A stretch of 64,000 nt of DNA from Planctomycetales bacterium. Lineage in GTDB: Bacteria > Omnitrophota > Gorgyraeia > Zapsychrales > Zapsychraceae. Under the pieces are notes generated by a model that saw only the letters and a program-made list of their open reading frames with translations, was not told the DNA's origin and made no database searches. This document shows positions 1-64,000 of this stretch, piece after piece (position 1 is the stretch's first letter; the number at the start of each line of letters is the position of its first letter). The stretch spans positions 13,627-77,626 of the forward strand of contig SBBO01000020.1 in NCBI GenBank assembly GCA_005239675.1, read 5' to 3'. The position numbers and the translations under genes were made by a program.

Positions 1-647
1 ATATTAAGACAGCCGTAGGCACTAGCCATTTTACCGTATGCGTGCCAACGGGTCAGGCGGTTATTGAAACAGCCCTGTGTGGACTTCACAATGTGTACAA
101 TATCCTGGCCGCTATTGGTGTTTGTTACAATGAAGGCATTACGCTTCCCGAGATCGTACGGGGAATTGCGCGTCTTAAGTATGTGCCAGGGCGGCTGGAG
201 CGCCTCGAGAGCCCTAAGGGGTTTTCAGTTTTTATCGATTACGCGCATACCGAGGATGCGTTAAAAAACGTCCTTGAGGCGCTGCGTCACCTTAAGCCTC
301 GCAGGATCATTACGGTCTTTGGATGTGGTGGAGACAGGGATAAGACAAAACGTCCGAAGATGGGGGCAGTGGCAAGCGAACTCTCCGATATTGTCATTGT
401 GACCAATGATAACCCGCGCAGCGAAGACCCAGCGTCGATTGTCGCGCAAATCATTGCTGGTTTTTCCCGGGAGGATTATCAGGTCGTGATGGATAGGGAA
501 GAGGCTATTAAAACCGCGATCACCATTGCCACCCACGGCGATATTGTCCTTATCGCAGGCAAGGGGCATGAGGATTACCAGATTTTTAAAGATAAAACCG
601 TTTCGTTTAATGAACACGCTATTGTGCGCAAGTATTTAACATGCTGA
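1..647 (+). CDS. murE: UDP-N-acetylmuramoyl-tripeptide synthetase MurE, C-terminal part. The 5' end lies outside the window; the reading frame is open from position 3.
   Basis: The frame is open from the window edge. The translation ...NVYNILAAIGV...LKYVPGRLERL...VFIDYAHTEDAL...FGCGGDRDKTKRP...DNPRSEDP is a Mur-ligase C-terminal domain. The stop overlaps the murF start (ATGCTGA). Confidence 0.85.
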   Translation, partial: IKTAVGTSHFTVCVPTGQAVIETALCGLHNVYNILAAIGVCYNEGITLPEIVRGIARLKYVPGRLERLESPKGFSVFIDYAHTEDALKNVLEALRHLKPRRIITVFGCGGDRDKTKRPKMGAVASELSDIVIVTNDNPRSEDPASIVAQIIAGFSREDYQVVMDREEAIKTAITIATHGDIVLIAGKGHEDYQIFKDKTVSFNEHAIVRKYLTC

Positions 648-2014
648 CCTTAGAGCAGGTTTTGGCGGCGACCGGTGGCACATTGCTTTGTGGTGGTACC
701 AGACGATATCTGCGTGGGGTCTCCATTGATTCGCGCACCATTCGCCGCGGCGATATTTTTATTGCTATCCGCGGCAAACGCCTCGACGGCCACCAATTTC
801 TTCGCCAGGCTGTCAAGGGGGGTGCTGGCCTAGTGATCATTTCTCGTAAGATTCCTTTTCCTAAGGATATGGCGGTTATTCATGTTAAAGATACGACCAT
901 GGCCTTGGGGCAGATTGCCGCCAGCTACCGCGAGCGCTTTGACATTCCTGTTGTCGCTATCACCGGCAGCGCCGGTAAGACAACGACTAAAGACATGATT
1001 GCCGCGGCCTTGGCCACCAAGTTTAAGGTGTTGAAAAATGCCCAGACCTTGAACAACCAATACGGCGTTGCCTTGACCGTGCTCGGATTAAGACCATCCC
1101 ATGAGGCATTGGTCATTGAACTGGGGACCAGCCATCCCGGAGAGATACAATGGCTCACGCGCATCGTCCAGCCAACCGTAGCCGTTTTAACTAACATCGG
1201 TGAATCCCACCTCGCCGGCCTTAGGAGTCCTCAGGGCGTCTATCAGGAGAAATCTGCTATTTTCCGCAAAATGGATCCACAAGGGCATGTGATCTTTAAT
1301 AGCGATGATTCATGGCTAATGAAGATCCCTACAGAGAAAAGACACCCTACCATCATTACCTATGGCATCCAGCATCCAGCAGATTTTCGGGCCCAGGATA
1401 TCACCATTCAAAATAATAGAAAAATGTGTTTTCACGTCCAACGACATAGATTTATATTAGATACACCGGCAGGACACGGCGCATACAACGCGTTGGCGGC
1501 GATTGCCTGTGCACGATTATTGCGAATCAGTTATCCAGATATCCAAAACGCTTTAGGAGCGGTCAGATTTAAGAACCGCCGTCAACATATTCTTCGTAGC
1601 GGGGCTGTTACCATCATCGATGACACGTATAATTCTAACCCCGTGTCATTGTGTAGCGCCCTGAGGACCATCGATAGCCTGCAGACAAGCGGCCGAAAGA
1701 TCTTGGTGACGGCAGACATGTTGGAATTGGGTGTTCAAAGTCGGCGACTGCACGAACAAGAGGGTAGGATGATTGCCCGCTCCAGCGTTACTGTGGCGAT
1801 CACGATGGGAAAATTGTCCAGGTATGCCGCGCAGGCCCTTCGGCAGGCGAATCCGCATAAGGAGGTGTTTCATTGTCGCTCCATTCACGGAATTTACGGC
1901 CGCTTAAGGCATTGGTGTCGGCCTGGCGATATTGTCCTGGTCAAGGGATCGCGGGCGATGCGGATGGAACGGGTTGTCGAATTTCTTCAACGTTATTTTT
2001 CTAAAAGACGCTGA
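641..2014 (+). CDS. murF: UDP-MurNAc-pentapeptide synthetase MurF
   Basis: 457 aa. The P-loop GSAGKTTTK and the Mur-ligase middle and C-terminal domains are present. The start overlaps the murE stop. Confidence 0.88.
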   Translation: MLTLEQVLAATGGTLLCGGTRRYLRGVSIDSRTIRRGDIFIAIRGKRLDGHQFLRQAVKGGAGLVIISRKIPFPKDMAVIHVKDTTMALGQIAASYRERFDIPVVAITGSAGKTTTKDMIAAALATKFKVLKNAQTLNNQYGVALTVLGLRPSHEALVIELGTSHPGEIQWLTRIVQPTVAVLTNIGESHLAGLRSPQGVYQEKSAIFRKMDPQGHVIFNSDDSWLMKIPTEKRHPTIITYGIQHPADFRAQDITIQNNRKMCFHVQRHRFILDTPAGHGAYNALAAIACARLLRISYPDIQNALGAVRFKNRRQHILRSGAVTIIDDTYNSNPVSLCSALRTIDSLQTSGRKILVTADMLELGVQSRRLHEQEGRMIARSSVTVAITMGKLSRYAAQALRQANPHKEVFHCRSIHGIYGRLRHWCRPGDIVLVKGSRAMRMERVVEFLQRYFSKRR

Positions 2015-2026
2015 GAGGACGAACGG

Positions 2027-3115
2027 ATGTTTTATTATTTGTCACAATTGCGCGATGTATTTTTTGGATTCAATATTTTTCGTTATATTACCTTCCGAGC
2101 GGCCATGGCAGGGTTGACAACGTTTATCCTATGCCTTGTCCTGGCCCCGTGGTTTATCCGTAAACTTAAGAAATTTAAAATTCGCGAGATCACCAAACGC
2201 GAGGATTGCCCCGACCTCGATCAATTTCAGCATTCCAAGCAAGGAACGCCTACCATGGGTGGAATCTTTATTATTGGGACCATCCTTGTCGCGACTCTCC
2301 TTTGGGCCAATCTCAGCAATCCGTACGTCCTTCTTACCATGTTCACCTGTGTTTATCTGGCGGTCCTGGGTGGTATTGACGATTATGTCAAACTGACACA
2401 TCAGGGCTCCCGGCGCGGTCTATCTAAACGCACAAAATTGTTATGGGAAATCCTCCTGGGATGTTTCATCGGTTCTTACGTGTATTTTAATCCGGCGACC
2501 TTAACGACGCTGGACGTGCCGTTCTTCAAGGAGTTCGCGATGGACTTGGGTATTTTGTATATCCCCTTTGCGGCGCTGATCGTCGTGGGCACCTCCAATG
2601 CCGTCAACTTGACGGACGGGCTTGATGGATTAGCCATCGGATCTGTCCTAATGGTGAGTTTAACTTTGGCGATCCTAAGCTATCTTACAGGACATGCGCA
2701 GTTTAGCGGGTACTTGTTTATTCCCTTTATCCCTGGGGCAGGGGAATTAAGCGTTGTATGCGCCGCGATTCTAGGGGCGAGCCTAGGGTTTCTTTGGTTC
2801 AATTGTCCGCCGGCCTGTGTTTTTATGGGAGATACGGGATCATTGTCCTTAGGCGGGACCCTAGGGATTATCGCGGTCCTCATTAAAAAGGAATTGCTCC
2901 TGGTTATTATGGGCGGCGTATTTGTTGCTGAGGCCTTGTCCGTCATTATCCAAGTTATTTCGTTTCGAGTATTTCATAAAAGAGTTTTTAAGATGTCTCC
3001 TTTGCATCATCATTTACAATTGTCAGGATGGCATGAGTCGCAGATTATCATTCGTTTTTGGATTATTGCCATTGTCTTGGCCATCGTCACTTTGATGACA
3101 TTAAAGATTCGTTGA
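2027..3115 (+). CDS. mraY: phospho-N-acetylmuramoyl-pentapeptide transferase MraY
   Basis: 362 aa polytopic membrane protein. It carries the NLTDGLDGLA and MGDTGSL MraY motifs. GAGGA lies upstream of the ATG. Confidence 0.9.
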   Translation: MFYYLSQLRDVFFGFNIFRYITFRAAMAGLTTFILCLVLAPWFIRKLKKFKIREITKREDCPDLDQFQHSKQGTPTMGGIFIIGTILVATLLWANLSNPYVLLTMFTCVYLAVLGGIDDYVKLTHQGSRRGLSKRTKLLWEILLGCFIGSYVYFNPATLTTLDVPFFKEFAMDLGILYIPFAALIVVGTSNAVNLTDGLDGLAIGSVLMVSLTLAILSYLTGHAQFSGYLFIPFIPGAGELSVVCAAILGASLGFLWFNCPPACVFMGDTGSLSLGGTLGIIAVLIKKELLLVIMGGVFVAEALSVIIQVISFRVFHKRVFKMSPLHHHLQLSGWHESQIIIRFWIIAIVLAIVTLMTLKIR

Positions 3116-4428
3116 TGGACTTGCAGAATCAGCGTGTAACGATTTTAGGGGCTAAACTGAGCGGCATGGCGATGGCACGCCTGGTGACTCGTCGGGGCGG
3201 TCAAGCAAAGATTTCCGAGAGGATGACTGAGGATTCTGTACCGGCAGATTTCCGGCAATGGGCCCAACAGCAGCGGGTGGCGTGCCAGTTCCAAGGACAC
3301 ACACGCCCTTTTATTGAAGCCAGCGACTGGCTTGTGCTTAGCCCTGGTGTCCCTAAAGACATCCCGGCCGTTCATTGGGCCCAGGCGGATAATATTCCTG
3401 TCTTGGGCGAGATTGAATTTGCATTTCAATGGTGTGATAAACCCGTTATTGCGGTCACCGGCAGTAACGGCAAGACGACGGTGGCGACGCTCATTCATCA
3501 GGTCCTGGAGGCTGCCGGATATCGTTCGTGCTTATGCGGGAATATCGGCACACCCTTTTCCGATTATGTCTTGGATTTGTTTGATAAAGATTTCGTCGTC
3601 CTGGAAGTCAGTTCATTTCAATTAGAAACTATCCTTAGCCAGACCATGCTGCTAGGGAAGGGTGCTGGCATCAAGGGATTTAAACCTTACATCGCCGTCA
3701 TCCTTAACGTTAGCCAAAATCATCTGGACCGTCACAAAGATTTTCAGGAATATCTTGATGCCAAGAAAATGATTTTTATTAACCAAAAGGAGGGTGATTA
3801 CGCAGTTTTAAACGCCAAAGATGATCATTTGAAGCGGTTGGCCCAGGGGGTAAAATCCCAGGTGCGATATTTTGATCCCTCTTTGATGCCTCTAAAGGGC
3901 ATAGAGAGTAATCCTAACTTTGCGGCTGTTTGGGAGATTGCAAAAATCATCGGCATCAAAGAAGCAACCGTAAGTCAGGTGTTGCGGGATTTTAAAGGAG
4001 TTGAACATCGCCTAGAATGGGTGCGTCAAATCAATGGTGTTCATTTTATCAATGACTCGAAGGCAACGACCGCCCAGGCCGCTATCTGGGCGCTCGAACG
4101 GCTAAATGCCCCCGTTATCATGATCTGCGGGGGTCGTGATAAAAATATCGATTTCTCTGCCGCAGCGTCTCTTGTTCGTCAGAAAGTGAAGCGCATGCTT
4201 CTCATTGGCGAGGCCAGAAAGAAGCTCAGAGAGGTATTCAATGGACTGGTAACCATGGAAGAATGCGCCAGCCTTCCTGAGGCGGTCGCGCGGGCCAACG
4301 AGATCGCCCAAGCAGGGGATAGCGTTTTGTTGAGCCCCATGTGCGCCAGTTTCGACATGTTTGCCAATTACCAAGAGAGGGGACGTTGCTTTAAGGAGGC
4401 CGTCCATCATTTGTCCGACTATGCGTGA
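3115..4428 (+). CDS. murD: UDP-MurNAc-L-Ala--D-Glu ligase MurD
   Basis: The start ATG overlaps the mraY stop (TGATG). The motif GSNGKTT and the Mur-ligase C-terminal domain are present. The ORF track started the call at an upstream in-frame codon (3058). Confidence 0.85.
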   Translation: MDLQNQRVTILGAKLSGMAMARLVTRRGGQAKISERMTEDSVPADFRQWAQQQRVACQFQGHTRPFIEASDWLVLSPGVPKDIPAVHWAQADNIPVLGEIEFAFQWCDKPVIAVTGSNGKTTVATLIHQVLEAAGYRSCLCGNIGTPFSDYVLDLFDKDFVVLEVSSFQLETILSQTMLLGKGAGIKGFKPYIAVILNVSQNHLDRHKDFQEYLDAKKMIFINQKEGDYAVLNAKDDHLKRLAQGVKSQVRYFDPSLMPLKGIESNPNFAAVWEIAKIIGIKEATVSQVLRDFKGVEHRLEWVRQINGVHFINDSKATTAQAAIWALERLNAPVIMICGGRDKNIDFSAAASLVRQKVKRMLLIGEARKKLREVFNGLVTMEECASLPEAVARANEIAQAGDSVLLSPMCASFDMFANYQERGRCFKEAVHHLSDYA

Positions 4429-5509
4429 TATTCGTATATCCTTGGCTGCCCTGACGATCGTGTTCCTTTGTTTAGGGGCAGTGATGATTTACAGTGCCAG
4501 CGGGGTCTACGCCCTACGGGAATGGGGAGATAAGACCTATTTTCTCAATAGACACTTGGTGTTTTTGTTGATAGGACTTATAGTGACTATCGCGGTCATG
4601 GCTGTCGATTATCGGAACCTGCGGCCGTGGGCCAAGCCTTTGATTGTTGGTGTCCTGATTTTGCTGGTATTGGTCTTAATCCCCCACATTGGTAAGGCTA
4701 GTTACGGGGCCCGCCGTTGGTTTAAAATCGGCATGTTGAGTTTTCAGCCATCGGAGCTTGCCAAGTTGGTCTTGATAATTTATCTGGCAGATTTTCTGGC
4801 ACGAAAACCACATCGGGCAAGTCATTTTTGGGATGGATTCTTACCGCCGATCTTAATCTTGGGGGCCATGTGCTTGTTGATCGTTAAACAGCCAGATTTG
4901 GGCAGCAGTGTGCTTTTGGCAAGCATTACTATTCTTATGTTGTTTGTCGCTGGGGCAAGGCCTGCCCATATCATGGCCCTGGGGGCGTTGGCGCTGCCTT
5001 TAGTTTATTTTTTGATTGTCCGCGTGCCGTACCGTTTAGCGCGTATCCTTGCCTTTCTCGATCCGTGGCAAGACAGTCAGGGCATCGGATTTCAATTGAC
5101 GCAATCGCAGATCGCCCTGGGTTCAGGAGGTCTTTTTGGAGTAGGGTTAGGTCAGAGCGTCCAGAAACTTTTTTATCTACCGGCAGCTCACACGGATTTT
5201 ATTTTTTCCATTATCGGCGAAGAATTGGGGTTGGCAGGGACGCTGGGGTTTATTATTTTATATATCATTTTTATCTGGCAGGGGGCGCGGTTGGCCTCAC
5301 GCGTGACAGATCCCTTTGGTCATTATCTTGCGATAGGGATCGTAGCCATGCTCGGGTTGCAGACCGTGGTTAATATCGGGGTAAGCATTGGGGCAATACC
5401 TACCAAAGGACTGCCGCTTCCTTTTGTAAGCTATGGTGGATCAGCATTAGTTTTTAACATGATGGCCGTAGGGTTCTTATTGAATATTTCACGCGTGCAC
5501 GATCGATGA
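4421..5509 (+). CDS. ftsW: SEDS-family peptidoglycan glycosyltransferase FtsW
   Basis: About 10 TM helices with the FtsW/RodA signature near the C-terminus (PLPFVSYGGSA). Its position between murD and murG is canonical for FtsW. ATGCGTGA overlaps the murD stop. Confidence 0.85.
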   Translation: MRDIRISLAALTIVFLCLGAVMIYSASGVYALREWGDKTYFLNRHLVFLLIGLIVTIAVMAVDYRNLRPWAKPLIVGVLILLVLVLIPHIGKASYGARRWFKIGMLSFQPSELAKLVLIIYLADFLARKPHRASHFWDGFLPPILILGAMCLLIVKQPDLGSSVLLASITILMLFVAGARPAHIMALGALALPLVYFLIVRVPYRLARILAFLDPWQDSQGIGFQLTQSQIALGSGGLFGVGLGQSVQKLFYLPAAHTDFIFSIIGEELGLAGTLGFIILYIIFIWQGARLASRVTDPFGHYLAIGIVAMLGLQTVVNIGVSIGAIPTKGLPLPFVSYGGSALVFNMMAVGFLLNISRVHDR

Positions 5510-6591
5510 ATATTGTCATCGCCACAGGCGGTTCAGGAGGACACATCATCCCGGCGCTGCGGGTGGCCGATGAGTTGCGCCGGCATCAATGCAGCATTCG
5601 ATTTTTGGGGGCCTTTAATTTATGGAAGAAATCTATTGAGGACGCTGGGTTTTTGTACGATGAGCTAAGGGTGCGCGGTTTGGAGCTGTACCGGCCGCAT
5701 CGGCTGGCGCATGCACTATTTTTATTGATGAGGGCGACGTGGGTATCCTTGGGATTATTGAAGAAATATAATGTTGATGCCGTGGCGGGCTTTGGTGGCT
5801 ACGGCGCTTTTCCGGTTGTCCTTGCGGGGATTTGTTCTGGCCGACCCACGCTTATTCACGAGCAGAATGTCATACCTGGCCGGGCAAATAGCATTTTGTC
5901 CAGGTGGGTGGAGCGCATCACCATCAGTTTTCCCCAAAGTAGGAAGTTTTTTAATAATCAGCGTAAGATTATTTTTACGGGATGTCCTTCGCATGTCCCA
6001 TCGGTCGCGGTTGACCATAGCGCCCTATTGCAGAAATTTCATTTGGAAAAAGAGAAGAAAACGATTGTCGTTCTAGGGGGTAGTCAAGGTAGTCACCGGA
6101 TCAACGAAGTCTTTGTTCAGACAGTAAGAGAATTAAAAAAGAAAGTGGACATCCAGGTCATTCATCTGTGCGGAAAATCCGATTATGGGACATTAAAAAA
6201 TCAGTACGCGACATTGGCCATACCATTTGCCTTATTTGATTTTTTTGATAAGATGGAACACATTTACCCTTTAGCGGATATCGTGATTGGGCGTGCCGGT
6301 GCCGTTAGCGTAACGGAGTTGATTCATTTTCGCAGACCCTCGATTCTAATTCCGTATCCATACGCGTTTGGTCATCAGCGGTATAATGCGCAGGTGCTTA
6401 CACAAGCAGGAGTGGGACGTTTTATCGAGGAAAGAAATTTCTGCCATGAATGGCTTTTGGATGCAATTAAGGAAATGCTGGCCAAGCCCCCAGGGCTGGA
6501 GCAATGGGACCAACATTTTAACGAGATCCTGGGCCATGATGCGTCCTCTCAGCTGGCACAGGCAATTATGGGATTGAAACGATGTATTTAA
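5506..6591 (+). CDS. murG: UDP-GlcNAc:lipid I GlcNAc transferase MurG
   Basis: N-terminal GGSGGHIIPAL and the C-terminal GT-B fold. ATGA overlaps the ftsW stop. Confidence 0.88.
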   Translation: MNIVIATGGSGGHIIPALRVADELRRHQCSIRFLGAFNLWKKSIEDAGFLYDELRVRGLELYRPHRLAHALFLLMRATWVSLGLLKKYNVDAVAGFGGYGAFPVVLAGICSGRPTLIHEQNVIPGRANSILSRWVERITISFPQSRKFFNNQRKIIFTGCPSHVPSVAVDHSALLQKFHLEKEKKTIVVLGGSQGSHRINEVFVQTVRELKKKVDIQVIHLCGKSDYGTLKNQYATLAIPFALFDFFDKMEHIYPLADIVIGRAGAVSVTELIHFRRPSILIPYPYAFGHQRYNAQVLTQAGVGRFIEERNFCHEWLLDAIKEMLAKPPGLEQWDQHFNEILGHDASSQLAQAIMGLKRCI

Positions 6592-7358
6592 GAATTTTTG
6601 TATTGATGGCATGCCTGTCGTTGGCGTTAAATGGCGAGACTTGGGCCACCGAGAATTGGAAGGAGCGTAAGTCTACGCATTTTATCATTTATTACAATCA
6701 GGCACCAGCGGCTTTTATTGATAATGTTGAGGAAATGGCTGAATATTACTACAGCAAAATCGCTAGTGATATGGGGTTTACCCGTTATAAAAGTTGGAGC
6801 TGGGACAAACGGGCCAAGATTTATATTTTTGATAATGCTGAAGATTTTCAGAAATCCGGTGAGCTCCATTGGGCCGATGGGGTTACTTACAGTAGCGCCA
6901 AGATTATTCGCAGCTTCCCTGCCGCCCATGGATTCTTCGACTCAACCTTACCGCACGAATTAGCTCATATTATCTTCCGGGAATTTGTAGGGCTCAAGGC
7001 TAAGGTGCCGGTCTGGTTTGAGGAGGGCATCGCGATGTACCAGGAGAAGGCGAGACGCTGGGGCGCAGATGACATCGTGCGTCAGGCATTAAAAGATGGG
7101 ACATTCCTGTCGCTAGAAGAAATGGCCCAGATCCAGCTATCTGATAAAATGGATCTCAAGGTTATCAAGCTTATCTATGCCGAATCAGCGAGCGTCATCA
7201 ATTATTTGATCAACACATGGGGAAGGCAGCGTTTCGTCATGCTGTGTCGCAAATTACAAAATAACACTCAGTTCGAATGGGCGGTTCATTCTGTTTACAT
7301 TAATTTCAAGGATATTCAACAGTTGAATAAGGCGTGGGTCGCTTATCTCGGGCGATGA
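6582..7358 (+). CDS. secreted peptidase-MA-like (HExxH ... EG) putative zinc metallopeptidase embedded in the dcw cluster
   Basis: N-terminal signal peptide (MYLRIFVLMACLSLALNG). HELAH is an HExxH motif, followed about 25 aa later by WFEEGIAMY (a gluzincin third-ligand Glu). The gene overlaps the murG stop by 10 nt and the murC start by 4 nt. Confidence 0.6.
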   Translation: MYLRIFVLMACLSLALNGETWATENWKERKSTHFIIYYNQAPAAFIDNVEEMAEYYYSKIASDMGFTRYKSWSWDKRAKIYIFDNAEDFQKSGELHWADGVTYSSAKIIRSFPAAHGFFDSTLPHELAHIIFREFVGLKAKVPVWFEEGIAMYQEKARRWGADDIVRQALKDGTFLSLEEMAQIQLSDKMDLKVIKLIYAESASVINYLINTWGRQRFVMLCRKLQNNTQFEWAVHSVYINFKDIQQLNKAWVAYLGR

Positions 7359-8758
7359 ATAAACATTATCATTTGATTGGTATCGGCGGCATTGGCATGG
7401 GGACACTCGCTACCCTTCTTTTGAAGAAAGGGTATCAGGTCTCGGGATCCGACCTCTATGATAACCAGATGGTTGCAGAGCTTAAATGGCGGGGAGCACA
7501 TATCGCGATTGGTCATTGTGCCGCGAACATTACTGGAGCAGATTACGTCGTTTTTTCTTCGGCCATTGGCCCTGATAATGTTGAATTGCGCTCAGCCCGG
7601 CAGCAAGGCATTCCTGCCCTGCAGCGAGCGGAGCTATTGGCGGGACTGATGGAAGGGCATATCGGGATTACGGTCGCCGGGGCCCACGGCAAGACGACAA
7701 CGACCTCCATGATTTCTAATATGCTGATCCAAGCGGGTCTGCAGCCAACAACGGCTATTGGCGGGATTGTCCAGCGCGATGTGTTGGACGCCTTAGGCTA
7801 CCAGGCCAGTCTGGGGCAGGGCACTTATTTTGTCGCTGAGGTCGATGAAAGCGACGGATCGTTTCTGAGGTTTTCACCACAATATTCGGTTATTACCAAT
7901 ATTGATTTTGAACATGTGGATTATTTTCATAACTGGGACAATATCTTAGCTAGTTACCGCGATTTTATCCGTCGCACTAAAGCCAATGGTTTGTTGATTG
8001 CTTGCGGGGACGATAGTCGTTTGTCTGATCTTTTGTGTGAGAGCCCTTGTCCGGTCCATACTTATGGATTCGGATTAAAAAATGATACTGTGGCCAAAGA
8101 CATCCGGTTCAATCATTGTTGTGTCGATTTTGATTGCTGGATCGAAGGCCAGCCTTGGGGGAAAGTTCATTTACGTATTCCTGGGACGCACAATATCGCC
8201 AACGCTATGGCCTCTATTGCGCTGGGCACACACCTAGGCATTGCGCCGGAGGTAATTCGCCGGAGTTTAGCCAATTATGCGGGGGCAAAGCGACGTTTTC
8301 AGATTAAAAGTACCGCCGTTGACATTTGGATTGTGGATGATTACGCCCATCACCCAACCGAGATACGCTCGACATTGACGGCCGCCAGGCACATCGGTCG
8401 TAAGCGTCTGGTCACGGTCTTCCAGCCGCATCGATACACGCGCGTGAAATATCTTTGGGAGGAGATGGCAGCAAGTTTTAGGGATAGCGATTATATAATC
8501 CTCACGGATATTTACGCGGCCAGCGAATTGCCTATCGCAGGAATTACATCCGAACGATTAAAAGAAGACATCGCCTCGCAGGTATCGGCCCCTGTCGTTT
8601 ATCTAAAAAAAGAAATGGTTGTCCGTCATGTCTTAGACATGGCCAGGCCGGGGGATTTAATCATGATGATGGGCGCCGGCGATATTACTTATTTGGCCGA
8701 TGAAATGGCGCGGTCGTTGACGACACGAGAGATAGGGAGCGGGGCCATTAAGCAATGA
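7355..8758 (+). CDS. murC: UDP-N-acetylmuramate--L-alanine ligase MurC
   Basis: HLIGIGGIGM...GSD N-terminus, GAHGKTTTTSM P-loop, and the Mur-ligase C-terminal domain. The ATG at 7355 overlaps the upstream stop (ATGA). The ORF track used a GTG at 7334. Confidence 0.87.
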   Translation: MNKHYHLIGIGGIGMGTLATLLLKKGYQVSGSDLYDNQMVAELKWRGAHIAIGHCAANITGADYVVFSSAIGPDNVELRSARQQGIPALQRAELLAGLMEGHIGITVAGAHGKTTTTSMISNMLIQAGLQPTTAIGGIVQRDVLDALGYQASLGQGTYFVAEVDESDGSFLRFSPQYSVITNIDFEHVDYFHNWDNILASYRDFIRRTKANGLLIACGDDSRLSDLLCESPCPVHTYGFGLKNDTVAKDIRFNHCCVDFDCWIEGQPWGKVHLRIPGTHNIANAMASIALGTHLGIAPEVIRRSLANYAGAKRRFQIKSTAVDIWIVDDYAHHPTEIRSTLTAARHIGRKRLVTVFQPHRYTRVKYLWEEMAASFRDSDYIILTDIYAASELPIAGITSERLKEDIASQVSAPVVYLKKEMVVRHVLDMARPGDLIMMMGAGDITYLADEMARSLTTREIGSGAIKQ

Positions 8759-9723
8759 ACAATGAAGTCAAACAATTCGGTCGTATCGGTGTCCTGATGG
8801 GGGGATATTCTTCCGAACGGGAAATCTCTCTAAAATCAGGCCATGCGATCACTGAAGCCCTGCGTAGGCAAGGCTGCGATGTGATTGCGCTCGATATCGT
8901 TGAACAAGATCGAGAAAATATATTATCCTATATTCGGCAGCGGTCATTGGATCTGGCGTTTATTGCGCTACACGGGCGCCTGGGCGAAGATGGCACCATT
9001 CAGTCCGTCCTCGAGGAGCTTAACGTGGTGTACACGGGTTCCGGTGTTGTGTCCAGTCGAATCGCTATCGACAAGGTATTAACTCAGGACTTATTCCAGA
9101 AAAGTGGGATCATGGTTCCCGACCATATCAGCCTGTCTATGAAGGATACAGCGCGTCATGCCCGCGTTATCCGAGAAATAGATTTTTTTCCAGTTGTCGT
9201 CAAGCCTGCCAGGCAGGGTTCCAGCATTGGTATCAGTCTGGTGCGCGCGCCAGAAGGCCTCGCGGGGGCCGTGCGCGAGGCAGGGGAATACGACGACAAG
9301 ATCTTGGTCGAGCAATATATCCAGGGCAAAGAACTGACCGTTGGTGTCTTAGATAGAGAGGCGCTTCCCGTTATTGAAATCCGTCCCCAGGGGGAATTCT
9401 TCGATTTCACGTCGAAATATAGCTTAGGCAGAAGCGATTACATCATCCCGGCACCGTTATTGCCGGCGATTGCGGCCATGGTTAGTCAGATGGCGCTACG
9501 GGCGCACCAGGTCCTGGGATGTATGGATTTTTCGCGAGTGGATTTTATCCTAGCGGATGATGGTGTTCCCTATGTCTTGGAAGTCAATACGATTCCCGGA
9601 TTTACATCCACCAGCTTATTGCCGAAAGCAGCCCAGGCCATTGGCATTGATTTTGACCATCTATGCCTGCGGCTGGCAGGATTGGCGTATGATAAAAAAA
9701 AGAAGATCAAATACGTTTTCTAA
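8755..9723 (+). CDS. ddl: D-alanine--D-alanine ligase
   Basis: 322 aa with an ATP-grasp fold (GRIGVLMGGYSSEREISLKSG ... EVNTIPG). ATGA overlaps the murC stop. Confidence 0.88.
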   Translation: MNNEVKQFGRIGVLMGGYSSEREISLKSGHAITEALRRQGCDVIALDIVEQDRENILSYIRQRSLDLAFIALHGRLGEDGTIQSVLEELNVVYTGSGVVSSRIAIDKVLTQDLFQKSGIMVPDHISLSMKDTARHARVIREIDFFPVVVKPARQGSSIGISLVRAPEGLAGAVREAGEYDDKILVEQYIQGKELTVGVLDREALPVIEIRPQGEFFDFTSKYSLGRSDYIIPAPLLPAIAAMVSQMALRAHQVLGCMDFSRVDFILADDGVPYVLEVNTIPGFTSTSLLPKAAQAIGIDFDHLCLRLAGLAYDKKKKIKYVF

Positions 9724-10480
9724 TGCCCGTGGTTCTTTCTGGGCGCTATGGAAGAAGCGGGGATTTCAGCATATCATCATCGTTATTTTGGTCATCAGCG
9801 CATTGGTCTTTACCGCCCAAAAGGCAGTGGAGGTCTTGTTTGAGTCGCCTTATTTCAGAATTAAAACGATTGAAATCGATCGGGCGCTATCTTTTATCGA
9901 TAAGCGCCATTTGAACGTTTTAAAGGGTAAGAGTGTTTTTACTGTTGACCTTAAACGGCTAGAGCAAGATCTGCGGACCCAATATCCTCAGATCTCCCAG
10001 ATCAAGATCATCAAGAAATTTCCCAGCAGGATTTTAATTGTGGCAAAAAAGCGTCTCGCCTTCGCGCAGGCCTCCATCCAAGCCGGGACCGTCCTTATCG
10101 ATGACCAGGGGGTCATCCTCTCGGTTGGGTCGCCTGTGGACAAGCAGTTGCCCTTAATCCTAGGTGTCACGCATCATAAGAGAATTACCCCTGGGGTATC
10201 TTTGGGGGGCGAAGACACCCTTGCCGCCTTGAACATTATCAAAGAATTTGAAGACAATAATACCCACCACCTTCCGTATCATTTGACTAAAGTAGATGTG
10301 GCCAATCGGTGGGACATTGTCTTTTATCTCTCCAATAATCTGAAGATCATTGTTGATAAAAATGATATTGGTCGGAAAATGGACCTATTGGCGTTGGTTT
10401 TATCCGAAAATCAGCTTACCAGAGAGAATGTAAAATATATAGATCTTAGATTCAAGGAGCCTATCCTGGGCACAAAATAG
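9689..10480 (+). CDS. ftsQ: cell division protein FtsQ/DivIB (POTRA domain)
   Basis: Basic N-terminus, one TM helix, then a POTRA-like region (FRIKTIEIDRA...). The ATG at 9689 overlaps the ddl 3' end. An upstream in-frame extension to 9557 would run through ddl. Confidence 0.7.
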   Translation: MIKKRRSNTFSNARGSFWALWKKRGFQHIIIVILVISALVFTAQKAVEVLFESPYFRIKTIEIDRALSFIDKRHLNVLKGKSVFTVDLKRLEQDLRTQYPQISQIKIIKKFPSRILIVAKKRLAFAQASIQAGTVLIDDQGVILSVGSPVDKQLPLILGVTHHKRITPGVSLGGEDTLAALNIIKEFEDNNTHHLPYHLTKVDVANRWDIVFYLSNNLKIIVDKNDIGRKMDLLALVLSENQLTRENVKYIDLRFKEPILGTK

Positions 10481-10495
10481 CTTAACAGAGATATC

Positions 10496-11788
10496 ATGGC
10501 CATTGTAAGAGAAAAATATTATTGCGGATTGGATGTGGGGAATAAGGAAATCAAGGTGGGAATCGTCAAGGTTAAGGATTCCTCTTGGTGGCCTAAGGCT
10601 CGCTTGTCTCAGGCGGTCCTTGGTCTAGGAGAGAGCGTCTTAGATCGAGAGATCGAGTTGTTAGGCAGTGACGGACATAAGACATTGGGTTTTTCCAATG
10701 GCGCCGTGAGCGATTTGGGTGAACTTGCTGATGGCATTCATGCCAGCGTTCAGACATTGTTGCGTAAGGTAAAGGTCAAACTTAAAGAAGTCTATCTAGG
10801 AGTCGGCTGTGATTTAGTTGAGGTGCGGGAGGCTGATGCCGTTATTCCGTTGGTAGATCGTTCTGCTAATAAGATCATTACGCATCGAGACATGAAGAAG
10901 GTGGTCGATCAAGCACGCGCCCTGAACATTCAGATAGATGAGGAAGTCCTTCATGATCTGCCGCAATATTACACTATCGATGGCGCTAATCGGGCCATGG
11001 ACCCCAGCGGTCTTTATGGTCGCAAACTTGGTGTGCATTCCTTGATCATACTTGCTAATGCCAATCGTGTGCGCAATATTGTCCGGGCGGTCCATCAGGC
11101 AGGCTATGATGTCCCTCATGTCTTTTTTAATAGCTATGCGGCCGGTGAGATCGCCCTTAACGCCAGTGAACGTGCCCAGGGGCGGATTATGATGGATATT
11201 GGGTCTCAGGTGACGGATCTTCTTATTTTTAAAGACGATACACTCAAAGGTTTTAAGAAGATTCCCATGGGTGGTGATCATTTTACGCAGAGTATTGCCC
11301 AGCAGTTAAATCTATCATTTGATCTCGCTGAAGAAATCAAGAAGTCGCATGCCTCGACCTTATCGACCGACAGGACCCACGATGAAGAGATTCTTGTTAA
11401 AAAAGAGAGCGCTTATAGGCCCGTCAGACACAAAGATATTTGTAGTTCTATGGAGCCACAGGTCCAGCGTTTTTTGGAGTATGTTCGAGAGGCCTTGGCT
11501 GGCATGGAGACACTGGATTGCCCAGACATCATCATGATTGGCGGGGGGGCATTATTGACTGGCCTCATTGAGCGCATTGGTCAGGCCGTGAACCGACCTG
11601 CGCGACTTGCTTCGATGAATATTCACTGCGCCACCGGTGCAATGAATACGGCTGTCTTTTCCGCCGTTGTTGGATTGGCCAAAAAGGGGTTTAAGCAGGG
11701 CGTGCGGTATGCCATAAGATCATCCAGCGACAACTGGACTAAGAACATCAGCAACCGACTGCAGGAGCTGTACTACGAATATTTCTAA
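10496..11788 (+). CDS. ftsA: cell division protein FtsA (actin-like ATPase)
   Basis: 430 aa with an actin/HSP70-like fold (GLDVGNKEIKVGIV ... IIMIGGGALLTGL). Its position after ftsQ supports the call. Confidence 0.8.
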   Translation: MAIVREKYYCGLDVGNKEIKVGIVKVKDSSWWPKARLSQAVLGLGESVLDREIELLGSDGHKTLGFSNGAVSDLGELADGIHASVQTLLRKVKVKLKEVYLGVGCDLVEVREADAVIPLVDRSANKIITHRDMKKVVDQARALNIQIDEEVLHDLPQYYTIDGANRAMDPSGLYGRKLGVHSLIILANANRVRNIVRAVHQAGYDVPHVFFNSYAAGEIALNASERAQGRIMMDIGSQVTDLLIFKDDTLKGFKKIPMGGDHFTQSIAQQLNLSFDLAEEIKKSHASTLSTDRTHDEEILVKKESAYRPVRHKDICSSMEPQVQRFLEYVREALAGMETLDCPDIIMIGGGALLTGLIERIGQAVNRPARLASMNIHCATGAMNTAVFSAVVGLAKKGFKQGVRYAIRSSSDNWTKNISNRLQELYYEYF

Positions 11789-11830
11789 GCGAGCAGTATA
11801 AAAGACCAAGTAATTGCGAAAAGGGGGAGT

Positions 11831-12181
11831 TTATTTATTTTTGTGAGACAGGCGGTTTAAGTGGTAGCTGATATCCTTGAGCAGGCTGTTGATGCGCTGG
11901 GTGGTGCTAAGAACAAACAGTATCCAAAAACAATTTAAAATGGCAAGGAAGGCCAGGATCATGATGTTGAGCGACTGCGCGGTCATAATCCGCTCCAGGA
12001 TGGGTGAATCGTTGGAGACCTGGTAGTTCACATCGACCACCTTAAACATATTCACGAACCAAACGAGGAAAATCACGACCAGGACAATTTGGAAGAACGT
12101 GAAGTAGAAATGGCGCATGAGCCATTTGGCCGTGATGTTGTCCCAATAGCGAATTTTGGAAATAAAATTTTGGTAGAACAT
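11831..12181 (-). CDS. hypothetical small membrane protein (2-3 TM helices)
   Basis: 116-aa ORF convergent on ftsA. It has hydrophobic helices (FYFTFFQIVLVVIFLVWFV, LNIMILAFLAILNCFWILFVL). I recognise no family. Confidence 0.4.
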   Translation of the reverse strand: MFYQNFISKIRYWDNITAKWLMRHFYFTFFQIVLVVIFLVWFVNMFKVVDVNYQVSNDSPILERIMTAQSLNIMILAFLAILNCFWILFVLSTTQRINSLLKDISYHLNRLSHKNK

Positions 12182-12257
12182 ATACCCTCCATTCTCATTG
12201 TAATGGGAGCCCAGTTAAAAGCAATAGCAATTATGTGTTTTTAGGACAATAATACTA

Positions 12258-13115
12258 TTGATCCGGTGGCGATGCAAAAGTAGGTTAGGGTGTTGTTTAT
12301 TCATCGGCTGGATGATCGCTACTCATCTCCTCTTGGCTTATGCTGCTCCCCATAAGACAAGGCCTTGGCGGATTTATTTCGTAGACGTGCGATATGGCGA
12401 TGCGATCTTTATGGAACTTCCCTTTCTGGCAGGGGGTCTATTGCTTGACGCCGGCAGCGCCAAACATGCCTCTCGTTTGATCGCCTTTCTGAAGGCAAAA
12501 GACATCCATAACATCCATACGGCTATCATCACCCATCCTCATGAAAATCATTTTGGAGGACTTCGAGAAGTCGCCCTCCAGATGCCGATCGGTCGTCTAT
12601 TGCATAATGGCGACTCCAATGCTCAGGAAGGATACGCCTCGCTTTTGAACGATCTCCAGCATAAGAAAATTCCTACCGCTATTTTAAGACGCACACAAAG
12701 CATCAAAGACCTTAGCATTGTTACACTAGACGTTTTAAATCCGCCCGATCTATCTGGAAGTCCAAATGATGACGCGATCGTGTTGTGGATAAAGTATGGG
12801 AAGACATCTGTCCTTTTTTTGTCCGATGTCGGGATGCAGCGGCAAAAGGAGTTGTTAAGGCTATTTCCAGAAATCCGGCAGGCGGACTGCGTTCAGATTC
12901 CTCACCATGGTGGGCCCTTAAGCGATGAGTTCATCGAGGCCTTTCAAGGGAAAATATTTATTGTATCCACCGGCCCCAACCCTTGGGGAACCCCGCATGA
13001 AGAGAGATTGGAGCAGTTGGGTGGTACCATTTATCGTACCGATCGTGATGGGACCGTTATGATAGAAAGTAATGGTCATAGCCTGAAAGTCTCACCATGG
13101 ACCGCCAACAATTGA
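12258..13115 (+). CDS. secreted MBL-fold metallo-hydrolase (ComEC C-terminal lactamase-B-like domain)
   Basis: ITHPHENHFGG matches the HxHxDH-type metal-binding motif, and the overall layout is ComEC/Rec2 MBL-domain-like. Signal-peptide-like N-terminus. Start unresolved between TTG 12258 and in-frame ATG 12312. Confidence 0.65.
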   Translation: MIRWRCKSRLGCCLFIGWMIATHLLLAYAAPHKTRPWRIYFVDVRYGDAIFMELPFLAGGLLLDAGSAKHASRLIAFLKAKDIHNIHTAIITHPHENHFGGLREVALQMPIGRLLHNGDSNAQEGYASLLNDLQHKKIPTAILRRTQSIKDLSIVTLDVLNPPDLSGSPNDDAIVLWIKYGKTSVLFLSDVGMQRQKELLRLFPEIRQADCVQIPHHGGPLSDEFIEAFQGKIFIVSTGPNPWGTPHEERLEQLGGTIYRTDRDGTVMIESNGHSLKVSPWTANN

Positions 13116-13753
13116 GAGTACGATACTGGGCACAGGCAATCGGGTGGGTCGCCCTCATTTATTCCACCCTGTATAGTGTGCGGCCCCTATGTGAGTTTTT
13201 GAAGAAGACAACACCGTTTGTGCAGGTGGTAAATGTCGGGCTCATTGTTCTTCTGGCGGGTATCTTGACGGTTCTCTGGCGCCGGCGCCAGAGAATTTTA
13301 CAAATTCACCACTATGTTTTATTGATTCTTGTGATATCCTGTTATGCGTATGGGCTGGGGAGCCTCACCGTACCTGAGGAAAAAATTCATTTTGTCGAAT
13401 ATGGATTTTTGGCCTATTTAATCTTTCGGGCCCTGCGCGTGGATTTCCCCGCTGGCAGGATAACTTCATCTTTAAATGATGGATCTCCATCTCAAGACGA
13501 GGGCCTCCGGTCGGGATTGCGTCCCGCGGGCTTGCGGTCTTGGACCCTTCGGAGGACACCACACGTTTATGTTACTGCCTTTTTGCTGACAATATTTTTT
13601 GGTTGGATAGACGAATGCATTCAAGCCATTGTGCCAAACCGTTATTATCAGACCTGCGATGTCCTGTTGAATGCCGTAAGCGGCCTCTTGGGACTAGCAT
13701 TGGTTTATATTTTTGAATTGACGCAAATAAATCAGGACAAGATGTATGTTTAA
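13097..13753 (+). CDS. VanZ-like family membrane protein
   Basis: Four TM segments with the conserved EEKIHFVEYGFLAYL and DE.IQ..VPNR..D..D...N motifs typical of VanZ. It overlaps the upstream gene by 19 nt. It carries a low-complexity S/G/R/P-rich insert (SSLNDGSPSQDEGLRSGLRPAGLRS). Confidence 0.65.
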   Translation: MDRQQLRVRYWAQAIGWVALIYSTLYSVRPLCEFLKKTTPFVQVVNVGLIVLLAGILTVLWRRRQRILQIHHYVLLILVISCYAYGLGSLTVPEEKIHFVEYGFLAYLIFRALRVDFPAGRITSSLNDGSPSQDEGLRSGLRPAGLRSWTLRRTPHVYVTAFLLTIFFGWIDECIQAIVPNRYYQTCDVLLNAVSGLLGLALVYIFELTQINQDKMYV

Positions 13754-14906
13754 AACGGATTACCGCAAGGACTTTGCGTCGTTTGAAGGAAGGATATGGC
13801 TCAATGCTGCGAGCGAAGGCCCGCTGCCGCTCGTTGCTGGCAAGGCCCTGGCTAAGGCAGTCGAATGGAAACAGAAACCCTACCTTCTGGATGCTGCAAA
13901 ATTTGTTATGGCATCAAGCGGTCTCAAGGGCAGTATCGGCCGGTTGATGGCAACCAATGAGGGCGACGTGATCCTAGGCAACAGCGCCAGTTACGGACTA
14001 CATATCTTGGCTAACGGCATTTTATGGAGAGAGGGTGATGAAATACTTCTGATGGAAAATGATTTCCCCACCAATATCCTGCCCTGGCTTGCCCTGGAGA
14101 AAAAAGGAGTGGTCGTGCGTCAGATCAAGCCCAAAGGCAAGGTACTCGAGCCTGAGGAAGTCTTGACGCACCTTAGCCCCAAGACAAGGTTGTTGTGCTT
14201 GTCTCACGTGCATACCTTTACCGGTATCATGCTCGATGTGCAGGAATTTGGCCGCATCTGCCGTAAGAACAATATTATCTTTGTCCTGAACCTTTCCCAA
14301 TCACTAGGGACAATGCCTTGTGATATTGCACGCTACAATACCGATGCCGTTGTGTGTGCTGGTTACAAATGGCTTTGTGGACCCTACGGCACGGGATTTT
14401 GTTGGATCAAGCCGTCGCTACGTGATCAGCTTGAATTAAACCAGGCTTATTGGGTTTCTATGCTCTCCCGCAAGGAGCTTCAAGAACAGGGTCCCTTAAG
14501 ACTCAAGGAGACTAAAGACGCTCGCCGATTTGATGTCTTTGGTACAGCGGATTTTTTTGACCATATACCGCTGGGGGCAGCCATTGACTACTGGTTGGAT
14601 GCTGGTCTGGAAGATGTGCGCGCCTACCACGACCAGCTGATTGACCATCTGATTGCAGGGTTAAAGGGTTTGGGTTATATCCTGATTAGTCCTGAGAAAG
14701 GCAATAGGCGTTCGAGTCTGGTTGTCTTCTCGCACATTGACCGTAACAAAAATACGCAGATCTATGAGGGAATTTTATCGCGGGGTATCTATCCCGCTTT
14801 ATGGAAAGGTAATATCCGCATCTCCCCACACGTTTATAATACCAAAGATGAGATCGACCAGGTCATCAAGGTGCTCAAGGAGATATCCTCCTCTCTGGGT
14901 AATTGA
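13746..14906 (+). CDS. class-V aminotransferase-fold PLP-dependent enzyme (cysteine-desulfurase / IPN-epimerase-like)
   Basis: 386 aa. AGYKWLCGPYGTGF carries the PLP lysine. The start overlaps the VanZ stop (ATGTATGTTTAA). Confidence 0.7.
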   Translation: MFKTDYRKDFASFEGRIWLNAASEGPLPLVAGKALAKAVEWKQKPYLLDAAKFVMASSGLKGSIGRLMATNEGDVILGNSASYGLHILANGILWREGDEILLMENDFPTNILPWLALEKKGVVVRQIKPKGKVLEPEEVLTHLSPKTRLLCLSHVHTFTGIMLDVQEFGRICRKNNIIFVLNLSQSLGTMPCDIARYNTDAVVCAGYKWLCGPYGTGFCWIKPSLRDQLELNQAYWVSMLSRKELQEQGPLRLKETKDARRFDVFGTADFFDHIPLGAAIDYWLDAGLEDVRAYHDQLIDHLIAGLKGLGYILISPEKGNRRSSLVVFSHIDRNKNTQIYEGILSRGIYPALWKGNIRISPHVYNTKDEIDQVIKVLKEISSSLGN

Positions 14907-14941
14907 CAACCTATTTCGATTAAGTTAGAATCAAATATACG

Positions 14942-16348
14942 ATGTCCAAGACAATGTACGAAAAAATTTGGGAGGCCCACGAGGTGCGAGCGTCGCATGG
15001 GGACACGGCCATCATGTATGTGGACCGTCATCTCATCCACGAGGTAACGAGTCCGCAGGCCTTTGAAGCCCTCAGGACAACCGCAAGGGGTGTGGCTCAC
15101 CCGGAAAAGACATTTGCCACGGTAGATCATAATGTCTCGACACGTACCAAGGACTGGTCGCTGGTAGAGAAGACATCCCGTATCCAGATGGAAACCCTAG
15201 AAAAGAATTGTCGGCAGTTTGGTGTCAGGTTGTATAATTTTTCTGATGAGAAACAGGGTATTGTCCACGCCATTGGCCCGGAATTAGGGATCACTCAGCC
15301 GGGCATGACCATCGTTTGCGGTGATTCCCATACCTCAACTCATGGGGCCTTTGGGGCCTTGGCCTTTGGCATTGGCACATCCGAGGTTGAACATGTCCTG
15401 GCAACTCAGACGTTGCAGCAAAATAAGGCCAAGACCATGCTCATTGAAATCGACGGGACGTTGCAGCCAGGGGTCACCTCCAAAGATATTATCCTTGCGA
15501 TTATTGGAAAGATTGGTACCAGCGGCGCGACGGGTTATGTGGTGGAATATGCAGGAAGCGCGATCCGCGATCTTTCTCTGGAAGGCCGTATGACCATCTG
15601 CAACATGAGTATCGAGGCAGGGGCCCGCGCGGGGATGATTGCCCCTGATGAAAAGACCTTTGCCTATCTGAAAGGCCGCGAATATGCCCCGAAAGGTGCG
15701 TTGTGGGAACGGGCGCTCTCTTACTGGAAGAGCCTGCCTAGTGACGCAGGGGTCAAGTTTGACGCGGTCGTTTCGCTTGACGCCAATACCTTGAAGCCCC
15801 AAGTTACCTGGGGCACGAGTCCCGGACAAGTGGCGTCTATTGAAGACACAGTTCCTGACCCAGATAGTTTTAGCGATCCCGTGGCGCGTGCGGCCGCCCG
15901 GCATGCCCTGCACTACATGGATTTAGAACCCGGGACGTTGATGACAGCTATCAAAATTGACAAAGTCTTCTTGGGCTCTTGTACCAATGGTCGTATCGAG
16001 GATCTGCGCGATGCGGCGCGGGTGGTCAAGGGAAGAAAGGTCCATAAAGGTATTCAGGTCATTGTTGTCCCTGCCTCGGAGAGAATCCGCCGCCAGGCTG
16101 AACAGGAAGGGCTGGACAAGATTTTTAAAGATGCCGGATTCGAGTGGCGCTATGCGGGTTGCTCAATGTGTTTGGGGATGAATGACGATCAGCTTAAATC
16201 TGGCGAGCGCTGCGCCTCTTCCAGTAACCGCAACTTCGAAGGCCGCCAGGGCCCGGGCGGTCGCACACACCTAATGAGTCCCATCATGGCCGCCGCCGCC
16301 GCAATTGAAGGGAAATTGACGGACGTTAGGAAATATTATCCACTATAG
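14942..16348 (+). CDS. leuC: 3-isopropylmalate dehydratase large subunit
   Basis: 468 aa of the aconitase family ([11 protein letters not shown]...[14 protein letters not shown]...[11 protein letters not shown]...CSMCLGMN...[12 protein letters not shown]). Confidence 0.88.
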
Positions 16349-16423
16349 TTACGGCGGATCTACGGCAGAATCTACAAGATTTTAGATTGAATTTTTATTG
16401 AAAGTGGGTACAATGAGAACGCT

Positions 16424-19400
16424 ATGAAGCTCGAGCAACGTGAACCATTTATGTCTAAAAAAGGATTATACGACCCGCGCTTTGAGCATGATGCCTGTGG
16501 GGTGGGGTTTGTGGCTCATCTGAAGGGACAAAAATCCCACGCCATCATCCGCAACGGAATTCAGGTCCTGGAGAATCTGACCCACCGCGGGGCCTGTGGT
16601 TGCGACCCGGAAACAGGCGATGGTGCTGGGATCACCATCCAGATGCCAGATGCGTTTTTGCGTAAAAAGTGCAAGGAACTGCATATTGACTTACCACCAG
16701 CAGGTGATTATGGTGCTGGAATGGTGTTTTTGCCGACCAGCCTCCAAGATTGTAATACCATCGAGGAATGGACCGAACACATCATCCATGAGGAGGGCCA
16801 GAAATTTTTAGGATGGCGCGCCGTGCCTCATGATCCAACTAAGATAGGTAAGATCGCCCGGTCGGTCATGCCTAGTTTTAAACAGCTATTCATCGGGCGC
16901 GGGAAACATATACCATCCGGTGACGCCTTTGAGCGCAAGCTTTACGTGATCCGCCAGCGCCTCTACAATACCGTCCAGGCCTCTGTCCTTAATCAACGGA
17001 GTTTTTATTATTTTTGCAGCCTTTCTAGCAAGACGCTTGTGTACAAAGGTCAATTGATGGCCGAACAGCTGGATCGTTTTTATTCAGATTTAGGTGATGT
17101 CGATATGACGTCGGCCTTGGCCATGGTGCATTCGCGGTACAGCACCAACACATTCCCGACATGGGCACTCGCCCATCCATACCGCATGCTTGCGCATAAT
17201 GGCGAGATCAACACGCTGCGCGGCAACATCAATTGGATGCATGCGCGAGAAAGGCAGTTCGCCAGCGAGGCCTTTGGCTGCGACCTTAAAAAGATTTTGC
17301 CCATCGTTATCCCGCATGGCAGCGATTCGGCAACCTTTGACAATGTCTTTGAGATGCTCGTCCTTGCGGGTCGGTCGCCGGCGCATACCATTATGATGAT
17401 GATCCCCGAGGCCTGGAACGGCCACGAAAGCATGTCCCAGGAGAAAAAGGATTTTTATAAATATCATTCCTGCCTGATGGAGCCCTGGGACGGCCCGGCC
17501 TCGATGACATTTACCGATGGGCGTTATATCGGCGCGGTCCTGGATCGCAATGGCCTGCGGCCCTCGCGCTATTGGTTGACCAAGGATGATTTGGTGATTA
17601 TGGCCTCTGAGACAGGGGTGCTTCCTGTGGCAGCAGACAAGATCCTGAAAAAATGGCGCCTGCAGCCGGGCAAGATATTTTTGATTGATACCCACGATGG
17701 TCGGATTATCGATGATGAAGAAATTAAGCATGACTACGCCACCCGTCAGCCTTACGGCCGGTGGCTTAAAGAAAATCTTGTCTTGCTTGAGGATCTGCCA
17801 GAACCCAAGAAAGTGCATGGATTGAATGTAAAGACCTTGCTCGAGCGTCAGAAGGTTTTCGGATACACCTTGGAAGATTTAAAGATTATCTTACAGCCGA
17901 TGGCAGTGACAGGGCTGGAGGCAACCGGCTCGATGGGGACGGACACGCCGCTGGCCGTCCTTTCAGCGCGGCCGCAGTCCTTGTTTAATTATTTTAAGCA
18001 ACTCTTTGCCCAGGTCACTAATCCACCGATCGATTCTATTCGCGAAGAGGTAATCATGGATGAGTCTGTAATACTGGGCAGCGAAGCAAATCTCTTGGAC
18101 GAAACACCAGCGCATTGCCATCGCCTGTACCTTGACCGGCCTATTTTAACCAATAAAGAGCTGGAGAAAATCCGTCACGTGAATATCGGCAGTCTTAAGG
18201 CCGCGACATTGTCGATTGTCTTTGATGCAGCCCTTGGACCTCAAGGCCTGGAGCCAGCCATGGAGGCATTGTTTCATCAAGCCGATGAGGCGATCGCCAA
18301 AGGGTATACAATCTTGATTTTATCTGACCGCGATGTGGATCAAGAGAACGTCCCTATCCCATCTCTTTTGGCCTGTTCGGGGCTACACCATCATTTGATC
18401 CGGCGCGGTACCCGCACGAAGGTAGGCCTTGTCTTGGAGACGGGGGAGGCCCGCGAGATGCATCATTTTGCTGTGCTTATCGGCTATGGGGCCAATGCCA
18501 TCAATCCCTATCTCGCCTTTGAGACCATTGAATATGAAATCCGCGATAGGGTTTACCCGGAAGACCTCGACAGCGAACATGCGCATAAGAATTTCATGAA
18601 GGCGACCCGCAAAGGGCTTTTTAAGATTATCTCCAAGATGGGGATTTCCACTATCCAATCGTATTGCGGGGCACAGATCTTTGAGGCCGTGGGGCTTGGC
18701 GAAGAATTAGTTGAAAAGTATTTTACGGCAACCCCATCGCGCATCGGCGGTATCGCCATCGAGACCATAGCTAAGGAGGCGATCCATCGACATAATACCG
18801 CGTATCCAGAGGGAGGCATCTATAGCCCCATGCTTGAAGAGGGCGGTGATTACTATTGGCGTAAAGATGGCGAGCACCATCAGCTTAACCCTGAGACGAT
18901 TGCCATGCTCCAACATGCGGTGCGTAGCAATAAATACGATCTCTATCAACGGTTTGCCAAACTGATCAACAACCACGAAACGAATCTGGCCACGATCCGT
19001 GGACTTTTGGCCTTTAAGAAAGGAGATCCGATTCCCTTAGACCAGGTGGAACCGGCCTCCATGATTGTCAAACGTTTTGCGACCGGTGCCATGAGTTATG
19101 GCTCGATCTCTAAAGAGGCGCATGAGACACTAGCTATTGCCATGAATCGCATGGGGGGATTTTCCAATACGGGCGAAGGAGGAGAGGATGCAGAACGGTA
19201 TCAAAAGGATCCCAACGGCGACTGGCGACGCAGCCGTATCAAGCAGGTCGCGCAGGGCCGTTTTGGGGTGACGATTGAATATCTGGTTAATTCTGACCAG
19301 ATGCAGATCAAGATGGCGCAAGGGGCCAAGCCCGGCGAAGGGGGACAGCTCCCTGGACACAAGGTCAGCCGAGAAATTGCCACCACCCGCCATACGACCC

Positions 19401-21004
19401 CAGGCGTGGGGCTGATCTCACCACCACCACACCACGACATTTATTCCATTGAGGATCTGGCGCAGCTTATCCATGACCTGAAGAACGCCAACCCACAGGG
19501 AGATGTTAGCGTGAAACTTGTTTCTGAGATCGGTGTGGGGACGATTGCCGCTGGCGTGTCCAAGGGAAAGTCCGACCATGTCTTAATTAGCGGCTTCGAA
19601 GGCGGGACCGGCGCCTCTCCCCAGACATCTATTAAACACGCTGGGCTTCCTATGGAGCTGGGTATTGCCGAGACCCAGCAGGTCTTGGTCATGAATGATC
19701 TGCGTGGGCGTATCCGCGTGCAGACCGATGGACAGCTTAAGACCGGCCGGGATGTGGTCATTGCTGCGATGCTCGGTGCCGATGAATTTGGGTTCTCGAC
19801 GATTGCGTTAATTTCCGTGGGATGCATCTTGCTGCGCAAATGCCATTTAAACACCTGTTCGGTCGGGATAGCGACTCAGGACAAGGAACTGCGCAAACAA
19901 TTTACTGGTACGCCTGAACATGTAGTTAATTTCTTTGCTTTTGTTGCCCAAGAGATACGAGAGATCATGGCTGAATTGGGATTCCGTAAGTTTGAAGACA
20001 TGATCGGCCGTGTCGATATGTTGGAAACCAAAGAACTGATCGACCGTTGGAAAGTCCAGGGGATTGATCTCACCAATATCTTGCATAAGCCGGATGTGCC
20101 CGCCCACATTGCGATCCGTCACGTTGATCGCCAGGACCATGGTCTAGAGAGGGCCTTGGATAATCGTCTTATTGCTGACTGCCGTACGGCCATTGACCAC
20201 AAAACTCCCCTTCGGTTAAGTTATTCGATTCAAAATACTAACCGTACCGTGGGAACAATGTTGAGCTCTACGATCGCCCGTAAATATGGTCTGACTGGAC
20301 TACCAGAGGACACGATTCAGATTCAATTTGCGGGTTCTGCAGGGCAGAGTTTTGCTGCATTTTTGGCTCGTGGGATTACTTTTAGGTTGGAAGGCGACAC
20401 CAACGACTACGCCGGCAAGGGTCTCTCTGGCGGTAAGCTGATAGTGTATCCTCCTTTGAAATCGGTCTTTGTCCCTGAAGAAAATATCTTGATCGGGAAT
20501 GTTGTTCTATATGGCGCCGTGTGCGGTCAGGCGTATTTTCGCGGCATTGCCGGGGAACGCTTCTGTGTGCGTAATAGCGGCGCCCATGCGGTCGTCGAGG
20601 GTGTGGGGGATCATGGTTGTGAGTACATGACTGGTGGCCGCGCCGTTATCCTGGGGCGCACGGGCCGCAATTTCGCCGCTGGGATGAGTGGGGGGATCGC
20701 TTATGTGTGGGACGCGGATGGTCAGTTCGCAAAGCGCTGTAACACGGGGATGGTGGAGCTCTTCTGTGTCGAGCGCACGGAAGATATTGCGGAGCTCAAG
20801 ACACTCATCACGCATCATGCCCAATACACGGACAGTTCCGTTGCCAGACACATCCTGGACAATTGGGCGAAGGCCGTGCCGCAGTTCGTCAAGGTCTATC
20901 CGATCGATTATCGGCGCGTCATTGAGCAGGCCGCCGAGGCTGCTGCCCTCCCTAACGAGACAGAGTTAGTTTCCAGCACAGTTGCTTCCAAGGATGGAAA
21001 TTGA
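16424..21004 (+). CDS. gltB: glutamate synthase large subunit
   Basis: 1526 aa: an N-terminal class-II amidotransferase domain (CGVGFVAH), a central domain, an FMN/Fe-S domain, and a C-terminal GXGXG domain. The true start may be the ATG at 16451. Confidence 0.92.
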   Translation: MKLEQREPFMSKKGLYDPRFEHDACGVGFVAHLKGQKSHAIIRNGIQVLENLTHRGACGCDPETGDGAGITIQMPDAFLRKKCKELHIDLPPAGDYGAGMVFLPTSLQDCNTIEEWTEHIIHEEGQKFLGWRAVPHDPTKIGKIARSVMPSFKQLFIGRGKHIPSGDAFERKLYVIRQRLYNTVQASVLNQRSFYYFCSLSSKTLVYKGQLMAEQLDRFYSDLGDVDMTSALAMVHSRYSTNTFPTWALAHPYRMLAHNGEINTLRGNINWMHARERQFASEAFGCDLKKILPIVIPHGSDSATFDNVFEMLVLAGRSPAHTIMMMIPEAWNGHESMSQEKKDFYKYHSCLMEPWDGPASMTFTDGRYIGAVLDRNGLRPSRYWLTKDDLVIMASETGVLPVAADKILKKWRLQPGKIFLIDTHDGRIIDDEEIKHDYATRQPYGRWLKENLVLLEDLPEPKKVHGLNVKTLLERQKVFGYTLEDLKIILQPMAVTGLEATGSMGTDTPLAVLSARPQSLFNYFKQLFAQVTNPPIDSIREEVIMDESVILGSEANLLDETPAHCHRLYLDRPILTNKELEKIRHVNIGSLKAATLSIVFDAALGPQGLEPAMEALFHQADEAIAKGYTILILSDRDVDQENVPIPSLLACSGLHHHLIRRGTRTKVGLVLETGEAREMHHFAVLIGYGANAINPYLAFETIEYEIRDRVYPEDLDSEHAHKNFMKATRKGLFKIISKMGISTIQSYCGAQIFEAVGLGEELVEKYFTATPSRIGGIAIETIAKEAIHRHNTAYPEGGIYSPMLEEGGDYYWRKDGEHHQLNPETIAMLQHAVRSNKYDLYQRFAKLINNHETNLATIRGLLAFKKGDPIPLDQVEPASMIVKRFATGAMSYGSISKEAHETLAIAMNRMGGFSNTGEGGEDAERYQKDPNGDWRRSRIKQVAQGRFGVTIEYLVNSDQMQIKMAQGAKPGEGGQLPGHKVSREIATTRHTTPGVGLISPPPHHDIYSIEDLAQLIHDLKNANPQGDVSVKLVSEIGVGTIAAGVSKGKSDHVLISGFEGGTGASPQTSIKHAGLPMELGIAETQQVLVMNDLRGRIRVQTDGQLKTGRDVVIAAMLGADEFGFSTIALISVGCILLRKCHLNTCSVGIATQDKELRKQFTGTPEHVVNFFAFVAQEIREIMAELGFRKFEDMIGRVDMLETKELIDRWKVQGIDLTNILHKPDVPAHIAIRHVDRQDHGLERALDNRLIADCRTAIDHKTPLRLSYSIQNTNRTVGTMLSSTIARKYGLTGLPEDTIQIQFAGSAGQSFAAFLARGITFRLEGDTNDYAGKGLSGGKLIVYPPLKSVFVPEENILIGNVVLYGAVCGQAYFRGIAGERFCVRNSGAHAVVEGVGDHGCEYMTGGRAVILGRTGRNFAAGMSGGIAYVWDADGQFAKRCNTGMVELFCVERTEDIAELKTLITHHAQYTDSSVARHILDNWAKAVPQFVKVYPIDYRRVIEQAAEAAALPNETELVSSTVASKDGN

Positions 21005-21052
21005 GTTCCAGTGATCAGTGGAGGCAATATGTTGTGCCCATCGTGACTAACG

Positions 21053-22516
21053 ATGGACGAGGAAAAGTTAATGGGTGACGTTACTGGTTTTATCAAATAC
21101 AGCAGAGAAGATCTTCACAAACAGTCCATTGTAGAGCGTCTCAAACATTGGAAGGAATTTTATGAGCCAATGCCCGAGGAGAATTTAAGAAATCAGGGCG
21201 CTCGATGCATGGATTGCGGCGTCCCCTTTTGCCAGGAAGGCTGTCCCATCGGCAATATTATCCCCGATTGGAACGATCTAGTCTTTCGTGATCGCTGGCG
21301 GGAGGCGATTGACCGTCTGCACAAGACCAACAATTTTCCTGAGTTTACCGGCCGTATTTGTCCGGCGCCCTGTGAGAATTCCTGCGTCTTGGGGATTAAC
21401 GCCCCGCCGGTTACGATAAAAAATATTGAAGTCTCCATTATTGAGAAGGCCTATCAAGAAGGGTGGGTTGAGCCTCAGCCACCCAAACAGAGGACGAGAA
21501 AGACTGTTGCCGTTATAGGCTCTGGCCCAGCAGGACTGGCCTGCGCTGATCAGTTGAATAAATTGGGTCACCGCGTGACTGTTTACGAAAAAAACGAGGT
21601 TTGTGGTGGATTACTCGTCTTAGGGATTCCGGATTTTAAATTAGAGAAGTGGGTTGTCGAGCGGCGCCTGAAGCGCATGGAGGCTGAAGGTGTTGTCTTC
21701 AAGACCAAGGTCCATGTTGGCGTGGATATTTCCGCCAAAGAGTTGCGCGCAAAATTTGATTCCATTGTCCTGTGCGGCGGGGCTGAAAGCCCCAGAGACT
21801 TGCCTGTTGAAGGAAGAGATCTTCAAGGGGTTTATTTTGCCATGGATTATTTGACTCAGCAAAATCGGATTAATAATGGCCACAAGGTTTCTCCTGGGGC
21901 TTGGGTGACAGCTAAAGGCAAAAAAGTCATTGTCCTGGGAGGCGGTGATACGGGCTCAGATTGCATCGGCACGGCTAATCGGCAGGGGGCCTTCTCGGTG
22001 GTGAATTTCGAGTTGTTGCCACGCCCACCCAAGGAACGTAGCCAAGATAACCCGTGGCCGAACTGGGCCTTGATCGAGAGGACCTCCACCTCCCATGAGG
22101 AGGGTGTCCAGCGTGATTACGCGATCATGACCAAGAAATTGACTGGAGAAAATGGCCAATTAAAGAAACTACATGCGGTGCGCTTGGCCTTTGGTCCCAA
22201 GGATCCTGTGACGGGACGTAGTCCCATGCAAGAAATCGCTGGTTCACAATTTGAACTAGAGGTCGATTTATTGCTTCTGGCCTTGGGCTTTCTGGGACCG
22301 GTTAAGAATGGAATGATTGAAGAACTGGGTGTGGAATTGGATCACCGCGGGAATGTGAAGGCAGATAAGAATAAGATGACAAGTATCCCGGGAATTTTTA
22401 CCGCGGGCGACATGACCCGTGGGCAATCGCTTGTCGTTTGGGCTATCCACGAGGGCCGCGCCGCTGCGCAAGGCACGCATAACTATTTGATGAAATCTGT
22501 TGTAAGTTGTTCCTAG
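21053..22516 (+). CDS. gltD: glutamate synthase small subunit (NADPH-dependent, FAD/Fe-S)
   Basis: Cys cluster CPIGNIIPDWN...CPAPCENSC, a Rossmann motif VAVIGSGPAGLA, and a second one VIVLGGGDTGSDC. The ATG at 21071 has a better RBS (GAGGAAAAG). Confidence 0.9.
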   Translation: MDEEKLMGDVTGFIKYSREDLHKQSIVERLKHWKEFYEPMPEENLRNQGARCMDCGVPFCQEGCPIGNIIPDWNDLVFRDRWREAIDRLHKTNNFPEFTGRICPAPCENSCVLGINAPPVTIKNIEVSIIEKAYQEGWVEPQPPKQRTRKTVAVIGSGPAGLACADQLNKLGHRVTVYEKNEVCGGLLVLGIPDFKLEKWVVERRLKRMEAEGVVFKTKVHVGVDISAKELRAKFDSIVLCGGAESPRDLPVEGRDLQGVYFAMDYLTQQNRINNGHKVSPGAWVTAKGKKVIVLGGGDTGSDCIGTANRQGAFSVVNFELLPRPPKERSQDNPWPNWALIERTSTSHEEGVQRDYAIMTKKLTGENGQLKKLHAVRLAFGPKDPVTGRSPMQEIAGSQFELEVDLLLLALGFLGPVKNGMIEELGVELDHRGNVKADKNKMTSIPGIFTAGDMTRGQSLVVWAIHEGRAAAQGTHNYLMKSVVSCS

Positions 22517-22781
22517 CTCTTCGTTTTATCATGCTAAGAAAGATGGAATTTGTAGAAAAAGTTGGTGAAGGGTCTTTTTATAATACGGTCGACGATGCCT
22601 TGGAATTTGCACGCAAATTTGTTTCATAATATCATTTATCAGTGCCTTAACTGGCCCCCAAAATTTTGGGAGAATCCTGCTTGCCTTGACTCTTTTCACT
22701 GGAATTTACGTCTTGTAACAAAGTCTTAAAAAACGTCAAAACCGACTTCCCGCCATTCTTTTTTTATTTCTTTTTCCGGTA

Positions 22782-23456
22782 GTGCTCTTTCAAGGATGTT
22801 CGTTTTTATATATTGGACGGGTTCCTTACGATCAAAAATCTTTTGAGCAGATCCGGCCTCAGGCCCGATTCAGAATTCTATTTTTGGGAGATAGCACGGC
22901 GGTCGGGACCGGATCAGGGGATGGCCGCACTTCGGTTGCAGGATGGTTTGCGCAAGACTTTCCTGCGGCCCACATTATCAACCGTGCGCAGAATGGTTAT
23001 CGTTTGAAGGATATCTTGAAACAACTCGAGAAGGAGCAGTTTGACCACTATAATCTCGTTGTGATTCAAGCCGGAGCTAATGACATATTGCGCTTTACCT
23101 CTTTAAGATCAATTCAATGTAGCTTGGAAGAAATTATTAAGAGAGCAGAGAAAATTGGTGATGATGTGGTTGTGTTGCATTCCGGGGATATAGGAACAGC
23201 GCCAATATTCTGGTGGCCTCTCAAATGGTTTTATTCTTTGAAGACAAAAGCGGTCAGAAAAATTTATCTCGAGGCGGAAAAAAATACGGAAATCCACTAT
23301 GTTGATCTTTATGGCACAAAAGTGGATGAAATTTTTTTAGATAATAAGAAAAAATATTATTCCGATGATTATCTTCATCTAACTGGAGAAGGCTACCGGG
23401 CTTGGTATCAAGCGATTCGTGATGAGTTAAAAGAGGCAGGGGCGCTGGAGAATTAG
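22782..23456 (+). CDS. SGNH/GDSL-family hydrolase
   Basis: Block I ILFLGDSTAVG, a GAND block (IQAGANDI), and a C-terminal DDYLHLT (Asp/His of the triad). Confidence 0.7.
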   Translation: MLFQGCSFLYIGRVPYDQKSFEQIRPQARFRILFLGDSTAVGTGSGDGRTSVAGWFAQDFPAAHIINRAQNGYRLKDILKQLEKEQFDHYNLVVIQAGANDILRFTSLRSIQCSLEEIIKRAEKIGDDVVVLHSGDIGTAPIFWWPLKWFYSLKTKAVRKIYLEAEKNTEIHYVDLYGTKVDEIFLDNKKKYYSDDYLHLTGEGYRAWYQAIRDELKEAGALEN

Positions 23457-23535
23457 TAAAAAAGGTTCCCATGCCAAGTGTCATTGTTCCAATTTATAAT
23501 AAATAAATTATTCCTTCAAAGAACAAGTAGAAAAC

Positions 23536-23721
23536 ATGGAAATAAGATCCATTATCCGATGTCCTCACTGTGGTTTTGAAAAAGAAGAAGCCATGCCCAT
23601 GGCTTCCTGCCAATTTTTCTATCAATGCACTCAATGTGGAGAAAGGTTGAGACCGAAAGAAGGGGATTGTTGTGTGTTTTGTTCTTACGGCACAGTCAAA
23701 TGTCCTTCAAAACAGCATTGA
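23536..23721 (+). CDS. small Cys-rich zinc-ribbon protein with a GDCCVxC motif (GDCCVxC-domain (seleno)protein-like; all-Cys form)
   Basis: 61 aa: CPHCG...CQFFYQCTQCG...GDCCVFCSYGTVKC, eleven Cys in all. There is no in-frame TGA. Confidence 0.55.
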   Translation: MEIRSIIRCPHCGFEKEEAMPMASCQFFYQCTQCGERLRPKEGDCCVFCSYGTVKCPSKQH

Positions 23722-23828
23722 ATATAGATGTATAGGCAAAATGAGTGGTTGCTAATAAACAGGAGCCAATGTATTCTTTAGTTGAAATTTGACAGGGTTC
23801 ATAAAGATTTGACCTCTGGTTGCTTCGA

Positions 23829-23875
23829 TATCCAACGATCTCCAACAAGAACAGGCTGTGAGACGTTGGATTTTT
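23829..23875 (+). terminator. terminator-like hairpin
   Basis: ATCCAACG...CGTTGGAT is a perfect 8-bp stem with a long loop, followed by TTTTTT. It sits about 110 nt downstream of the small Cys-rich ORF. Confidence 0.45.
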
Positions 23876-23986
23876 TGACGCTTGATGACTTATTGTAACT
23901 CTCGAGAATTTTGCTCATAACCGCCTGACGTCTTTTGCTAACTTTTATCTTGGCTTTTCCTCGGTTCTTTGTTAATCTGTGTACTG

Positions 23987-24056
23987 CAGGCAGATGGTTC
24001 CTCCTTTGTTTTAGGGTTTGGTCACCTTTATTTTAGGAGAACCCTGCCTGTTTTTT
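23987..24056 (+). terminator. intrinsic-terminator-like long imperfect hairpin followed by T6
   Basis: CAGGCAG at 23987-23993 pairs with CTGCCTG at 24044-24050. The inner pairing GGTTCcTCC / GGAGAACC extends the stem, and TTTTTT follows directly. Confidence 0.5.
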
Positions 24057-24120
24057 ATCTAATTTCAACTAAAATTAGCATTCAATCGGCAAGAGCAAAT
24101 AAAAGACGTTAAAATTAAAA

Positions 24121-24300
24121 ATTGGGAGTCGGCAGCGCGATGAAATGGCATCGGCTATTTTATCTGGCGAATAGCCCTCCCTCGTTGGCGACCACAGGGT
24201 TCAACTCCCCACCGTTCTGTCTTAAGGAAACTGCTTTTCAGGAAAGCAGTCTTGCAGGTGAAAAACCTCCGCTGCGATTCTGAGGTTTCCTTAAGACAGG
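24121..24300 (+). promoter_or_regulatory. highly structured element directly upstream of the SPFH gene, with nested inverted repeats and alternative pairings
   Basis: A 15-bp inverted repeat CTGTCTTAAGGAAAC (24217-24231) / GTTTCCTTAAGACAG (24285-24299) encloses two hairpins (CTGCTTT-ucagg-AAAGCAG and AAACCTC-12nt-GAGGTTT). Upstream, GGGAGT (24124-24129) can pair either with CTCCC (24176-24180) or with ACTCCC (24203-24208). The block ends 22 nt before the SPFH start codon. Confidence 0.4.
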
Positions 24301-24321
24301 ACATATTTTAAGTAGGACACA

Positions 24322-25047
24322 ATGTCAATATTTATCATTATTATCGGTATTATCGTCGGCTGGATTGGAATACTTTATTTGATTTCCAAGTATTTCACAA
24401 CAATTTTCGAATTTGAAAGGGGCCTAAAGTATCGTAAGGGCAAATTTGTTGAGATTTTGGGGCCAGGCCGTTATTGGATATTCTCGCGAAGTACAACGAT
24501 AAGTAAAATTGATGTCCGGCCGAAAGTCATTTCTGTTCCCGGCCAAGAGGTTTTAAGCGCTGATAGCGTGACTCTAAAGGTCAGTGTTACGGCAAAATAT
24601 GAAATTATTGATCCGAATTTGGCTGTTAACAAGATCGAGAATTATATAGAGGCGTTCTACGCGACTGTTCAACTGGCACTTCGTGATATTATCGGATCGT
24701 TAAAAATTGATGAAATTTTAGAACAGCGACCCACTTTGAATCAAAAACTCATGGAGATAACATCAAAGAGTGTCGGGGAATTAGGAATAAAAATTCACTT
24801 GATCGGGGTTAAGGACATCATGTTTCCTGGAGAATTGAAGAAAATATTTGCGAAAGTTGTGGAAGCACAAAAAGAAGGACTGGCCGCATTAGAGCGAGCT
24901 CGGGGTGAAACTGCATCACTAAGAAGCTTAGCCAATGTCGCTAAAATGCTGGATGACAATCCCGCCTTAATGCAATTAAGGGCATTACAGTCTCCAGGGA
25001 ATACTGTCGTTCTTGGGGTTCCCGGCTCTGTTAAGAAGGAAGATTAA
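24322..25047 (+). CDS. SPFH/band-7 (stomatin/prohibitin-like) membrane protein
   Basis: An N-terminal TM helix followed by an SPFH domain. AGGA RBS. No NfeD partner is adjacent. Confidence 0.75.
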   Translation: MSIFIIIIGIIVGWIGILYLISKYFTTIFEFERGLKYRKGKFVEILGPGRYWIFSRSTTISKIDVRPKVISVPGQEVLSADSVTLKVSVTAKYEIIDPNLAVNKIENYIEAFYATVQLALRDIIGSLKIDEILEQRPTLNQKLMEITSKSVGELGIKIHLIGVKDIMFPGELKKIFAKVVEAQKEGLAALERARGETASLRSLANVAKMLDDNPALMQLRALQSPGNTVVLGVPGSVKKED

Positions 25048-25121
25048 TGGAACAAGATAAGAAAAAAGTCTACCTCCAGACCTGGCAAGACCACACAATT
25101 CTCAAAGGACGCAAATCATAA

Positions 25122-26474
25122 ATGATTGATATCCAATACGATAAAAAGAGGGTGTTTGTTGAGACCTACGGCTGTCAAATGAATGTCTACGATACCGAAT
25201 TGGTACGTTCCATTCTGCTAAAGGCAGGCTATAGCTTTGTTGCCAAGGAACAGGAAGCGGATATTGCGCTTTTGAACACCTGTGCTATCCGAGAGCATGC
25301 GCATCAGAAAGTCTACAACCGCATCCATGAGATCAGGCGTTGTCATCAGGGCAAGTCGGTTGTGATCGGGGTCTTGGGTTGTATGGCGACCAATTTACGC
25401 ACCGACCTCTTGGAGAACCGTAGGCTCAACATTGATTTTATTGCTGGACCAGATTCGTATAAGAGGCTCCCTGAGTTGATTGCTCAATGCGTAAACGACG
25501 AGAAACAATGGACAGGAGATAAGCGGCGTAAGGCCTACGATGTGAGGCTTTCAGAATTTGAGACGTACGCGGACGTTTATCCTGAGCGTCCTGGGGGTGT
25601 CAACGCATGGTTAGCCGTCATGCGTGGGTGCAACAATTTTTGTACGTTTTGCGTGGTGCCCTACACGCGCGGCCGTGAGCGCAGCCGTGCACCGGAGAAT
25701 GTGGTTGCCGAGGTCAGGCGCCTGGGTCAAGAAGGATTTAAGCAGGTAACCCTTTTAGGCCAGAACGTCAATAGTTACTATTATCAAGGGCATGATTTCG
25801 CTGATCTGATCGAGGAGGTGAGCAGGGTAGAGACAATCGAACGCATCCGGTTTACATCCCCGCACCCCAAGGATTTCCCGGAAAAACTCTTGAATGTCAT
25901 TGCTCGTCATCCGAAGATCTGCAAGCACATCCATCTACCTGTGCAATCCGGCAGCAATCGCATCCTTGAACGAATGGGGCGCACCTACACGCGCGAGGAT
26001 TTTCTGGAGCTGGTTGCTAAAATCCAGCGTATCATCCCGGGTGTTGCGCTCTCAACAGATGTCATTGTCGGCTTCTGCGCAGAAACCGACGCAGACTTTG
26101 AGGACACATTGAGTCTGATGCGGGAGGTAGAATTCGATTCCGCATTTACCTTTAAATATTCCCAGCGTAAAGGCACGATAGCCTCCCGTCAATACAAAGA
26201 CGACGTGTTCGAGGCCATTAAGACCGAACGTATCGTCTCTTTAAACGCACTGCAGAAAGAGATTTCCTTAAAGAAAAACCGTGCGTATATTAGCCATTGT
26301 CACGAAATTCTCATTGAAAACAAAGGCAACAAGCATTCGCCGGATATCCTTTATGGCCGTACCGATGACAACAAGCTGGTGACGTTGGCTAGTGGTAATC
26401 ATGGTCTGGGCGAATTCGTGAAGGTACGTATAGTGGATGTCTCAGCTAACGTCTTGAAAGGGGTTGCAATTTAG
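25122..26474 (+). CDS. miaB: tRNA-2-methylthio-N6-dimethylallyladenosine synthase MiaB (radical SAM methylthiotransferase)
   Basis: An MTTase N-terminal Cys triad (YGCQMN...NTCAIRE...GCMA), a radical-SAM CNNFCTFC motif, and a TRAM C-terminus. Confidence 0.9.
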   Translation: MIDIQYDKKRVFVETYGCQMNVYDTELVRSILLKAGYSFVAKEQEADIALLNTCAIREHAHQKVYNRIHEIRRCHQGKSVVIGVLGCMATNLRTDLLENRRLNIDFIAGPDSYKRLPELIAQCVNDEKQWTGDKRRKAYDVRLSEFETYADVYPERPGGVNAWLAVMRGCNNFCTFCVVPYTRGRERSRAPENVVAEVRRLGQEGFKQVTLLGQNVNSYYYQGHDFADLIEEVSRVETIERIRFTSPHPKDFPEKLLNVIARHPKICKHIHLPVQSGSNRILERMGRTYTREDFLELVAKIQRIIPGVALSTDVIVGFCAETDADFEDTLSLMREVEFDSAFTFKYSQRKGTIASRQYKDDVFEAIKTERIVSLNALQKEISLKKNRAYISHCHEILIENKGNKHSPDILYGRTDDNKLVTLASGNHGLGEFVKVRIVDVSANVLKGVAI

Positions 26475-26568
26475 TATAAAATAATGTATATATTTGATCT
26501 AAACTCGCAATTCGAAAGGATCTCTCTGGGTGCCACGCTAAGACAAGGGAGAGGTCATACCAATACTG

Positions 26569-27600
26569 ATGATTACTACCCATCATATAACTCCCGAGGA
26601 ACTTTACGAGTCCTTAAAGACTATTAAGGTCGGGGGTACGGCCTGCCATTATTCTCTCAAGAAATGTGCGGAGCTTGTTCCTACGATCAACGCCATCAAT
26701 GAATTGAAAGAAGAAAAGAATGCCGTCATCCTTGTTCATTCCTACGTCAGTCCTGAGATTGTCTATGGTGTCGCAGATTATGTGGGCGATTCCTACGCCT
26801 TAAGTAAGAACGCGATGGAGACTGATGCCGATGTGATCGTCTTTGCCGCAGTGCGTTTTATGGGTGAGACAGCGAAAGTCATGAACCCACACAAAGAGGT
26901 CCTAATCCCGACCGCATTGGATGGTTGTACCTTGGCTGATTCGATCGATGCCGCCACCGTGCGCCGCTTGCGCCAGCAATTCCCGGATTATACTTTTGTT
27001 TGTTACATCAACACGACCGCTGAGGTCAAATCCGAGTGCGATGTGTGCGTTACATCGGCCAATGTGTACAACGTGGTCGAACGCATCCCTAATGATAAGA
27101 TTTATTTTTTGCCCGATAAATTAATGGGACAGAATCTCGTCAACGCCATGTATGCCCTCGGCGTGCATAAGACAATCAGTTATTATACCGGCACCTGCTA
27201 TGTCCATGAGGAATATAACACAGAGCAGATCTTCCGTATACGCACTGAATACCCCAACGTCAAGGTCGTCAGCCATCCGGAATGTAACCCAGCCGTCGTT
27301 GCCCACTCGGATTTTGTTGGTTCAACCGCCCAGATGCTCGCTTATATGCGGGAAACGGAATCTAGGGAATTCTTGATGCTGACCGAGTGCGGACTTTCTT
27401 CACGGTTGCAAAAAGAATTCCCTAACAAAAAGCTCGTTGGCACCTGCACGCTCTGTCGCTACATGAAGTCTAATACTCTCGATGATATCCTCCGTGTCCT
27501 TAAAGATCCCGCGCCTGCCGACCGCGTTGTCATTGCACCAGATATATGCCAACGCGCCGCCCGCTCTATCGAGGCGATGTTCCAATACAGCCGCTCGTAG
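26569..27600 (+). CDS. nadA: quinolinate synthase NadA
   Basis: 343 aa with the three-fold repeat architecture and the conserved Cys ligands typical of NadA. Confidence 0.85.
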   Translation: MITTHHITPEELYESLKTIKVGGTACHYSLKKCAELVPTINAINELKEEKNAVILVHSYVSPEIVYGVADYVGDSYALSKNAMETDADVIVFAAVRFMGETAKVMNPHKEVLIPTALDGCTLADSIDAATVRRLRQQFPDYTFVCYINTTAEVKSECDVCVTSANVYNVVERIPNDKIYFLPDKLMGQNLVNAMYALGVHKTISYYTGTCYVHEEYNTEQIFRIRTEYPNVKVVSHPECNPAVVAHSDFVGSTAQMLAYMRETESREFLMLTECGLSSRLQKEFPNKKLVGTCTLCRYMKSNTLDDILRVLKDPAPADRVVIAPDICQRAARSIEAMFQYSRS

Positions 27601-27608
27601 TCCCTATC

Positions 27609-29147
27609 TCATCTACACCAATTTTGCCTGTCTAGACTTCGGTATTGGATTGCCTCTGCAAGATGGTTGGTTTGGATTTTTGGCGATTTAGCCAAGTCGG
27701 CAATTGTTCGCGCGACTTTCAATATTTTATCGTAGGCGCGGGCAGAGAGACTGAGCTCATCAATGGCCATCCGAATCAGTTTTTTGCCTTCCCCATCGAG
27801 GGAACAATAATATTTGATCTGGCGATGGTTCATGTAGGCGTTGGCGCAAATGCCAGTATCTCTGAACCGTTCCTGTTGGATTTCTCTGGCCTGCACCGTT
27901 CGTTTTTTGATACAAGGGGATGACTCGGCCTGTGGATTACCTATCATTATCTCGGTTGAGGAAAGGGCTGGGACTTCCAGATGAAGGTCAATGCGGTCTA
28001 AGAGTGGTCCGGAGATTTTGGACAGGTATTTTCTAATCTGGTGTGTAGAGCATGTACAACGGTGCTGCGGGTCCGATAGAAAGCCGCAGCAGCATGGGTT
28101 CATAGAACAGGCCAGCAGGAACCGTGACGGAAACTGCAACGTTTTGTTAGCACGCGAGATAAGGACATGATGGTCTTCCAGTGGTTGGCGCATGGCCTCT
28201 AAGACCTCCCGGTTGAATTCGGGCAGTTCATCTAGGAAGAGGACACCATTGTGCGCCAAGGTGACCTCTCCTGGCTTGGGATATGTCCCACCACCAACGA
28301 TGGCTGGGGCAGAGGTTGTATGGTGTGGCGCGCGAAATGGCCGGGTTGCCATAAGACCGTTATTGGTCTTGAGGATACCAGCAATGGAATGGATCTTGGT
28401 TGCTTCTAATGCCTCTTGCTGTGTCATATCCGGTAATATCGCGGGGAGTCGCTTGGCCAGCATGCTTTTTCCGCTTCCTGGAGGCCCAATAAGAAGGACG
28501 TTATGACTTCCTGCGGCAGCAACCTCGAGCCCGCGCTTGACAAATACTTGCCCTTTGACATCGCTAAAATCAGCATCATAACAAGGCGGACTAGAAGATA
28601 GGGTGGTTTTATCTGCGATGATGGCAGGCAGTGCAGCGGGGTTGTTCAAGAAATAAACGACCTGGCAGAGGTTTTGGACAGGATAAACGGGGATGTGTCC
28701 CGTAATCGCAGCCTCTTTTGCGTTATTTTGGGGAACAATTAGCCCTGCATACTGGTCCGGCGGGATCGACAAGGCTATGGCCAAGACCCCCTTGATGGGC
28801 TTAATATCACCGTTAAGGGACAATTCCCCTAAAATTACGTATTGACTGAATCTATTCATGGGGATCTGTTCACTTGCCGCCAAGATGCCCAGGGCAATGG
28901 GGAGATCAAAAGACGGACCTTCTTTCTTGGTATCGGCAGGAGAGAGATTGATCGTGAGCCGTTTGGGACCGAATTTATAGCCGCTATTCTTGATGGCGGC
29001 ACGGACACGTTCCCGGCTTTCCCGGATGGCATTATCCGGAAGACCAACGATAATAGTGGCAGGAAGGCCCTGGGCCGCGTCAGCTTCGATCGTGACGGGA
29101 TATGCCTCTAGCCCGTTAATTCCCCAGCTGTGAACTTTGGCTAAGAT
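27609..29147 (-). CDS. comM: YifB/ComM-family Mg-chelatase-like AAA+ ATPase; apparent non-AUG (ATC) start
   Basis: Walker A GPPGSGKSM, an AAA+ core, and a C-terminal ChlI-like region. The conserved N-terminal Lon-like domain (ILAKVHSWGINGLEAYPVTIEADAAQGLPATIIVGLPDNAIRESRERVRAAIKNSGYKFGPKRLTINLSPADTKKEGPSFDLPIALGIL) is encoded in-frame upstream of the ORF-track start (a TTG at 28883). That frame runs back to an in-frame stop (rc of 29160-29162) with no ATG/GTG/TTG. It does hold an ATC (29145-29147) preceded by GAGGT at 6-nt spacing. Confidence 0.8.
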   Translation of the reverse strand: MLAKVHSWGINGLEAYPVTIEADAAQGLPATIIVGLPDNAIRESRERVRAAIKNSGYKFGPKRLTINLSPADTKKEGPSFDLPIALGILAASEQIPMNRFSQYVILGELSLNGDIKPIKGVLAIALSIPPDQYAGLIVPQNNAKEAAITGHIPVYPVQNLCQVVYFLNNPAALPAIIADKTTLSSSPPCYDADFSDVKGQVFVKRGLEVAAAGSHNVLLIGPPGSGKSMLAKRLPAILPDMTQQEALEATKIHSIAGILKTNNGLMATRPFRAPHHTTSAPAIVGGGTYPKPGEVTLAHNGVLFLDELPEFNREVLEAMRQPLEDHHVLISRANKTLQFPSRFLLACSMNPCCCGFLSDPQHRCTCSTHQIRKYLSKISGPLLDRIDLHLEVPALSSTEIMIGNPQAESSPCIKKRTVQAREIQQERFRDTGICANAYMNHRQIKYYCSLDGEGKKLIRMAIDELSLSARAYDKILKVARTIADLAKSPKIQTNHLAEAIQYRSLDRQNWCR

Positions 29148-29325
29148 ATTCGTACCTCGTTATATCTCGATACGATCTACGTGATATGTTATGTGTTAGG
29201 GTAAGGTGGTTGCAGGGAGGGGGAAAGACCTTGCTTTTTTGACCTTCACGATTATAATGTACCTTATCACAAAACCTTTGAAGCGTCAATGTCTTTATTT
29301 CTTAGGATTTATTTCTAAGGGAAAT

Positions 29326-29769
29326 ATGAATTCTGTCTTCCAAAACAAGGTATTATTCATTACTCTCTTGGTTTGGGCCTTAACGCAGGGCGTCAAGGTG
29401 GCCTTGGGGGTCATCCGGGAGAAGAGGTTTAATTTTAAGTGGTTTATTGGGACTGGTGGAATGCCCTCTAGCCATGCGGCTGGCGCAACCGCTTTAGCCA
29501 CAACGACCGGTCTGCACACTGGTTTTGATTCGATCTTCTTTGCCCTGGCGGTCATCTTTGCCTTGGTGACGATGTTTGATGCCCAGGGTGTGCGCCGTTC
29601 AGCCGGGCAACAGGCCGTCATCCTCAATCAAATGATGGATGAGATGTACTGGAAAAGGAAGTTCGAGACGGAACGCCTGATAGAGCTGATAGGGCATACC
29701 CCTTTACAGGTTATTGTGGGCGCTATTTTCGGTCTTGTCTTATCGTGTCTTCTGTATGAAAGCTTATAA
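29326..29769 (+). CDS. divergent PAP2 family membrane protein (DUF212 / YuiD-like)
   Basis: GTGGMPSSHAAGATALATT matches the divergent-PAP2 signature (GGMPSSHSA). The ATG at 29326 is preferred over the upstream ORF-track start. Confidence 0.6.
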   Translation: MNSVFQNKVLFITLLVWALTQGVKVALGVIREKRFNFKWFIGTGGMPSSHAAGATALATTTGLHTGFDSIFFALAVIFALVTMFDAQGVRRSAGQQAVILNQMMDEMYWKRKFETERLIELIGHTPLQVIVGAIFGLVLSCLLYESL

Positions 29770-29806
29770 TCATGTAGTTTAATCAACGCCAAGGAGATAG
29801 ATTTTT

Positions 29807-30661
29807 ATGAATAGGAATGCGGTGATCATGAATGTGGGTGTTGCCTTTTTAGTCGTTTTTTTACTGTGGTTGGTTTGGCCTAAGACCTCTCGTCTTTCTT
29901 CGGTATCCTCATTACAGCAGCAAGCTGTTGCATCCTCATTGCCGGAGCAAGCTGGTACTGGTTCGGTCCAGGCGCTTTATGAGGAGGCCAGCCTTGCTTT
30001 TAAAAACGGAGATATGGTGAAGGCCAGGGAGGACTACCGGAAGATCACCACTCAATACGCTAGTTTCAGCAAGATTGAGGAGGTCGAAAGTCAGCTCGCG
30101 GATGTCAACATGAGGATTGTCTTTTCCGCCACACCGGTCGCTGAATCGACCATGCACGAAGTCCAGTCTGGCGACACCTTGGGGAAGCTGGCCACTCAAT
30201 ACGGTACGACTGTTGACCTCATCAAGATCAGCAATAATCTTAAGAGTGATGTTATCCGTGTGGGGCAGAAACTACGTATCTGGAATGGAAAATTTAGTGT
30301 CTTTGTGGACAAGTCACAAAACATCCTTTTTCTTAAAAACGGCGATGAGATTTTAAAGGTTTATAAAGTCTCTACCGGAGAACATAACAGCACACCCACC
30401 GGGAAGTTCAAGATTGTTTCGAAATTAACTGATCCTGTGTGGTTCAATCGCGGGGTTGTTGTCCCACCGGAGAGTCCGCAGAATGTTTTAGGAACCCGTT
30501 GGATGGGATTTGATCTGCCCGGTTATGGCATCCATGGGACAATCGAGCCAATGACGATCGGTCAGCAGGTGACGGCGGGGTGTGTACGCATGCTTAACCA
30601 AGATGTGGAGGAGATCTATAGCCTGCTTCCCATGGGGACGGAAGTCGTTATTGTCGATTAG
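29807..30661 (+). CDS. LysM-domain L,D-transpeptidase (YkuD fold), membrane-anchored
   Basis: An N-terminal TM helix, a LysM domain (HEVQSGDTLGKLATQYGTTVDLIKISNNL...VGQKLRIW), and a YkuD catalytic motif (GIHGT...TAGCVRM). Confidence 0.8.
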   Translation: MNRNAVIMNVGVAFLVVFLLWLVWPKTSRLSSVSSLQQQAVASSLPEQAGTGSVQALYEEASLAFKNGDMVKAREDYRKITTQYASFSKIEEVESQLADVNMRIVFSATPVAESTMHEVQSGDTLGKLATQYGTTVDLIKISNNLKSDVIRVGQKLRIWNGKFSVFVDKSQNILFLKNGDEILKVYKVSTGEHNSTPTGKFKIVSKLTDPVWFNRGVVVPPESPQNVLGTRWMGFDLPGYGIHGTIEPMTIGQQVTAGCVRMLNQDVEEIYSLLPMGTEVVIVD

Positions 30662-30810
30662 GTGAGGGATTTTATAAGCAAAAAATAAGAGGCAAGAAGC
30701 AAAGAAAAGATTAAGAAGATTATTCAACGGTGTTTGTATAAATAATTTTTCTTCTTGTCTTTGTTTCTTGTCTTTTTATCTTTATTCGCCATAAACAGAG
30801 ACAGGATTAT

Positions 30811-31764
30811 ATGCTCGAATTCGAAAAACCTATTTTTGAGCTAGGATTGAAGATCAAAGAGCTCGGGGTCTTTAGTGCCAGTAAAAAGATCGCTCTCGAG
30901 CCAGAACTCAAGAAATTGGCCGCTAAACTCGAGCAAATGAAGATCGAGATTTATAGTAATTTGACGCCCTGGCAGCGGATTCAGGTTGCCCGTCATCCCC
31001 AACGGCCTTTTACCATGGACTATGTGCGCATGATGACTAGTGATTTTATTGAATTGCATGGAGACCGGCAGTTCGCTGATGATCTGGCCATGGTCGCTGG
31101 TTTTGCGCAAATCGACGCAATGAAGGTCATGCTGATCGGGCACCAAAAAGGCCGCGATACCAAAGAAAATGTCCTGCGTAATTTTGGTTGTGCCCATCCA
31201 GAAGGGTATCGCAAGGCCATGCGCCTTATGAAGACCGCTGAGAAATTTGGCTTACCCATCGTTACCTTTATTGATACACCTGGCGCCTATCCTGGGATTG
31301 GTGCTGAGGAAAGGGGTCAGGCCCAGGCGATCGCGGAGAACCTACGAGACATGATTCATCTGAAAACGCCTATCATTGCGGCCATCATTGGTGAGGGTGG
31401 AAGCGGAGGGGCCCTGGGGATAGGGATCGCTGACAGGGTGTGTATTTTGCAGCATGCTTATTATTCTGTCATCTCACCTGAGGGATGCGCCTCGATTCTC
31501 TGGCGTAACGCGATCAAGGCCCCCCTAGCGGCTGAGGCGCTTAAGATTACGGCGGAAGACCTGCATAAAATCGGCGTTGTTGATAAAGTTATCGCTGAGC
31601 CCATGGGTGGTGCCCACCATGATCCCATTAAGACAGCATCTGATCTTAAAGAAATACTTCTCAAATATATCCAAGAATTGACCAGACTCTCCACTGAAGA
31701 CCTTCTAGAGCAGCGCTACGGCAAGTTTCGCAAGATGGGCATATTTCTCGAGACTCCAACCTAA
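30811..31764 (+). CDS. accA: acetyl-CoA carboxylase carboxyltransferase alpha subunit
   Basis: 317 aa (FIDTPGAYPG...IIGEGGSGGALG). Confidence 0.9.
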   Translation: MLEFEKPIFELGLKIKELGVFSASKKIALEPELKKLAAKLEQMKIEIYSNLTPWQRIQVARHPQRPFTMDYVRMMTSDFIELHGDRQFADDLAMVAGFAQIDAMKVMLIGHQKGRDTKENVLRNFGCAHPEGYRKAMRLMKTAEKFGLPIVTFIDTPGAYPGIGAEERGQAQAIAENLRDMIHLKTPIIAAIIGEGGSGGALGIGIADRVCILQHAYYSVISPEGCASILWRNAIKAPLAAEALKITAEDLHKIGVVDKVIAEPMGGAHHDPIKTASDLKEILLKYIQELTRLSTEDLLEQRYGKFRKMGIFLETPT

Positions 31765-31769
31765 GCCCC

Positions 31770-32825
31770 TTGACCGGACTAATCGTGACTACCAAATTCG
31801 ATATCCGCAACCTGTCGTTTGATGAGTTGAGAAATTATTGCACTTCCATTAAAGAGAAGCCTTTTCGAGCCAAGCAGATTTTTGAGTGGATTTATCAAGA
31901 GGGTGCCTGGTCGTTTGACGAAATGACGAATCTCTCTCAAGAATTGCGGGATAAACTCAAGGAGAATTTTAACCTTTCACGGCTACCGATCGTACAAAAA
32001 CAGGTTTCCCAAGACGGAACGACAAAGTTTTTGTTTGATTTAGAAGACCACGAGAAGATCGAAACGGTATTAATCCCAACAGCGACAAGGACGACTGTCT
32101 GTGTCTCCAGTCAGGCAGGATGTAAATTTGGATGCCGTTTTTGTGCCAGTGGAATTGGCGGATGGAAACGAAATTTAACGGTCGCGGAAATTTTGACTGA
32201 AATTCTTCATGTAAAAGAAGAAGCCAAACAGCATCCGAATGCATTGTCACACATAGTTTTTATGGGCACTGGAGAAAATCTTGATTCCTATGAAAACGTA
32301 ATGAAAGCGATTCGAATTATCAATTCGAAAGAAGGTTTAAATATTGGCGCTCGGCGGATAACAATTTCGACCGTTGGCATTGTTCCTAAAATCAAACAGC
32401 TCGCGACAGAAAAAATCCAGTTTGAACTTGCCATTTCGCTTCATGGTTATGATAACGAATCAAGGAATGCCTTGATGCCCGTCAATAAGAAGTATCCTTT
32501 TGACGAACTCATGCAAGCCTGCCGGGAATACATAAAAGAAACAAAACGGCAGATCACATTTGAATATATTTTAATCAAAGATGTTACTTGTTCGGATAAG
32601 GCCGCTAAATCTTTAAGAAAAGCTTTTAAAGGTATGATTTGCAAGATGAATCTTATTCCATACAATCCTGTGTCGGAATTTGAGCACAAAACTCCATCGA
32701 GAGAGGAGATGTTTGCTTTTAGAGATCGTTTAGAAGAGTTTGGTATTCATGCTACGATTCGCACGCCTCGCGGACGAGATGTCGGCGCGGCTTGTGGACA
32801 GTTGCGACATGCGCATAAAAATTGA
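31770..32825 (+). CDS. rlmN: 23S rRNA/tRNA adenine C2-methyltransferase RlmN (radical SAM)
   Basis: CKFGCRFCASG radical-SAM motif, and the RlmN C-terminal Cys. The start is uncertain (TTG 31770 or GTG 31785). Confidence 0.85.
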   Translation: MTGLIVTTKFDIRNLSFDELRNYCTSIKEKPFRAKQIFEWIYQEGAWSFDEMTNLSQELRDKLKENFNLSRLPIVQKQVSQDGTTKFLFDLEDHEKIETVLIPTATRTTVCVSSQAGCKFGCRFCASGIGGWKRNLTVAEILTEILHVKEEAKQHPNALSHIVFMGTGENLDSYENVMKAIRIINSKEGLNIGARRITISTVGIVPKIKQLATEKIQFELAISLHGYDNESRNALMPVNKKYPFDELMQACREYIKETKRQITFEYILIKDVTCSDKAAKSLRKAFKGMICKMNLIPYNPVSEFEHKTPSREEMFAFRDRLEEFGIHATIRTPRGRDVGAACGQLRHAHKN

Positions 32826-32998
32826 TCATGGGGGCAGTAAAAAATGTTTCAATGTATAACTCGTTGAGCACTGATTGTTGCGGCTAAAAAACCTTTTATG
32901 GAAGAGTAAAATTCATCCAGGATCGTTTGATTGAGCCTCTCGGTGTAAAGACAATTTTTCAAAATATAGGAATAAAAATATTTTTTAACAAAGTACAG

Positions 32999-33511
32999 TT
33001 AGTTGCCTGTGTCAGGTAATTTTCGACTGATTTTTTCTACTAGAGATCGGAGCTTAGAATTCTGCAGAATTGATTGGGTCTTTTTGTCTTGCTGGATTTT
33101 ATTGGGATCATAACTCATGATCGTACTCATGAATTCGGGGTCGGAGAGGGCGGCACGGATTTCTGGGTCGTCCATGAGGGCCTCTATCTCCATCATGACC
33201 TGTGGGTCAGACATGAGAGTACCTTGAAGCGCCTGGACCTGATCTTTAATAGATCCTGCGCCTGATGTCTCTTGCGGTGTTGCTGCTGATTGCGTTCCCA
33301 CCCCAATACCTAGAACCTCAGATTCAGCAACATCAATCTTCCCTAGATTGTCTGTTGTTATCGTATAAATACCGTCTCTTAGCTGCGTAACCTTGCCTTT
33401 AATGACCGATCCGTCCCTGAGGGTGATTGTCTTGACCGATTGGGCCCAGGAGAGACACGGCACGCCTAAGACCAGGATTGCTAGGATTATTTTTAAGTAG
33501 TTTCTGTTCAT
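32999..33511 (-). CDS. secreted hypothetical protein with a C-terminal STI1/DP-repeat-like region
   Basis: Signal peptide MNRNYLKIILAILVLGVPCLSWA. The C-terminus has repeated DPxx(M/I) motifs (DPQVMMEIEALMDDPEIRAALSDPEFMSTIMSYDPNKI) like STI1/Hop DP domains. Confidence 0.5.
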   Translation of the reverse strand: MNRNYLKIILAILVLGVPCLSWAQSVKTITLRDGSVIKGKVTQLRDGIYTITTDNLGKIDVAESEVLGIGVGTQSAATPQETSGAGSIKDQVQALQGTLMSDPQVMMEIEALMDDPEIRAALSDPEFMSTIMSYDPNKIQQDKKTQSILQNSKLRSLVEKISRKLPDTGN

Positions 33512-33678
33512 GATATCTCCTTTGCGCCTCGCGTGATCGCTTAGAACTGTCTTCGTTAAAGCCCGTTTTGTCTTATCTTAGCGCCCTTCATGTATCCTGC
33601 CAAGACTTTTTCTAATTTGTCATTTATCAATTAAAAGTGAACCGTCTTTGCAGGCTTATCTTCTAAGAATCGAAATTA

Positions 33679-33761
33679 TGCCGAAGGTGGGAGTTGAACC
33701 CACACCGGGTTGCCCCGACTGGTTTTTGAGACCAGCGCGTATGCCATTTCGCCACTTCGGC
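33679..33761 (-). tRNA. tRNA-Leu (anticodon CAA), type II with a long variable arm; no genome-encoded CCA
   Basis: The rc reads GCCGAAGTGGCGAAATGGCATACGCGCTGGTCTCAAAAACCAGTCGGGGCAACCCGGTGTGGGTTCAACTCCCACCTTCGGCA. The 7-bp acceptor GCCGAAG/CTTCGGC, the anticodon loop CUCAAAA, and the T-arm GTGGG-TTCAACT-CCCAC are all present. Discriminator A, then TAA rather than CCA. Confidence 0.85.
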
Positions 33762-33775
33762 GTTTGCGTATCCTA

Positions 33776-34162
33776 CTACTGATATTTTTCTTTGATATCA
33801 TGTTTATTAAAATACGCGATAACCAGACCATGATAAATGACGGACAAGATATTTTTTGTTGGCCCCGGGATCACGGTCTCCAAGGCGCCATTTAAATGGA
33901 TAACGTCCATAAAGATCAGAAGCTTGCTTAAGATGATGACCGAGGAAAAATACATCAAAAGCTGGTATGCTAGTTTTTTGAAGTTCAGGATACCGATACC
34001 GATCAATATCGATACGATCCCGGCAACGATGACAAAGGTGAACACCTTGGGGGATTTGTCGTTGATGGCCAACATCTTGGCAGCCAGGTTCGATGTGACT
34101 GTTATTCCCCCAATTATGATCTCCATGATGCCGATGACAAGGACTGTTGGAGGATATTTCAT
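33776..34162 (-). CDS. hypothetical small integral membrane protein (3-4 TM) between two tRNA genes
   Basis: 128 aa with clear TM helices (VLVIGIMEIIIGGITV; FTFVIVAGIVSILIGIGILNF; VIILSKLLIFMDVI). It sits on the same strand as both flanking tRNAs. The overlapping + strand ORF is less protein-like. Confidence 0.45.
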   Translation of the reverse strand: MKYPPTVLVIGIMEIIIGGITVTSNLAAKMLAINDKSPKVFTFVIVAGIVSILIGIGILNFKKLAYQLLMYFSSVIILSKLLIFMDVIHLNGALETVIPGPTKNILSVIYHGLVIAYFNKHDIKEKYQ

Positions 34163-34220
34163 GGTGCGTTGGGTAAGGATAGATTCGATTCAGTGCCGCT
34201 GTTAGACAGCTAATCGTTTT

Positions 34221-34296
<76 letters not shown>

Positions 34297-34412
34297 ATCA
34301 TGCCTTTAAATTGTCCTTCAATATAGCATTCGTCTTTCGTATTGTCAATCCACGCGACCTACGCGACTTACGGCCATGATGGTGGGTTCCATTACTTTAG
34401 GCCTTGATACAC

Positions 34413-34465
34413 TGTAAACTATTATTCTAATACAAGTTGACAATTAAATCTCAGCACGATAAAAT
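34413..34465 (+). promoter_or_regulatory. sigma70-like promoter (TTGACA-17-TAAAAT) overlapped by an imperfect BirA-box-like inverted repeat
   Basis: The -35 TTGACA is at 34437-34442 and the -10 TAAAAT at 34460-34465, leaving 7 nt before the ATG at 34473. Half-sites TGTAAAC (34413-34419) and GTTGACA (34436-34442) are separated by 16 nt, resembling the TGTAAAC bio operator half-site. Confidence 0.4.
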
Positions 34466-34472
34466 TCGCATA

Positions 34473-35612
34473 ATGGATAAAATTTATTTTGATTATGCAT
34501 CGACGACGCCCGCGGACCCTTGTGTGGTGGCGGCTATGGGGCCGTATTTGGATGGCCAGTTCGGCAATCCAGCGAGCCCCCATGCCTTTGGTAGGGAGGC
34601 CCTCAAGGCGATCGAAGACGCGCGTGAAACGGTGGCGCGCTCCATCGGCGCCCACCCGGAGGAGATTATTTTTAATTCCGGAGCGACTGAAGGCAATAAT
34701 CACGCGCTGTTAGGCGCTGTCCGTAGCCTGCGAGACAAGGGCCGGCATATCATCATCTCAGCGGTCGAGCACCCCTCCATCGAACGGCCGGCTGCTTATT
34801 TGGAGAGCGAAGGGTGCCCAGTTACGTATCTTGCAGTCAATCGAGAAGGGTTGGTTGACCCGCAACAGATCAAGGAGGCCCTGACCGATGAGACCATTCT
34901 GGTTGCTGTCATGCACGCTAATAATGAGATTGGCACGATCGAGCCAGTTGAGGAGATCGGTAAGATTATGCGCGCCCGAGGGATTTTATTTTTGGTCGAT
35001 GCCGTTCAAACTGCGGGGCATGTCCCGGTTGATGTCGAGCGCTTGGGTGCGGACTTTCTGACTATGTCGGCGCATAAATTTTACGGCCCTAAAGGGGTTG
35101 GGGCCTTGTATGTTCGCCGCAAGACAAAGATCAGTCCATTTTTGATGGGCGGCGATCAGGAAAGGGGCCGACGCGCCTCTACGCAAAACCCGGCCGGGAT
35201 CGTTGGTCTGGCCAAGGCCCTCACGGTGTGCCTGGAAAACATGCCGCAGGAGATGGCAACTCAGATAAGATTGCGAGACCAATTGTTGACCGAAATCCCG
35301 CGGCGTATTCAAGATGTCGTTGTCAATGGCCATAGCACGGCGCGTCTGCCGAACAACAGTCATTTTTCATTTGAGGGCCTTTCCGGAGAGTCTCTTCTGA
35401 TGAGTTTAGATATGGCTGGTATCTGTGCCTCCATGGGTTCGGCCTGCAAGGCCGGGTCGATGGTGCCATCGAGAATTTTATCGGCCATTGGTTTATCTGA
35501 TGAATTGGCGCACGGGGCATTGCGTCTTACGATCGGCCGTTGGACAACGCAGGCCCATATCGATTATCTTTTAGAACAACTACCGGTTGCTGTCAGGAAT
35601 CTTAGGGTATGA
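34473..35612 (+). CDS. cysteine desulfurase (NifS/IscS-like class-V PLP enzyme)
   Basis: MDKIYFDYASTTP...SAHKFYGPKGVGALYV (PLP Lys)...GSACKAG. The start at 34473 fits the NifS N-terminus. The ORF-track TTG at 34437 would sit inside the -35 element. Confidence 0.8.
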   Translation: MDKIYFDYASTTPADPCVVAAMGPYLDGQFGNPASPHAFGREALKAIEDARETVARSIGAHPEEIIFNSGATEGNNHALLGAVRSLRDKGRHIIISAVEHPSIERPAAYLESEGCPVTYLAVNREGLVDPQQIKEALTDETILVAVMHANNEIGTIEPVEEIGKIMRARGILFLVDAVQTAGHVPVDVERLGADFLTMSAHKFYGPKGVGALYVRRKTKISPFLMGGDQERGRRASTQNPAGIVGLAKALTVCLENMPQEMATQIRLRDQLLTEIPRRIQDVVVNGHSTARLPNNSHFSFEGLSGESLLMSLDMAGICASMGSACKAGSMVPSRILSAIGLSDELAHGALRLTIGRWTTQAHIDYLLEQLPVAVRNLRV

Positions 35613-36565
35613 AGGAAAAGATTATTTATTTTTTGAAAGAGGCCAGGGAAGGCTATGTCTCTGGCGAAGAAATCAGTCGCCGCTACGCCGTAAGCCGGGC
35701 TGCCATTTGGAAATACATTCAGGAGTTGCGCGGGGATGGATTTGATATTATAGCTGTACCGCACCTAGGGTATAAACTGGTCGCCTCACCGGACAAATTG
35801 CTTCCAACGGAGATTCAATACGGCCTTAAGACACAATATCTGGGTAAAAAGATTATTTACGAAAATATGGTCAACTCAACGATGGATGTCGCTTTTCGTC
35901 TGGGGATGGAGGGGGCGGTGCAAGGTACGCTCGTCTGTGCTGAAGGGCAGACCAATGGCAAGGGGCGCCTGGGTCGTACTTGGAGTTCTCCTAAATGGAA
36001 AGGCGTTTATATGTCGATAGTGCTTAGGCCCTCGCTCGCGCTAACCCAGGTAACGCAATTGACTTTACTGGCGGCCGTTGCTGTGTGCGAGGCCATCCAG
36101 CGGGTGTCGGGCGTTGCGGCGCGTATCAAATGGCCTAATGATATTCTTGTTATGAACCGCAAGTTGGCCGGGATATTGACTGAATTGAGCGCTGAGACTG
36201 ACCAGGTGCGTTTTGTTGTCATCGGTATCGGTATCAATGTCAATACGCCGTTACGCCTTTTGCCGCTGACCGCGACTTCGCTCAAAGAAGAGACCCAGCG
36301 AAAGATATCCCGGGTGGAATTAGTTCAGGAAATCCTGTGCCTTTTGGAGCAATGGTACGAGCGTCTCCAAAAAGAGGGTTTTGATGGTGTGGTCCAGCGC
36401 TGGAAAGAACTCTCTTCAACGCTGGGTCGGCGCATTCGGGTGGTGGATCCCAGCGGTGATGTGGAAGGGGAGGCCATTGATTTGGACGGGATGGGTGGTC
36501 TTTTGATCCGTAACGACACAGGGCTCGTTATTAGTAAAACTGCCGGAGATGTTATTGATGAATAA
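35609..36565 (+). CDS. birA: bifunctional biotin-protein ligase / biotin operon repressor BirA (N-terminal HTH)
   Basis: An N-terminal winged HTH (VSGEEISRRYAVSRAAIWKYIQELR), a BPL catalytic domain (GRLGRTW...KWPNDIL), and a C-terminal SH3-like domain. Confidence 0.85.
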   Translation: MKEKIIYFLKEAREGYVSGEEISRRYAVSRAAIWKYIQELRGDGFDIIAVPHLGYKLVASPDKLLPTEIQYGLKTQYLGKKIIYENMVNSTMDVAFRLGMEGAVQGTLVCAEGQTNGKGRLGRTWSSPKWKGVYMSIVLRPSLALTQVTQLTLLAAVAVCEAIQRVSGVAARIKWPNDILVMNRKLAGILTELSAETDQVRFVVIGIGINVNTPLRLLPLTATSLKEETQRKISRVELVQEILCLLEQWYERLQKEGFDGVVQRWKELSSTLGRRIRVVDPSGDVEGEAIDLDGMGGLLIRNDTGLVISKTAGDVIDE

Positions 36566-37739
36566 AAGAGTATCTCCCCCCTGGGAAGAAGAGATCCTGG
36601 ACCTCGAGCGCTCGGGATTAAAGCGACGCCTGCGGGATCTGAGTGGTGCGCAGGGTCGCATGATCACTCTCGATGGAAAAGAAGTTCTTAATTTCTGTTC
36701 GAATAATTATTTGGGATTGGCCGATGACCCGCGCCTGCGTCGGGCTGCGGTAGAGGTGATTGAAAAGGAAGGAGTGGGTTCCGGTGCCTCGCGGCTTATC
36801 AGCGGCAATATGGCGGCCCATCGTGCGCTTGAAGAGACGATCGCCCATTTTAAGGGGACGCAGGGCGCCTTAGTCTTTAGTGCTGGGTATATGGCTAACG
36901 TAGGAATTATATCGAGTGTTTTCGGTCGCGACGATATTATTTTCGGCGACCGGCTGAATCATGCCTCGATTATCGATGGGATTGTTTTAAGCCAGGCCAA
37001 ATTTAGGCGCTATCCTCATTGCGATATGGAAACACTCGAGGAGATGTTGCGGTCAGCGACAGGTTTTCGTTGGCGTGGCATCATTACCGACAGTGTTTTT
37101 AGCATGGATGGCGATATCGCGCCTTTGGATAAAATTGTTGCCCTGGCAGAACGATATGATTGTTTGGTCATGATTGATGAGGCGCACGCCTTGGGTGTCA
37201 TCGGCAAACACGGCAAAGGGCTGGCAGAATATTTTGGTGTGGAAGACAAGATTGCTATCCAGATGGGAACACTCTCTAAGGCTGCCGGTTGTTTCGGTGC
37301 CTACTGCAGCGGGTCCAAGGCGCTGATTGATTTTTTGATCAACAAGGCGCGTAGTTTTATGTATACAACCGCGATACCACCGGCGGTAGCAGCATCGGCG
37401 CAAAAGGCCATACAGATTATCCGTGATGATACCATGCTGCGCCAACTATTATGGGAGAATACGCATTATTTTAAGAAGGCGCTGGATCAGATAGGATTTG
37501 ATACACTCGGCTCGCAGACACCCATTATCCCGATCATTGTAGGAGAATCGCGTTTGACAGTTGAATTCTCAAGGCGTTTATGGGATGAAGGCATCTTTGT
37601 TAGCGCGATTCGTCCGCCAACGGTGCCGGTCCATACGGGGCGCTTACGCTTGACGGTCATGGCCACCCATACGCGCGAAGACCTCGATTATGCCTTGGAA
37701 AAATTAAAGATGATTGGCAGAGGATTGAACTTGGTTTAA
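36549..37739 (+). CDS. bioF: 8-amino-7-oxononanoate synthase
   Basis: 396 aa AOS-family PLP enzyme (NNYLGL...SGASRLISG...TLSKAAG). Confidence 0.8.
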   Translation: MLLMNKRVSPPWEEEILDLERSGLKRRLRDLSGAQGRMITLDGKEVLNFCSNNYLGLADDPRLRRAAVEVIEKEGVGSGASRLISGNMAAHRALEETIAHFKGTQGALVFSAGYMANVGIISSVFGRDDIIFGDRLNHASIIDGIVLSQAKFRRYPHCDMETLEEMLRSATGFRWRGIITDSVFSMDGDIAPLDKIVALAERYDCLVMIDEAHALGVIGKHGKGLAEYFGVEDKIAIQMGTLSKAAGCFGAYCSGSKALIDFLINKARSFMYTTAIPPAVAASAQKAIQIIRDDTMLRQLLWENTHYFKKALDQIGFDTLGSQTPIIPIIVGESRLTVEFSRRLWDEGIFVSAIRPPTVPVHTGRLRLTVMATHTREDLDYALEKLKMIGRGLNLV

Positions 37740-37745
37740 ACCATT

Positions 37746-38555
37746 ATGCCTTATATCACGACCCACAGCGGGATTGACTGGCATTACGACATCGAAGGTA
37801 CCGGTGAGCACCTGTTGTTCCTACATGGCTGGGGTGTAGACAAGCGCATCTGGCGTCAGCAATCGAAATTCTTTTCTCAATATTATCGTGCGATGACCAT
37901 TGATCTGCCTGGCCATGGTAAAAGCGGATGGAAAGAGATGACCCTGGAGACGATGGTCAAAGACCTTAAAACGATCCTGCAGGTATTGCAGTTAACCGAG
38001 GTTACTATCATCGGCAGTTCCTTGGGGGGACTGATGGCCTTGAAATTATACGCCATCCATTCGACAGGGATCAAACGGTTGGCCTTGGTCGGTGCCATGC
38101 CGAAATTTGCTAAGTCCGCTGATTATCCGTATGGCCTGGATATAAGTCGGATGCGTAAATTAAAGGGCCAGCTGGACAGTGATTATCCATCGATTGTTGA
38201 TATTTTTTTTCGTTCGCTATTTACTCGGGAAGAACGGCAAGGCCGGCGGTTCAAGTGGTTGCAAAAGTTTCGGCGATTCGATGGGGTGCCGATGCAGCAG
38301 GCGTTGGCTGGATATTTGGACATCTTGGAGCAAGAAGACCTGCGCGAGGTCCTTAAAGAAGTACGCGTCCCCATCCAATTCATCAACGGTCAGGATGATG
38401 AAATCTGCAATAAGGAAATAGTGGCCTTTCTCAAAAAGGTACGCCCCGAGTCACAGTTTTATTTCTTTGAGCAATGTGGCCATTTTCCGTTTTTAAGCAA
38501 GCCCCATGAATTCAACCAGGTCCTCGGGGCCTTTCTCAAGAGATCAACATTGTAA
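37746..38555 (+). CDS. bioH: pimeloyl-[ACP] methyl ester esterase BioH (alpha/beta hydrolase)
   Basis: HGWG oxyanion motif, the nucleophile elbow GSSLGG, and a C-terminal His. It is annotated BioH because it sits between bioF and bioC. Confidence 0.7.
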   Translation: MPYITTHSGIDWHYDIEGTGEHLLFLHGWGVDKRIWRQQSKFFSQYYRAMTIDLPGHGKSGWKEMTLETMVKDLKTILQVLQLTEVTIIGSSLGGLMALKLYAIHSTGIKRLALVGAMPKFAKSADYPYGLDISRMRKLKGQLDSDYPSIVDIFFRSLFTREERQGRRFKWLQKFRRFDGVPMQQALAGYLDILEQEDLREVLKEVRVPIQFINGQDDEICNKEIVAFLKKVRPESQFYFFEQCGHFPFLSKPHEFNQVLGAFLKRSTL

Positions 38556-38561
38556 ATCACG

Positions 38562-39374
38562 ATGATTTTAAAATTGATTGATGATAAAATTCGCCGCGCT
38601 TTCTCAGATGCTGCTGTACGCTATGACGTCTTGACTGGTTTGCACAAGGAAATCGGCCGCGAACTGCTTAAGAAAATAACAGGATCCATGGAGGGTGTGA
38701 GTGGGGGCGTGGTTGCTGAACCGACCTCCATACTAGATGTGGGCTCAGGAACCGGCTGGTCCACGGTCAGAATAAAGACATGCTTCCCTGAGGCCCGTGT
38801 AGTGGGGATAGATGCTGCCGAAGGGATGGTCGAGGCGGCAAGACGCCGCGAGGAGGGTTTACAGATTGTCCAGGCTGATGCAGCACGGTTGCCATTCAAA
38901 AAAGAAACCTTTGATCTTATTTTCTCCAACTTAGCGTACCAGTGGGTTAGCAATCCGGCGGTGGCCTTTACAGAATGTTATCGGGTTTTACGTAGTAATG
39001 GGAAGCTCTATGCAACGATATTCGGATATCATACGTTTCAGGAATTATTCGATGCCTTAATGAAAACCCGTGAGGTCAGCAAAAAAGATATTTGTTGCGC
39101 GCGGCTTGCAAGCAAAGAAGAGATGTCTGTTGCGTTCCATAAGGCGGGATTCCCAGCGGTTCGTCTTGAAGGGGAAACGATCCGCGTGCACTTTCCCGAC
39201 ATGATGGCCATTGTTCAATGGGTCAAGGACATCGGCGCCAACACATTGATGCATCCTATGTCCGTCGGTCGGGACTGGCTGAACAGGGCCAATGATTATT
39301 ATCTTAACACCTTTCACGATCGTTGGGGTGTTTATGCGACCTTTGAAGTGATTTGGGTGGAAGTTGGGAAATAA
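38562..39374 (+). CDS. bioC: malonyl-[ACP] O-methyltransferase BioC (SAM-dependent MTase)
   Basis: The SAM-binding motif ILDVGSGTGW and its biotin-cluster context. Confidence 0.7.
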   Translation: MILKLIDDKIRRAFSDAAVRYDVLTGLHKEIGRELLKKITGSMEGVSGGVVAEPTSILDVGSGTGWSTVRIKTCFPEARVVGIDAAEGMVEAARRREEGLQIVQADAARLPFKKETFDLIFSNLAYQWVSNPAVAFTECYRVLRSNGKLYATIFGYHTFQELFDALMKTREVSKKDICCARLASKEEMSVAFHKAGFPAVRLEGETIRVHFPDMMAIVQWVKDIGANTLMHPMSVGRDWLNRANDYYLNTFHDRWGVYATFEVIWVEVGK

Positions 39375-39416
39375 GAAGACTAATTTTGTCAAAGTCGAGA
39401 GGACTAACATTTAGCC

Positions 39417-41483
39417 ATGACGCGCAATACTGCAAGGGGAATATTTATCACGGGTACTGACACGGGCGTGGGTAAGACCGTCGCGATGCTGGTTCTTGGC
39501 ATCCACCTGCAAAAAGCAGGGTTTAATGTCGGGATCATGAAGCCAGTTCAGTGTGCCGGAAAAGACGCGTCTTTTTTGAAGAAGTCTTTGCATCTCGCTT
39601 GCGACTTGACCCACATCAATCCTTATCTTGCCCCTGAACCATTATCCCCCCACCTTGCCTTTAGTCGCATTAAGAACGAAATCAATGCCTCGAAGATCAT
39701 AACGGCCTATCAGCATTTACAACAACATCATGACATTATTTTAGTCGAGGGCGCCGGTGGTTTGCTGGTGCCTTTACGTAAAGATTATTTGGTTGCGGAT
39801 TTAGTGAGAGACATGGATCTAGATCTGATAATTGTCGCACGTCTAGGATTGGGGACGATCAATCATTCGTTGTTGACAATCCAAGCTGCCCGCGCCCACG
39901 GATTGCATGTGCGTGGCATTATCTTTAATGCAACACGGCCCATCATGCCGGGAATCTCTCAGGCAACCCCTTTGGGGTTGCCTGAGAGAACCAATCCCAT
40001 TATTATCCGTCAATTGGGCCATGTCGCAATCTTAGGGACTATTCCTTATTTGAAGAATTTTCGTCGGCAGGAGATCCTAACCCAATGTCACCTCAATCTA
40101 CGGCTAATTATTGATCGCGTCCCTGACGCATCCGCATCTCAGGTCCCGCGGCAGCTGGCAGCTTGGGATAAAAAATACCTTTGGCACCCCTTTACTCAGA
40201 TGAAGGACTGGTTGGCGGATGAACCACTCGTCATTAGCCGTGCCCGCGGGAGTTATTTAATCGACACTCAGGGTCGTCGTTATCTCGATGGCGTGTCCAG
40301 TCTTTGGGTGAATGTTCATGGCCATGGGCACCAAACGGTCAATCGCTTCATCGGCGAACAACTCAATCAACTAGAGCACTCAACGCTATTGGGACTGTCC
40401 AATACCCCGGCCATCCAATTGGCGCGTAAGTTAGTGACCATCGCACCCATTGGCCTGAACAAGGTTTTTTATTCGGATAATGGCTCCACCGCCGTTGAGG
40501 CAGCGATCAAGATCGCTTATCAGTATTGGCAAAATACCGGATGTTCCAATAAACGGCTCATCGCACATCTAGCCAATTCTTATCACGGCGACACGCTGGG
40601 AAGCGTGAGCGTGGGCGGTATCGATTTATTTCACCAGGTTTATCGAGATCTCGTCTTTCCCACCATGGCCGTTGATTTTCCAGACTGTTACCGTGCGCCT
40701 AGAGGCAAGAAATATCCGGACTATGCCTTTGAATGCTTGGAGCGGTTTGCAACGACCTTGAAGAAAAGACATAACCGCATCGCCGCTTTTGTTGTTGAGC
40801 CCATTGTCCAGGGGGCCGCAGGTATGTTGATGTGGCCGAAGGGTATTTTAAAAAGAATGCGCGAGCTCTGCCATCGGTATAAGATTATTTTTATCGCTGA
40901 TGAGGTAGCGACCGGTTTTGGGCGTACCGGCAAGATGTTTGCCTGTGAACACGAAGGCGTCTCACCGGATATCTTGTGCCTAGCCAAAGGACTCACCGCT
41001 GGGTATCTGCCGCTCGCTGCGACACTGACCACCCAAGAGATTTTCAATGGTTTTGTGTTCGATTATAAAGATCAGAAGACGTTTTTCCATGGTCACACCT
41101 ATACCGGTAATCCGTTAGCGTGTGCGGCAGCGTTGGCGAATCTGGAGGTCTTTGAGCGGGAGAAGACACTGCGCACGCTTGTCCCCAAAATAAAATTCTT
41201 GAGGGAGCGGCTTAATTTGTTTTATAATCTTCCTCATGTGGGCGACGTCCGTCAGTGTGGATTTATGGTTGGGATTGAACTGGTGCGCGATCGTCAGACC
41301 AAAGAGCCGTATGCGTGGCAAGAGCGCGTGGGCACACGCGTCTGCCAAGAGATACGAAAACACGGTGTCATCTTGCGGCCGTTAGGCAATGTGATTGTCC
41401 TTATGCCGCCATTGTCCATTGCCATGGATGAATTGACACATCTCTTGGATGCCACGTACCGAGCCATAGAAAAGAAGACATGA
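39417..41483 (+). CDS. bioDA: fused dethiobiotin synthetase (BioD) - adenosylmethionine-8-amino-7-oxononanoate aminotransferase (BioA)
   Basis: A single 688-aa ORF. The N-terminal ~230 aa is BioD (GIFITGTDTGVGKTV...EGAGG) and the C-terminal ~450 aa is a class-III aminotransferase (YLWHPFTQM...ADEVATGFGRTGKMFA). Confidence 0.82.
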   Translation: MTRNTARGIFITGTDTGVGKTVAMLVLGIHLQKAGFNVGIMKPVQCAGKDASFLKKSLHLACDLTHINPYLAPEPLSPHLAFSRIKNEINASKIITAYQHLQQHHDIILVEGAGGLLVPLRKDYLVADLVRDMDLDLIIVARLGLGTINHSLLTIQAARAHGLHVRGIIFNATRPIMPGISQATPLGLPERTNPIIIRQLGHVAILGTIPYLKNFRRQEILTQCHLNLRLIIDRVPDASASQVPRQLAAWDKKYLWHPFTQMKDWLADEPLVISRARGSYLIDTQGRRYLDGVSSLWVNVHGHGHQTVNRFIGEQLNQLEHSTLLGLSNTPAIQLARKLVTIAPIGLNKVFYSDNGSTAVEAAIKIAYQYWQNTGCSNKRLIAHLANSYHGDTLGSVSVGGIDLFHQVYRDLVFPTMAVDFPDCYRAPRGKKYPDYAFECLERFATTLKKRHNRIAAFVVEPIVQGAAGMLMWPKGILKRMRELCHRYKIIFIADEVATGFGRTGKMFACEHEGVSPDILCLAKGLTAGYLPLAATLTTQEIFNGFVFDYKDQKTFFHGHTYTGNPLACAAALANLEVFEREKTLRTLVPKIKFLRERLNLFYNLPHVGDVRQCGFMVGIELVRDRQTKEPYAWQERVGTRVCQEIRKHGVILRPLGNVIVLMPPLSIAMDELTHLLDATYRAIEKKT

Positions 41484-41746
41484 CCATTAAGCGTATTGTC
41501 ATTTCAAGTTCAAGAATTAGGGCAGATCGAATTTTTAAAGGAATGGCGCAAAGAGATTATCCAAGAACTAAAATCATAATCACTAACTTCCGGCCGCAAT
41601 TGGCCGGAGTTTGATTGCGGCTTAATAGGGAATTCAAGAATTTCGTGTGAGAACGCACGAATCGAATTCTTCCCCGTAAAATCCTTTATGGTTTTTACGA
41701 GACGCGTTTTCCGAAAATACATTTTATGTTGGTACAGAATAAAACA

Positions 41747-42829
41747 ATGAGAAAGAAGATTTTCGTCGCCATGTCCGGCGGGGTGGATTCATCTGTCGCG
41801 GCTGGGATGATGAAAGAGGCCGGGCATGAGGTGGTTGGGGTCACGATGTGCTTTAGCATCAATCACCCAGATAGTAAAAAACCATCGTGCTGTGGGGTGG
41901 CAGGTATTCAGGATGCCCAACGCGCGGCGCAGATTCTTAATATCCCGCATTACGTGCTCGACTTTGCTAAAGATATCGACCAACACATCATCGAGGATTT
42001 TACTAACGAATATCTGAGCGGCCGCACGCCCAATCCGTGTGTGCGTTGCAATCAGCATCTTAAGTTTGGGACTCTCTATGCCAAGGTCAAAGGCCTAGGC
42101 GCAGATTACTTAGCCACGGGTCATTACGGGCGTATCGATTTTAACGCAACAACCGGCCGCCATGAACTGAAGAAGGCCAAAGACCCCAAGAAAGACCAAT
42201 CCTATTTTCTCTGCAGCATGCGCAAGGAAACCCTGCCATCAGTTTTATTTCCATTAGGGGATATGACCAAAGACCAGGCGCGCTCGCTCGCCCGCAAGTA
42301 CAAATTAAATACCGCTGAGAAACCAGAAAGTCAGGATATCTGTTTTGTCCCTGACGCCGGATACAAAAAATTTTTGCAGGACAGGGTAGGCAGCCGGCTT
42401 TTTCAGCCAGGGCCTTTTATAGACGAAGATGGCAAGGTCGTGGGTTGGCACAAAGGCATTGCCCATTACACGATTGGTCAGCGCGATAAACTAGGCATTG
42501 CGCTGGGGCATCCTGTTTATGTGTGCAAGATAGACCAAGAGACCAACACTGTCCACGTCGGACCAGAGTCTTCGCTGTACGCGACGGGGTTTTACGCACG
42601 CCAATTTAATCCAGTTAGCATGGAGATTCCTACAGAAGTAATGGAGGTCCAAGTGCGCATCCGTTATAATGCTCCCGAGACTAAGGCGTGGCTGACGGTC
42701 CTGGGGCCGGACCGGGTCCGGGTCGAATTCGCTACCCCGCAAAAGTCGGTTACGCCAGGGCAATCCGCGGTCTTTTATAGAGACGATGTGGTCTTGGCCG
42801 GGGCAATCATTGATTGGTCCATTAAGTAA
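41747..42829 (+). CDS. mnmA: tRNA-specific 2-thiouridylase MnmA
   Basis: PP-loop SGGVDSS and the conserved Cys pair. The ATG at 41747 fits the MnmA N-terminus. An in-frame ATG lies upstream at 41726. Confidence 0.88.
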   Translation: MRKKIFVAMSGGVDSSVAAGMMKEAGHEVVGVTMCFSINHPDSKKPSCCGVAGIQDAQRAAQILNIPHYVLDFAKDIDQHIIEDFTNEYLSGRTPNPCVRCNQHLKFGTLYAKVKGLGADYLATGHYGRIDFNATTGRHELKKAKDPKKDQSYFLCSMRKETLPSVLFPLGDMTKDQARSLARKYKLNTAEKPESQDICFVPDAGYKKFLQDRVGSRLFQPGPFIDEDGKVVGWHKGIAHYTIGQRDKLGIALGHPVYVCKIDQETNTVHVGPESSLYATGFYARQFNPVSMEIPTEVMEVQVRIRYNAPETKAWLTVLGPDRVRVEFATPQKSVTPGQSAVFYRDDVVLAGAIIDWSIK

Positions 42830-42858
42830 TGTTTCGGTGATTAAAATGGTGGAGGCTT

Positions 42859-44133
42859 ATGGATATCAAACTCGACTACAGTAATCTTAAGGGTTTTGTC
42901 AGCACCAAGGATATAGAAGGCCTCTTGCCCGCTATCCAGAAGGCCCACAATGACCTGGAAAATAAAGCCGGTAAGGGTAGCGCCTTTACTGGCTGGCTGG
43001 ATTTGCCTGCGCGTCTGCAGGACAGTTTTCTAGATGAGATAGTTGAATTCGGTAAAGCGATCCGTCAGGATTCGGACTGTTTATTAAGCATTGGCATCGG
43101 TGGTTCATACCTGGGGATTCACGCGACATTAGAATTTTTAATCGCAGATCAAAAATTGCCGGTCTATTTCGCTGGCCAAGATCTAAGCACCAATTATCTT
43201 TACTACCTACTTCAAGGCCTTAAAGATAAGAGAATTACGGTGGTTGTCATCTCAAAATCTGGCACCACCACCGAACCCGCCCTGGCGTTTCGTATCATTA
43301 AAAAATTCATGGAGGAGCAGTACTCTGCTATGGAGCTTAAGAAGCGGATTATTTGTATCACCGACCCTTGCGATGGCGCCTTACGGGCCATCGCAAGCAA
43401 GGCTGGATACCGCGTATTTCCTATTGACCGGGATATTGGCGGCCGCTTTTCTGTCTTGACGACGGCTGGACTGGTGCCGCTTTCCATCGCCGGCATTGAT
43501 ATCAAAGGCTTGATTCAAGGGGCGCGCAGTGCACAGCGGTCTTGCTCGCGGATGGATTTAGAAGCCAATATCGCCTATCAATACGCCGCCGCCCGGTTTC
43601 TTTTGTATCAACAGGGAAAGACGATAGAGGTATTGTCCACGTTTTATCGACGCCTGGCGTTGGTGGAAGAATGGTGGAAACAGCTTTTTGGAGAGAGCGA
43701 GGGTAAAGACGGCAAAGGACTTTTTCCTACGTCTTTAAGTTTCACGACGGATCTGCATTCCATGGGGCAGTTGGTCCAGGAAGGACCGCGCAACATGTTT
43801 GAGACCTTCTTGCTGGTGGACAAGCCCGGGTGTGGCATGACGATCCCCGAGGATCCGGATAATCTGGATAATTTCAATTGTGTCGCTGGGAAAGACCTCG
43901 ATTATGTCAACAAGCAGGCATGGGTGGCAACGGCAACCGCCCATTATGAAGGCGGCGTGCCTAATATGACGATTATGGTCCCTCGCTTCGACTCTTATTC
44001 TCTGGGGCAATTATTTTATTTCTTTGAGAAGACGGTGGCTATCAAAGGTTATCTTCTAGGGGTGAATCCCTTTGATCAGCCGGGTGTCGAGGCCTATAAG
44101 AAGAAGCTGTTTGAATTGTTGGGTAGAAAATGA
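42859..44133 (+). CDS. pgi: glucose-6-phosphate isomerase
   Basis: 424 aa with the two SIS domains of the short bacterial/archaeal PGI form (VVISKSGTTTEP...GGRFS...GESEGKDG). Confidence 0.85.
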   Translation: MDIKLDYSNLKGFVSTKDIEGLLPAIQKAHNDLENKAGKGSAFTGWLDLPARLQDSFLDEIVEFGKAIRQDSDCLLSIGIGGSYLGIHATLEFLIADQKLPVYFAGQDLSTNYLYYLLQGLKDKRITVVVISKSGTTTEPALAFRIIKKFMEEQYSAMELKKRIICITDPCDGALRAIASKAGYRVFPIDRDIGGRFSVLTTAGLVPLSIAGIDIKGLIQGARSAQRSCSRMDLEANIAYQYAAARFLLYQQGKTIEVLSTFYRRLALVEEWWKQLFGESEGKDGKGLFPTSLSFTTDLHSMGQLVQEGPRNMFETFLLVDKPGCGMTIPEDPDNLDNFNCVAGKDLDYVNKQAWVATATAHYEGGVPNMTIMVPRFDSYSLGQLFYFFEKTVAIKGYLLGVNPFDQPGVEAYKKKLFELLGRK

Positions 44134-44166
44134 AGAGGCAAGAATTAATTAAAAGGAGATAGAGCG

Positions 44167-44358
44167 ATGGGACAGATTGGCATGTCGGAGATTATTTTTG
44201 TTGTCTTGGTCATCCTGGTCCTGTTCGGCGCCAAAAGGTTGCCGGAGATAGGCAGCGCCTTAGGAAAGGCCATCCAGGAATTCAGGAAGGCGAGTAAAGA
44301 AGTCCGGGACGACGTCAAGGACGCCATCGAAGACCGTAACGATGACCATAAGTCCTAA
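44167..44358 (+). CDS. tatA: twin-arginine translocase TatA/E
   Basis: 63 aa: an N-terminal TM helix, then the hinge and amphipathic helix FGAKRLPEIGSALGKA. Confidence 0.85.
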   Translation: MGQIGMSEIIFVVLVILVLFGAKRLPEIGSALGKAIQEFRKASKEVRDDVKDAIEDRNDDHKS

Positions 44359-45085
44359 TGAGTTTTCTTTTTTGGAACACCTCGAGGAGCTGCGTTCTCG
44401 GTTAATCAAAGCTGTGGTGGCCATTATTCTGACCGCATGTTTTTTTTATCCTGCCGTTGATCAGGTTCTTACCTTTTTGATTCATCCTGTTGAGAAAGTC
44501 GTATTCACTTCGCCTGCTGATGCCTTGGCGGTGCGTTTGACGCTCACCTTCTGGGGTGGGGTCGTTCTATCCCTGCCGGTTATCGTTTATCAGTTTTGGA
44601 GATTCATTGCCGCCGGTCTTAAAGGGCACGAGAAACAACATATTCGTTTCTTTGCTCCATTTTCGTTGGTCCTGTTTGTCGCGGGTGGTGTGTTTGGGTA
44701 TACGGTCATGATCCCGATCGGGATGAAGTTTTTGTTAAGTTTTGCAACGGATTCTATTGTCCCCATGATCACGATTAAAAATTATATTTCTTTTGTGACG
44801 ACGTTCATTTTGGCCTTTGGCGTGGCCTTTGAGCTCCCCATCATCTTGATATTTTTGGCGAGACTCGGGATCGTGACGCCGGCATTTCTCGCGCAGAAAC
44901 GAAGACACGCGATAGTCATTATTCTAATCGTGAGCGCTGTGATCACCCCTCCCGATCTTGTTATGCAGATGGTCGTGACGCTCCCTTTGGTTATTTTATA
45001 TGAGTTGGGAACACTCGTTGCCCGTATCGCTCTTCCTGCCCCCCAGATTGCCTCGGGGACCAGAGAATCTGGACAACAGGCTTGA
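44342..45085 (+). CDS. tatC: twin-arginine translocase TatC
   Basis: Six TM helices and the N-terminal LEHLEELRSRL motif. It overlaps tatA by 17 nt. Confidence 0.88.
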   Translation: MTISPNEFSFLEHLEELRSRLIKAVVAIILTACFFYPAVDQVLTFLIHPVEKVVFTSPADALAVRLTLTFWGGVVLSLPVIVYQFWRFIAAGLKGHEKQHIRFFAPFSLVLFVAGGVFGYTVMIPIGMKFLLSFATDSIVPMITIKNYISFVTTFILAFGVAFELPIILIFLARLGIVTPAFLAQKRRHAIVIILIVSAVITPPDLVMQMVVTLPLVILYELGTLVARIALPAPQIASGTRESGQQA

Positions 45086-45152
45086 GGGATGGCCAATTTG
45101 CGGTTATACTTAAACTGGTAGTGGACGCCCTTGGTCAAGAGAGGAGATATGT

Positions 45153-45362
45153 ATGAACATTCTAGAGTTAAGAGAGCTGTTAAAGGATAAGAGGGTTATC
45201 GAGGAGATCAATAAACATTTGTGGATTGAAAGCCAAAAGGTAGGATATTCTATCGGCTTTGACCGGGCAACAGAAGAATGGTTGCGGCTTTACTCGGCAG
45301 GGTGGTTGAAATATCATGAGCCGGAAAAATACCAAAAATTAAAAATGAAGAACAATCGCTAA
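45153..45362 (+). CDS. hypothetical small soluble protein
   Basis: 69-aa ORF with a strong RBS (GAGAGGAGA). I recognise no family. Confidence 0.35.
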   Translation: MNILELRELLKDKRVIEEINKHLWIESQKVGYSIGFDRATEEWLRLYSAGWLKYHEPEKYQKLKMKNNR

Positions 45363-45388
45363 GCCACGTTTTTCTTCAGCAAGAGTTT

Positions 45389-46492
45389 ATGCCGTCTTTA
45401 TACGTCCATATTCCATTTTGCGAAAAGAAATGTTTTTATTGTTCGTTTGTGGTTGCCGTAGGGCAATCAGAGCGTAGCGATGCTTATCTGCAGGCAATGG
45501 CACGGGAGTCCCAGCAATACCGTCATTTAAGGTTTAGCAGTATTTATATAGGCGGCGGGACGCCGAGTTATTTAACGGACGATCAGTTGCAACGATTATT
45601 GGGGCTAGTACGAGAGAATTGCACGGTTACTGTTGGTGGTGAATATACGCTCGAGATGAATCCTGAGAGTGTCCAGGAGACCAAGTTGCGTCTGATGCGC
45701 AAAATGGGGGTCAATCGCATTAGCCTGGGCGTGCAGTCGCTCAATGACCGTTATCTCCGATATCTAGGCAGAAATCACAATCGTCTCAAGGCATATTCAG
45801 CGTATCAGATGATCCGTGATGCGGGGTTCACCAATGTCAATTGCGATTTGATGTTTGGATTTCCGCAGCAGACACTAGGAGAGATCGAGGAAGAGGTTGG
45901 ACAGCTAACAGCGTTCTCCAGCGAACATATCTCCCTTTATATGCTGACTTTGGAGGAGCACAGCCGTTTTTACGCGCAGAAAATTCAACTTCCCGATAGT
46001 GATGAGCAGGTGCACCAATATGAACGGGTGGTGCGACAACTTGAAAGGGCAAGGTGTTATCAATATGAAATCAGCAATTTCGCCAAACCCGGCAAGGAAT
46101 CCCAGCATAATCTTAATTATTGGCGGGGTGGAGAATATATTGGCCTCGGGGTGGGTGCGCATTCGTATTGGCAGGGAAGATTATTTTACAACGTCTCCCG
46201 TTTGAATACATACATGGCGCGGGTCTCCCGCGATGGTTCTGCCGTGGAAGCCGGACAGTCCTTGGACGCCCATGAACGCCTTAAGCAGGCGTTTTTAATC
46301 GGATTACGGATGAATCAAGGCGTTGCCCTCGAGGCGCTAGAGAAGGCCTGGGATTGTTCTTTAGCGTCTGATGAACAAAAGAAAATTACCTATTTTATTC
46401 AACACGATTTTTTGATGAGAGACGACGGTTATTTAAAGACAACGCCGAAGGGAAGGTTAGTATTAGATGAGTTGTGTGCGCAGTTGAGTTAG
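45389..46492 (+). CDS. hemW: radical SAM heme chaperone HemW (oxygen-independent coproporphyrinogen-III oxidase-like)
   Basis: CEKKCFYCSF radical-SAM motif and a HemN C-terminal domain. About 367 aa, the shorter HemW type. Confidence 0.8.
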   Translation: MPSLYVHIPFCEKKCFYCSFVVAVGQSERSDAYLQAMARESQQYRHLRFSSIYIGGGTPSYLTDDQLQRLLGLVRENCTVTVGGEYTLEMNPESVQETKLRLMRKMGVNRISLGVQSLNDRYLRYLGRNHNRLKAYSAYQMIRDAGFTNVNCDLMFGFPQQTLGEIEEEVGQLTAFSSEHISLYMLTLEEHSRFYAQKIQLPDSDEQVHQYERVVRQLERARCYQYEISNFAKPGKESQHNLNYWRGGEYIGLGVGAHSYWQGRLFYNVSRLNTYMARVSRDGSAVEAGQSLDAHERLKQAFLIGLRMNQGVALEALEKAWDCSLASDEQKKITYFIQHDFLMRDDGYLKTTPKGRLVLDELCAQLS

Positions 46493-47583
46493 TTATCCGC
46501 CGCAGCATAGGTAGCGTAGTGTTGGGCGATTATCTTGCTATGTTCGAAGAGTTTTACGATTGTATTCTCAATGGTGCCTTTGTACGGCTGGCGCATCCTG
46601 AGGTCCTTTAAGATTTCCATTGCTTTGTTCACTCGTTTTTCGATTTCCCCCAGACTATATCGCAGACTACCGGTATCTAGGAAAACTTTACGGATGACAA
46701 TGAGATCCTGATAGGTCTTGAGGGATTTATTGAAACGTGCCAGGAACTTTTTCCTGGACTGGCCTTTGAGCGTTTGATAGGCATGACAGACCATGAGTGT
46801 TTTCTTAGATTCGGCAAGATCGCTTAAGATGGATTTGCCAATATTTTTTTGTGAATCAAAGATGCCGATGATGTCATCCTGGATCTGGAATGCCTGCCCT
46901 ACGAGGACCCCCAATTGACATAATTTGGGGATATCGCTGGGTACGGCGCCAGCAAGGATTGCCCCAACGACCAAAGGACAATCGAAGGTGTAGCGGGCGG
47001 TCTTGAGTGTGTAATTGAGGAAGACATCGTTCTCCTTAATGCGGTTGACGTGTTGGGCGCTATGCAGCGTATCGATGAATTCCCCCATGGCCGTGAAGGC
47101 CGCTGTTTGAATAAAATATTTTAAAGCCTTTTCTTTACGCTCTGGGGCCGCTTTAATCGATAGAAAAGCGTCAATAGCGAGGGCATAGACAATATCGCCC
47201 GCGATGATCCCCAGGTCATAACCCAATTCTTTTTGTTCTTGTGTCCGGATGATTCTTCCTAATAGTTTATGCAATGTTGGTTTACCACGCCTTAGATGAG
47301 AACGGTCGATAATATCATCATGGATCAACATAAAATTATGTAATAATTCAATACAGGTAGAGGCCTGGTACAAGCTAGGGGAGATCTTTTGGTGAGGGGG
47401 GCAGTATCCTTTGTAGCTTAAGATGAGTAATAGTGGGCGAATCCGTTTGCCCTTGCGCAGTGCAAATTCACGGATACTTTCATAGAGGATCGGATTGACA
47501 AGGTGTAGTTTATACTCTCCCTTGATCTTGTCCATGAATTGCGCGAGGCTTTTATCGATTTTTTTCTTTACATTCTCGATCAT
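46489..47583 (-). CDS. polyprenyl diphosphate synthase (trans-isoprenyl diphosphate synthase family)
   Basis: First DDxxD LIHDDIID and second FQIQDDIIG. An N-terminal extension of about 60 aa precedes the synthase core. It is convergent with hemW, overlapping it by 4 nt. Confidence 0.8.
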   Translation of the reverse strand: MIENVKKKIDKSLAQFMDKIKGEYKLHLVNPILYESIREFALRKGKRIRPLLLILSYKGYCPPHQKISPSLYQASTCIELLHNFMLIHDDIIDRSHLRRGKPTLHKLLGRIIRTQEQKELGYDLGIIAGDIVYALAIDAFLSIKAAPERKEKALKYFIQTAAFTAMGEFIDTLHSAQHVNRIKENDVFLNYTLKTARYTFDCPLVVGAILAGAVPSDIPKLCQLGVLVGQAFQIQDDIIGIFDSQKNIGKSILSDLAESKKTLMVCHAYQTLKGQSRKKFLARFNKSLKTYQDLIVIRKVFLDTGSLRYSLGEIEKRVNKAMEILKDLRMRQPYKGTIENTIVKLFEHSKIIAQHYATYAAADN

Positions 47584-48095
47584 GAGGCATCATGGTAACA
47601 TACAAATATAAGCGGTTCAACAGAATTTACACTAAGACAATAGACCTCGCTGAATCCCTTGATCCAGCATTCTCAACATGACACCCAAGCCATGGTCGGG
47701 GCCTTCCGGGTTTGTCCTTAGTATTTTTAGTGGCAGATCGGTTATTAAATTATTATATATCAATAGGTTAAGCTATTTAAGCTGTTATCCAGTTTTTCTC
47801 CCTCCATTATTAATATATGATATAACCCAATATATATTAATAAGTTATGTTAATTATGGATTATTTCATAAGCTGCCGACAATATAATTTTGTTTGATTT
47901 TAGGAATAATCTTTGCTATAGTTAATAATTCTAACCTATATTTTATAAAGCCCCTTGGGGACGACATTGTGACAAGATAAGCACGGCATTGGTGCAAGTT
48001 ATGAAAAAGGCCGCCCATCTTAATGGTGATATGGGTGAGCCGCGTCATCTGGCATACAGTGTAGCGGATGATGGAAAATGATGGGGGTTGACGGT

Positions 48096-49406
48096 ATGAT
48101 TGATCGTTACACGTTATCTAAGATGGGGAATATTTGGTCAGAGAAGCATAAGATGGAGATTATGCTCAAAATCGAAGTCCTTGCCTGCGAGGCCATGGCC
48201 CAACTGGGGATGATCCCTAAGAAATCCCTTGAGAAAATCAAGAAGAGCGCCCAATTCGATATCGAAGAGGTCAAAAAGCTGGAAGAAAAGACCAAGCATG
48301 ACATCGTTGCCTTTATCAATAACGTGGGAAAGTTCTTAGGGCCAGAGGCGCGCTATCTACATATGGGGTTGACCTCATCGGATATTTTGGATACCTCCCT
48401 TTCGGTACAGTGCGTTGAGGCAAGCGATATCCTGTTGGCCGACATCCAGAAATTTCTGGCCGTGCTCAAGGAAAAGGCAAAGAGATACAAGGATACTCCC
48501 TGCATTGCCCGTACCCACGGGGTCCATGCCGAGCCAACGACCTTTGGTCTCAAGATCGCTGTCTGGTTTGACGAGATGAAGCGTAACTGCGAGCGCATGG
48601 AACAGGCCCGCGAGATGATCCGCTATGGAAAATTGTCTGGGGCAGTGGGAACCTACGCTAATATTGATCCATCCGTTGAGAAATATGTTTGTGAAAAGCT
48701 GGGATTAAAACCAGTCAATATCGCAACCCAGATTATTCAGCGGGACCATCATTGCCAGTTTGTCACAACGATTGCCCTCATCGGCTCAACCCTTGATAAG
48801 ATCGCAACCGAGATCCGTTTACTGCAGAAGACAGAAGTTCTCGAAGTGGAAGAGCCATTTTTTAAGGGCCAGATCGGTTCCTCGGCCATGCCTCACAAGC
48901 GTAATCCTGTCACCTGCGAGAGGATTTCTGGATTATCGCGCCTGCTACGGGCCAATGCCCAGGTGGCCTTTGAGAATATCGCCCTCTGGCACGAGCGCGA
49001 CATTAGTCATTCTTCGGTGGAGCGCATTATCCTGCCCGATTGCACCATTACCCTTGATTATATGTTCAACAAGATGATTCCTTTGCTGGACGGACTCTTG
49101 GTTTATCCCAAAAACATGATTGCCAGTTTGAGTAAGACCAAAGGGCTTATTTATTCGCAGCGCGTCCTTTTAGAATTAATGAAAAAGGGACTGACCCGTG
49201 AGGCGGCTTATGACATCATTCAGCACTGCGCTATGCAGGTCTGGCAGGAGACATCAGATTTCAAGGACATCCTTTACCGGGACCGAAAGGTGCGCAAATA
49301 TTTAAGGCCCAATGAAATTGACGCCTGCTTTGATATCAGATATTACACGCGGTATACTGACCAGATTTATAAAAAGATGGGCCTATTGACTTCAACCTCC
49401 GCTTAA
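48096..49406 (+). CDS. purB: adenylosuccinate lyase
   Basis: Fumarate-lyase family with the SSAMPHKRNP signature. The ATG at 48096 matches the PurB N-terminus. Two in-frame ATGs lie upstream at 48078 and 48081. Confidence 0.88.
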   Translation: MIDRYTLSKMGNIWSEKHKMEIMLKIEVLACEAMAQLGMIPKKSLEKIKKSAQFDIEEVKKLEEKTKHDIVAFINNVGKFLGPEARYLHMGLTSSDILDTSLSVQCVEASDILLADIQKFLAVLKEKAKRYKDTPCIARTHGVHAEPTTFGLKIAVWFDEMKRNCERMEQAREMIRYGKLSGAVGTYANIDPSVEKYVCEKLGLKPVNIATQIIQRDHHCQFVTTIALIGSTLDKIATEIRLLQKTEVLEVEEPFFKGQIGSSAMPHKRNPVTCERISGLSRLLRANAQVAFENIALWHERDISHSSVERIILPDCTITLDYMFNKMIPLLDGLLVYPKNMIASLSKTKGLIYSQRVLLELMKKGLTREAAYDIIQHCAMQVWQETSDFKDILYRDRKVRKYLRPNEIDACFDIRYYTRYTDQIYKKMGLLTSTSA

Positions 49407-49446
49407 CGGGGCTCAAGACAACAAGGACCAGACAAGGAGGAAGGGC

Positions 49447-50151
49447 ATGGACAAAGGAACCAAGATTTACGAAGGCAAGGCGAAGATTATGTATGCAACC
49501 GATCAGGCGGACTTGGTTATCCAGTATTTTAAGGACGATGCGACCGCCTTTAATGCAGCCAAGAAGGGAACCATTACACGTAAAGGTGTGATGAACAATA
49601 AGATTTCCAGCAAAATCTTCGAGTTCCTAGCCTTCCATGGCATTCCTACCCATTTTGAAAAGTATTTAAGTGAGCGCGAGATGCTCGTCAAGAAAGTCGC
49701 GATCGTTCCAGTGGAGGTGGTGGTGCGTAACCGTGCGGCAGGGTCGCTCTGCCGACTGATGGGGGTTAAAGAGGGCACAACCTTTGCTTCGCCGATCTTA
49801 GAATTTTGCTATAAGCGCGACGACCTGGGAGACCCTTTAATTAACGAATCTCACATCTTGGCCTTTCAGTTGGCAACTGCTGCAGAAATTGCCACTATCA
49901 AAGAATATACGCTCAAGATTAATGATCTTTTAAGTAAATTTTTCAAGAATCTGGCGCTTGAATTGATTGATTTTAAGTTGGAGTTTGGAAGGTATAAGGG
50001 TGCGATTATCCTGGCTGATGAAATCTCACCGGACACCTGCCGGCTCTGGGAGATAGGAACCGGCAAGAAGCTTGATAAGGATCGCTTCCGGCACAATCTA
50101 GGGGATATTGAAGAAGCTTACCAGGAAGTCTTGAACAGAGTTAGTAAGTAA
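49447..50151 (+). CDS. purC: phosphoribosylaminoimidazole-succinocarboxamide synthase
   Basis: 234 aa SAICAR synthetase (YEGKAKIMYAT...). Confidence 0.88.
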   Translation: MDKGTKIYEGKAKIMYATDQADLVIQYFKDDATAFNAAKKGTITRKGVMNNKISSKIFEFLAFHGIPTHFEKYLSEREMLVKKVAIVPVEVVVRNRAAGSLCRLMGVKEGTTFASPILEFCYKRDDLGDPLINESHILAFQLATAAEIATIKEYTLKINDLLSKFFKNLALELIDFKLEFGRYKGAIILADEISPDTCRLWEIGTGKKLDKDRFRHNLGDIEEAYQEVLNRVSK

Positions 50152-50157
50152 GCGACG

Positions 50158-53124
50158 ATGATTTGGCGCGTTGAGATAAGAAATAAGGCCGGTATTTTTG
50201 ATGCTCAGGGTCACGGTATCCAGAAAGACACTGTCGATCTAGGAATTCAATCGGTCCATCAGGTCGATGTCGTTGAGATCTACAATCTTGAAGGTGATCG
50301 TTTTTTCTCTGAGGAAGACCTCGTGAGGATTTGTCGTGAATTGTTCGTGGATAGTATTGCTCAAGATTATGCCTATTTCAAGCTTGACGGTCTATCGCGT
50401 AGCGACAATCCCGTTTGTCATCCAATCGAAATTGCCTACAATGCCGGCGTGATGGATCCGGCAGAAGAATCCATCCTCAAGGGGATTCGCGATTTAGGGA
50501 TTCAGAGTGTCCAGGCAGTTCGCCGCGCCCGCCTTTATCTTTTTTATGGCCCCATCCTCCCCAAAGACTTGGATATCATTACCAATAAGATTCTCTCCAA
50601 TAAGCTGATTCAGCATGTGGTTCCTGATCCTTGGAGATATAAGACGCTTGTGGGGACACCTGATACGCAAATTCAGCAAACATTTAAGGCGCTGGACATT
50701 GACTTGGCGCATGCCAGCGACCAGCAGCTCAAGGCGATCAGCCGCCATGGGCAACTATTTTTGAATCTAAATGAGATGAAGGCCATTCAAAAATATTTTT
50801 GTAGGCTCGGGCGCAATCCGACCGACTGTGAGCTGGAGACAATTGCCCAGACATGGAGTGAGCATTGTTATCATAAAACTTTTCGCGGCGACATCCGTTA
50901 TCGCTATCAAGAAAACGGCAAGACAAAGACGAAACGCATACAGAATCTCCTTAAGTCCACGATCATGAAGGCCACACACGAAGTGAACAAACCCTGGTGC
51001 GTCTCAGTCTTTCATGATAATGCCGGTGTCATTCGTTTTTCGAAAAATATGCATGTGTGTTTCAAGGTGGAGACCCATAACCACCCCTCGGCCCTGGAGC
51101 CATTTGGTGGCGCCAACACGGGAGTAGGCGGTGTGATTCGCGACATCTTGGGCACCGGATTAGGTGCCAAACCGATTTGCAACACGGATATCTTTTGTTT
51201 TGCGCCACACCCCATGTCTTCGGCGAGTCTGCCGCCTGGTACGTTGCATCCCCAGCGCATTATGAAAGGGGTTGTGAGCGGGGTGCGTGATTATGGTAAC
51301 AAGATGGGCATCCCAACGGTCAATGGGGCGATTGTGTTTGATGAGCGGTTCGTGGGCAATCCTTTAGTTTTTTGTGGCAGCGTGGGACTTCTTCCAAAGG
51401 ATAAAGTCAGGAAAAAGGTACGCAAAGGTGATTGGATTGTGCTGGTGGGCGGCAGGACAGGTCGCGACGGCATTCATGGGGCGACTTTTTCTTCGGGGGA
51501 GTTGACGCAGGAATCCGAGATCGTGTCCTGTGGCGCGGTCCAGATTGGTGATCCTATTCAGGAAAAGAAAATGCTTGATTGTCTGATTGCGGCGCGGGAC
51601 AAAAATTTGTATACGGCCATCACCGATTGCGGGGCTGGCGGGCTTTCCAGCGCCGTAGGAGAGATGGCCGCTAGAACTTCTCCAGAAGGCAAGGACTTGG
51701 GGGTTCATGTTGATTTAGACAATGTGCCGCTCAAGTACCAGGGGTTGAGGTACGATGAGATCTGGATCTCAGAATCGCAGGAGCGGATGGTCTTGGCAGC
51801 GCCGCCGAACAAGATTAAGGCGCTGTTGGAAATTTTTACCGGGGAGAACGTCGAAGCGACCGCGATTGGTACATTTACCGCGAGCGGACGTTTGGAATTA
51901 TTTTTCCAAGGGCATCAGGTTTGCAATCTGGATATGGGCTTTCTTCATCGCGGTATTCCCAGGATTACTAAAGAGGCATTCTGGCAGCCGCCGAAAACAA
52001 CAACACCGTCATTATTCTCTAAGACAACGGATCTTAATGCCAAACTTAAAGAGATCTTGGGCCATTACAACGTTTGTTCTAAGGAACGGGTCATCCGCCA
52101 ATACGATCACGAGGTCCAGGGGGCGAGCGTGATTAAACCCTTGGTCGGGATGCATGCAGACGGGCCATCGGATGCCAGTGTCCTGGCACCCGAGTTAGGC
52201 TCGGTCAAGGGCATGGCGATCGCCAACGGCATCAATGTCCGTTACGGCATGATCGATCCTTTCTGGATGGCGGCGTCTTGTATTGATGAAGCGATCCGCC
52301 AGATTATTGCCGTGGGGGGTGATCGGCGTTTTATTGCCCTTTTGGATAATTTTTGCTGGGGCAATCCCGACAAGCCAGATCGACTGGGGAGTCTTGTGCG
52401 TGCGGCCCAGGGTTGTTATAAGACGGCCGTTGGCTACGGAGTTCCATTTATTTCCGGCAAGGACAGTTTGTACAACGAATATACCCATGACGGTGAGTCC
52501 ATTGCCATCCCGGGGACATTGCTTATCTCAGCTATTGGTATTATAGCGGATGTGACCAAGGCGGTTACTATGGATTTAAAAGAGCCAGGCAATTTGATTT
52601 ATATGATTGGTAATACATATAATGAACTTGGTGGGTCCATTTATTTGGATACTTATGGCACGCTGGGTCACCATGTCCCTCATGTTGATGTGCGTCAGGG
52701 CAGTCAGATTTTTGATGCCGTTACTAAGGCTGTTCAAAAGGGGCTAGTGCGCTCTTTGCATGACTGTTCAGAAGGAGGTCTCGGCGTTGCCATAGCCGAG
52801 ATGGCGTTTAGCGGGGGTTGGGGGGTGACCCTACGGTTGGATCAAGTTCCCTACAAGGGTAAAGACAGGTGTAATGATATTATATTTTTCGCGGAATCAA
52901 ATTCACGTTTTTTAGTAGAGGTTGAGCCAAGAAATCAAAAGAGATTTGAACGGGTCCTGTGCGCCAGCCACGCCATTGGCAGGGCCGGCGCAGTGCCGTA
53001 CGCAGTTATTGGAACAGTCGAGCAGCAGCCGTCTTTGGTTGTGTATGGTGACCGGGGTGAGCGCTGTGGGGATTCACCTATCGAAGATTTGAAACAGGCC
53101 TGGCAGCGGCCGCTTGCGTGGTAA
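50158..53124 (+). CDS. purL: fused PurS-PurL phosphoribosylformylglycinamidine synthase (no glutaminase domain)
   Basis: 988 aa. The N-terminal ~85 aa are PurS-like, followed by small-PurL AIR-synthase-related domains (HNHPSALEPFGGANTGVGGVIRD ...). There is no GATase domain; purQ is a separate gene. Confidence 0.82.
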   Translation: MIWRVEIRNKAGIFDAQGHGIQKDTVDLGIQSVHQVDVVEIYNLEGDRFFSEEDLVRICRELFVDSIAQDYAYFKLDGLSRSDNPVCHPIEIAYNAGVMDPAEESILKGIRDLGIQSVQAVRRARLYLFYGPILPKDLDIITNKILSNKLIQHVVPDPWRYKTLVGTPDTQIQQTFKALDIDLAHASDQQLKAISRHGQLFLNLNEMKAIQKYFCRLGRNPTDCELETIAQTWSEHCYHKTFRGDIRYRYQENGKTKTKRIQNLLKSTIMKATHEVNKPWCVSVFHDNAGVIRFSKNMHVCFKVETHNHPSALEPFGGANTGVGGVIRDILGTGLGAKPICNTDIFCFAPHPMSSASLPPGTLHPQRIMKGVVSGVRDYGNKMGIPTVNGAIVFDERFVGNPLVFCGSVGLLPKDKVRKKVRKGDWIVLVGGRTGRDGIHGATFSSGELTQESEIVSCGAVQIGDPIQEKKMLDCLIAARDKNLYTAITDCGAGGLSSAVGEMAARTSPEGKDLGVHVDLDNVPLKYQGLRYDEIWISESQERMVLAAPPNKIKALLEIFTGENVEATAIGTFTASGRLELFFQGHQVCNLDMGFLHRGIPRITKEAFWQPPKTTTPSLFSKTTDLNAKLKEILGHYNVCSKERVIRQYDHEVQGASVIKPLVGMHADGPSDASVLAPELGSVKGMAIANGINVRYGMIDPFWMAASCIDEAIRQIIAVGGDRRFIALLDNFCWGNPDKPDRLGSLVRAAQGCYKTAVGYGVPFISGKDSLYNEYTHDGESIAIPGTLLISAIGIIADVTKAVTMDLKEPGNLIYMIGNTYNELGGSIYLDTYGTLGHHVPHVDVRQGSQIFDAVTKAVQKGLVRSLHDCSEGGLGVAIAEMAFSGGWGVTLRLDQVPYKGKDRCNDIIFFAESNSRFLVEVEPRNQKRFERVLCASHAIGRAGAVPYAVIGTVEQQPSLVVYGDRGERCGDSPIEDLKQAWQRPLAW

Positions 53125-53205
53125 TTATTTGGCTGTGTCATGCCTTAACGGCCTCTCACAGCGCTCGAGGAGAAAACAATGATCTCCACCGTGACTAGTA
53201 CCGCT

Positions 53206-53235
53206 GCAACTAACTTTTAGCGAGCAGTTAGTTGC
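53206..53235 (+). promoter_or_regulatory. perfect 10-bp inverted repeat (GCAACTAACT-10nt-AGTTAGTTGC) between purSL and the LOG gene
   Basis: Read directly from the sequence. No T-tract follows. The 5' arm covers the last codons and stop of a 13-codon ORF (53179..53220, MISTVTSTAATNF) that has a GAGGAG RBS. Confidence 0.4.
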
Positions 53236-53312
53236 AAACAGGGCCATAAGCGCTCCCTTATTCCAGCAAACATAATATAGTTGTAGGGGCATAGCAGTGA
53301 AAAGGGGTATCT

Positions 53313-53978
53313 ATGATTAAAAAAAACGTGGAAGTCGCGGAAGATTTTAAATTGGAAGACCCCTGGCGGGTCTTTCGGATTATGTCGGAATTCGTCGATG
53401 GATTTCATGAGCTCGCTGACATTGGCCCGGCGGTCAGTATCTTTGGGTCGTCACGCACCAAACGCACTAAGCGATGGTATAAACTCGCTGAACGCACCGC
53501 TGAGCTTTTGGTCAAGGAAGGCTACGCGGTTATTACCGGCGCCGGCCCCGGGATCATGGAGGCAAGCAACAAAGGGGCAATCAAGGCCAAGGGCAAGTCC
53601 ATTGGGCTCAATATTGATTTGCCTTTCGAGCAAAAACCTAACCGGTATATCAATCATCTCATTAAGTTTCATTACTTTTTTGCCAGGAAAGTGATGTTTG
53701 TCAAATACGCCAAGGCCTTTGTCATTTTTCCGGGTGGATATGGGACGCTAGATGAATTTACCGAGAGCATTACGCTAATCCAGACGCGGCGGATGGAACG
53801 ATTTCCTGTTATCCTTTTTGATAGTCACCATTGGAAAGGACTTATCCAATGGTTTAAAGATTCAGTCCTGAAGGCCGATAATATCGACCCCGAAGATTTG
53901 GAAATTTTTCAAATGGTGGACACCCCTCAAGAGGTCATCAAGGCCATCCGGGAGTTCTACAGTAATAGACGTCGGTAA
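53313..53978 (+). CDS. LOG-family protein (TIGR00730; cytokinin-riboside-5'-monophosphate phosphoribohydrolase-like)
   Basis: PGGYGTLDE motif, GAGPGIMEA, and a Rossmann-like fold. Size and motifs match the LOG family. Confidence 0.75.
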   Translation: MIKKNVEVAEDFKLEDPWRVFRIMSEFVDGFHELADIGPAVSIFGSSRTKRTKRWYKLAERTAELLVKEGYAVITGAGPGIMEASNKGAIKAKGKSIGLNIDLPFEQKPNRYINHLIKFHYFFARKVMFVKYAKAFVIFPGGYGTLDEFTESITLIQTRRMERFPVILFDSHHWKGLIQWFKDSVLKADNIDPEDLEIFQMVDTPQEVIKAIREFYSNRRR

Positions 53979-54005
53979 GGTTGTCTCATACGGCAAGGGA
54001 GGAAT

Positions 54006-54818
54006 ATGTCGGTTCAAAAGGTCGCGGTTATCGTCTTAAGGACGGCAGGTACCAATTGCGATGGGGAGACTGCGTTTGCCTTTGAACGTTGCGGTGCCCG
54101 CGTGCGCCTGGCCCACATCCATCAGTTGTTTCTAGGGAAGGTGTGTTTGGATGATTTTCATATCTTGGTTATCCCTGGCGGTTTTACCTATGGGGACGAC
54201 ATCGCATCAGGCAAGATCCTTGCCAATGAATTGCGCCTGCGGCTGGGGAGTGACCTGCGCCAGTTTCTTGGTGGCGGCAAACTGATGATCGGCATATGCA
54301 ATGGTTTTCAGGTCTTCGTCAAGGCGGGGATTTTACCAGGACCGTTGGATGAAGGAGAACAAAAAAAACGCACGACTGGTCAACAGGCAACACTCACTAA
54401 CAATGATTCTGGAAAGTTTGAAGACCGCTGGTGTTATCTGAAATCCGAGGGCAATAGCATTTGGACCCAAGGCCTTGAACCCATCGTCTATCTTCCCGTT
54501 GCCCATGGGGAAGGGAAATTTGTGCCGCGTGATGACCATGTCTTGAATCAGTTAAGGCGCAATGGCCAGATTGCGCTGCGATATTGCACCAAAGAGGGCG
54601 GGAAACCTGCTTATCCACAGAACCCCAATGGTTCGGTTGATGACATCGCTGGTATAACTGATCAGACCGGTCGTATCTTTGGGTTAATGCCGCATCCGGA
54701 ACGCCATTTTCTTTTTATCCAGCATCCATTCTGGACACGGCTTAAAGCTAAGGGCCATTACGGCCAAGGGGCAAGAATTTTTCAGAATGGCGTTGATTAC
54801 GTCAGAAAGAATTTATGA
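54006..54818 (+). CDS. purQ: phosphoribosylformylglycinamidine synthase glutaminase subunit PurQ
   Basis: Class-I GATase with ICNGFQ (catalytic Cys) and a C-terminal H/E. Confidence 0.85.
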   Translation: MSVQKVAVIVLRTAGTNCDGETAFAFERCGARVRLAHIHQLFLGKVCLDDFHILVIPGGFTYGDDIASGKILANELRLRLGSDLRQFLGGGKLMIGICNGFQVFVKAGILPGPLDEGEQKKRTTGQQATLTNNDSGKFEDRWCYLKSEGNSIWTQGLEPIVYLPVAHGEGKFVPRDDHVLNQLRRNGQIALRYCTKEGGKPAYPQNPNGSVDDIAGITDQTGRIFGLMPHPERHFLFIQHPFWTRLKAKGHYGQGARIFQNGVDYVRKNL

Positions 54819-55828
54819 TGAGTGGTTTAACGTACAAAATGAGTGGCGTCAATATTAGCCAGGCCAATTGGTTTGTCCGTTCGATTCAGAAAGATATTGC
54901 CGGGACATTGAGCTCATCCGTCATTCGCTATCCAGGCGCCTTTGGTTCGTTATTCGCTTTTGACCGTAAGAAATACAAAAATCCCGTTTTGGTTTCTTCA
55001 ACCGATGGGGTGGGGACAAAATTGTTGGTGGCAAAAACGATGGGGTGTCATGACACGCTCGGGGTTGATTTGGTCGCCATGAATGTCAATGATATACTTT
55101 GTGTAGGGGCAAGGCCATTATTTTTTCTGGATTACATTGCTTGTGGCCGGTTGAACACCAAGGTATTGCAGGCCCTGGTGCGCGGGATGGCGCGCGGCTG
55201 CCGGCTGGCCGGATGTGCCTTGGTCGGCGGGGAGACCGCTGAGATGCCCGGGGTGTATGGCCCACAGGATTATGATCTGGCTGGGTTTGCCGTAGGCGTA
55301 GTTGACAAAGACCGAATTATCAATGGCAGCCGTATTCAGGCAGGCGACCAGGTCATTGGCTTACCGTCGAATGGCTTGCATGCCAACGGATTTTCCTTGG
55401 TGCGTAAAGCCTTGTCGTTACGCGAACAGAAGGGCCTGGCGCAAGAATTGTTAAAACCCACACGAATTTATGTCCGCGAGGTCTTGGCGATGATCGAGCG
55501 TTTTCCGATTAAAGGCATTGCCCATTTGACCGGCGGGGCATTCTACGAAAAGTTAACCAAGATTCTTCCTGTCGGAAAATGTTTTGTTATCGATCAAGGA
55601 TGGCCAGTACCAAAAATATTTCACATTATCCAAAAAAAAGGTAAAATAAAAAATTCGGAGATGTTCCGTACCTTTAATATGGGGATAGGGTTGGCGCTAG
55701 TCGTTGGGGTCAAAGAGACCCCCGCCCTGCGGTCATTTTTGGAGCGCCGCTCGATTGCCCATCATATAATCGGGAACGTAATGAACGATTCAAGACACCG
55801 TATTATATTCAACCATTTTTCTCTATGA
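54815..55828 (+). CDS. purM: phosphoribosylformylglycinamidine cyclo-ligase (AIR synthetase)
   Basis: 337 aa PurM fold. ATGATG overlaps the purQ stop. Confidence 0.85.
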   Translation: MMSGLTYKMSGVNISQANWFVRSIQKDIAGTLSSSVIRYPGAFGSLFAFDRKKYKNPVLVSSTDGVGTKLLVAKTMGCHDTLGVDLVAMNVNDILCVGARPLFFLDYIACGRLNTKVLQALVRGMARGCRLAGCALVGGETAEMPGVYGPQDYDLAGFAVGVVDKDRIINGSRIQAGDQVIGLPSNGLHANGFSLVRKALSLREQKGLAQELLKPTRIYVREVLAMIERFPIKGIAHLTGGAFYEKLTKILPVGKCFVIDQGWPVPKIFHIIQKKGKIKNSEMFRTFNMGIGLALVVGVKETPALRSFLERRSIAHHIIGNVMNDSRHRIIFNHFSL

Positions 55829-57126
55829 AGATTCTCATTATCGGTTCTGGTGGTCGGGAACATGCCCTGGCCTGGAAGATTAAAAAGAGTCCAGCTGTCA
55901 AGGAGCTTTATTGTGCCCCTGGCAACGGCGGGATCGCCTCGATCGCGCATTGTGTCGCTATTGACCCCAATGACATCGAAGGGCTTGCCGCCTTTGCTCA
56001 GGAAGAAAAGATCGGCCTTACAGTCGTTGGGCCCGAGGTACCTCTCGTTGCCGGTATCGTGGATGCTTTCGAAGAGAAAGGCCTTACGATATTCGGCCCG
56101 AATCGAAACGCCGCGCGTCTCGAGGGTAGCAAGGTCTTCGCCAAGGAGTTTATGCAGAAGTTCGGTATCCCAACAGCGCCTTTTAAAGTTTTTGAGGATA
56201 TCAATGAGGCGATGGAGTTTCTTGCGGTGGCGCCCGTGCCTTTGGTTATCAAGGCCGATGGCCTCGCCTCCGGCAAAGGGGTGATCGTCTGCGAAAAGAT
56301 CCAGGAGGCCCGCGATGCGGTCCAACAAATCATGGGCCAGAAGATATTCAAGGAGGCTGGTTCCCGGATAGTCATTGAGGAATACCTCTTTGGGGAAGAG
56401 GCTTCAATCCTGGCTATCAGTGACGGTAGAAATTACATGATTCTCGATTCCTCCCAGGACCATAAACGCATCTTCGATGATGACCTCGGACCCAATACAG
56501 GGGGCATGGGTGCGTATTCGCCAGCGCCGGTCATTACTGAAGAGATGTTAAGGAAGATAGGCATGCAGATCATGGAACCCACGATCCGCGGGATGCATAA
56601 ACAAGGCGCACCGTTTAAGGGGGTTTTATATGCGGGGCTGATGATAACCGATGACGGCCCCATGGTTTTGGAGTTCAATGTGCGTTTCGGGGACCCTGAG
56701 GCGCAGGCGGTCCTGCCGCGCATGAAAAATGATTTGGTGGATGTCTTGCAGGCCAGCTGCAGCGGCCGTTTAGATAAGATCAAGATGGAATGGGACAAAC
56801 GTAGCTGTGTATGTGTCGTGATGAGCTCCGGTGGATACCCCGGGGATTACACCATTGGAAAAGAGATCAAAGGGCTTGATACCGTTAAAGAGAGCCAGAT
56901 CATCGTTTTTCACGCCGGCACCAAAAAGGAAGGTAGTACGATAGTAACAGCAGGCGGGCGCGTCTTGGGCGTGACCAGTTTAGGCAATGACATCGAGCAG
57001 GCGATTGCCCGCGTTTACAAAGCGGTTGAGAAAATTAAGTTTGATCGGTGCTTTTTCCGACGGGACATTGGTGCAAAGGCCTTGAAGCATCTCCATCCAT
57101 CGCCGCAGACGACGATGCGAAGATAA
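55825..57126 (+). CDS. purD: phosphoribosylamine--glycine ligase
   Basis: MKILIIGSGGREHALAWK N-terminus and an ATP-grasp fold. It overlaps the purM stop. Confidence 0.88.
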   Translation: MKILIIGSGGREHALAWKIKKSPAVKELYCAPGNGGIASIAHCVAIDPNDIEGLAAFAQEEKIGLTVVGPEVPLVAGIVDAFEEKGLTIFGPNRNAARLEGSKVFAKEFMQKFGIPTAPFKVFEDINEAMEFLAVAPVPLVIKADGLASGKGVIVCEKIQEARDAVQQIMGQKIFKEAGSRIVIEEYLFGEEASILAISDGRNYMILDSSQDHKRIFDDDLGPNTGGMGAYSPAPVITEEMLRKIGMQIMEPTIRGMHKQGAPFKGVLYAGLMITDDGPMVLEFNVRFGDPEAQAVLPRMKNDLVDVLQASCSGRLDKIKMEWDKRSCVCVVMSSGGYPGDYTIGKEIKGLDTVKESQIIVFHAGTKKEGSTIVTAGGRVLGVTSLGNDIEQAIARVYKAVEKIKFDRCFFRRDIGAKALKHLHPSPQTTMRR

Positions 57127-57144
57127 AAGAAAGGTCAAGATACG

Positions 57145-57678
57145 ATGAAAAGAATTCAAGTTGCGATCATGATGGGAAGTCAGTCCGATTTTCTCGTAAT
57201 GGAAGAAGCGGGCTGTATTTTAGAAGAATTTAAGGTGGATTATGAGATGAGGGTCCTTTCTGCCCATCGCACCCCTAAAGAAACCGCCGCGTACGCTGAA
57301 GGCTTGAAGGCGCGGGGCGTTCAGGCGGTCATCTGTGGGGCTGGTGCCTCCGCAGCGCTGGCTGGATTTGTGGCTGCCCATATTGATATCCCTGTTATCG
57401 GCGTGCCTATTGACTCTACACCGCTTAACGGCATAGACGCGCTTCTTTCCACCGTACAGATGCCACCAGGGGTTCCCGTCGCTGCTATGGCGGTGGGAAA
57501 ATTCGGCGCTAAGAATGCCGCGCTCTTTGCCTTGCGCATCATAGCCCTGACCGATGACAAGATTGCGGGAAAGCTAACTCACATGAAGGAGGAGCAAAGG
57601 CAGAAAATCCTAGATATCACGTTGCCTAGAAGCAAGAAGATTCCCTTAAAAGTCCAATCAGCGAACGCGAAGAAATAA
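57145..57678 (+). CDS. purE: 5-(carboxyamino)imidazole ribonucleotide mutase PurE
   Basis: 177 aa PurE fold (IMMGSQSD...VIGVP). No purK is in the window. Confidence 0.85.
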   Translation: MKRIQVAIMMGSQSDFLVMEEAGCILEEFKVDYEMRVLSAHRTPKETAAYAEGLKARGVQAVICGAGASAALAGFVAAHIDIPVIGVPIDSTPLNGIDALLSTVQMPPGVPVAAMAVGKFGAKNAALFALRIIALTDDKIAGKLTHMKEEQRQKILDITLPRSKKIPLKVQSANAKK

Positions 57679-57682
57679 CGCA

Positions 57683-58744
57683 TTGAAGACACAGATATTA
57701 GAAGCCCATCCCCAGTTTCCTGAAGCCAAAACGATAGCGTATTGCGCGCAGATCATTCGTAGGGGAGGGCTCGTTGTTTTTCCTACGGAGACGGTTTATG
57801 GTCTGGGGGCGAATCTCGCCAATGAGACGGCGATGCAGCGTCTGCGGGAGGTCAAAAGGCGTGATCCTGGCAAACCATTTTCTATCCTTATCGCGCAGAT
57901 CGGGCTTATCTCTAATTACACATCTACCATGGATACGAATTTGTACAAGGTAATTGATGCGTATTGGCCGGGACCTTTGACAGTGGTGGTACCGGCCAAG
58001 GAGCCAGGACAGACGATCGGTGTACGCATGCCGGATCATCCGATTGCGTTACGGCTGGTGCAAGAGTCTCAGTGCACCATTGCCGCACCATCGGCAAATT
58101 TCGAAGGGAATCCCGCGCCAACGACGTGTCAGGAGGCATTGCAGGATTTAAATGGCCTGGTTGATGTGGCCATTGACGGCGGGCCAGCTAAGATCGGCAT
58201 CGGATCTTCCGTCGTTGACATGGCGCATGGCATCCCCAAGGTTTTGCGCCAGGGTGTCATCACCCAAGAGGACCTCGACCGCGTTGTCCAGAAAAAGACC
58301 ATCCTTTTTGTGTGCACGGGTAATAGCTGCCGGTCGGTCATGGCGCAATACCTTTTGCGCAGCATGCTTGCCGGAAGAAAGGACGTAGAGGTGCTTTCCG
58401 CGGGGACTGGGGTGTTTTTTCAGACAACGGCCAGTGCAGAGACCATTGCCGTGCTCAAGGAAGATGGGATCGATGCCTCTCAACATATATCCACGGCCAT
58501 TAATTCGATTCTTTTGAAAAAATCAGATTTGATTTTCGTGATGACGCGTAATCACCATCAGCAAGTCCTGGACCGCGTGCCGCAGGTCGAACAAAAGGTA
58601 TACCTTTTAAGGGAATTTATTGATACGCCCGCGGGCCTTGTGGATAGCGATGTGCCAGATCCCATTGGCCAGCCGCACTACGCGTATAAGGAGTGCCTGG
58701 CGATCATCAAAGAGGCCATACACAAGATTGTTGGGTTGATTTAA
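57683..58744 (+). CDS. tsaC: fused L-threonylcarbamoyladenylate synthase (TsaC/YrdC domain) - low-molecular-weight protein phosphatase (LMW-PTP/YwlE-like)
   Basis: The N-terminal ~190 aa is a YrdC fold (GGLVVFPTETVYGLGA...). The C-terminal ~150 aa has the LMW-PTP P-loop VCTGNSCRS (CX5R) and a DP motif. Confidence 0.8.
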   Translation: MKTQILEAHPQFPEAKTIAYCAQIIRRGGLVVFPTETVYGLGANLANETAMQRLREVKRRDPGKPFSILIAQIGLISNYTSTMDTNLYKVIDAYWPGPLTVVVPAKEPGQTIGVRMPDHPIALRLVQESQCTIAAPSANFEGNPAPTTCQEALQDLNGLVDVAIDGGPAKIGIGSSVVDMAHGIPKVLRQGVITQEDLDRVVQKKTILFVCTGNSCRSVMAQYLLRSMLAGRKDVEVLSAGTGVFFQTTASAETIAVLKEDGIDASQHISTAINSILLKKSDLIFVMTRNHHQQVLDRVPQVEQKVYLLREFIDTPAGLVDSDVPDPIGQPHYAYKECLAIIKEAIHKIVGLI

Positions 58745-58745
58745 G

Positions 58746-59207
58746 ATGACATCGAAAGTTTTTATCGGCGCGGACCATCGGGGATTTTCGCTTAAAAGCA
58801 AAATCATTGAGCTGTTGGGCCGTTGGGGGCATTGTGTTGAAGATATGGGCACCTTTGATGAGGACCAGCCTTGCGATTATCCACAAGTGGCGCACAAGGT
58901 TGCCCGGGCAGTCGCAAAGACCAAAGGCAGTCGTGGGATTCTGATGTGTATGTCTGGCATCGGCCAGACGATTGCGGCTAACAAGGTCCCTGGGGCGTAT
59001 GCCGCTCTTTGTTATAATGCTACGGCTGCCGCCCTATCCCGTCAGCATAATAATGCAAATATTTTGGTGCTTGGCGCGAAATTTGTTAAGTCGAAGGAAA
59101 TCCCTAAGATTTTAAATGCTTGGTTTGCTAGCGATTTTGAGGGCGGCCGCCACCAGCGGCGGTTTGAACAAATCAAGAAAATAGAAAAAGGACAGTTAAG
59201 CAATTGA
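58746..59207 (+). CDS. rpiB: ribose-5-phosphate isomerase B (RpiB/LacAB family)
   Basis: 153 aa ([10 protein letters not shown]...[16 protein letters not shown]). Confidence 0.85.
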
Positions 59208-59245
59208 ATAGAGGGACAATGAATCCAACCGTAGAAAGAAGGAAA

Positions 59246-60499
59246 ATGATGCAACATCTCAAAGAAACCGATCCAGCTATTTATAAAGCGATCCAGGATG
59301 AGCTCGAGCGTGAGCAGAATAATCTCGAACTAATCGCCTCAGAGAACATCGTTTCAGAGGCGGTCTTGGAGGCGCAAGGATGTTTAATGACCAATAAATA
59401 TGCCGAAGGGTACCCGGCTGCGCGTTGGTATGGTGGATGTGAACATGTTGATGCGGTTGAACAATTAGCTATTGACCGTGCCAAGCAGCTTTTCGGTGCA
59501 GAGTATGTCAACGTCCAGCCGCATTCGGGTTCCCAGGCCAACATGGCCGTGTATCTGGCTGCCCTAGAATATGGGGATACCGTGTTGGCCATGGATTTGG
59601 CCTGTGGTGGGCATCTGACGCATGGTCTTAAGATCAATTTTTCTGGCCGGTCGTACAATTTTGTCACGTATAAAGTTAATCGCCAAACGGAGATGTTGGA
59701 TTACGGTGAGATCCAGGCCCTCGCTAAAGAACATAAACCAAAACTAATTGTCTGCGGCGCCTCTGCCTATTCGCGGATAATTGATTTCAAGAAGTTTAGA
59801 GAAATCTGTGATACCGTGGGGGCGCTTCTTTTCGTTGACATGGCGCATATTGCGGGATTGGTCGCGGCGGGAATGCATCCGAATCCGGTGCTTTATGCGG
59901 AATTTGTGACAACAACGACCCACAAGACTCTGCGGGGTCCCCGTGGGGGGATGATTCTTTGCCGTCAGGAGTTTGCCAAGAAAATCAATTCGGTTGTTTT
60001 CCCTGGTATCCAAGGAGGGCCCTTGATGCACGTGATCGCGGCCAAGGCCGTGTCGTTCAGGGAGGCCTTGACGAAAGAATTCCAAGAGTATCAACAGCAG
60101 ATTGTCAAGAATGCTCAGGCCTTTGCCAAAGAAATGGCCCGGCTTGGCTATCGTATTGTCACTGGAGGCACAGATAATCATTTGTTTATGGTGGATCTGC
60201 GTTCCAAGAACACAACCGGCAAGGAGACCGCGGCGGTCTTGGATAGGGTGGGCATTACGGTTAATAAAAATTTAATTCCCTTCGACCCGCAGCCGCCTGT
60301 CGTTACCAGCGGCATCCGGATAGGTACCCCGGCAGTCACGACCCGCGGGATGAAGGAAAGACAAATGCAGGAAATTGCTGGTCTCATCGACCAGACCATT
60401 CTGGGCAAAGACAATGAGGGCAAATTGGCGAAGATCAAGACCTGCGTGCATGAATTGACCGAGCAGTTTCCGATCTATAGAGATTTATTTTTAAGATGA
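59246..60499 (+). CDS. glyA: serine hydroxymethyltransferase
   Basis: SHMT fold with the PLP-Lys motif [13 protein letters not shown]. The ATG at 59246 has a GAAGGAAA RBS and fits the GlyA N-terminus. The ORF-track start was an upstream in-frame codon at 59204. Confidence 0.9.
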
Positions 60500-61008
60500 A
60501 ATGCCCGTCCTGCGGATATTCAGAGACAAAGGTCATTGATTCACGGCTCAATAGTGACGGGACCTCGATTCGCCGCCGGCGGGAATGCCTGAAATGTGAA
60601 AAGCGTTTTACCACATACGAATACATTGAAACGGTGCCGTTCTTGGTTGTCAAGCGTGATGGTCGTCGTCAGTATTTTGACCGCAAGAAGATCATTGCAG
60701 GGCTGATAAAGGCCTGCGAAAAACGGCCTGTCAGTCTTGATCGAATAGAGGAGATCACTAGCGATATTGAGCGGGTTATTCAACGTCAATACGACCGTGA
60801 GGTTAATTCCAAAGAAATTGGGGAATTGATTATGGGGAAGCTGGTGGATTTAGATGAGGTTGCCTATGTTCGGTTTGCCTCTGTGTACCGACAGTTTCGT
60901 GACGTAAACCAGTTTATGAACGAGCTTCAGGGTATGCTTAAGAAGGAGCCTCCTTACCAGCAGATGGTTTATCCCAGAAGGCGAACCAAGAAAGGTGGCG
61001 ATGGATGA
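60496..61008 (+). CDS. nrdR: transcriptional repressor NrdR
   Basis: N-terminal zinc ribbon CPSCG...CLKCEKRF and an ATP-cone domain. ATGA overlaps the glyA stop. Confidence 0.9.
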
Positions 61009-61412
61009 TTCAAGTAGAATTAAGTAAGATTATTATCGATGAAAAAAGACAGGACCAGGTCATTGTCTTGAAAGAGAAACACGGCGAACGCCAGCTGCCG
61101 ATCGTAATCGGCTTTCTAGAGGCCTCCAGCATCAAGATGAAGCTCTCCGGTATTGAGCCGCCCCGGCCGATGACGCACGATCTCATCGTTGCAATCTTCC
61201 AAGGACTCGAGGCCAAACTTTCAAGATTAATCATCGACAAGATGATCGCCAACACCTTCCACGCTAAGTTGGAGTTCAGGATTAAAAATGGGGAAATCAG
61301 GTTTATCGATGCGCGTCCTTCCGATGGAGTTGCCCTTGCGGTACGCACTGGTGCACCGATCTTTATTGAGGAAGATGTCCTTAAGAAAGCGGCCATCATC
61401 AAAATAGAGTAA
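61005..61412 (+). CDS. bifunctional-nuclease-family protein (DUF151/BFN domain)
   Basis: 135 aa. The motifs (LPIVIGFLEA...RPMTHDL...IDARPSDGVALAVR) match the BFN domain. It overlaps the nrdR stop. Confidence 0.65.
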   Translation: MIQVELSKIIIDEKRQDQVIVLKEKHGERQLPIVIGFLEASSIKMKLSGIEPPRPMTHDLIVAIFQGLEAKLSRLIIDKMIANTFHAKLEFRIKNGEIRFIDARPSDGVALAVRTGAPIFIEEDVLKKAAIIKIE

Positions 61413-61413
61413 T

Positions 61414-62886
61414 ATGTCTCTCTTGAAAGACTACCCTTTCATACAAGTTATTCAGGACATTGCCAGACACCGCAAGGTGGCCGTGTATCTGGTGGGTGGA
61501 TTTCTACGTGATTATCTGCTCGGCGCAGATCACGCCGGATCCGGGTCCTTAAACCCTATGTGTTTTAAGGATTTTGATTTTGCTGTTGAAAAAGAGGCCC
61601 TCAGCTTCGCTCGTCTTTTTGCCCGGAAGATCCGTGGGGCTTATGTCCTTTTAGACAAGGAGCGTGGCTGTGCGCGCGTCGTGCACCAGTGCCTTGGCCA
61701 AACTAGTATCTGCGATTTTGCCGATTTCAGGGCACACCCTTTCGCCAAGGACTTGGCACACCGTGATTTTACAATTAATACTTTGTCTATTGATGTGCAT
61801 AAGCTTGAGCGTTCCACCGCTATCACCGATGCCTTGGCCGATTATAAAGATGGGATCAAGGACCTGCGAGCCAAGCGCATCCGCCGGGTCTCAGTTAAGG
61901 CATTCCGGGAGGATCCACTACGCCTATTACGGGCCTTTGGCCTTTGCGCAGTATTGGGTTTCAAGGTTGAACGTGTCACCTTGACCCAGATCCATCGGGA
62001 AAAGGATTTATTGCGTGATGCCTCCTATGAACGCATTCGTGATGAACTGTTTAAGATTCTCACAACCAATCGAGCAGCTGCAACCCTTAAGGCCATGGAC
62101 AAGGTTGGATTATTGGAAAAGATCATCCCGCAGGTGAAGGTAATGTACGCCTGCGCCCAGGGACCATATCACCATCTGAACGTCTGGCGCCATACCTTGG
62201 AGGCGGTTGTCCAGTTTGAAGATGTTATCACCCAGACTAACGGCCAGGCCCAAGTTGTTGATTATCTTAATGAATCCTTGGGAGGCAATCGTCCGCGTCG
62301 GGCGCTTTTAAAATTGGCGTTACTGTTGCATGATATCGGCAAGCCCCAGACGCGCCGTCAAGAAAAGGGGCGCATGACGTTTTACGGACACGAACGCGTC
62401 GGCAAGAATATCACCACCCACATCGCCCGCATGCTGAAACTCTCGGTGCGCGAGCGCCACGCCCTCGAGGACATGGTCCTCTGGCATCTGCGTCCTGGCT
62501 ATTTGTCTAATTTCCGCAAGCCAAGCGAGAAGGCCATCTACCGATATTTTCGTGACACTAAACAGGAAGCTGTAGGAATTTCATTACTGTCGCTCGCCGA
62601 TCAACGGGCAACACGGGGACCCTTGACAACAGCGCACGATCAAAGGCATCATGAACGGATCTGTCTTAATTTGGTGCAGCGGTATTTTGACAAGAAAAAG
62701 GAAAGACCATTCGTACGTCTTATTAACGGCCATGAGGTGATGCGACGTTGGCGCTTGTCGCCATCGCCTTTAATCGGCAAGATTCTTCGGGAAGTGGCGG
62801 AAGGGCAGGCATTGGGCAAGATCCACACCAAAGAAGAGGCGCTCGTCTTAGCGGGCAGGATAGTGCACAAAGGCAAGTTGCCATGA
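61414..62886 (+). CDS. cca: CCA-adding tRNA nucleotidyltransferase / poly(A) polymerase family enzyme with a C-terminal HD domain
   Basis: Class-II NTase head (VGGFLRDYLLG...DFD...RDFTINT) followed by an HD domain (LLLHDIGKP). The start is 2 nt after the BFN stop. Confidence 0.8.
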   Translation: MSLLKDYPFIQVIQDIARHRKVAVYLVGGFLRDYLLGADHAGSGSLNPMCFKDFDFAVEKEALSFARLFARKIRGAYVLLDKERGCARVVHQCLGQTSICDFADFRAHPFAKDLAHRDFTINTLSIDVHKLERSTAITDALADYKDGIKDLRAKRIRRVSVKAFREDPLRLLRAFGLCAVLGFKVERVTLTQIHREKDLLRDASYERIRDELFKILTTNRAAATLKAMDKVGLLEKIIPQVKVMYACAQGPYHHLNVWRHTLEAVVQFEDVITQTNGQAQVVDYLNESLGGNRPRRALLKLALLLHDIGKPQTRRQEKGRMTFYGHERVGKNITTHIARMLKLSVRERHALEDMVLWHLRPGYLSNFRKPSEKAIYRYFRDTKQEAVGISLLSLADQRATRGPLTTAHDQRHHERICLNLVQRYFDKKKERPFVRLINGHEVMRRWRLSPSPLIGKILREVAEGQALGKIHTKEEALVLAGRIVHKGKLP

Positions 62887-63821
62887 GGATCAAAGATATC
62901 GAGGTCAAGATACTACGCAATGATATCACACAGTTGGACGTGGATGCCATTGTTGTAGCAGCCAACAGTCGCTTGACCATGGAAGGAGGGTTAGCGGCAT
63001 TCATTAAGAAGGAAGGCGGTCCGGCCATTGAAGAGGAGGCTATGTCCAAAGGGCCTGTCGCGCAAGGAACCGTGGTGAAGACCAAGGCCGGGGGATTGAA
63101 GACCAAATACATTCTACATGCCGTTATCCAAGAAGGGGATGAACCGGCACAAGAGGAGGTCCTGCGTAAGGCGGTTGCCTGTGCCCTTAGGTGCGCTAAA
63201 GAGCATCACATGCGGTCGCTTATGTTTCCAGCTCTAAACTGCGACAACGGTGAGTTTTCGCCAATCGGTGCGGCCAAGATCATGGTCCAGGAAGTGATGA
63301 AATGTGCCCGAGATCCCCAGATGACAGTGCGCGAGGTCGTCTTTTGCTTGTATGACGAAGAAACTTTCCGTACGTTTGATCGTACCATTCGTGGCTATAT
63401 TAGCCATATGATCAATGATTTAGGTTTTGGCCCTTATGCGACGGTTGATATTATCATTGAATATGAAGGGGGCGTCATTCTTGTTGAGCGTTCAAACCCT
63501 CCGTACGGTTGGGCCCTACCAGGTGGATTTGTTGAATATGGAGAAAGCCTGGAGCAAGCCGCGGTGCGCGGGGTCAAGGAGGAGACGAATTTGGATCTGG
63601 CGGATTTGCGGCAGTTCCACACCTATTCGGCACCAGGCCGCGATCCGCGTTTTCATACGATTTCAACGATCTTCATCGCCGATGGTATCGGCAAGCCAAT
63701 CCCTGGCGACGATGCGGCCAACGTGAAGATCGTGCGATACGAAGACCTCCTGCAAGGCAATTACGCCTTTGACCACAAAGAGATCCTTGAGGAGTATCTG
63801 GTGGAAAAGGATTTAGATTAA
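62883..63821 (+). CDS. fused Macro domain (ADP-ribose binding / processing) - Nudix hydrolase
   Basis: The ATG at 62883 overlaps the cca stop (ATGA). The N-terminal ~180 aa is a macro domain (DVDAIVVAANSRL...GGLAA...YILHAV). The C-terminal ~130 aa has the Nudix box GGFVEYGESLEQAAVRGVKEETNL. The ORF-track upstream extension (62748) has a low-complexity N-terminus inside cca. Confidence 0.78.
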   Translation: MRIKDIEVKILRNDITQLDVDAIVVAANSRLTMEGGLAAFIKKEGGPAIEEEAMSKGPVAQGTVVKTKAGGLKTKYILHAVIQEGDEPAQEEVLRKAVACALRCAKEHHMRSLMFPALNCDNGEFSPIGAAKIMVQEVMKCARDPQMTVREVVFCLYDEETFRTFDRTIRGYISHMINDLGFGPYATVDIIIEYEGGVILVERSNPPYGWALPGGFVEYGESLEQAAVRGVKEETNLDLADLRQFHTYSAPGRDPRFHTISTIFIADGIGKPIPGDDAANVKIVRYEDLLQGNYAFDHKEILEEYLVEKDLD

Positions 63822-63829
63822 GAGGGCCA

Positions 63830-64000
63830 TGTGCAATTGTACAAACTCTCCAAAGTCGTCTTGCGCGTTCGAAATAATCCTGCCTCATTTTTAAATGGCC
63901 TCACGACCAACACTTTAGAGCAGTCCCGCAACGCCTTTGTTAATGTCCACGGCCGCATCGTCGCCACTTTTGACCAAGTCAAGATCAGCGAAGATGAATG
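63830..64000 (+). CDS. 5' part of a downstream ORF truncated at the window edge (possibly a YgfZ/GcvT-like folate-binding protein)
   Basis: The frame is open from GTG 63830 to the window end (VQLYKLSKVVLRVRNNPASFLNGLTTNTLEQ...). Resemblance to the N-termini of YgfZ/aminomethyltransferase-like proteins is weak. Confidence 0.3.

Follow-up and report, generated by a model that had tools for sequence, protein, structure and literature searches.

A predicted exported zinc peptidase of clan MA encoded between murG and murC in the dcw cluster of Omnitrophota

Few gene arrangements in bacteria are as well conserved as the dcw (division and cell wall) cluster, whose members define what is core to wall synthesis and division. 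In the genome considered here, which belongs to Candidatus Omnitrophota, a 258-residue ORF stands between murG and murC, within the 64-kb stretch of DNA that was analysed as a whole (hereafter the window). What does this gene encode, how firmly does it belong to the cluster, and on what would its product act? A first, sequence-only reading had taken it for a secreted HExxH...E metallopeptidase and had proposed a role in peptidoglycan remodelling or at the divisome. If so, a mostly uncultivated, ultra-small and probably host-dependent phylum has added an exported zinc peptidase to its dcw cluster. A search of the literature on Omnitrophota, dcw clusters and Peptidase_MA_2, with targeted parts of PMC12283558, PMC8871954, PMC10066038 and bioRxiv 10.64898/2026.06.07.730766, found no description of the gene.

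The gene and its place in the cluster

Translation of the ORF and Pfam matches of its neighbours bear out the placement between murG and murC, and both of the overlaps that had been read at its ends are present in the sequence.

5506..6591, + strand: murG, upstream neighbour (Pfam Glyco_transf_28 and Glyco_tran_28_C; stop codon TAA at 6589-6591)
6582..7358, + strand: coding sequence of the putative MA-clan zinc peptidase (Peptidase_MA_2), 258 aa, ATG start, TGA stop, from the ORF list and translation
6582..6591, + strand: 10-nt overlap of the peptidase start with the 3' end of murG, read as translational coupling
7355..7358, + strand: 4-nt overlap (ATGA) of the peptidase TGA (7356-7358) with the murC ATG (7355-7357)
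7355..8758, + strand: murC, downstream neighbour (Pfam Mur_ligase, Mur_ligase_M and Mur_ligase_C)

The murC frame opened by the ATG at 7355-7357 begins MNKHYHLIGIGGIGM and is a Mur ligase by Pfam. The longest version in the ORF listing starts upstream, with a GTG at 7334; since the murC starts chosen by script in related loci mostly overlap the peptidase gene by 4 or 8 nt, the ATG at 7355 is favoured over this GTG. Other dcw genes identified by Pfam are murF, mraY, murD and ftsW upstream, and ddl, ftsQ and ftsA downstream. The remark that ftsZ is missing from its usual place proved right, as none follows ftsA and no FtsZ was found within the 64-kb window. Promoter and terminator matches around the peptidase gene, which might have indicated signals of its own, were no more numerous than chance would give, and neither tblastn nor an HMM search found a second copy of the peptidase in the window. 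The gene would be transcribed within the dcw operon, and the earlier term "co-translated" is better replaced by co-transcribed and translationally coupled. Its overlaps with the end of murG and the start of murC tie synthesis of the peptidase to that of the enzymes that make lipid II, and this coupling would set its dosage by theirs.

The murG-peptidase-murC order is far from peculiar to this genome. A survey of related dcw clusters returned the same insertion in 80 of 80 species-representative loci, all of them found via the peptidase itself; when loci were instead chosen by MurG alone, the order recurred in all six Omnitrophota-like loci, and 78 of 79 clade members carried the peptidase. The exception is one lineage nested in the clade (L091), which has no peptidase between murG and murC, and the copy within the cluster is therefore dispensable or movable. 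Overlapping junctions are the norm: the median gap is -4 nt on both sides, with overlap in 59 of 77 related loci at the murG/peptidase junction and in 53 of 77 at the peptidase/murC junction. In approximately 42 metagenome loci of the outgroup where murG and murC could be seen to join, the peptidase HMM gave no match at E<=1e-3. Thus, within Omnitrophota the peptidase is a core dcw gene by its fixed position, orientation and vertical co-inheritance; in the outgroup loci sampled it does not have that status.

The gene also evolves like its neighbours. Mean pairwise identity is 51% for the peptidase, the same as for MurC, and 41% for MurG. Pairwise distances for the peptidase track those for murG, murC and ftsW (r 0.59-0.73) about as closely as these three genes track one another (r 0.64-0.75), and in a Mantel test none of 999 permutations reached the observed value. 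Its GC3 resembles that of the neighbouring genes. A recent horizontal insertion or mobile element is ruled out by this neighbour-like GC3, by the co-divergence with mur and fts genes and by the phylum-wide synteny. A pseudogene, which the sequence-only reading had named as a possible refutation, is ruled out as well: none of the 77 orthologous ORFs is disrupted, and all are intact at 244-331 aa. The peptidase is as slow-evolving as the mur genes that flank it, and has the appearance of a so far undescribed factor of the cell wall or of division.

Family, predicted fold and active site

The protein matches PF13485 (Peptidase_MA_2) with 78.9 bits (E 5.7e-22, against a curated gathering cutoff of 32.4), residues 77-256 aligning with profile positions 20-199 of 201. 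Homologues number 465 in the database at E<=1e-3, with lengths of 207-307 aa, mostly about 260 aa, among the 120 of these matches that were listed. A chance ORF is ruled out by these two results. The HMM comparison suggested earlier was borne out for one of the families it named, Peptidase_MA_2, and not for the other two, as no Pfam match at E<=0.01 was obtained to M48 or M56, nor to Peptidase_M1 (PF01433) or M9. Apart from PF13485, the only Pfam match was a sub-threshold one to DUF6055. There was likewise no Pfam match to the wall-peptidase families M23/LytM, M15/LAS, M14, NlpC/P60 or Amidase_3. NCBIfam returned only a weak match to flagellinolysin (22.7 bits, cutoff 205), and a profile of 25 orthologues found no sequence relatives in the PDB at E<=1. 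Orthologues in Omnitrophota MAGs are named "peptidase MA family metallohydrolase" by NCBI, and in a rough neighbour-joining tree the dcw-embedded sequences group together as one clade of their own. Full-text literature searches returned no paper for PF13485 and one unrelated genome paper for Peptidase_MA_2. The family name is thus silent on substrate, since these searches found no characterised member.

An AlphaFold2 model of the peptidase (pLDDT 87.9, pTM 0.83) consists of a single domain, and the metallopeptidase fold that a structure prediction was expected to reveal is present. The predicted fold is of the thermolysin-type or gluzincin kind, with an N-terminal beta sheet, active-site helices and a helical C-terminal half; HExxH lies on one predicted helix and the presumed Glu ligand on the next, as in the layout of clan MA(E). 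The closest solved folds are those of M9, M30 and M1. The following elements were assigned by reading the sequence alongside the model.

6582..6647, + strand: predicted Sec signal peptide, aa 1-22 (MYLRIFVLMACLSLALNGETWA), predicted cut before T23, by a heuristic
6954..6968, + strand: HELAH zinc-binding and catalytic motif, aa 125-129 (H125, E126, H129), on the active-site helix aa 118-136 of the model
7014..7028, + strand: WFEEG, aa 145-149, with E148 as presumed third zinc ligand, on helix 144-154 of the model
7176..7178, + strand: Y199 in LIYAESAS, invariant; a candidate for stabilising the transition state, as the catalytic Tyr does in M1

HELAH and WFEEG are thus both where they had been reported. 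Exactly 18 residues (I130-E147) separate H129 from E148, giving HExxH-x18-E, and x18 is also the most frequent spacing in the family (69 of the 114 representatives in which the pattern matched both motifs). HELAH is invariant both in 25 orthologues and in a comparison of 19 orthologue and paralogue sequences; the same holds, across the orthologue alignment and the comparison with paralogues, for H125, E126, H129, W145, E148, G149 and Y199. Some 60 further residues are invariant in the 25 orthologues. The motif FFDSTLPHE, found in 23 of the 25 aligned orthologues (T122 varies in two), is peculiar to the dcw-embedded subfamily. Taken together, the profile match and the model suggest a gluzincin of clan MA, a zinc endopeptidase that is small and has one domain, in keeping with the HExxH...E metallopeptidase first proposed. 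Zinc would be held by H125, H129 and E148, water activated by E126, and the transition state probably stabilised by Y199. It is scarcely credible that the protein is a catalytically dead scaffold acting by partner binding alone: degenerate hydrolases that regulate division do exist, such as the LytM factors EnvC and NlpD, yet nothing specific to this protein favours the idea, and no zinc ligand varies in the 25 orthologues or in paralogues at approximately 30% identity, nor does the catalytic Glu or the candidate Tyr.

Export is suggested by a heuristic scan (n-region, uncharged run, -3/-1 site, lipobox) of this protein and 94 homologues, which is consistent with the signal peptide claimed earlier. 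The protein itself shows basic residues in its n-region, an uncharged stretch and, at TWA/TE, small residues in positions -3 and -1. By the same heuristic, 88 of the 94 homologues have K/R in the n-region, the uncharged run has a median of 16 residues, and in 81 a small-residue -3/-1 site lies no more than 1-3 aa from the conserved W26. The model renders residues 2-16 as a lone helix and 17-23 as a low-confidence linker. A lipoprotein is ruled out, as the Cys at position 11 is unconserved and the scan shows a lipobox in no more than 3 of the 94 homologues. The predicted Sec signal peptide would direct the protein across the inner membrane, and a cut by signal peptidase I would release a soluble periplasmic protein of 236 residues and about 27 kDa; the segment may instead be an uncleaved membrane anchor.

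Where the peptidase may act

Paralogues outside dcw clusters bear on the question of substrate. Six of ten that were sampled lie in type II secretion (T2SS) or type IV pilus (T4P) operons, three of the ten in an identical slot, T2SSF-peptidase-pseudopilin; at approximately 30% identity, they keep the same core catalytic residues. Related peptidases are also found beside a response regulator and kinase, and beside sugar-nucleotide genes. The E-F-peptidase order recalls pilB-pilC-pilD, and replacement of the prepilin peptidase by the T2SS paralogue was considered for this reason. It is ruled out, because the catalytic domain of the paralogue is predicted to be periplasmic and the cleavage of prepilin leaders takes place on the cytoplasmic side.

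Division and trans-envelope machines have in common a need to pass or remodel peptidoglycan. Our preferred reading, to which we give a probability of roughly 45%, is that the dcw-encoded protein is a periplasmic endopeptidase whose target lies in the envelope and is most likely the peptides of peptidoglycan. With no M1-type GxMEN anchor for the amino terminus, and with a fold like that of the M9 collagenase peptidase domain, the enzyme most likely cuts within extended peptides and not at their ends. Its substrate would then lie in the peptidoglycan of the cell itself, in peptide stems or cross-links, and their cleavage would let new material in or divide the septum. The paralogues in T2SS and T4P operons would do the same job locally, allowing their machines to cross the sacculus. 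Phylum-wide synteny, MurC-like conservation and the paralogues in secretion operons strengthen, without proving, the peptidoglycan-remodelling or divisome role first suggested.

Certain observations count against a peptidoglycan substrate: the protein has no Pfam match to known wall-peptidase families, the enzymes with the closest solved folds (M9, M30 and M1) have L-amino-acid proteins and peptides as their substrates, and the L091 lineage has no copy at murG-murC. To our knowledge, no characterised peptidoglycan peptidase has an HExxH gluzincin fold, those known being M23, M15/LAS, M14 and NlpC/P60 enzymes and amidases. There is a fuller version of the preferred reading, which we advance only tentatively and think doubtful as a whole: a phylum-specific core component of growth and division, the first peptidoglycan endopeptidase with an HExxH gluzincin (M9/M1-like) fold, coupled to MurG and MurC, with sister paralogues that open the sacculus for T2SS and T4P.

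The same fold relatives, all of which cleave ordinary L-peptides or proteins, would suit a protease that processes or turns over a bitopic divisome or wall-synthesis protein of the same operon (FtsI, FtsQ or FtsL), the paralogues acting likewise on pseudopilins or platform partners of T2SS and T4P. Both contexts encode many bitopic inner-membrane proteins whose domains reach into the periplasm, coupling would match the dose of protease to that of substrate, and there are precedents in Prc, which trims the FtsI C-terminus in E. coli, and RasP, which degrades FtsL in B. subtilis. However, the dcw and T2SS paralogues would need different protein substrates despite sharing their core catalytic residues, and an unsystematic look at the neighbouring proteins revealed no candidate cleavage site, propeptide or conserved extension. 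We regard such a processing role as possible, though rather unlikely.

The overlapping junctions invite a more modest interpretation, in which a periplasmic peptidase of general housekeeping or quality control, unconnected with division in particular, was inserted at murG-murC in the Omnitrophota ancestor and then frozen there. Clean excision is hard where genes overlap, so that synteny alone could reflect constraint from the neighbours, and the relatives beside the response regulator and kinase or the sugar-nucleotide genes occupy unrelated contexts. The L091 lineage proves that clean loss is feasible, yet it accounts for only 1 of 79 loci; conservation at the level of MurC, with an invariant catalytic set and some 60 other invariant positions, argues for a specific, constrained function, and the recurrence of paralogues in one fixed T2SS slot points to machine-linked roles. 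A housekeeping peptidase is unlikely on this evidence.

The T2SS paralogues might also be taken to mean that the peptidase is an exoprotease, exported by Sec and then by T2SS, for the surfaces of prey or hosts of putatively predatory or episymbiotic nanobacteria, its dcw site being incidental. Collagenases, which are secreted enzymes, are its closest solved folds. Omnitrophota are described as host-dependent or predatory (PMC10066038; bioRxiv 10.64898/2026.06.07.730766), which would also fit. Nevertheless, the mature protein has only 236 residues and no binding or activator modules, and slots with 4-nt overlaps (T2SSF/T2SSG and murG/murC) are typical of machine components, not of cargo. Effectors usually evolve rapidly and are patchily distributed, whereas this gene is as slow as murC and nearly universal in the clade, and we consider an exoprotease quite improbable.

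The consequences differ with the reading. Were the peptidase to act on peptidoglycan, it would represent a new structural class of wall hydrolase and could help to account for growth and for splitting of the sacculus in cells this small; as a core gluzincin endopeptidase, it would add a new gene to a highly conserved operon and a new enzyme class to the wall hydrolases. Processing of divisome proteins would instead add a new level of regulation to division. A wider rule is suggested by the paralogues in secretion and pilus operons, namely that the family serves machines spanning the envelope. For a phylum otherwise hard to study, the 236-residue mature protein offers a concrete target for heterologous expression, and a first assay would require no partners.

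Comparison with known systems

With Peptidase_MA_2 (PF13485) the protein shares a full-length domain match, HExxH, the W-x-E-E-G motif of the third ligand and a conserved Tyr. The M9 collagenases (ColG, ColH, ColT and the Vibrio and Grimontia enzymes) are alike in fold at 11-17% identity; with 236-258 aa, the peptidase is approximately 60-65% as long as their peptidase domain (378-392 aa), and it lacks their activator and collagen-binding domains. Its spacing of 18 between the second His and the Glu differs from that of ColG, which is about 27, and in contrast to the M9 secreted toxins it is predicted to be periplasmic and is embedded in an operon. The M1 enzymes (PepN, LTA4 hydrolase and ERAP) share the HExxH-x18-E signature, but no GxMEN motif occurs in the 258 aa, and the N-terminal beta domain and C-terminal ARM domain of M1 are lacking. 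Since the protein is single-domain and has neither GxMEN nor a PF01433 match, an M1-type aminopeptidase is not expected.

The proteases Prc (Tsp) and RasP act on division proteins encoded in the dcw cluster, as the processing role would have the peptidase do. Prc is a serine peptidase of S41 and RasP an intramembrane peptidase of M50, and unlike the present enzyme neither is encoded in the dcw cluster. Wall hydrolases are known from the gene clusters of envelope machines, for example VirB1, FlgJ, EtgA and the T6SS L,D-endopeptidase TagX, and MepS, MepM and MepH are endopeptidases of growth and division. These are lytic transglycosylases or NlpC/P60, M23 or M15-type enzymes, from which the peptidase differs wholly in fold and catalytic type. 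The genomic logic, which would hold here for the dcw operon and, with the paralogues, for T2SS and T4P operons, is alike: an exported hydrolase, or in the present case a predicted one, is encoded beside a machine for which the sacculus has to be opened or enlarged.

Gene order around the peptidase

The peptidase ORF lies within the division and cell wall (dcw) cluster, with the following features read from the window:

6582-7358, + strand: peptidase ORF, 258 aa, ATG start, TGA stop
6954-6968, + strand: HELAH, residues 125-129, read in translation
7014-7028, + strand: WFEEG, residues 145-149, read in translation
5506-6591, + strand: murG, the ORF before the peptidase (Pfam)
ATG at 7355, + strand: murC, the ORF after the peptidase, protein start MNKHYHLIGIGGIGM (Pfam)

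The sequence-only reading had described this ORF, both motifs, the Mur neighbours and two overlaps, all of which were recovered in place: the peptidase ATG lies 10 nt within murG, whose TAA occupies 6589-6591, and an ATGA is common to the peptidase TGA (7356-7358) and the murC start. The cluster runs murE (3' end only), murF, mraY, murD, ftsW, murG, peptidase, murC, ddl, ftsQ and ftsA, and apart from the peptidase it is canonical. An identical peptidase gene occurs in two Logan contigs, one of which (L001) additionally carries, upstream, rsmH, a 126-aa ORF without annotation where ftsL usually lies, an ftsI-like PBP gene and murE. The longest ftsQ ORF (9557-10480) shares 167 nt with ddl (9557-9723) and has its POTRA domain only from residue 117; the real start probably lies further downstream. 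The stop of murC and the start of ddl overlap (8755-8758), and the cluster is without murB; in the related loci L051, L061, L068, L076, L077, L078, L082 and L087 a gap of ~900 bp separates murC from ddl, and in L087 alone Pfam confirmed it as murB.

The displacement of ftsZ, also remarked upon earlier, holds for the window and for related loci L003-L082, in which ftsZ does not follow ftsA. In the window (10496-13115), ftsA (10496-11788) is followed by an ORF of 116 aa on the minus strand that Pfam does not match, then by a gene with a metallo-beta-lactamase fold and a VanZ gene. No FtsZ was detected with an E. coli query, itself validated against Pfam, either in the 64-kb window or past ftsA in L003-L082 (stored sequence up to ~1.5 kb). 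Other window genes include three fusions, namely a BioD-like AAA_26 domain with a class-III, BioA-like aminotransferase (39417-41483, 688 aa), PurS with PurL (50158-53124, 988 aa), and Sua5/YrdC with a low-molecular-weight phosphotyrosine phosphatase (57683-58744, 353 aa). An ORF at 29807-30661 codes for an L,D-transpeptidase with YkuD and LysM domains, which implies 3-3 cross-linking capacity and thus a need for tetrapeptide donors, a need that bears on which wall-trimming peptidases the organism requires.

Family, predicted fold and probable export

The peptidase belongs to Peptidase_MA_2 (PF13485; 78.9 bits versus a curated cutoff of 32.4) and to the gluzincins, and the sole NCBIfam match, flagellinolysin, was far below threshold. 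In a confident AlphaFold2 model built on 25 orthologues (pLDDT 87.9, pTM 0.83), residues 2-16 form an isolated N-terminal helix and 17-23 a linker of low confidence; the remainder contains a small beta sheet, the helices bearing HELAH (118-136) and the Glu (144-154), and a C-terminal half that is helical. The metallopeptidase-like identity claimed earlier is thus matched by a predicted metallopeptidase fold. At the motif level the nearest likeness is to M1 enzymes, in HExxH-Glu spacing, Glu context and Tyr: the interval between H129 and E148 is exactly 18 residues, the Glu lies within W-F-E-E-G-I-A, and an invariant Y199 follows 70 residues past H129. The GxMEN motif, which anchors the free amino terminus in M1 enzymes, is absent from the peptidase, so that an endopeptidase, presumably a zinc-dependent one, would be expected. 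Pfam returned no match to M1, M9, M48, M56 or peptidoglycan-peptidase families; M1 membership is ruled out on this ground and by the missing GxMEN, M9 membership by a likeness in fold only and no activator domain, and membership of M48/M56 or a known peptidoglycan-peptidase family by the Pfam result. Sixty residues are invariant among the 25 orthologues, including H125, E126, H129, E148, Y199 and most of an FFDSTLPHE block; that the protein is a dead scaffold is scarcely credible.

At the N-terminus, MYLRIFVLMACLSLALNGETWA/TE, a basic residue is accompanied by an uncharged stretch, and small residues occupy positions -3 and -1. A heuristic scan, as distinct from a trained predictor, of 94 homologues revealed a K/R n-region in 88, an uncharged run with a median of 16 residues, a -3/-1 site 1-3 residues ahead of the first conserved residue (W26) in 81, and a lipobox in only 3. 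These features point to export by Sec, processing by signal peptidase I and a soluble protein of ~27 kDa in the periplasm.

Distribution and inheritance

Of the 465 homologues that a protein search found at E<=1e-3, the 120 listed span 207-307 aa (mostly ~260 aa), those named being "peptidase MA family metallohydrolase" of Candidatus Omnitrophota MAGs. Scanning a single genome for each GTDB species yielded 249 encoding stretches, and the best 80 nearly all carry the label Omnitrophota or come from MAGs wrongly labelled "uncultured Planctomycetales". Wherever the flank allows, tblastn of the window dcw proteins against these 80 loci recovered the order ftsW-murG-peptidase-murC-(murB in some)-ddl-ftsQ-ftsA. 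At 77 loci the peptidase ORFs are all intact (244-331 aa), with a median gap of -4 nt at both junctions and overlaps at 59 upstream and 53 downstream junctions. It seems quite unlikely that the peptidase is a general periplasmic protease locked in position by its overlapping codons. Since the 80 loci had been chosen via the peptidase itself, a second metagenome set was chosen by MurG alignment only: the peptidase lay between murG and murC in 6/6 Omnitrophota-like clusters (HMM E 1e-73 to 1e-129), while in ~42 outgroup loci where the murG-murC junction was visible murC directly followed murG, with no peptidase match by HMM.

In a rough neighbour-joining tree of FtsW+MurG (113 loci), the 78 loci with the peptidase span a clade that has 79 members. 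The one exception, metagenome contig L091 (1946-4483), is nested among peptidase bearers (FtsW+MurG 66% identical to L092); its murG and murC are both intact and separated by 36 nt without an intervening peptidase gene, a clean loss or relocation, indicating that such events are possible but rare. Two oddly labelled loci, L043 (DYOU01000015.1, Candidatus Elulimicrobium sp.; Patescibacteria group in NCBI taxonomy) and L022 (JBLINE010000073.1, a 5.5-kb contig labelled Lysobacterales), have the Omnitrophota-type murG-peptidase-murC arrangement, and these labels, like "uncultured Planctomycetales" on many other loci, probably reflect problems of taxonomic labelling or binning. A few non-Omnitrophota dcw clusters have other small ORFs (92-168 aa) between murG and murC; the one examined, the 168-aa ORF of L127, has no Pfam match:

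L127: 5104-5610
L110: 1948-2584
L105: 4396-4698
L147: 5151-5435

Across 64 loci, mean pairwise identity is 51% for the peptidase, 51% for MurC, 41% for MurG and 62% for FtsW. Peptidase distances correlate with those of murG (r 0.63), murC (0.59) and ftsW (0.73) about as well as these do among themselves (0.64-0.75), with 0/999 Mantel permutations reaching the observed value, and GC3 is 0.529 (neighbours 0.506-0.551). This profile, as read from sequence comparison, is that of a vertically inherited, strongly constrained and apparently catalytically active core gene, and does not fit a passenger or pseudogene.

Paralogues and proposed function

A profile search of 1.84 billion representatives gave 220 clusters at E<=1e-30 and 6,873 at E<=1e-3. 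The L087 member (36% identity) is still dcw-embedded; distant members of similar size (27-33% identity, three measured) sit outside dcw clusters, and all those aligned keep H125, E126, H129, W145, E148 and Y199. Six of 10 sampled distant members lie in type II secretion/type IV pilus operons on Omnitrophota-type contigs:

L085: 5001-5813, in the slot that follows the T2SSF platform gene and precedes the first pseudopilin gene, each junction overlapping by 4 nt
L169: 5001-5822, same slot, 4-nt overlap downstream
L170: 5001-5747, same slot
L172: 5001-5738, among pseudopilin genes
L088: 1779-2558, after T2SSF and a small ORF
L083: 824-1681, after a secretin gene

No prepilin peptidase is visible in the displayed neighbourhoods of these paralogues. 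A rough neighbour-joining tree places the dcw copies as one clade nested among diverse secretion-linked and other copies. It is improbable that the peptidase is a T2SS-secreted exoprotease acting on hosts. A context distinct from both dcw and T2SS is found in L171 (5001-10975), where a paralogue immediately follows a pyruvoyl-dependent arginine decarboxylase gene and a >1,555-aa ORF two genes downstream runs off the locus, and in L086 (1253-6131), where the decarboxylase lies upstream with two genes between (GHMP kinase, nucleotidyltransferase).

NCBI annotation already gives orthologues a generic name; neither a dcw location nor any function was found in the papers checked, including dcw surveys and Omnitrophota genome papers. 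Here a peptidase superfamily already known takes on, throughout a phylum, a new and tightly wired role in the dcw operon. Specialists in division or the cell wall would not expect it, and it is open to direct biochemical work in a heterologous host, albeit the phylum is largely uncultivated. The identity and genomic embedding proposed by the sequence-only reading stand, and its suggested peptidoglycan-remodelling or divisome-associated function is plausible but unproven.

The main rival, of fairly low probability, is a protease that would process or turn over the periplasmic portions of divisome proteins or pseudopilins; this reading has precedents in Prc-FtsI and RasP-FtsL and matches the L-peptide preference of all fold relatives. 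We rank first, at a probability of about 0.45, a peptidoglycan endopeptidase that would cut stems or cross-links in an amount tied to lipid II synthesis, although we know of no wall peptidase with this fold. Division and trans-envelope machines alike must remodel the peptidoglycan layer or get past it, and dedicated wall hydrolases such as VirB1, FlgJ and TagX are encoded within machine gene clusters; this shared need and these precedents, whose likeness to the peptidase is one of genomic setting, place the peptidoglycan endopeptidase first.

Follow-up and report, generated by a model that had tools for sequence, protein, structure and literature searches.

Introduction

T-box riboswitches, among them the translational ileS T-boxes of Actinobacteria, are 5′ leaders built of hairpins in series and T-loop modules. 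In E. coli, the thrS leader carries an anticodon-arm mimic to which the product of thrS, itself a tRNA-binding enzyme, binds. Large structured leaders tied almost exclusively to one gene family include the glmS ribozyme and the yjdF motif. Here we describe a structured RNA that precedes a slipin gene in a 64,000-nt stretch of Omnitrophota DNA, referred to as the window. The RNA is a member of a previously uncatalogued family of ~190-nt structured RNAs.

Overall layout of the region

The region 23536-24321 is composed of three unrelated parts, which are a mini-protein gene, an AT-rich spacer, and a structured leader RNA. The genes and signals that frame the RNA are as follows.

23536-23721, + strand: gene for a GDCCVxC-family Cys-rich mini-protein of 61 aa with 9 Cys (NF041374)
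24086-24115, + strand: promoter-like site, TCGGCA, 18-nt spacer, TAAAAT, with a predicted start at ~24122, at the first base pairs of the RNA
24303-24324, + strand: short single-stranded spacer with the SD-like AGGA (24314-24317) and the slipin ATG (24322)
24322-25047, + strand: gene for a slipin, a stomatin-type SPFH/Band 7 membrane protein (PF01145 at 1e-28)

The structured RNA occupies 24124-24302 on the + strand (~179 nt). Its 5′ end lies at the start site of the predicted promoter, and 19 nt separate its 3′ end from the slipin start codon. Homologs of the 24322-25047 product are named slipin family protein, and among solved structures it is closest to PH stomatin (3BK6) and human stomatin. 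The first-pass annotation had placed a leader block just before the SPFH start, which is correct except that the gap to the ATG was given as 22 nt. It had also reported ~600 nt of non-coding DNA downstream of the mini-protein ORF, and indeed 23722-24321 contains no plausible gene. This is probably the longest non-coding stretch of the window, as had been proposed; other large ORF-free gaps on the crude map proved coding. The description of the whole region as one low-coding-density island does not hold, as mini-protein, spacer, and leader are unlinked in every relative. Apart from 24124-24302, the region is ordinary.

Conservation and covariation of the leader RNA

Ahead of slipin, the same RNA occurs at 97 further loci from ~18 phyla. 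Two cultured carriers were identified, Anaeromyxobacter oryzisoli SG63 (locus L047) and Ornatilinea apprima P3M-1 (locus L074). In the alignment of 98 sequences, which was fitted to the covariance model and whose pair counts are somewhat inflated, 92.2% of the pair cells are paired and 52 of the 55 pairs change on both sides. The covariation score of this alignment is 0.714, compared with 0.235 for shuffled and ~0.1 for slid controls. The fitting does not affect the MAFFT/RNAalifold result for 14 Omnitrophota sequences, in which 31 of the 55 pairs show compensatory changes. Both conservation and covariation of the helices of 24124-24302 are hence decisive, and they bear out the earlier proposal of a structured, cis-linked leader upstream of the SPFH gene. 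As expected of a riboswitch in the generic sense, a structured domain backed by covariation lies in the 5′ UTR.

The block folds far better than its shuffles on the + strand (z -6.1), and its fold energy is -81.8 kcal/mol on the + strand versus -68.3 kcal/mol on the - strand. G-U pairs are abundant in the + strand alignment of the 98 sequences. These pairs are possible on the + strand only, therefore the conserved element is an RNA and not a DNA palindrome, which dismisses the alternative proposal of a palindrome array for protein binding. A leader peptide or small ORF was rejected as well: several frames are open by chance, relatives differ by indels of 1, 2, 4, and 5 nt, and the changes in the helices are compensatory. 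Taken as a whole, 24124-24302 (+) is almost certainly a conserved structured leader of slipin; its structure, conservation, position, strand, and exclusive linkage to slipin are direct observations.

Architecture of the leader RNA

The RNA consists of the following elements, arranged from 5′ to 3′.

24124-24181, + strand: P1, a long bulged hairpin with a GGGAG/CUCCC base, GGC/GCC, CGC/GCG, and a 10-11-bp upper stem; every helix segment shows covariation
24186-24194, + strand: small variable linker hairpin UGG-CGA-CCA, found in the alignments, with a conserved leading UGG
24197-24209, + strand: tRNA-type T-arm GGG-UUCAACU-CCC, GGGUUCAACUCCC, conserved as GGGUUCRAnUCCC
24214-24302, + strand: 3′ domain, one long irregular hairpin, P4-P7, backed by covariation
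24214-24231 / 24285-24302, + strand: P4; all 18 pairs change on both sides
24238-24243 / 24278-24283, + strand: P5 of the 3′ domain
24246-24250 / 24271-24275, + strand: P6 of the 3′ domain
24254-24259 / 24265-24269, + strand: P7 of the 3′ domain

The apical loop of P1 is AUCG (24150-24153), and its AUC is kept from phylum to phylum: in 61 of the 98 sequences AUC makes up the entire loop, and ~82 have AUC within it. With a tRNA T-arm defined as a 4-5-bp stem with a 7-nt UUCRAnn loop and a U54-A58 pair, the element at 24197-24209 qualifies as one. Among the 98 sequences, 66 loops match UUCRAnn, the stem pairs are 94% paired, and the positions equivalent to U54 and A58 are co-conserved (UA in 71). 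In the 3′ domain, 15 of the 16 pairs of P5-P7 change on both sides, and the cells of P4-P7 are 89-98% paired in the 98-sequence alignment. The tip of this domain is near-invariant, UGCRGG...CCYCCGC, which in the window reads UGCAGGUGAAAAACCUCCGC, and 24249-24272 are the most conserved columns of the family. A search for long-range pseudoknots by mutual information returned only helix extensions, register shifts, and the U-A pair of the T-loop.

This fold differs in several aspects from the one first proposed, which placed two hairpins inside a perfect 15-bp inverted repeat and let GGGAGU (24124-24129) toggle between the CUCCC tracts 24177-24181 and 24205-24209, in the manner of an attenuator or riboswitch expression platform. 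The repeat is real, and measures 18 nt with 94% complementarity (24214-24231 / 24285-24302). The hairpins inside it were half right: in the minimum free energy fold as well as by covariation, a single irregular hairpin, P5-P6-P7, runs without interruption, and the suggested GCAG/CUGC inner hairpin lacks covariation and is disrupted in 3-5 of the 14 relatives. As for the toggle, either pairing is possible in the window sequence, but in relatives P1 is replaced by GUGA/UCAC or GCGAGCG/CGCUCGC, whereas the second tract remains CCCC as part of the T-stem. Therefore only the first pairing covaries, the second tract being the 3′ strand of the invariant T-arm. Moreover, no U-tract follows P4 in 75 of 84 loci. 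Mutually exclusive helices of this kind are thus refuted by covariation in relatives, and we consider the toggle extremely improbable.

Linkage of the RNA to slipin

According to the covariance model, the RNA lies upstream of slipin in essentially every genome locus with upstream sequence. A metagenome scan using a pattern of the RNA only returned 120 loci, 66 of which were confirmed by the model. Downstream of these 66 are 58 slipin genes and one truncated slipin gene; four loci have no room downstream, and three are weak matches. Hence, all 59 strong metagenome matches (>=20 bits, with enough downstream sequence) are followed by slipin, one of them truncated. The pattern matches negative by the model are chance matches, and so are all six on viral contigs, none of which was confirmed; carriage of the RNA by phages was rejected accordingly. 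PADLOC, which covers anti-phage defence, gave no match for slipin. No cluster larger than two was found among the immediate upstream and downstream ORFs, where a conserved neighbour such as an NfeD-like operon partner was sought. In the ~18 phyla, no gene other than slipin shows a consistent link to the RNA.

Signals on both sides of the RNA recur among the loci. Of 84 loci, 50 have a TAnnnT (-10) box in the 20 nt that precede P1, with a peak at -11 to -13, versus 16 of 84 for a control window. The spacing between P4 and the start codon is tight, with a median of ~19-20 nt and mostly 13-34 nt (96 loci), and 76 of 84 loci have an SD-like motif. A U-tract 3′ of P4 occurs in only 9 of 84 loci, which rules out P4 as an intrinsic terminator.

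Such strict linkage to one gene is equally compatible with an RNA that acts together with the slipin protein. The RNA would then work as a partner of slipin, whether instead of regulating it or in addition: a stable, possibly processed tRNA-like noncoding RNA acting or delivered with the slipin oligomer, whose position only ensures co-expression. RNA and slipin are the sole conserved pair, with no other neighbour kept in ~18 phyla, and their association is essentially 100% both ways. Hairpins in series with conserved loops are also seen in protein-binding noncoding RNAs, and the T-arm is indistinguishable from that of a tRNA. However, 75 of 84 loci have no terminator or U-tract between RNA and gene, and the very tight spacing between RNA and SD fits translational control and is superfluous for mere co-expression. 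To our knowledge, slipins have no RNA-binding activity. We regard a partner RNA as unlikely.

Comparison with known RNAs

The first-pass annotation had suggested an Rfam covariance-model scan, which assigned no family to 24124-24302. Rfam 15 gave no match on these positions when 22500-25500 was searched at E <= 1, and two tRNAs, both elsewhere, when the entire window was searched at gathering score. At gathering score, 20 other RNA-carrying loci gave tRNAs only. ARAGORN found no tRNA or tmRNA in the region. Full-text literature searches that paired slipin-type genes with structured RNAs returned no description of the RNA.

The T-box riboswitches resemble the slipin leader in having hairpins in series and a T-loop module. 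In addition, the slipin leader shows a conserved AUC, an Ile codon, in an apical loop, and its SD-adjacent helix could be a sequestrator/anti-sequestrator. On the other hand, neither the 14-nt T-box sequence nor the UGGN antiterminator bulge was identified. A conserved single-stranded copy of UGGN is absent, the UGG of the linker being in a stem in many members, and RF00230, the T-box family, went unmatched both in 22500-25500 (E <= 1) and in the 20 loci (gathering score). The AUC is in a triloop and unable to present a full codon, and the complete tRNA-like T-arm replaces the interdigitated distal platform. The gene context differs as well: slipin, a membrane scaffold and not an aminoacyl-tRNA synthetase or amino-acid gene, is downstream at the 59 strong metagenome matches and at all genome loci.

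Like the thrS leader, the slipin leader has a tRNA-arm mimic directly before the SD of one gene, an arrangement in which a bound factor and the 30S subunit could compete sterically. The two differ in that the slipin leader mimics the T-arm and its gene product is a membrane protein. The slipin leader is likewise almost exclusive to one gene family in many lineages, as are the glmS ribozyme and the yjdF motif, but it has no sequence or structure similarity to them and no Rfam match. YrlA (bacterial Y RNA-like) and tRNA-like noncoding RNAs share the canonical T-arm GGGUUCRAnUCCC with conserved U54-A58 equivalents. In contrast to these RNAs, the slipin leader lacks acceptor-like and D-arm-like helices, does not adjoin rsr, and has no Rfam match to YrlA or tRNA. 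A tRNA cloverleaf is likewise absent: acceptor and D helices are missing from the consensus structure, and no Rfam tRNA match falls on the RNA.

Proposed control of slipin translation by the leader

We lean towards control of slipin translation in cis by the leader RNA; what we infer here is the regulation itself, together with its direction and signal. In this model, 24124-24302 would be the complete 5′ leader of the slipin mRNA, beginning at the predicted transcription start. It folds into a series of hairpins, namely P1 with its AUC loop, the small hairpin, the T-arm, and P4-P7, with the SD immediately 3′ of P4. The conserved loops, which are the AUC loop, the T-loop "elbow", the internal loop of P6/P7, and the tip, would form a recognition surface for a factor. 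This factor is more likely a macromolecule than a small metabolite. Hairpins in series without a closing helix are atypical of small-molecule aptamers, which we count against the model.

As the T-arm and the base of P4 adjoin the ribosome-binding site, binding of a factor could affect either 30S access or pairing of the SD. In the first option, the bound factor would sterically block or permit 30S binding. In the second, binding would stabilize P4 and thereby keep its pyrimidine-rich 3′ strand from pairing with the SD. The duplex between the P4 3′ strand and the SD region has an energy of -10.7 kcal/mol versus -8.9 kcal/mol for shuffled strands (p = 1.7e-6), and the best duplex of this strand covers the SD in 74 of 76 loci. 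The helix is weak in AT-rich members and amounts to -5.6 kcal/mol in the window. The purine-rich 5′ strand of P4 alone could explain the SD complementarity, with no switch needed.

The leader may instead be constitutive and sense nothing, its 5′-terminal structure guarding the mRNA from 5′-end-dependent decay and/or setting the translation rate. P1 begins at the predicted transcription start, and no alternative conformation is backed by covariation across phyla; an a:a′ hairpin is found only in Omnitrophota, and weakly. Nevertheless, a hairpin that stabilizes a 5′ end has no need of ~190 nt, a T-loop, or an invariant 20-nt tip, nor would it have to be conserved across ~18 phyla, and the high sequence conservation in the loops argues for specific recognition. 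A constitutive leader is therefore quite unlikely in our view. We tentatively suggest that control in cis is exerted by a new class of sensing leader for bacterial slipin genes in ~18 phyla, which may be either a riboswitch or an operator sensing a tRNA, ribosome, or protein, with a mimic of the tRNA elbow beside the ribosome-binding site.

The AT-rich spacer

The spacer 23722-24123 has a GC content of 37%, versus 49% for the window. It contains three features.

23830-23876, + strand: terminator-like hairpin 1, an 8-bp outer stem ATCCAACG/CGTTGGAT with inner pairs, then U6 (dG -20.8 kcal/mol, z -3.65)
23986-24056, + strand: terminator-like hairpin 2, ~17 bp, imperfect, then U6 (dG -29.0 kcal/mol, z -4.4)
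23777-24073, no strand assigned: long-range inverted repeat bracketing both hairpins (arms 23777-23792 and 24058-24073, 15/16 complementary), extended by 23743-23756 / 24074-24087

Both hairpins with their T6 tracts were present within 1 nt of where the first reading had put them. Judged by sequence, they look like tandem terminators: stable stems are followed by U6, but the loops and interiors are long, and the hairpins fall outside a simple terminator consensus scan. The only Rfam match of hairpin 2 is Ref64 at 27 bits, below the gathering score of 44. The two terminator-like hairpins would insulate the slipin promoter.

It is doubtful, though conceivable, that instead of being a simple 3′ UTR carrying tandem terminators, the spacer is the remnant of a small MITE-like non-autonomous element or holds the gene of an sRNA whose end is at 24056. 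The inverted repeat with its extension and the low GC content are in line with this reading. So are the lack of the spacer in all relatives and the end of an independent assembly of the same strain at window position 24083, beside the right repeat arm. In contrast, no further copy of the inverted repeat or spacer exists in the 64-kb window or the 208 fetched loci, no target-site duplication was apparent by eye, and promoter prediction gave no promoter-like site inside the spacer. Outside the two hairpins, the spacer folds no better than its shuffles (z +0.4 and +1.3). Regarding a gene remnant or repeat, the spacer has no similarity to any fetched locus and its six-frame translations are uninformative. 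No relatives of the spacer were detected and its sequence is lineage-specific; hence nothing supports an sRNA in it, such as the one suggested at first reading between the two terminators.

The mini-protein gene

The ORF 23536-23721 matches NCBIfam NF041374 end to end with 98.4 bits (cut-off 40), its residues 5-60 aligning with profile positions 1-56 of 58. The 61-aa ORF and its assignment to the GDCCVxC (seleno)protein family are thereby confirmed, whereas the count of 11 Cys given earlier is corrected to 9. The window copy differs from a selenoprotein in being all-Cys. The mini-protein has 209 homologs, the closest of which are 79-80% identical and belong to Omnitrophota; its exact sequence is not on record. 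Close relatives are the last gene of DsrE/DsbD/thioredoxin operons with slipin not adjacent, whereas the window gene is an orphan, and in no relative is the GDCCVxC gene linked to slipin. A promoter-like site is located at 23471-23500, upstream of the ORF, and the gene would be transcribed separately from the slipin leader. PADLOC, searched for anti-phage defence, gave no match for the mini-protein, and a full-text literature search on GDCCVxC returned no relevant paper.

Implications for bacterial slipins

The alignment and covariance model of this high-quality orphan family of structured RNAs, which is unusual in that a canonical tRNA T-arm is embedded in an mRNA leader, are ready for use. 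Bacterial stomatin/slipin proteins are very widespread, and their role and regulation are poorly understood. A large, well-conserved, and slipin-exclusive RNA implies that slipin expression is under a specific and ancient signal, and the RNA provides a direct experimental handle on slipin. If the leader is indeed a sensor, its ligand would reveal the physiological signal behind the bacterial slipin response.

Structured leader RNA of slipin

The stretch that the first-pass annotation had singled out is composed of three independent pieces: a GDCCVxC mini-protein gene, a spacer, and a structured block. The block and its predicted promoter element lie before slipin, a stomatin-type SPFH/Band 7 gene.

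Leader RNA and its predicted promoter element (window positions)
24110-24115, + strand: predicted -10 box TAAAAT, upstream of P1
24124-24302, + strand: structured block (leader RNA), from fold, conservation and covariation
24124-24181, + strand: P1, long bulged hairpin
24186-24194, + strand: short linker hairpin with conserved UGG
24197-24209, + strand: T-arm hairpin GGG-UUCAACU-CCC; family consensus GGGUUCRAnUCCC
24214-24302, + strand: long irregular hairpin, P4 to P7

The folding energy of the block is -81.8 kcal/mol for the + strand (z -6.1) and -68.3 kcal/mol for the - strand. By blastn, the leader, and not the spacer, is conserved directly upstream of slipin in 13 Omnitrophota loci (72-86% identity); other phyla gave short matches. 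When 14 sequences were aligned with MAFFT and analyzed with RNAalifold, 55 pairs emerged, and 31 of these carry compensatory double changes. The first covariance model, built from this alignment, located the leader upstream of slipin in Elusimicrobia, Bacteroidota, Planctomycetota, Chloroflexota, Gemmatimonadota, Acidobacteriota, Nitrospirota, and Nitrospinota, and further in Actinomycetota, Cyanobacteria, Myxococcota, Desulfobacterota, Verrucomicrobiota, Clostridia, Dormibacterota, Auribacterota, and Patescibacteria. A second-generation model recovered it in 98 of 100 sources. Both remaining sources are without a normal slipin 5' end to search: the slipin match starts at base 2 of one locus (L080) and spans only protein residues 103-237 in the other (L055). 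Canonical pairs fill 92.2% of the pair cells in the 98-sequence alignment, and 52 of the 55 pairs have changes on both sides, counts that are flattered by the alignment being fitted to the model; the model-independent 14-sequence result agrees in direction. The covariation score is 0.714 versus 0.235 for shuffled data, and sliding the partners by 1-3 columns lowers it to 0.08-0.14. The structured leader proposed upstream of the SPFH gene is thus borne out by conservation and covariation in relatives, and we regard it as virtually certain that 24124-24302 is a conserved structured leader of slipin.

The original observation was largely right, and its reading of the leader was right in spirit and wrong in details. 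GGGAGU had been proposed to switch between two CUCCC tracts. Both pairings are possible in the window sequence, but only the first is real: P1 of relatives is GUGA/UCAC or GCGAGCG/CGCUCGC, and the second tract is kept as CCCC in the T-stem. As to the two hairpins suggested within the inverted repeat, the first (24230-24250) is 87% paired, with a few double changes and in Omnitrophota only, and the second (GCAG/CUGC) has no covariation and is disrupted in 3-5 of the 14 aligned sequences; the fold backed by covariation there is one hairpin, P5-P6-P7. Because the leader has many G-U pairs, which are possible on the + strand alone, the block is an RNA structure and not the protein-binding palindrome array offered as an alternative.

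Anatomy and variants of the leader

Of 98 sequences, 61 have exactly AUC as the apical loop of P1, and about 82 have AUC within it. The T-arm is not distinguishable from that of tRNA, the positions equivalent to U54 and A58 being co-conserved. Many non-Omnitrophota members have an extra small hairpin (e.g. GCGGAAACGC) between P4 and P5. In several Acidobacteriota and one Patescibacteria member the order is reversed, with the T-arm (YUGGUUCGAYUCCAR) straight after P1 and the variable hairpin second (P1-P4 region of L022, L023, L028, L032, L037, L039, L041, and L069); the covariance model misaligns this variant. In one Omnitrophota genome, the leader is directly preceded by four tRNA genes (L038, 2441-3608), an arrangement that together with the canonical T-arm invites the idea of a tRNA-derived origin.

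The tip of P7, UGCRGGu...aCCYCCGC, shows the highest conservation in the family. This tip (24251-24272, family YUGCRGGuu..aCCYCCGC) resembles the 3' end of 16S rRNA (…CCUGCGGUUGGAUCACCUCCUUA), including the anti-SD ACCUCC. Its ACCUCC pairs with SD-like GCAGGU, so that P7 looks like a built-in SD:anti-SD helix. SD sequences are little used in Bacteroidetes; the tip is kept even in a member from this group (L065).

Linkage to slipin

Homologs of the SPFH protein beside the block are annotated as Omnitrophota slipins, which places the window in a Candidatus Omnitrophota-like genome. The window slipin shows nothing unusual for a stomatin homolog (PF01145): among solved structures its best relatives are PH stomatin 3BK6 and human stomatin, and no PADLOC defence system matches it. 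As the genome loci had been fetched via the protein, the reverse test scanned metagenome contigs with an RNA-only pattern (T-loop ... tip). It returned 120 loci, 66 of which were confirmed by the model. A slipin ORF lies downstream in 58 of these 66, and a truncated slipin N-terminus in one; four contigs end too early to judge, and three are weak matches below 23 bits. In the truncated case (L197, 446-637), a full leader is followed by only the first ~40 slipin-like residues before similarity ends, the locus being either a pseudogene or an assembly chimera. Pattern matches without model confirmation are chance, as are all six on viral contigs, and phage carriage was rejected. No gene is conserved after slipin or before the RNA, the largest cluster being 2. 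Since neighbours on both sides are not conserved, the RNA and slipin form a self-contained two-part module in varying contexts.

Mini-protein gene and spacer

Features upstream of the leader (window positions)
23471-23500, + strand: predicted sigma-70-like promoter, ATGCCA-18-TATAAT, directly upstream of the mini-protein ORF
23536-23721, + strand: GDCCVxC mini-protein ORF, 61 aa, NF041374 match
23830-23876, + strand: hairpin T1 and T6, -20.8 kcal/mol, z -3.65 versus shuffles
23986-24056, + strand: hairpin T2 and T6, -29.0 kcal/mol, z -4.4 versus shuffles
23777-23792 / 24058-24073: inverted repeat bracketing T1 and T2, 15/16, from repeat search
23743-23756 / 24074-24087: extension of this inverted repeat

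The mini-protein belongs to an already catalogued family, which had been correctly recognised: it matches NCBIfam NF041374 ('GDCCVxC domain-containing (seleno)protein') end-to-end at 98.4 bits (cut-off 40). It contains nine Cys, not 11 as first counted, and has no match in Pfam. Among 209 homologs (E <= 1e-5), the nearest are from Omnitrophota (79-80% identical). Their gene is terminal in DsrE / DsbD-thioredoxin / thioredoxin-like operons (L202, 1-4186; L203, 1875-4192), a context that would fit a thiol or metal-handling role; L203 also has a pyridine-nucleotide disulfide oxidoreductase nearby. The window copy is an orphan, preceded by an SGNH hydrolase gene. In the main text of openly accessible papers, no relevant work on GDCCVxC was found. 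None of the nearest relatives has slipin adjacent to the GDCCVxC gene or DNA similarity past its coding sequence. The mini-protein gene and spacer are incidental neighbours of the leader rather than parts of one island.

The spacer (23722-24123) is AT-rich (G+C 37% versus 49% window-wide). Both hairpins reported in it are real and stabler than shuffles, and the folding of the stretches flanking them does not exceed chance (z +0.4 and +1.3). The simplest reading is that T1 and T2 act as tandem terminators at the end of the GDCCVxC transcript and shield the following promoter. Within T2, positions 23989-24053 have a sub-threshold Rfam match to the Enterococcus sRNA Ref64 (27.3 bits against a gathering score of 44.3, E 0.023), most likely reflecting a generic long terminator hairpin. 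An sRNA within the spacer would be a less likely reading, and no promoter-like site is predicted inside it. The spacer could also be a MITE remnant, as the inverted repeat encloses T1/T2 and an independent assembly of the same strain (L001) begins at 24083, beside its right arm; the chance of such a repeat in the AT-rich spacer is ~1-2% by our rough, not tool-computed, estimate. However, the spacer is single-copy in the 64-kb window. It has no similarity to the 208 fetched loci and is missing at the closest slipin loci as well; in L002, the upstream gene stops ~45 nt before the leader. The repeat and the assembly break are thus no more than a hint of a possible inserted element, with the tandem terminators as the simplest account of T1 and T2.

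Expression signals and proposed mechanism

In 50 of 84 loci a TAnnnT -10 box occurs in the 20 nt preceding P1, versus 16 of 84 in a control window, and its position peak predicts transcription start at the first P1 pairs. The leader would then be the entire 5' UTR of slipin mRNA. The start codon follows the last P4 pair at a distance that varies little (median about 19-20 nt; 19 nt in the window). Two loci depart from this spacing by a palindromic repeat-like insertion of ~100-160 nt between leader and SD (L015, ~3830-4000; L024, ~3862-3980). An SD-like motif is found in 76 of 84 loci. A U-run follows P4 in only 9 of 84, and therefore P4 is not a transcription terminator. The pyrimidine-rich P4 3' strand pairs with the SD region at -10.7 kcal/mol versus -8.9 when shuffled (Wilcoxon p = 1.7e-6), the best duplex covering the SD in 74 of 76 loci; the duplex is weak in AT-rich members (-5.6 kcal/mol in the window).

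The leading and somewhat probable reading is that the leader controls slipin translation initiation in cis. Because the T-arm and the base of P4 directly adjoin the ribosome-binding site, two routes can be envisaged. A factor bound to the leader could be in competition with the 30S subunit, in the manner of the thrS operator, or P4 could be stabilised or opened, which would decide if its 3' strand is available to mask the SD. Either specific route is less probable than cis control itself. Less probable alternatives are that the RNA is a partner of slipin protein, or a constitutive stabiliser or enhancer.

In way of working, the leader RNA comes nearest to T-box or tRNA-mimic leaders and to the single-gene leaders glmS and yjdF. 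It is not a T-box, having no T-box sequence and the wrong genes downstream, nor a tRNA, having no cloverleaf. Its serial hairpins and conserved loops, with no closing helix, suggest macromolecule recognition or a multi-point tertiary fold and not a classical junction aptamer. No Rfam 15 family matches it, and no leader RNA at slipin, SPFH, stomatin, band 7, or HflC genes was found in the main text of openly accessible papers. The slipin leader is a new, very widespread, and strongly supported RNA family.

Follow-up and report, generated by a model that had tools for sequence, protein, structure and literature searches.

Fusion of a TsaC/Sua5-family threonylcarbamoyl-AMP synthase domain with a YwlE-type low-molecular-weight phosphatase in several bacterial phyla

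Does the joining of a tRNA-modification enzyme and a protein phosphatase in one gene reflect a working tie between the two? The question is raised by an ORF in a 64,000-nucleotide stretch of DNA from a Planctomycetales bacterium (GCA_005239675.1 SBBO01000020.1:13627-77626), here called the window, from whose first letter all positions are counted. The ORF (57683..58744, + strand; TTG start) specifies 353 aa followed by a stop, and comprises a TsaC-like threonylcarbamoyl-AMP (TC-AMP) synthase domain and a low-molecular-weight (LMW) phosphatase domain of the YwlE type. The modification t6A is among the few universal modifications of tRNA, and its first enzyme has been described in two forms: TsaC, of a single domain, and Sua5, in which a TsaC-like domain is followed by a linker and a SUA5 domain. 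The sequence-only reading of the window had proposed that ywlC and ywlE, separate genes in Bacillus subtilis, are here fused within a conserved ywlC-ywlE-rpiB-glyA neighbourhood, and that the fusion argues for a functional link between their products.

That two ordinarily separate genes are fused is borne out, both PF01300 and PF01451 being found within the 353-aa ORF. The start codon lies 4 nt past the purE stop, and a complete TsaC/Sua5 catalytic domain (aa 1-203) is followed, after a gap of about three residues, by a complete LMW Cys phosphatase (aa 204-353). The domain junction is a clean in-frame read (...QGVITQEDLDRVVQKKTILFVCTGNSCRS), and no relic stop codon, ribosome-binding site or start codon is present there when the DNA is read directly. 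Among the short-form, two-domain fusions, the spacer between the last strand of the TsaC domain and the first strand of the phosphatase is conserved at 20-33 residues, with a mode of 22-23. In-frame continuity was confirmed in 27 independent GTDB species-representative genomes from at least six phyla. An assembly or frameshift artefact that joins two genes is effectively refuted by the clean junction and conserved spacer, and by hundreds of independently made assemblies, held in four repositories, that show the identical architecture, genomes of cultured strains included. Thus, an enzyme for the first step of t6A synthesis and a small, intact protein phosphatase are encoded in one gene, and the fusion is real. 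Moreover, an AF2 model of the protein (pLDDT 96.9, pTM 0.92) predicts that the phosphatase packs rigidly on the TsaC domain through a fixed interface, and not as beads on a string.

The catalytic domain with the YrdC fold (57683..58291, +) matches Pfam PF01300 (Sua5_yciO_yrdC) over aa 23-191 (E 4e-52, 177 bits against a cut-off of 25, profile positions 1-178 of 178), and NCBIfam TIGR00057 (L-threonylcarbamoyladenylate synthase) at 185 bits against a cut-off of 123. In Foldseek, it resembles YciO (1k7j, TMt 0.83) and YrdC (1hru, TMt 0.79). The KxR half of the ATP-binding tetrad is K58-R59-R60 (57854..57862, +), by alignment to Pa-Sua5 K56/R58, and the SxN half lies in P136-S137-A138-N139 (58088..58099, +; DNA read and alignment), where S137 and N139 align with Pa-Sua5 S143 and N145 and follow the Sua5-type signature proline. 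K58, R60, S137 and N139 are each at least 90% conserved among 73 diverse short-form fusions (70, 66, 72 and 71 of the 73, respectively). The tetrad is defined in PMC6004061, and serves as a family filter in PMC10321239. The full-length domain together with the tetrad assigns the N-terminal half, on sequence criteria, to the TsaC/Sua5 family (COG0009/TIGR00057).

Within that family, the best matches are to Sua5. The domain scores 126-143 bits to proteins of the Sua5 type (138-143 bits to Sua5 structures) vs 59-69 bits to E. coli-type TsaC (59 bits to E. coli TsaC itself), and falls below the cut-off of the TsaC type 1 equivalog model (NF007919, 69 bits vs 175). A Pro before SxN marks the Sua5 type and a Thr or Ser TsaC type 1, according to PMC10321239; the residue is Pro136 in the query and, across the 73 short forms, Pro in 44, Thr in 20 and Ser in six. 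The alignment to the Sua5 structures 2eqa and 6f87 runs up to their residue ~208, the end of the domain being where the Sua5 linker would begin. Past that point the likeness ceases: the query has no match to PF03481 (the SUA5 domain, which long-form fusions do match) and neither the PGM nor the HY motif of the Sua5 lid-linker, and the phosphatase begins 3 residues past the end of Sua5 homology. Several Sua5-specific residues are also altered (Pro59 to Asp61, Asn62 to Lys64, His67 to Leu69, KPSPT to NPAPT, and GVE to GIG, that is, Glu180 to Gly). The N-terminal domain thus looks Sua5-derived, judging from its best matches and its signature proline, with the linker and SUA5 domain since lost; the phosphatase would then replace SUA5. 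The YrdC fold of the sequence-only reading stands, but the absence of SUA5 and linker had been overlooked; likewise, ywlC and ywlE are fused as proposed but the protein is not their simple sum, since ~140 residues (Sua5 linker plus SUA5 domain) are absent.

The nearest known relatives of the catalytic domain are accordingly the Sua5/TsaC2 enzymes (2eqa from S. tokodaii, 6f87 from P. abyssi, 9d3h from T. maritima, and B. subtilis YwlC), with which it shares the KxR/SxN tetrad, the signature proline, a total length of ~350 aa and an operon context beside ywlE-rpiB. It differs in lacking the lid-linker and SUA5, and in having as its second domain an unrelated LMW phosphatase that lies outside the SUA5 position. 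[quoted passage not shown] Because linker and SUA5 are missing, catalysis would presumably follow a linker-independent mechanism of the TsaC type.

The LMW Cys phosphatase domain (58292..58741, +) matches PF01451 (LMWPc) over aa 207-348 (E 7e-29, 101 bits against a cut-off of 23, profile positions 1-142 of 144) and superposes in Foldseek on YwlE, Wzb-type enzymes and MPtpA (TMt 0.84-0.93, rmsd 1.6-2.3 Å), which places it in the LMW phosphatase superfamily, with the class II Cys-PTP fold. Read directly in the DNA are the P-loop C211-T-G-N-S215-C216-R217-S218 (58313..58336, +), a CX5R-S motif with the nucleophile Cys211, Arg217 and a hydroxyl at position 5, and the general-acid motif D326-P327 of a DPIG sequence (58658..58663, +). 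The CX5R and DP catalytic residues anticipated from the sequence are therefore intact, and C211, N214, C216, R217, S218, D326 and P327 are invariant in the 73 aligned fusions; the loop CTGNSCRS as such is found in 120 of 120 close homologues. Conservation at 30-60% overall identity strongly supports purifying selection on both active sites, and one polypeptide that would carry two working enzymes is the best explanation of these sequences.

What the phosphatase acts upon is a separate matter. Its closest solved relatives by sequence are 4egs (75 bits), an LMW phosphatase deposited under the name RpiB for which we know of no biochemical characterisation, followed by the YwlE entries 4pic (67 bits) and 1zgg/4kk3 (62 bits). 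YwlE is thus the best match among functionally characterised solved enzymes, and the gene occupies the ywlE position upstream of rpiB. With YwlE of B. subtilis and G. stearothermophilus (4kk3, 4pic) and S. aureus PtpB, the domain shares a CTGN[S/T]CRS P-loop with two cysteines, the position-5 hydroxyl, a DP(F/I)G acid loop devoid of the aromatic residues of a pTyr pocket, and a gene location just upstream of rpiB; it differs in its covalent attachment to TsaC and, in the clade of the query, in a Ser rather than a Thr at position 5. At that position a Thr (Thr11 in YwlE/DARP), as opposed to an Ile, marks an arginine phosphatase (PMC7772506). Ser215 keeps the hydroxyl, yet is not the Thr of the rule; among the 73 fusions the residue is Ser in 42, Thr in 26 and Ile in three (Ser or Thr in 68), and it is Thr in 30 of 31 long-form fusions. 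The residue after DP is Ile, Val, Phe or Leu, and Tyr is absent from the six commonest in the 73 sequences. The domain does not fit a canonical pTyr LMW-PTP of the Wzb/Ptp kind, position 5 being Ser215 and not Ile or Leu, and the acid loop DPIG and not the aromatic DPYY; the Wzb models score below their cut-offs (NF007520, 53 bits vs 243; NF008486, 56 bits vs 247).

The P-loop CTGNSCRS is the same as that of the pI258 and B. subtilis arsenate reductases, so that the substrate class is not readable from the sequence alone. Together with weak NCBIfam ArsC matches, and one public homologue named 'Arsenate reductase thioredoxin-coupled, LMWP family', the loop would suit a thioredoxin-coupled ArsC in place of a protein phosphatase. 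The ArsC models, however, reach 49-56 bits vs cut-offs of 174-215 (NF010053, 55 vs 215; TIGR02691, 49 vs 174), and the equivalents of Cys82 and Cys89 are absent, only C211 and C216 being conserved; the corresponding segment reads VMTRNHHQQV, like AMTHQHKQII of YwlE. No ars genes lie nearby. We regard an arsenate reductase as barely credible.

A more substantial alternative is that the phosphatase domain stands in, structurally or catalytically, for the lost linker and SUA5, and works in cis on the TsaC reaction, either by stabilising a TsaC domain that would otherwise be unstable or through a P-loop that acts on ATP, PPi or an acyl-phosphate-like intermediate. The phosphatase starts at the very point from which SUA5 is missing, the two domains are predicted to pack rigidly, and the TsaC domains of the short forms are strongly diverged, as expected upon a change of partner domain; furthermore, truncations of Pa-Sua5 without linker and SUA5 are unstable and inactive (PMC6004061). 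HypF and TobZ are precedents for YrdC-fold adenylating domains inside multidomain enzymes, and in HypF an acylphosphatase domain, N-terminal to the YrdC-like domain, feeds it. The partners in HypF and TobZ, however, are an acylphosphatase and a Kae1-like domain, carbamoyl phosphate serves as the substrate and an LMW-PTP domain is lacking; unlike in these proteins, the Kae1-like partner (TsaD) is here outside the fusion. Nor is the phosphatase a diverged SUA5 domain: Foldseek finds no superposition of the two (rmsd 14-18 Å, TMq 0.54), and in hhalign a profile of 73 LMWP sequences matches one of 28 linker-plus-SUA5 sequences with a probability of 0.1%. Long-form fusions retain SUA5 yet carry the phosphatase, the TsaC of Pontiella has neither domain, and the invariant general-acid Asp and nucleophile Cys point to phosphoryl-transfer chemistry and not to mere binding. 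A stand-in for SUA5 therefore seems improbable.

The fusion is not peculiar to the window; it is common in public databases and distributed over several bacterial phyla. All of the 120 best homologues (63-100% identity; NCBI, JGI, ENA and Logan) carry both domains, with lengths of 338-369 aa, 113 of them being 353-354 aa long. Among the best 150 clusters at 50% identity, from 1.84e9 cluster representatives, about 100 are short and 31 long fusions. Carriers include Omnitrophota, Planctomycetota (the cultured Stieleria among them), Verrucomicrobiota, Poribacteria, Aerophobetes and Stahlbacteria, and the fusion persists at 30-45% identity over several phyla. The long form, a second architecture of three domains (Sua5+SUA5+LMWP), is found in Bacillota and is separate from the short one. 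These proteins (for instance L027, L029 Ca. Fermentithermobacillus; P0156, P0158 and P0173) have the same partners in the same order, an intact P-loop (CTGNTCRS) and rpiB in the neighbourhood, and differ in keeping linker and SUA5, for a length of 470-650 aa. By their TsaC domains they group with ordinary Sua5 and apart from the short forms. In a neighbour-joining tree all 85 short forms fall on one side of one split (exact-clade bootstrap 3 of 50, with long branches), which is no more than suggestive of one common origin for the short forms. The two halves have been co-inherited, with a mirror-tree r of 0.37 (Mantel p ≤ 0.001).

The neighbourhood is likewise conserved. Immediately upstream lies purE (57145..57678, +), 4 nt from the fusion ORF, and 1 nt downstream rpiB (58746..59207, +; TIGR01120, 147 bits against a cut-off of 139), which overlaps by 4 nt with glyA, for serine hydroxymethyltransferase (59204..60499, +; NF000586, 644 bits). 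These genes belong to a tightly packed co-directional unit, purD-purE-fusion-rpiB-glyA-nrdR-BFN, in which no convincing internal terminator or promoter was found, an Rfam scan being likewise uninformative. Other gene fusions in the window are purS::purL, bioD::bioA and Macro::NUDIX; a methylthiotransferase gene at 25122-26474, considered for the t6A-linked MtaB, encodes MiaB instead. Across genomes, most fused loci have an rpiB homologue next after the gene for the phosphatase, and in 12 of 27 it begins 0-3 nt past the fusion stop; glyA is syntenic in nine loci (L001-L005, L009, L010, L012 and L025), and synteny on the purE side extends to Omnitrophota-like loci. The proposed ywlC-ywlE-rpiB-glyA order is thereby upheld, but the two B. 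subtilis genes, said to be adjacent and separate, are separate and only near each other, as ywlD sits between them. The gaps of 655-877 nt at the Bacilli loci L051 and L066 match an intervening ywlD. B. subtilis YwlC is a two-domain enzyme of the Sua5 type, and the sua5-type ORFs at these loci (350 aa in L051, 333 aa in L066) agree with this. Taken together, the data strongly support that the fusion arose within a conserved sua5-ywlE-rpiB cluster and was kept in Omnitrophota, Planctomycetota, Verrucomicrobiota and neighbouring phyla.

Possibly, the fusion is no more than a neutral weld of operon neighbours, in which stop and spacer were lost and the domains remained independent, one in t6A synthesis and the other a general pArg/pTyr phosphatase, fusion only ensuring their co-expression. 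In many Clostridia the two genes lie side by side, 0-81 nt apart and unfused, and in Bacilli they are parted by ywlD; unrelated housekeeping genes are closely packed throughout the region of the fusion; and the three other fusions of the window suggest a general tendency to fuse neighbours. In Pontiella, a short, unfused TsaC, nearest to a fused protein, is accompanied by a separate phosphatase. In contrast, a neutral weld fits poorly with the retention of the fusion at such low identity over several phyla and in at least 100 clusters at 50% identity, with the joining of the same partners in two different architectures, with the fixed interface predicted by AF2, and with the experimentally shown relation of YwlE to TsaD in B. 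subtilis (PMC7546277). We consider it somewhat unlikely.

We favour, with a probability of roughly 0.55 for the whole, a two-enzyme fusion in which the phosphatase serves the t6A machinery. The last part of this proposal is hinted at by analogy: the enzyme that acts next in the t6A pathway is TsaD, and in B. subtilis unfused YwlE removes the phosphate that McsB places on its R282, which keeps TsaD from degradation by ClpCP and stabilises it (PMC7546277). The functional link of the sequence-only reading is supported in this sense, being strengthened by cross-phylum persistence, by the second architecture in Bacillota, by the conservation of both active sites and by the YwlE-TsaD relation; for the query organism it is still an inference. 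Against it stand the separate genes of Pontiella, which show that the two domains need no covalent link; Lachnospiraceae, some of which have sua5-rpiB but no phosphatase gene; and rpiB itself, whose linkage to the phosphatase is no looser than that of tsaC, so that the true partner of the phosphatase could be encoded elsewhere in the operon. In the favoured mechanism, the N-terminal domain would use threonine, bicarbonate/CO2 and ATP to make TC-AMP in the manner of a linker-less TsaC, and would pass the product on to TsaD within the TsaBDE complex. The phosphatase would strip phosphate from proteins, most probably from phospho-arginine, given the position-5 hydroxyl, the lack of aromatic pTyr-pocket residues and YwlE as the closest characterised solved relative. 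It may act preferentially on the t6A machinery, whether on TsaD or on proteins that work with TsaD; tethering would bring it, at 1:1 stoichiometry, to the place where TsaC docks, and the pathway could thereby be shielded from phospho-dependent inactivation or ClpC-type degradation, much as TsaD is by free YwlE. Within the 64-kb window there is neither an McsB arginine kinase nor a pArg-reading ClpC. There is a hint of arginine phosphorylation outside Firmicutes, Chlamydia, a PVC bacterium, having McsAB orthologues and a pArg-dependent ClpC (PMC10128030). As counterpart of the phosphatase, the TsaE/UbK kinase is no more than a weak lead, the TsaE-family kinase of S. pyogenes reportedly not being dephosphorylated by LMW-PTP.

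A more far-reaching version, which we hold to be rather improbable, is a dedicated guardian: an eraser of phospho-arginine (or of another N- or O-phosphate) wired to TsaC, with TsaD/TsaBDE as a conserved primary target of inactivation or ClpC degradation that depends on a phospho-tag, and with the phosphatase also replacing the stabilising role of SUA5. If true, arginine-phosphorylation signalling would be widespread in Omnitrophota, Planctomycetota, Verrucomicrobiota and their relatives, all Gram-negative, and coupled to translation fidelity, and TC-AMP synthases would fall into three mechanistic classes, the fusion being the third alongside TsaC and Sua5.

The fusion is a third widespread form of the first t6A enzyme, in which a YwlE-type phosphatase, catalytically intact by sequence, replaces SUA5, and it bears on the role of the SUA5 domain and on how SUA5 can be lost. 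The tie of YwlE to t6A has so far been founded on genetics in B. subtilis, where TsaD is controlled by YwlE/McsB/ClpCP; the two separate architectures and the cross-phylum synteny give it strong comparative-genomic support, and suggest that regulation of the phospho-arginine type may operate well beyond Gram-positives. No phosphatase fusion is mentioned in the accessible parts of the Sua5/TsaC surveys PMC10321239, PMC4615747, PMC9654439, PMC6004061 and PMC10484737, or in openly searchable full text, subscription-only papers aside. The public annotation of the protein is "threonylcarbamoyl-AMP synthase" only, and this plain label, together with a Sua5-like length of ~350 aa, means that surveys by length or product name could overlook the fusion.

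The 353-codon tsaC-phosphatase ORF occupies positions 57683..58744 (+), starting with a TTG codon 4 nt past the purE stop, and its product contains two full-length Pfam domains, PF01300 (Sua5/YciO/YrdC; residues 23-191, E 4e-52) and PF01451 (LMWPc; residues 207-348, E 7e-29). The protein also scores 185 bits with TIGR00057, the NCBIfam equivalog for L-threonylcarbamoyladenylate synthase (cut-off 123). Read directly, the DNA across the domain junction is in one uninterrupted frame (...QGVITQEDLDRVVQKKTILFVCTGNSCRS...), and no stop, ribosome-binding site or start codon is left over where the domains meet. An assembly artefact is effectively excluded, its probability being very low. The fusion stop is separated by 1 nt from the rpiB start, and rpiB and glyA share 4 nt; past glyA are nrdR, a bifunctional-nuclease-domain gene and then a gene with a poly(A)-polymerase/CCA-adding-type head and an HD domain, with spacers or overlaps of 1-4 nt. 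purD and purE lie upstream, and a scan of the operon gave no convincing internal promoter or terminator. Thus, the position of the ORF, its two full domains, the clean junction and the neighbours confirm the sequence-only reading of this DNA, which had placed a tsaC-phosphatase ORF at exactly these coordinates, with rpiB and then glyA downstream, and had considered a frameshift or stop at the junction, where the frame proves continuous.

That reading recognized the two domains; it missed that a part of the ancestral protein is gone. The N-terminal half scores far better against enzymes of the Sua5 type (S. tokodaii 2eqa, 143 bits; P. abyssi 6f87, 138; T. maritima TsaC2 9d3h, 126) than against E. 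coli TsaC (59 bits), and it fails the type-1 TsaC equivalog (69 bits versus a cut-off of 175). By the typing criteria of PMC6004061 and PMC10321239, K58, R60, S137 and N139 form the KxR/SxN tetrad, and the proline right before SxN is a Sua5-type signature residue. Similarity to Pa-Sua5 ends at residue ~208, where the lid-linker, which carries the essential PGM and HY motifs (PMC6004061), starts; the phosphatase begins 3 residues on. The Sua5-like scores, the signature proline and the end of homology at the linker indicate that the N-terminal half is, as judged from sequence, a catalytic domain of Sua5 origin from which the linker and SUA5 have gone, their place being taken by an LMW phosphatase. 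[quoted passage not shown] Several Sua5-specific residues are changed (Pro59->Asp, Asn62->Lys, His67->Leu, KPSPT->NPAPT and GVE->GIG), and Lys at the Asn62 position is also found in several TsaC variants (PMC10321239). The clade of the query has lost the Sua5-type His67 and Pro59, both of which most short forms (TsaC domain plus phosphatase) retain.

Across 73 aligned short fusions that share only 30-61 % identity with the query, the P-loop residues C211, N214, C216, R217 and S218 and the general-acid residues D326 and P327 are invariant, and the sites K58, R60, S137, A138 and N139 show at least 90 % conservation. The CX5R loop, earlier described as intact, and the DP motif are kept in all 73 proteins, and their invariance speaks against a phosphatase domain that has decayed to a structural role; from the conserved residues, both enzymes look alive. 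The closest match of the C-terminal half is 4egs, an LMW phosphatase structure deposited under an RpiB name, followed by the YwlE enzymes, which are arginine phosphatases (4pic, 1zgg and 4kk3); Wzb-type tyrosine phosphatases and ArsC are more distant. This half is probably orthologous to YwlE. The idea that the domain is an ArsC is effectively excluded: it falls outside the curated cut-offs and lacks the Cys82/Cys89 pair. Arginine rather than tyrosine specificity has been linked to a hydroxyl residue (Thr11), not Ile, at P-loop position 5 (PMC7772506, citing Fuhrmann 2013). This position is Ser or Thr in 68 of the 73 short fusions, Ser in the query and all 120 of its closest homologues, and Thr in 30 of 31 long forms (Sua5, SUA5 domain and phosphatase). 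The residue following DP is aliphatic, Tyr not being among the commonest there in the 73 short fusions. The phosphatase is likely to be specific for phospho-arginine, and would then work like YwlE, from which the query differs in having Ser in place of Thr11. Two short fusions, from Stahlbacteria (L044) and a Clostridia MAG (L047), have atypical P-loops, CAANVCRS and CTANLCRS, in which a hydrophobic position 5 and an Ala replacing Gly may reflect a changed phosphatase specificity in those lineages.

Public databases contain many proteins of this architecture, under a name that gives only one of the two functions. Both Pfam domains are present in every one of the best 120 matches in a 5.8-billion-protein collection (63-100 % identity; 338-369 aa, with 113 at exactly 353-354 aa). 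These proteins derive from assemblies in NCBI, JGI, ENA and Logan, and those with a named source belong to Candidatus Omnitrophica/Omnitrophota and are annotated solely "threonylcarbamoyl-AMP synthase". By coincidence the length of the fusion (~353 aa) matches that of Sua5 (~340 aa), and with such a product name the replaced second domain stays hidden. When 1.84 billion 50 %-identity cluster representatives were searched exhaustively with HMMER, the best 150 examined included about 100 two-domain proteins of full length (340-395 aa; 33-62 % identity; a single match from end to end), and the same search yielded 31 proteins of 470-650 aa in which Pfam detects PF01300, PF03481 (the SUA5 C-terminal domain) and PF01451, that is, a three-domain Sua5::phosphatase fusion. 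Another protein from this search (P0241, 1679 aa) joins pyruvate-phosphate-dikinase N-terminal and PEP-utilizer mobile domains to five tandem LMWPc domains, several with degenerate P-loops (CSFNTSRS, CTHNTSRS and CAANHSRS).

A scan of GTDB species representatives, which sets a lower bound on the distribution, gave at least 27 verified in-frame fusions, short and long together, in several phyla. Among the GTDB matches listed, the short form occurs in Omnitrophota, many Planctomycetota (including the cultured Stieleria magnilauensis, with a complete genome, NZ_CP036432), Verrucomicrobiota, Aerophobetes, Stahlbacteria and one Clostridia MAG, and the long form in two Bacillota; the short form is present in Poribacteria too. 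In most other Clostridia among these matches tsaC/sua5 and the phosphatase gene are separate and abutting (0-81 nt apart), and in the Bacilli listed they are 655-877 nt apart, which agrees with the published B. subtilis order, where ywlD lies between ywlC and ywlE. The two B. subtilis genes are therefore separate, as had been claimed, but not strictly adjacent. An rpiB homologue follows the phosphatase in most fused loci, 0-3 nt past the fusion stop in 12 of 27 among the matches listed, and Omnitrophota-like loci keep the whole order purD-purE-fusion-rpiB-glyA-nrdR. This order is also complete in the closest GTDB representatives listed (L001 and L002, 58-59 % identity), whose records are titled 'uncultured Planctomycetales bacterium'; since their synteny is of the Omnitrophota type and the next-closest named proteins are all from Omnitrophota, the label of these MAGs may be a misassignment. 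In seven loci of Lachnospiraceae and other Clostridia (L024, L049, L061, L064, L075, L076 and L079) sua5 directly precedes rpiB with no LMW phosphatase between, so that the sua5-rpiB link outlasts the absence of the phosphatase.

A neighbour-joining tree separates, by one split, the TsaC-like domains of the 85 short fusions, all on the same side, from long fusions and ordinary Sua5. The sole non-fused protein on the short-fusion side is a 210-aa TsaC from Pontiella sp. (Kiritimatiellota), encoded 46 nt from a separate YwlE-like gene (L009 3117-4240); the intergenic 46 nt hold three in-frame stops and a GAGGAA ribosome-binding site for the phosphatase gene. As its nearest relative is a fused Verrucomicrobiota protein (L010), secondary fission of the fusion is suggested. 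One ancient fusion with later fission fits the tree, in which bootstrap recovery of the exact clade is poor (3/50). The short-form domains are very divergent (mean Kimura distance 1.33 versus 0.72-0.75 for Sua5/long-fusion domains), so long-branch attraction is possible; such divergence would fit a faster rate of evolution once SUA5 had been lost. The two halves have correlated distances (r = 0.37, Mantel p <= 0.001), as expected under co-inheritance. Two orders of events are conceivable: loss of SUA5 followed by fusion, or a long fusion from which the middle was deleted.

The phosphatase is not a relative of SUA5 (hhalign probability 0.1 %). The AF2 model of the fusion is confident (pLDDT 96.9, pTM 0.92), and each half, taken singly, fits its own family well by Foldseek; the spacer between the REG and FVC strands of short fusions is 20-33 residues, most commonly 22-23. 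The high pTM and the short, conserved spacer indicate a fixed inter-domain arrangement in the predicted structure. Conceivably, the phosphatase acts in cis, replacing the linker and SUA5: truncated Pa-Sua5 is unstable (PMC6004061), and HypF is a precedent for acylphosphatase and YrdC domains together. This is nevertheless unlikely, because long forms retain SUA5, the complete catalytic set is invariant, and the phosphatase does not superpose on SUA5 (full-length Foldseek of the model to Sua5, rmsd 14-18 A, TMq ~0.54).

The fusion is not a new kind of system. The analysis establishes its architecture, conservation and synteny and a confident two-domain model, and from there its mechanism is inferred. 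The N-domain would make TC-AMP in the manner of TsaC, independently of the linker, and the C-domain would be an active Cys phosphatase, its substrate most likely phospho-arginine. In B. subtilis McsB phosphorylates Arg282 of TsaD, the enzyme that takes unstable TC-AMP from TsaC/Sua5, and ClpCP then degrades the protein; TsaD is destabilised by ywlE disruption and stabilised by R282K or by loss of mcsB or clpC (PMC7546277). Tethering to TsaC may bring the phosphatase to TsaD/TsaBDE in 1:1 stoichiometry. Such chemistry is not limited to Firmicutes, since Chlamydia (PVC) has pArg-dependent ClpC and McsAB orthologues (PMC10128030). Against such a proposed protection of TsaD count the absence of an arginine kinase from the 64-kb window, the dispensability of the covalent link in Pontiella, an rpiB-phosphatase linkage at least as tight as that of tsaC and phosphatase, and the sua5-rpiB pairs without phosphatase in some Lachnospiraceae. 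A neutral weld of operon neighbours is a plausible, though less likely, alternative, favoured by three further fusions in the window: purS::purL at 50158-53124 (+) (PurS, FGAR-AT linker and AIRS domains, 988 aa), bioD::bioA at 39417-41483 (+) (AAA_26 dethiobiotin-synthetase-like and BioA, 688 aa) and Macro::NUDIX at 62748-63821 (+) (357 aa). The genome appears to have a tendency to fuse neighbours that are functionally linked, but neutrality sits poorly with retention across phyla, a second, separate architecture with the same partners and the predicted rigid interface. The fusion is a clean and well-supported Rosetta-stone case, in which a YwlE-t6A connection and the dispensability of SUA5 are directly testable. 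None of the openly searchable t6A comparative surveys and other papers examined mentions a phosphatase fusion.

Elsewhere in the window, a radical-SAM methylthiotransferase (25122-26474, +) was rejected as the t6A-specific MtaB (319 bits, below 357) and is MiaB (TIGR01574, 472 bits, above the 355 cut-off), and so unrelated to t6A. A 152-aa ORF at 33807-34265 (-), with no Pfam match and its 5' end overlapped by a tRNA gene (34224-34296, -), is probably spurious; a second tRNA gene lies nearby at 33679-33761 (-).
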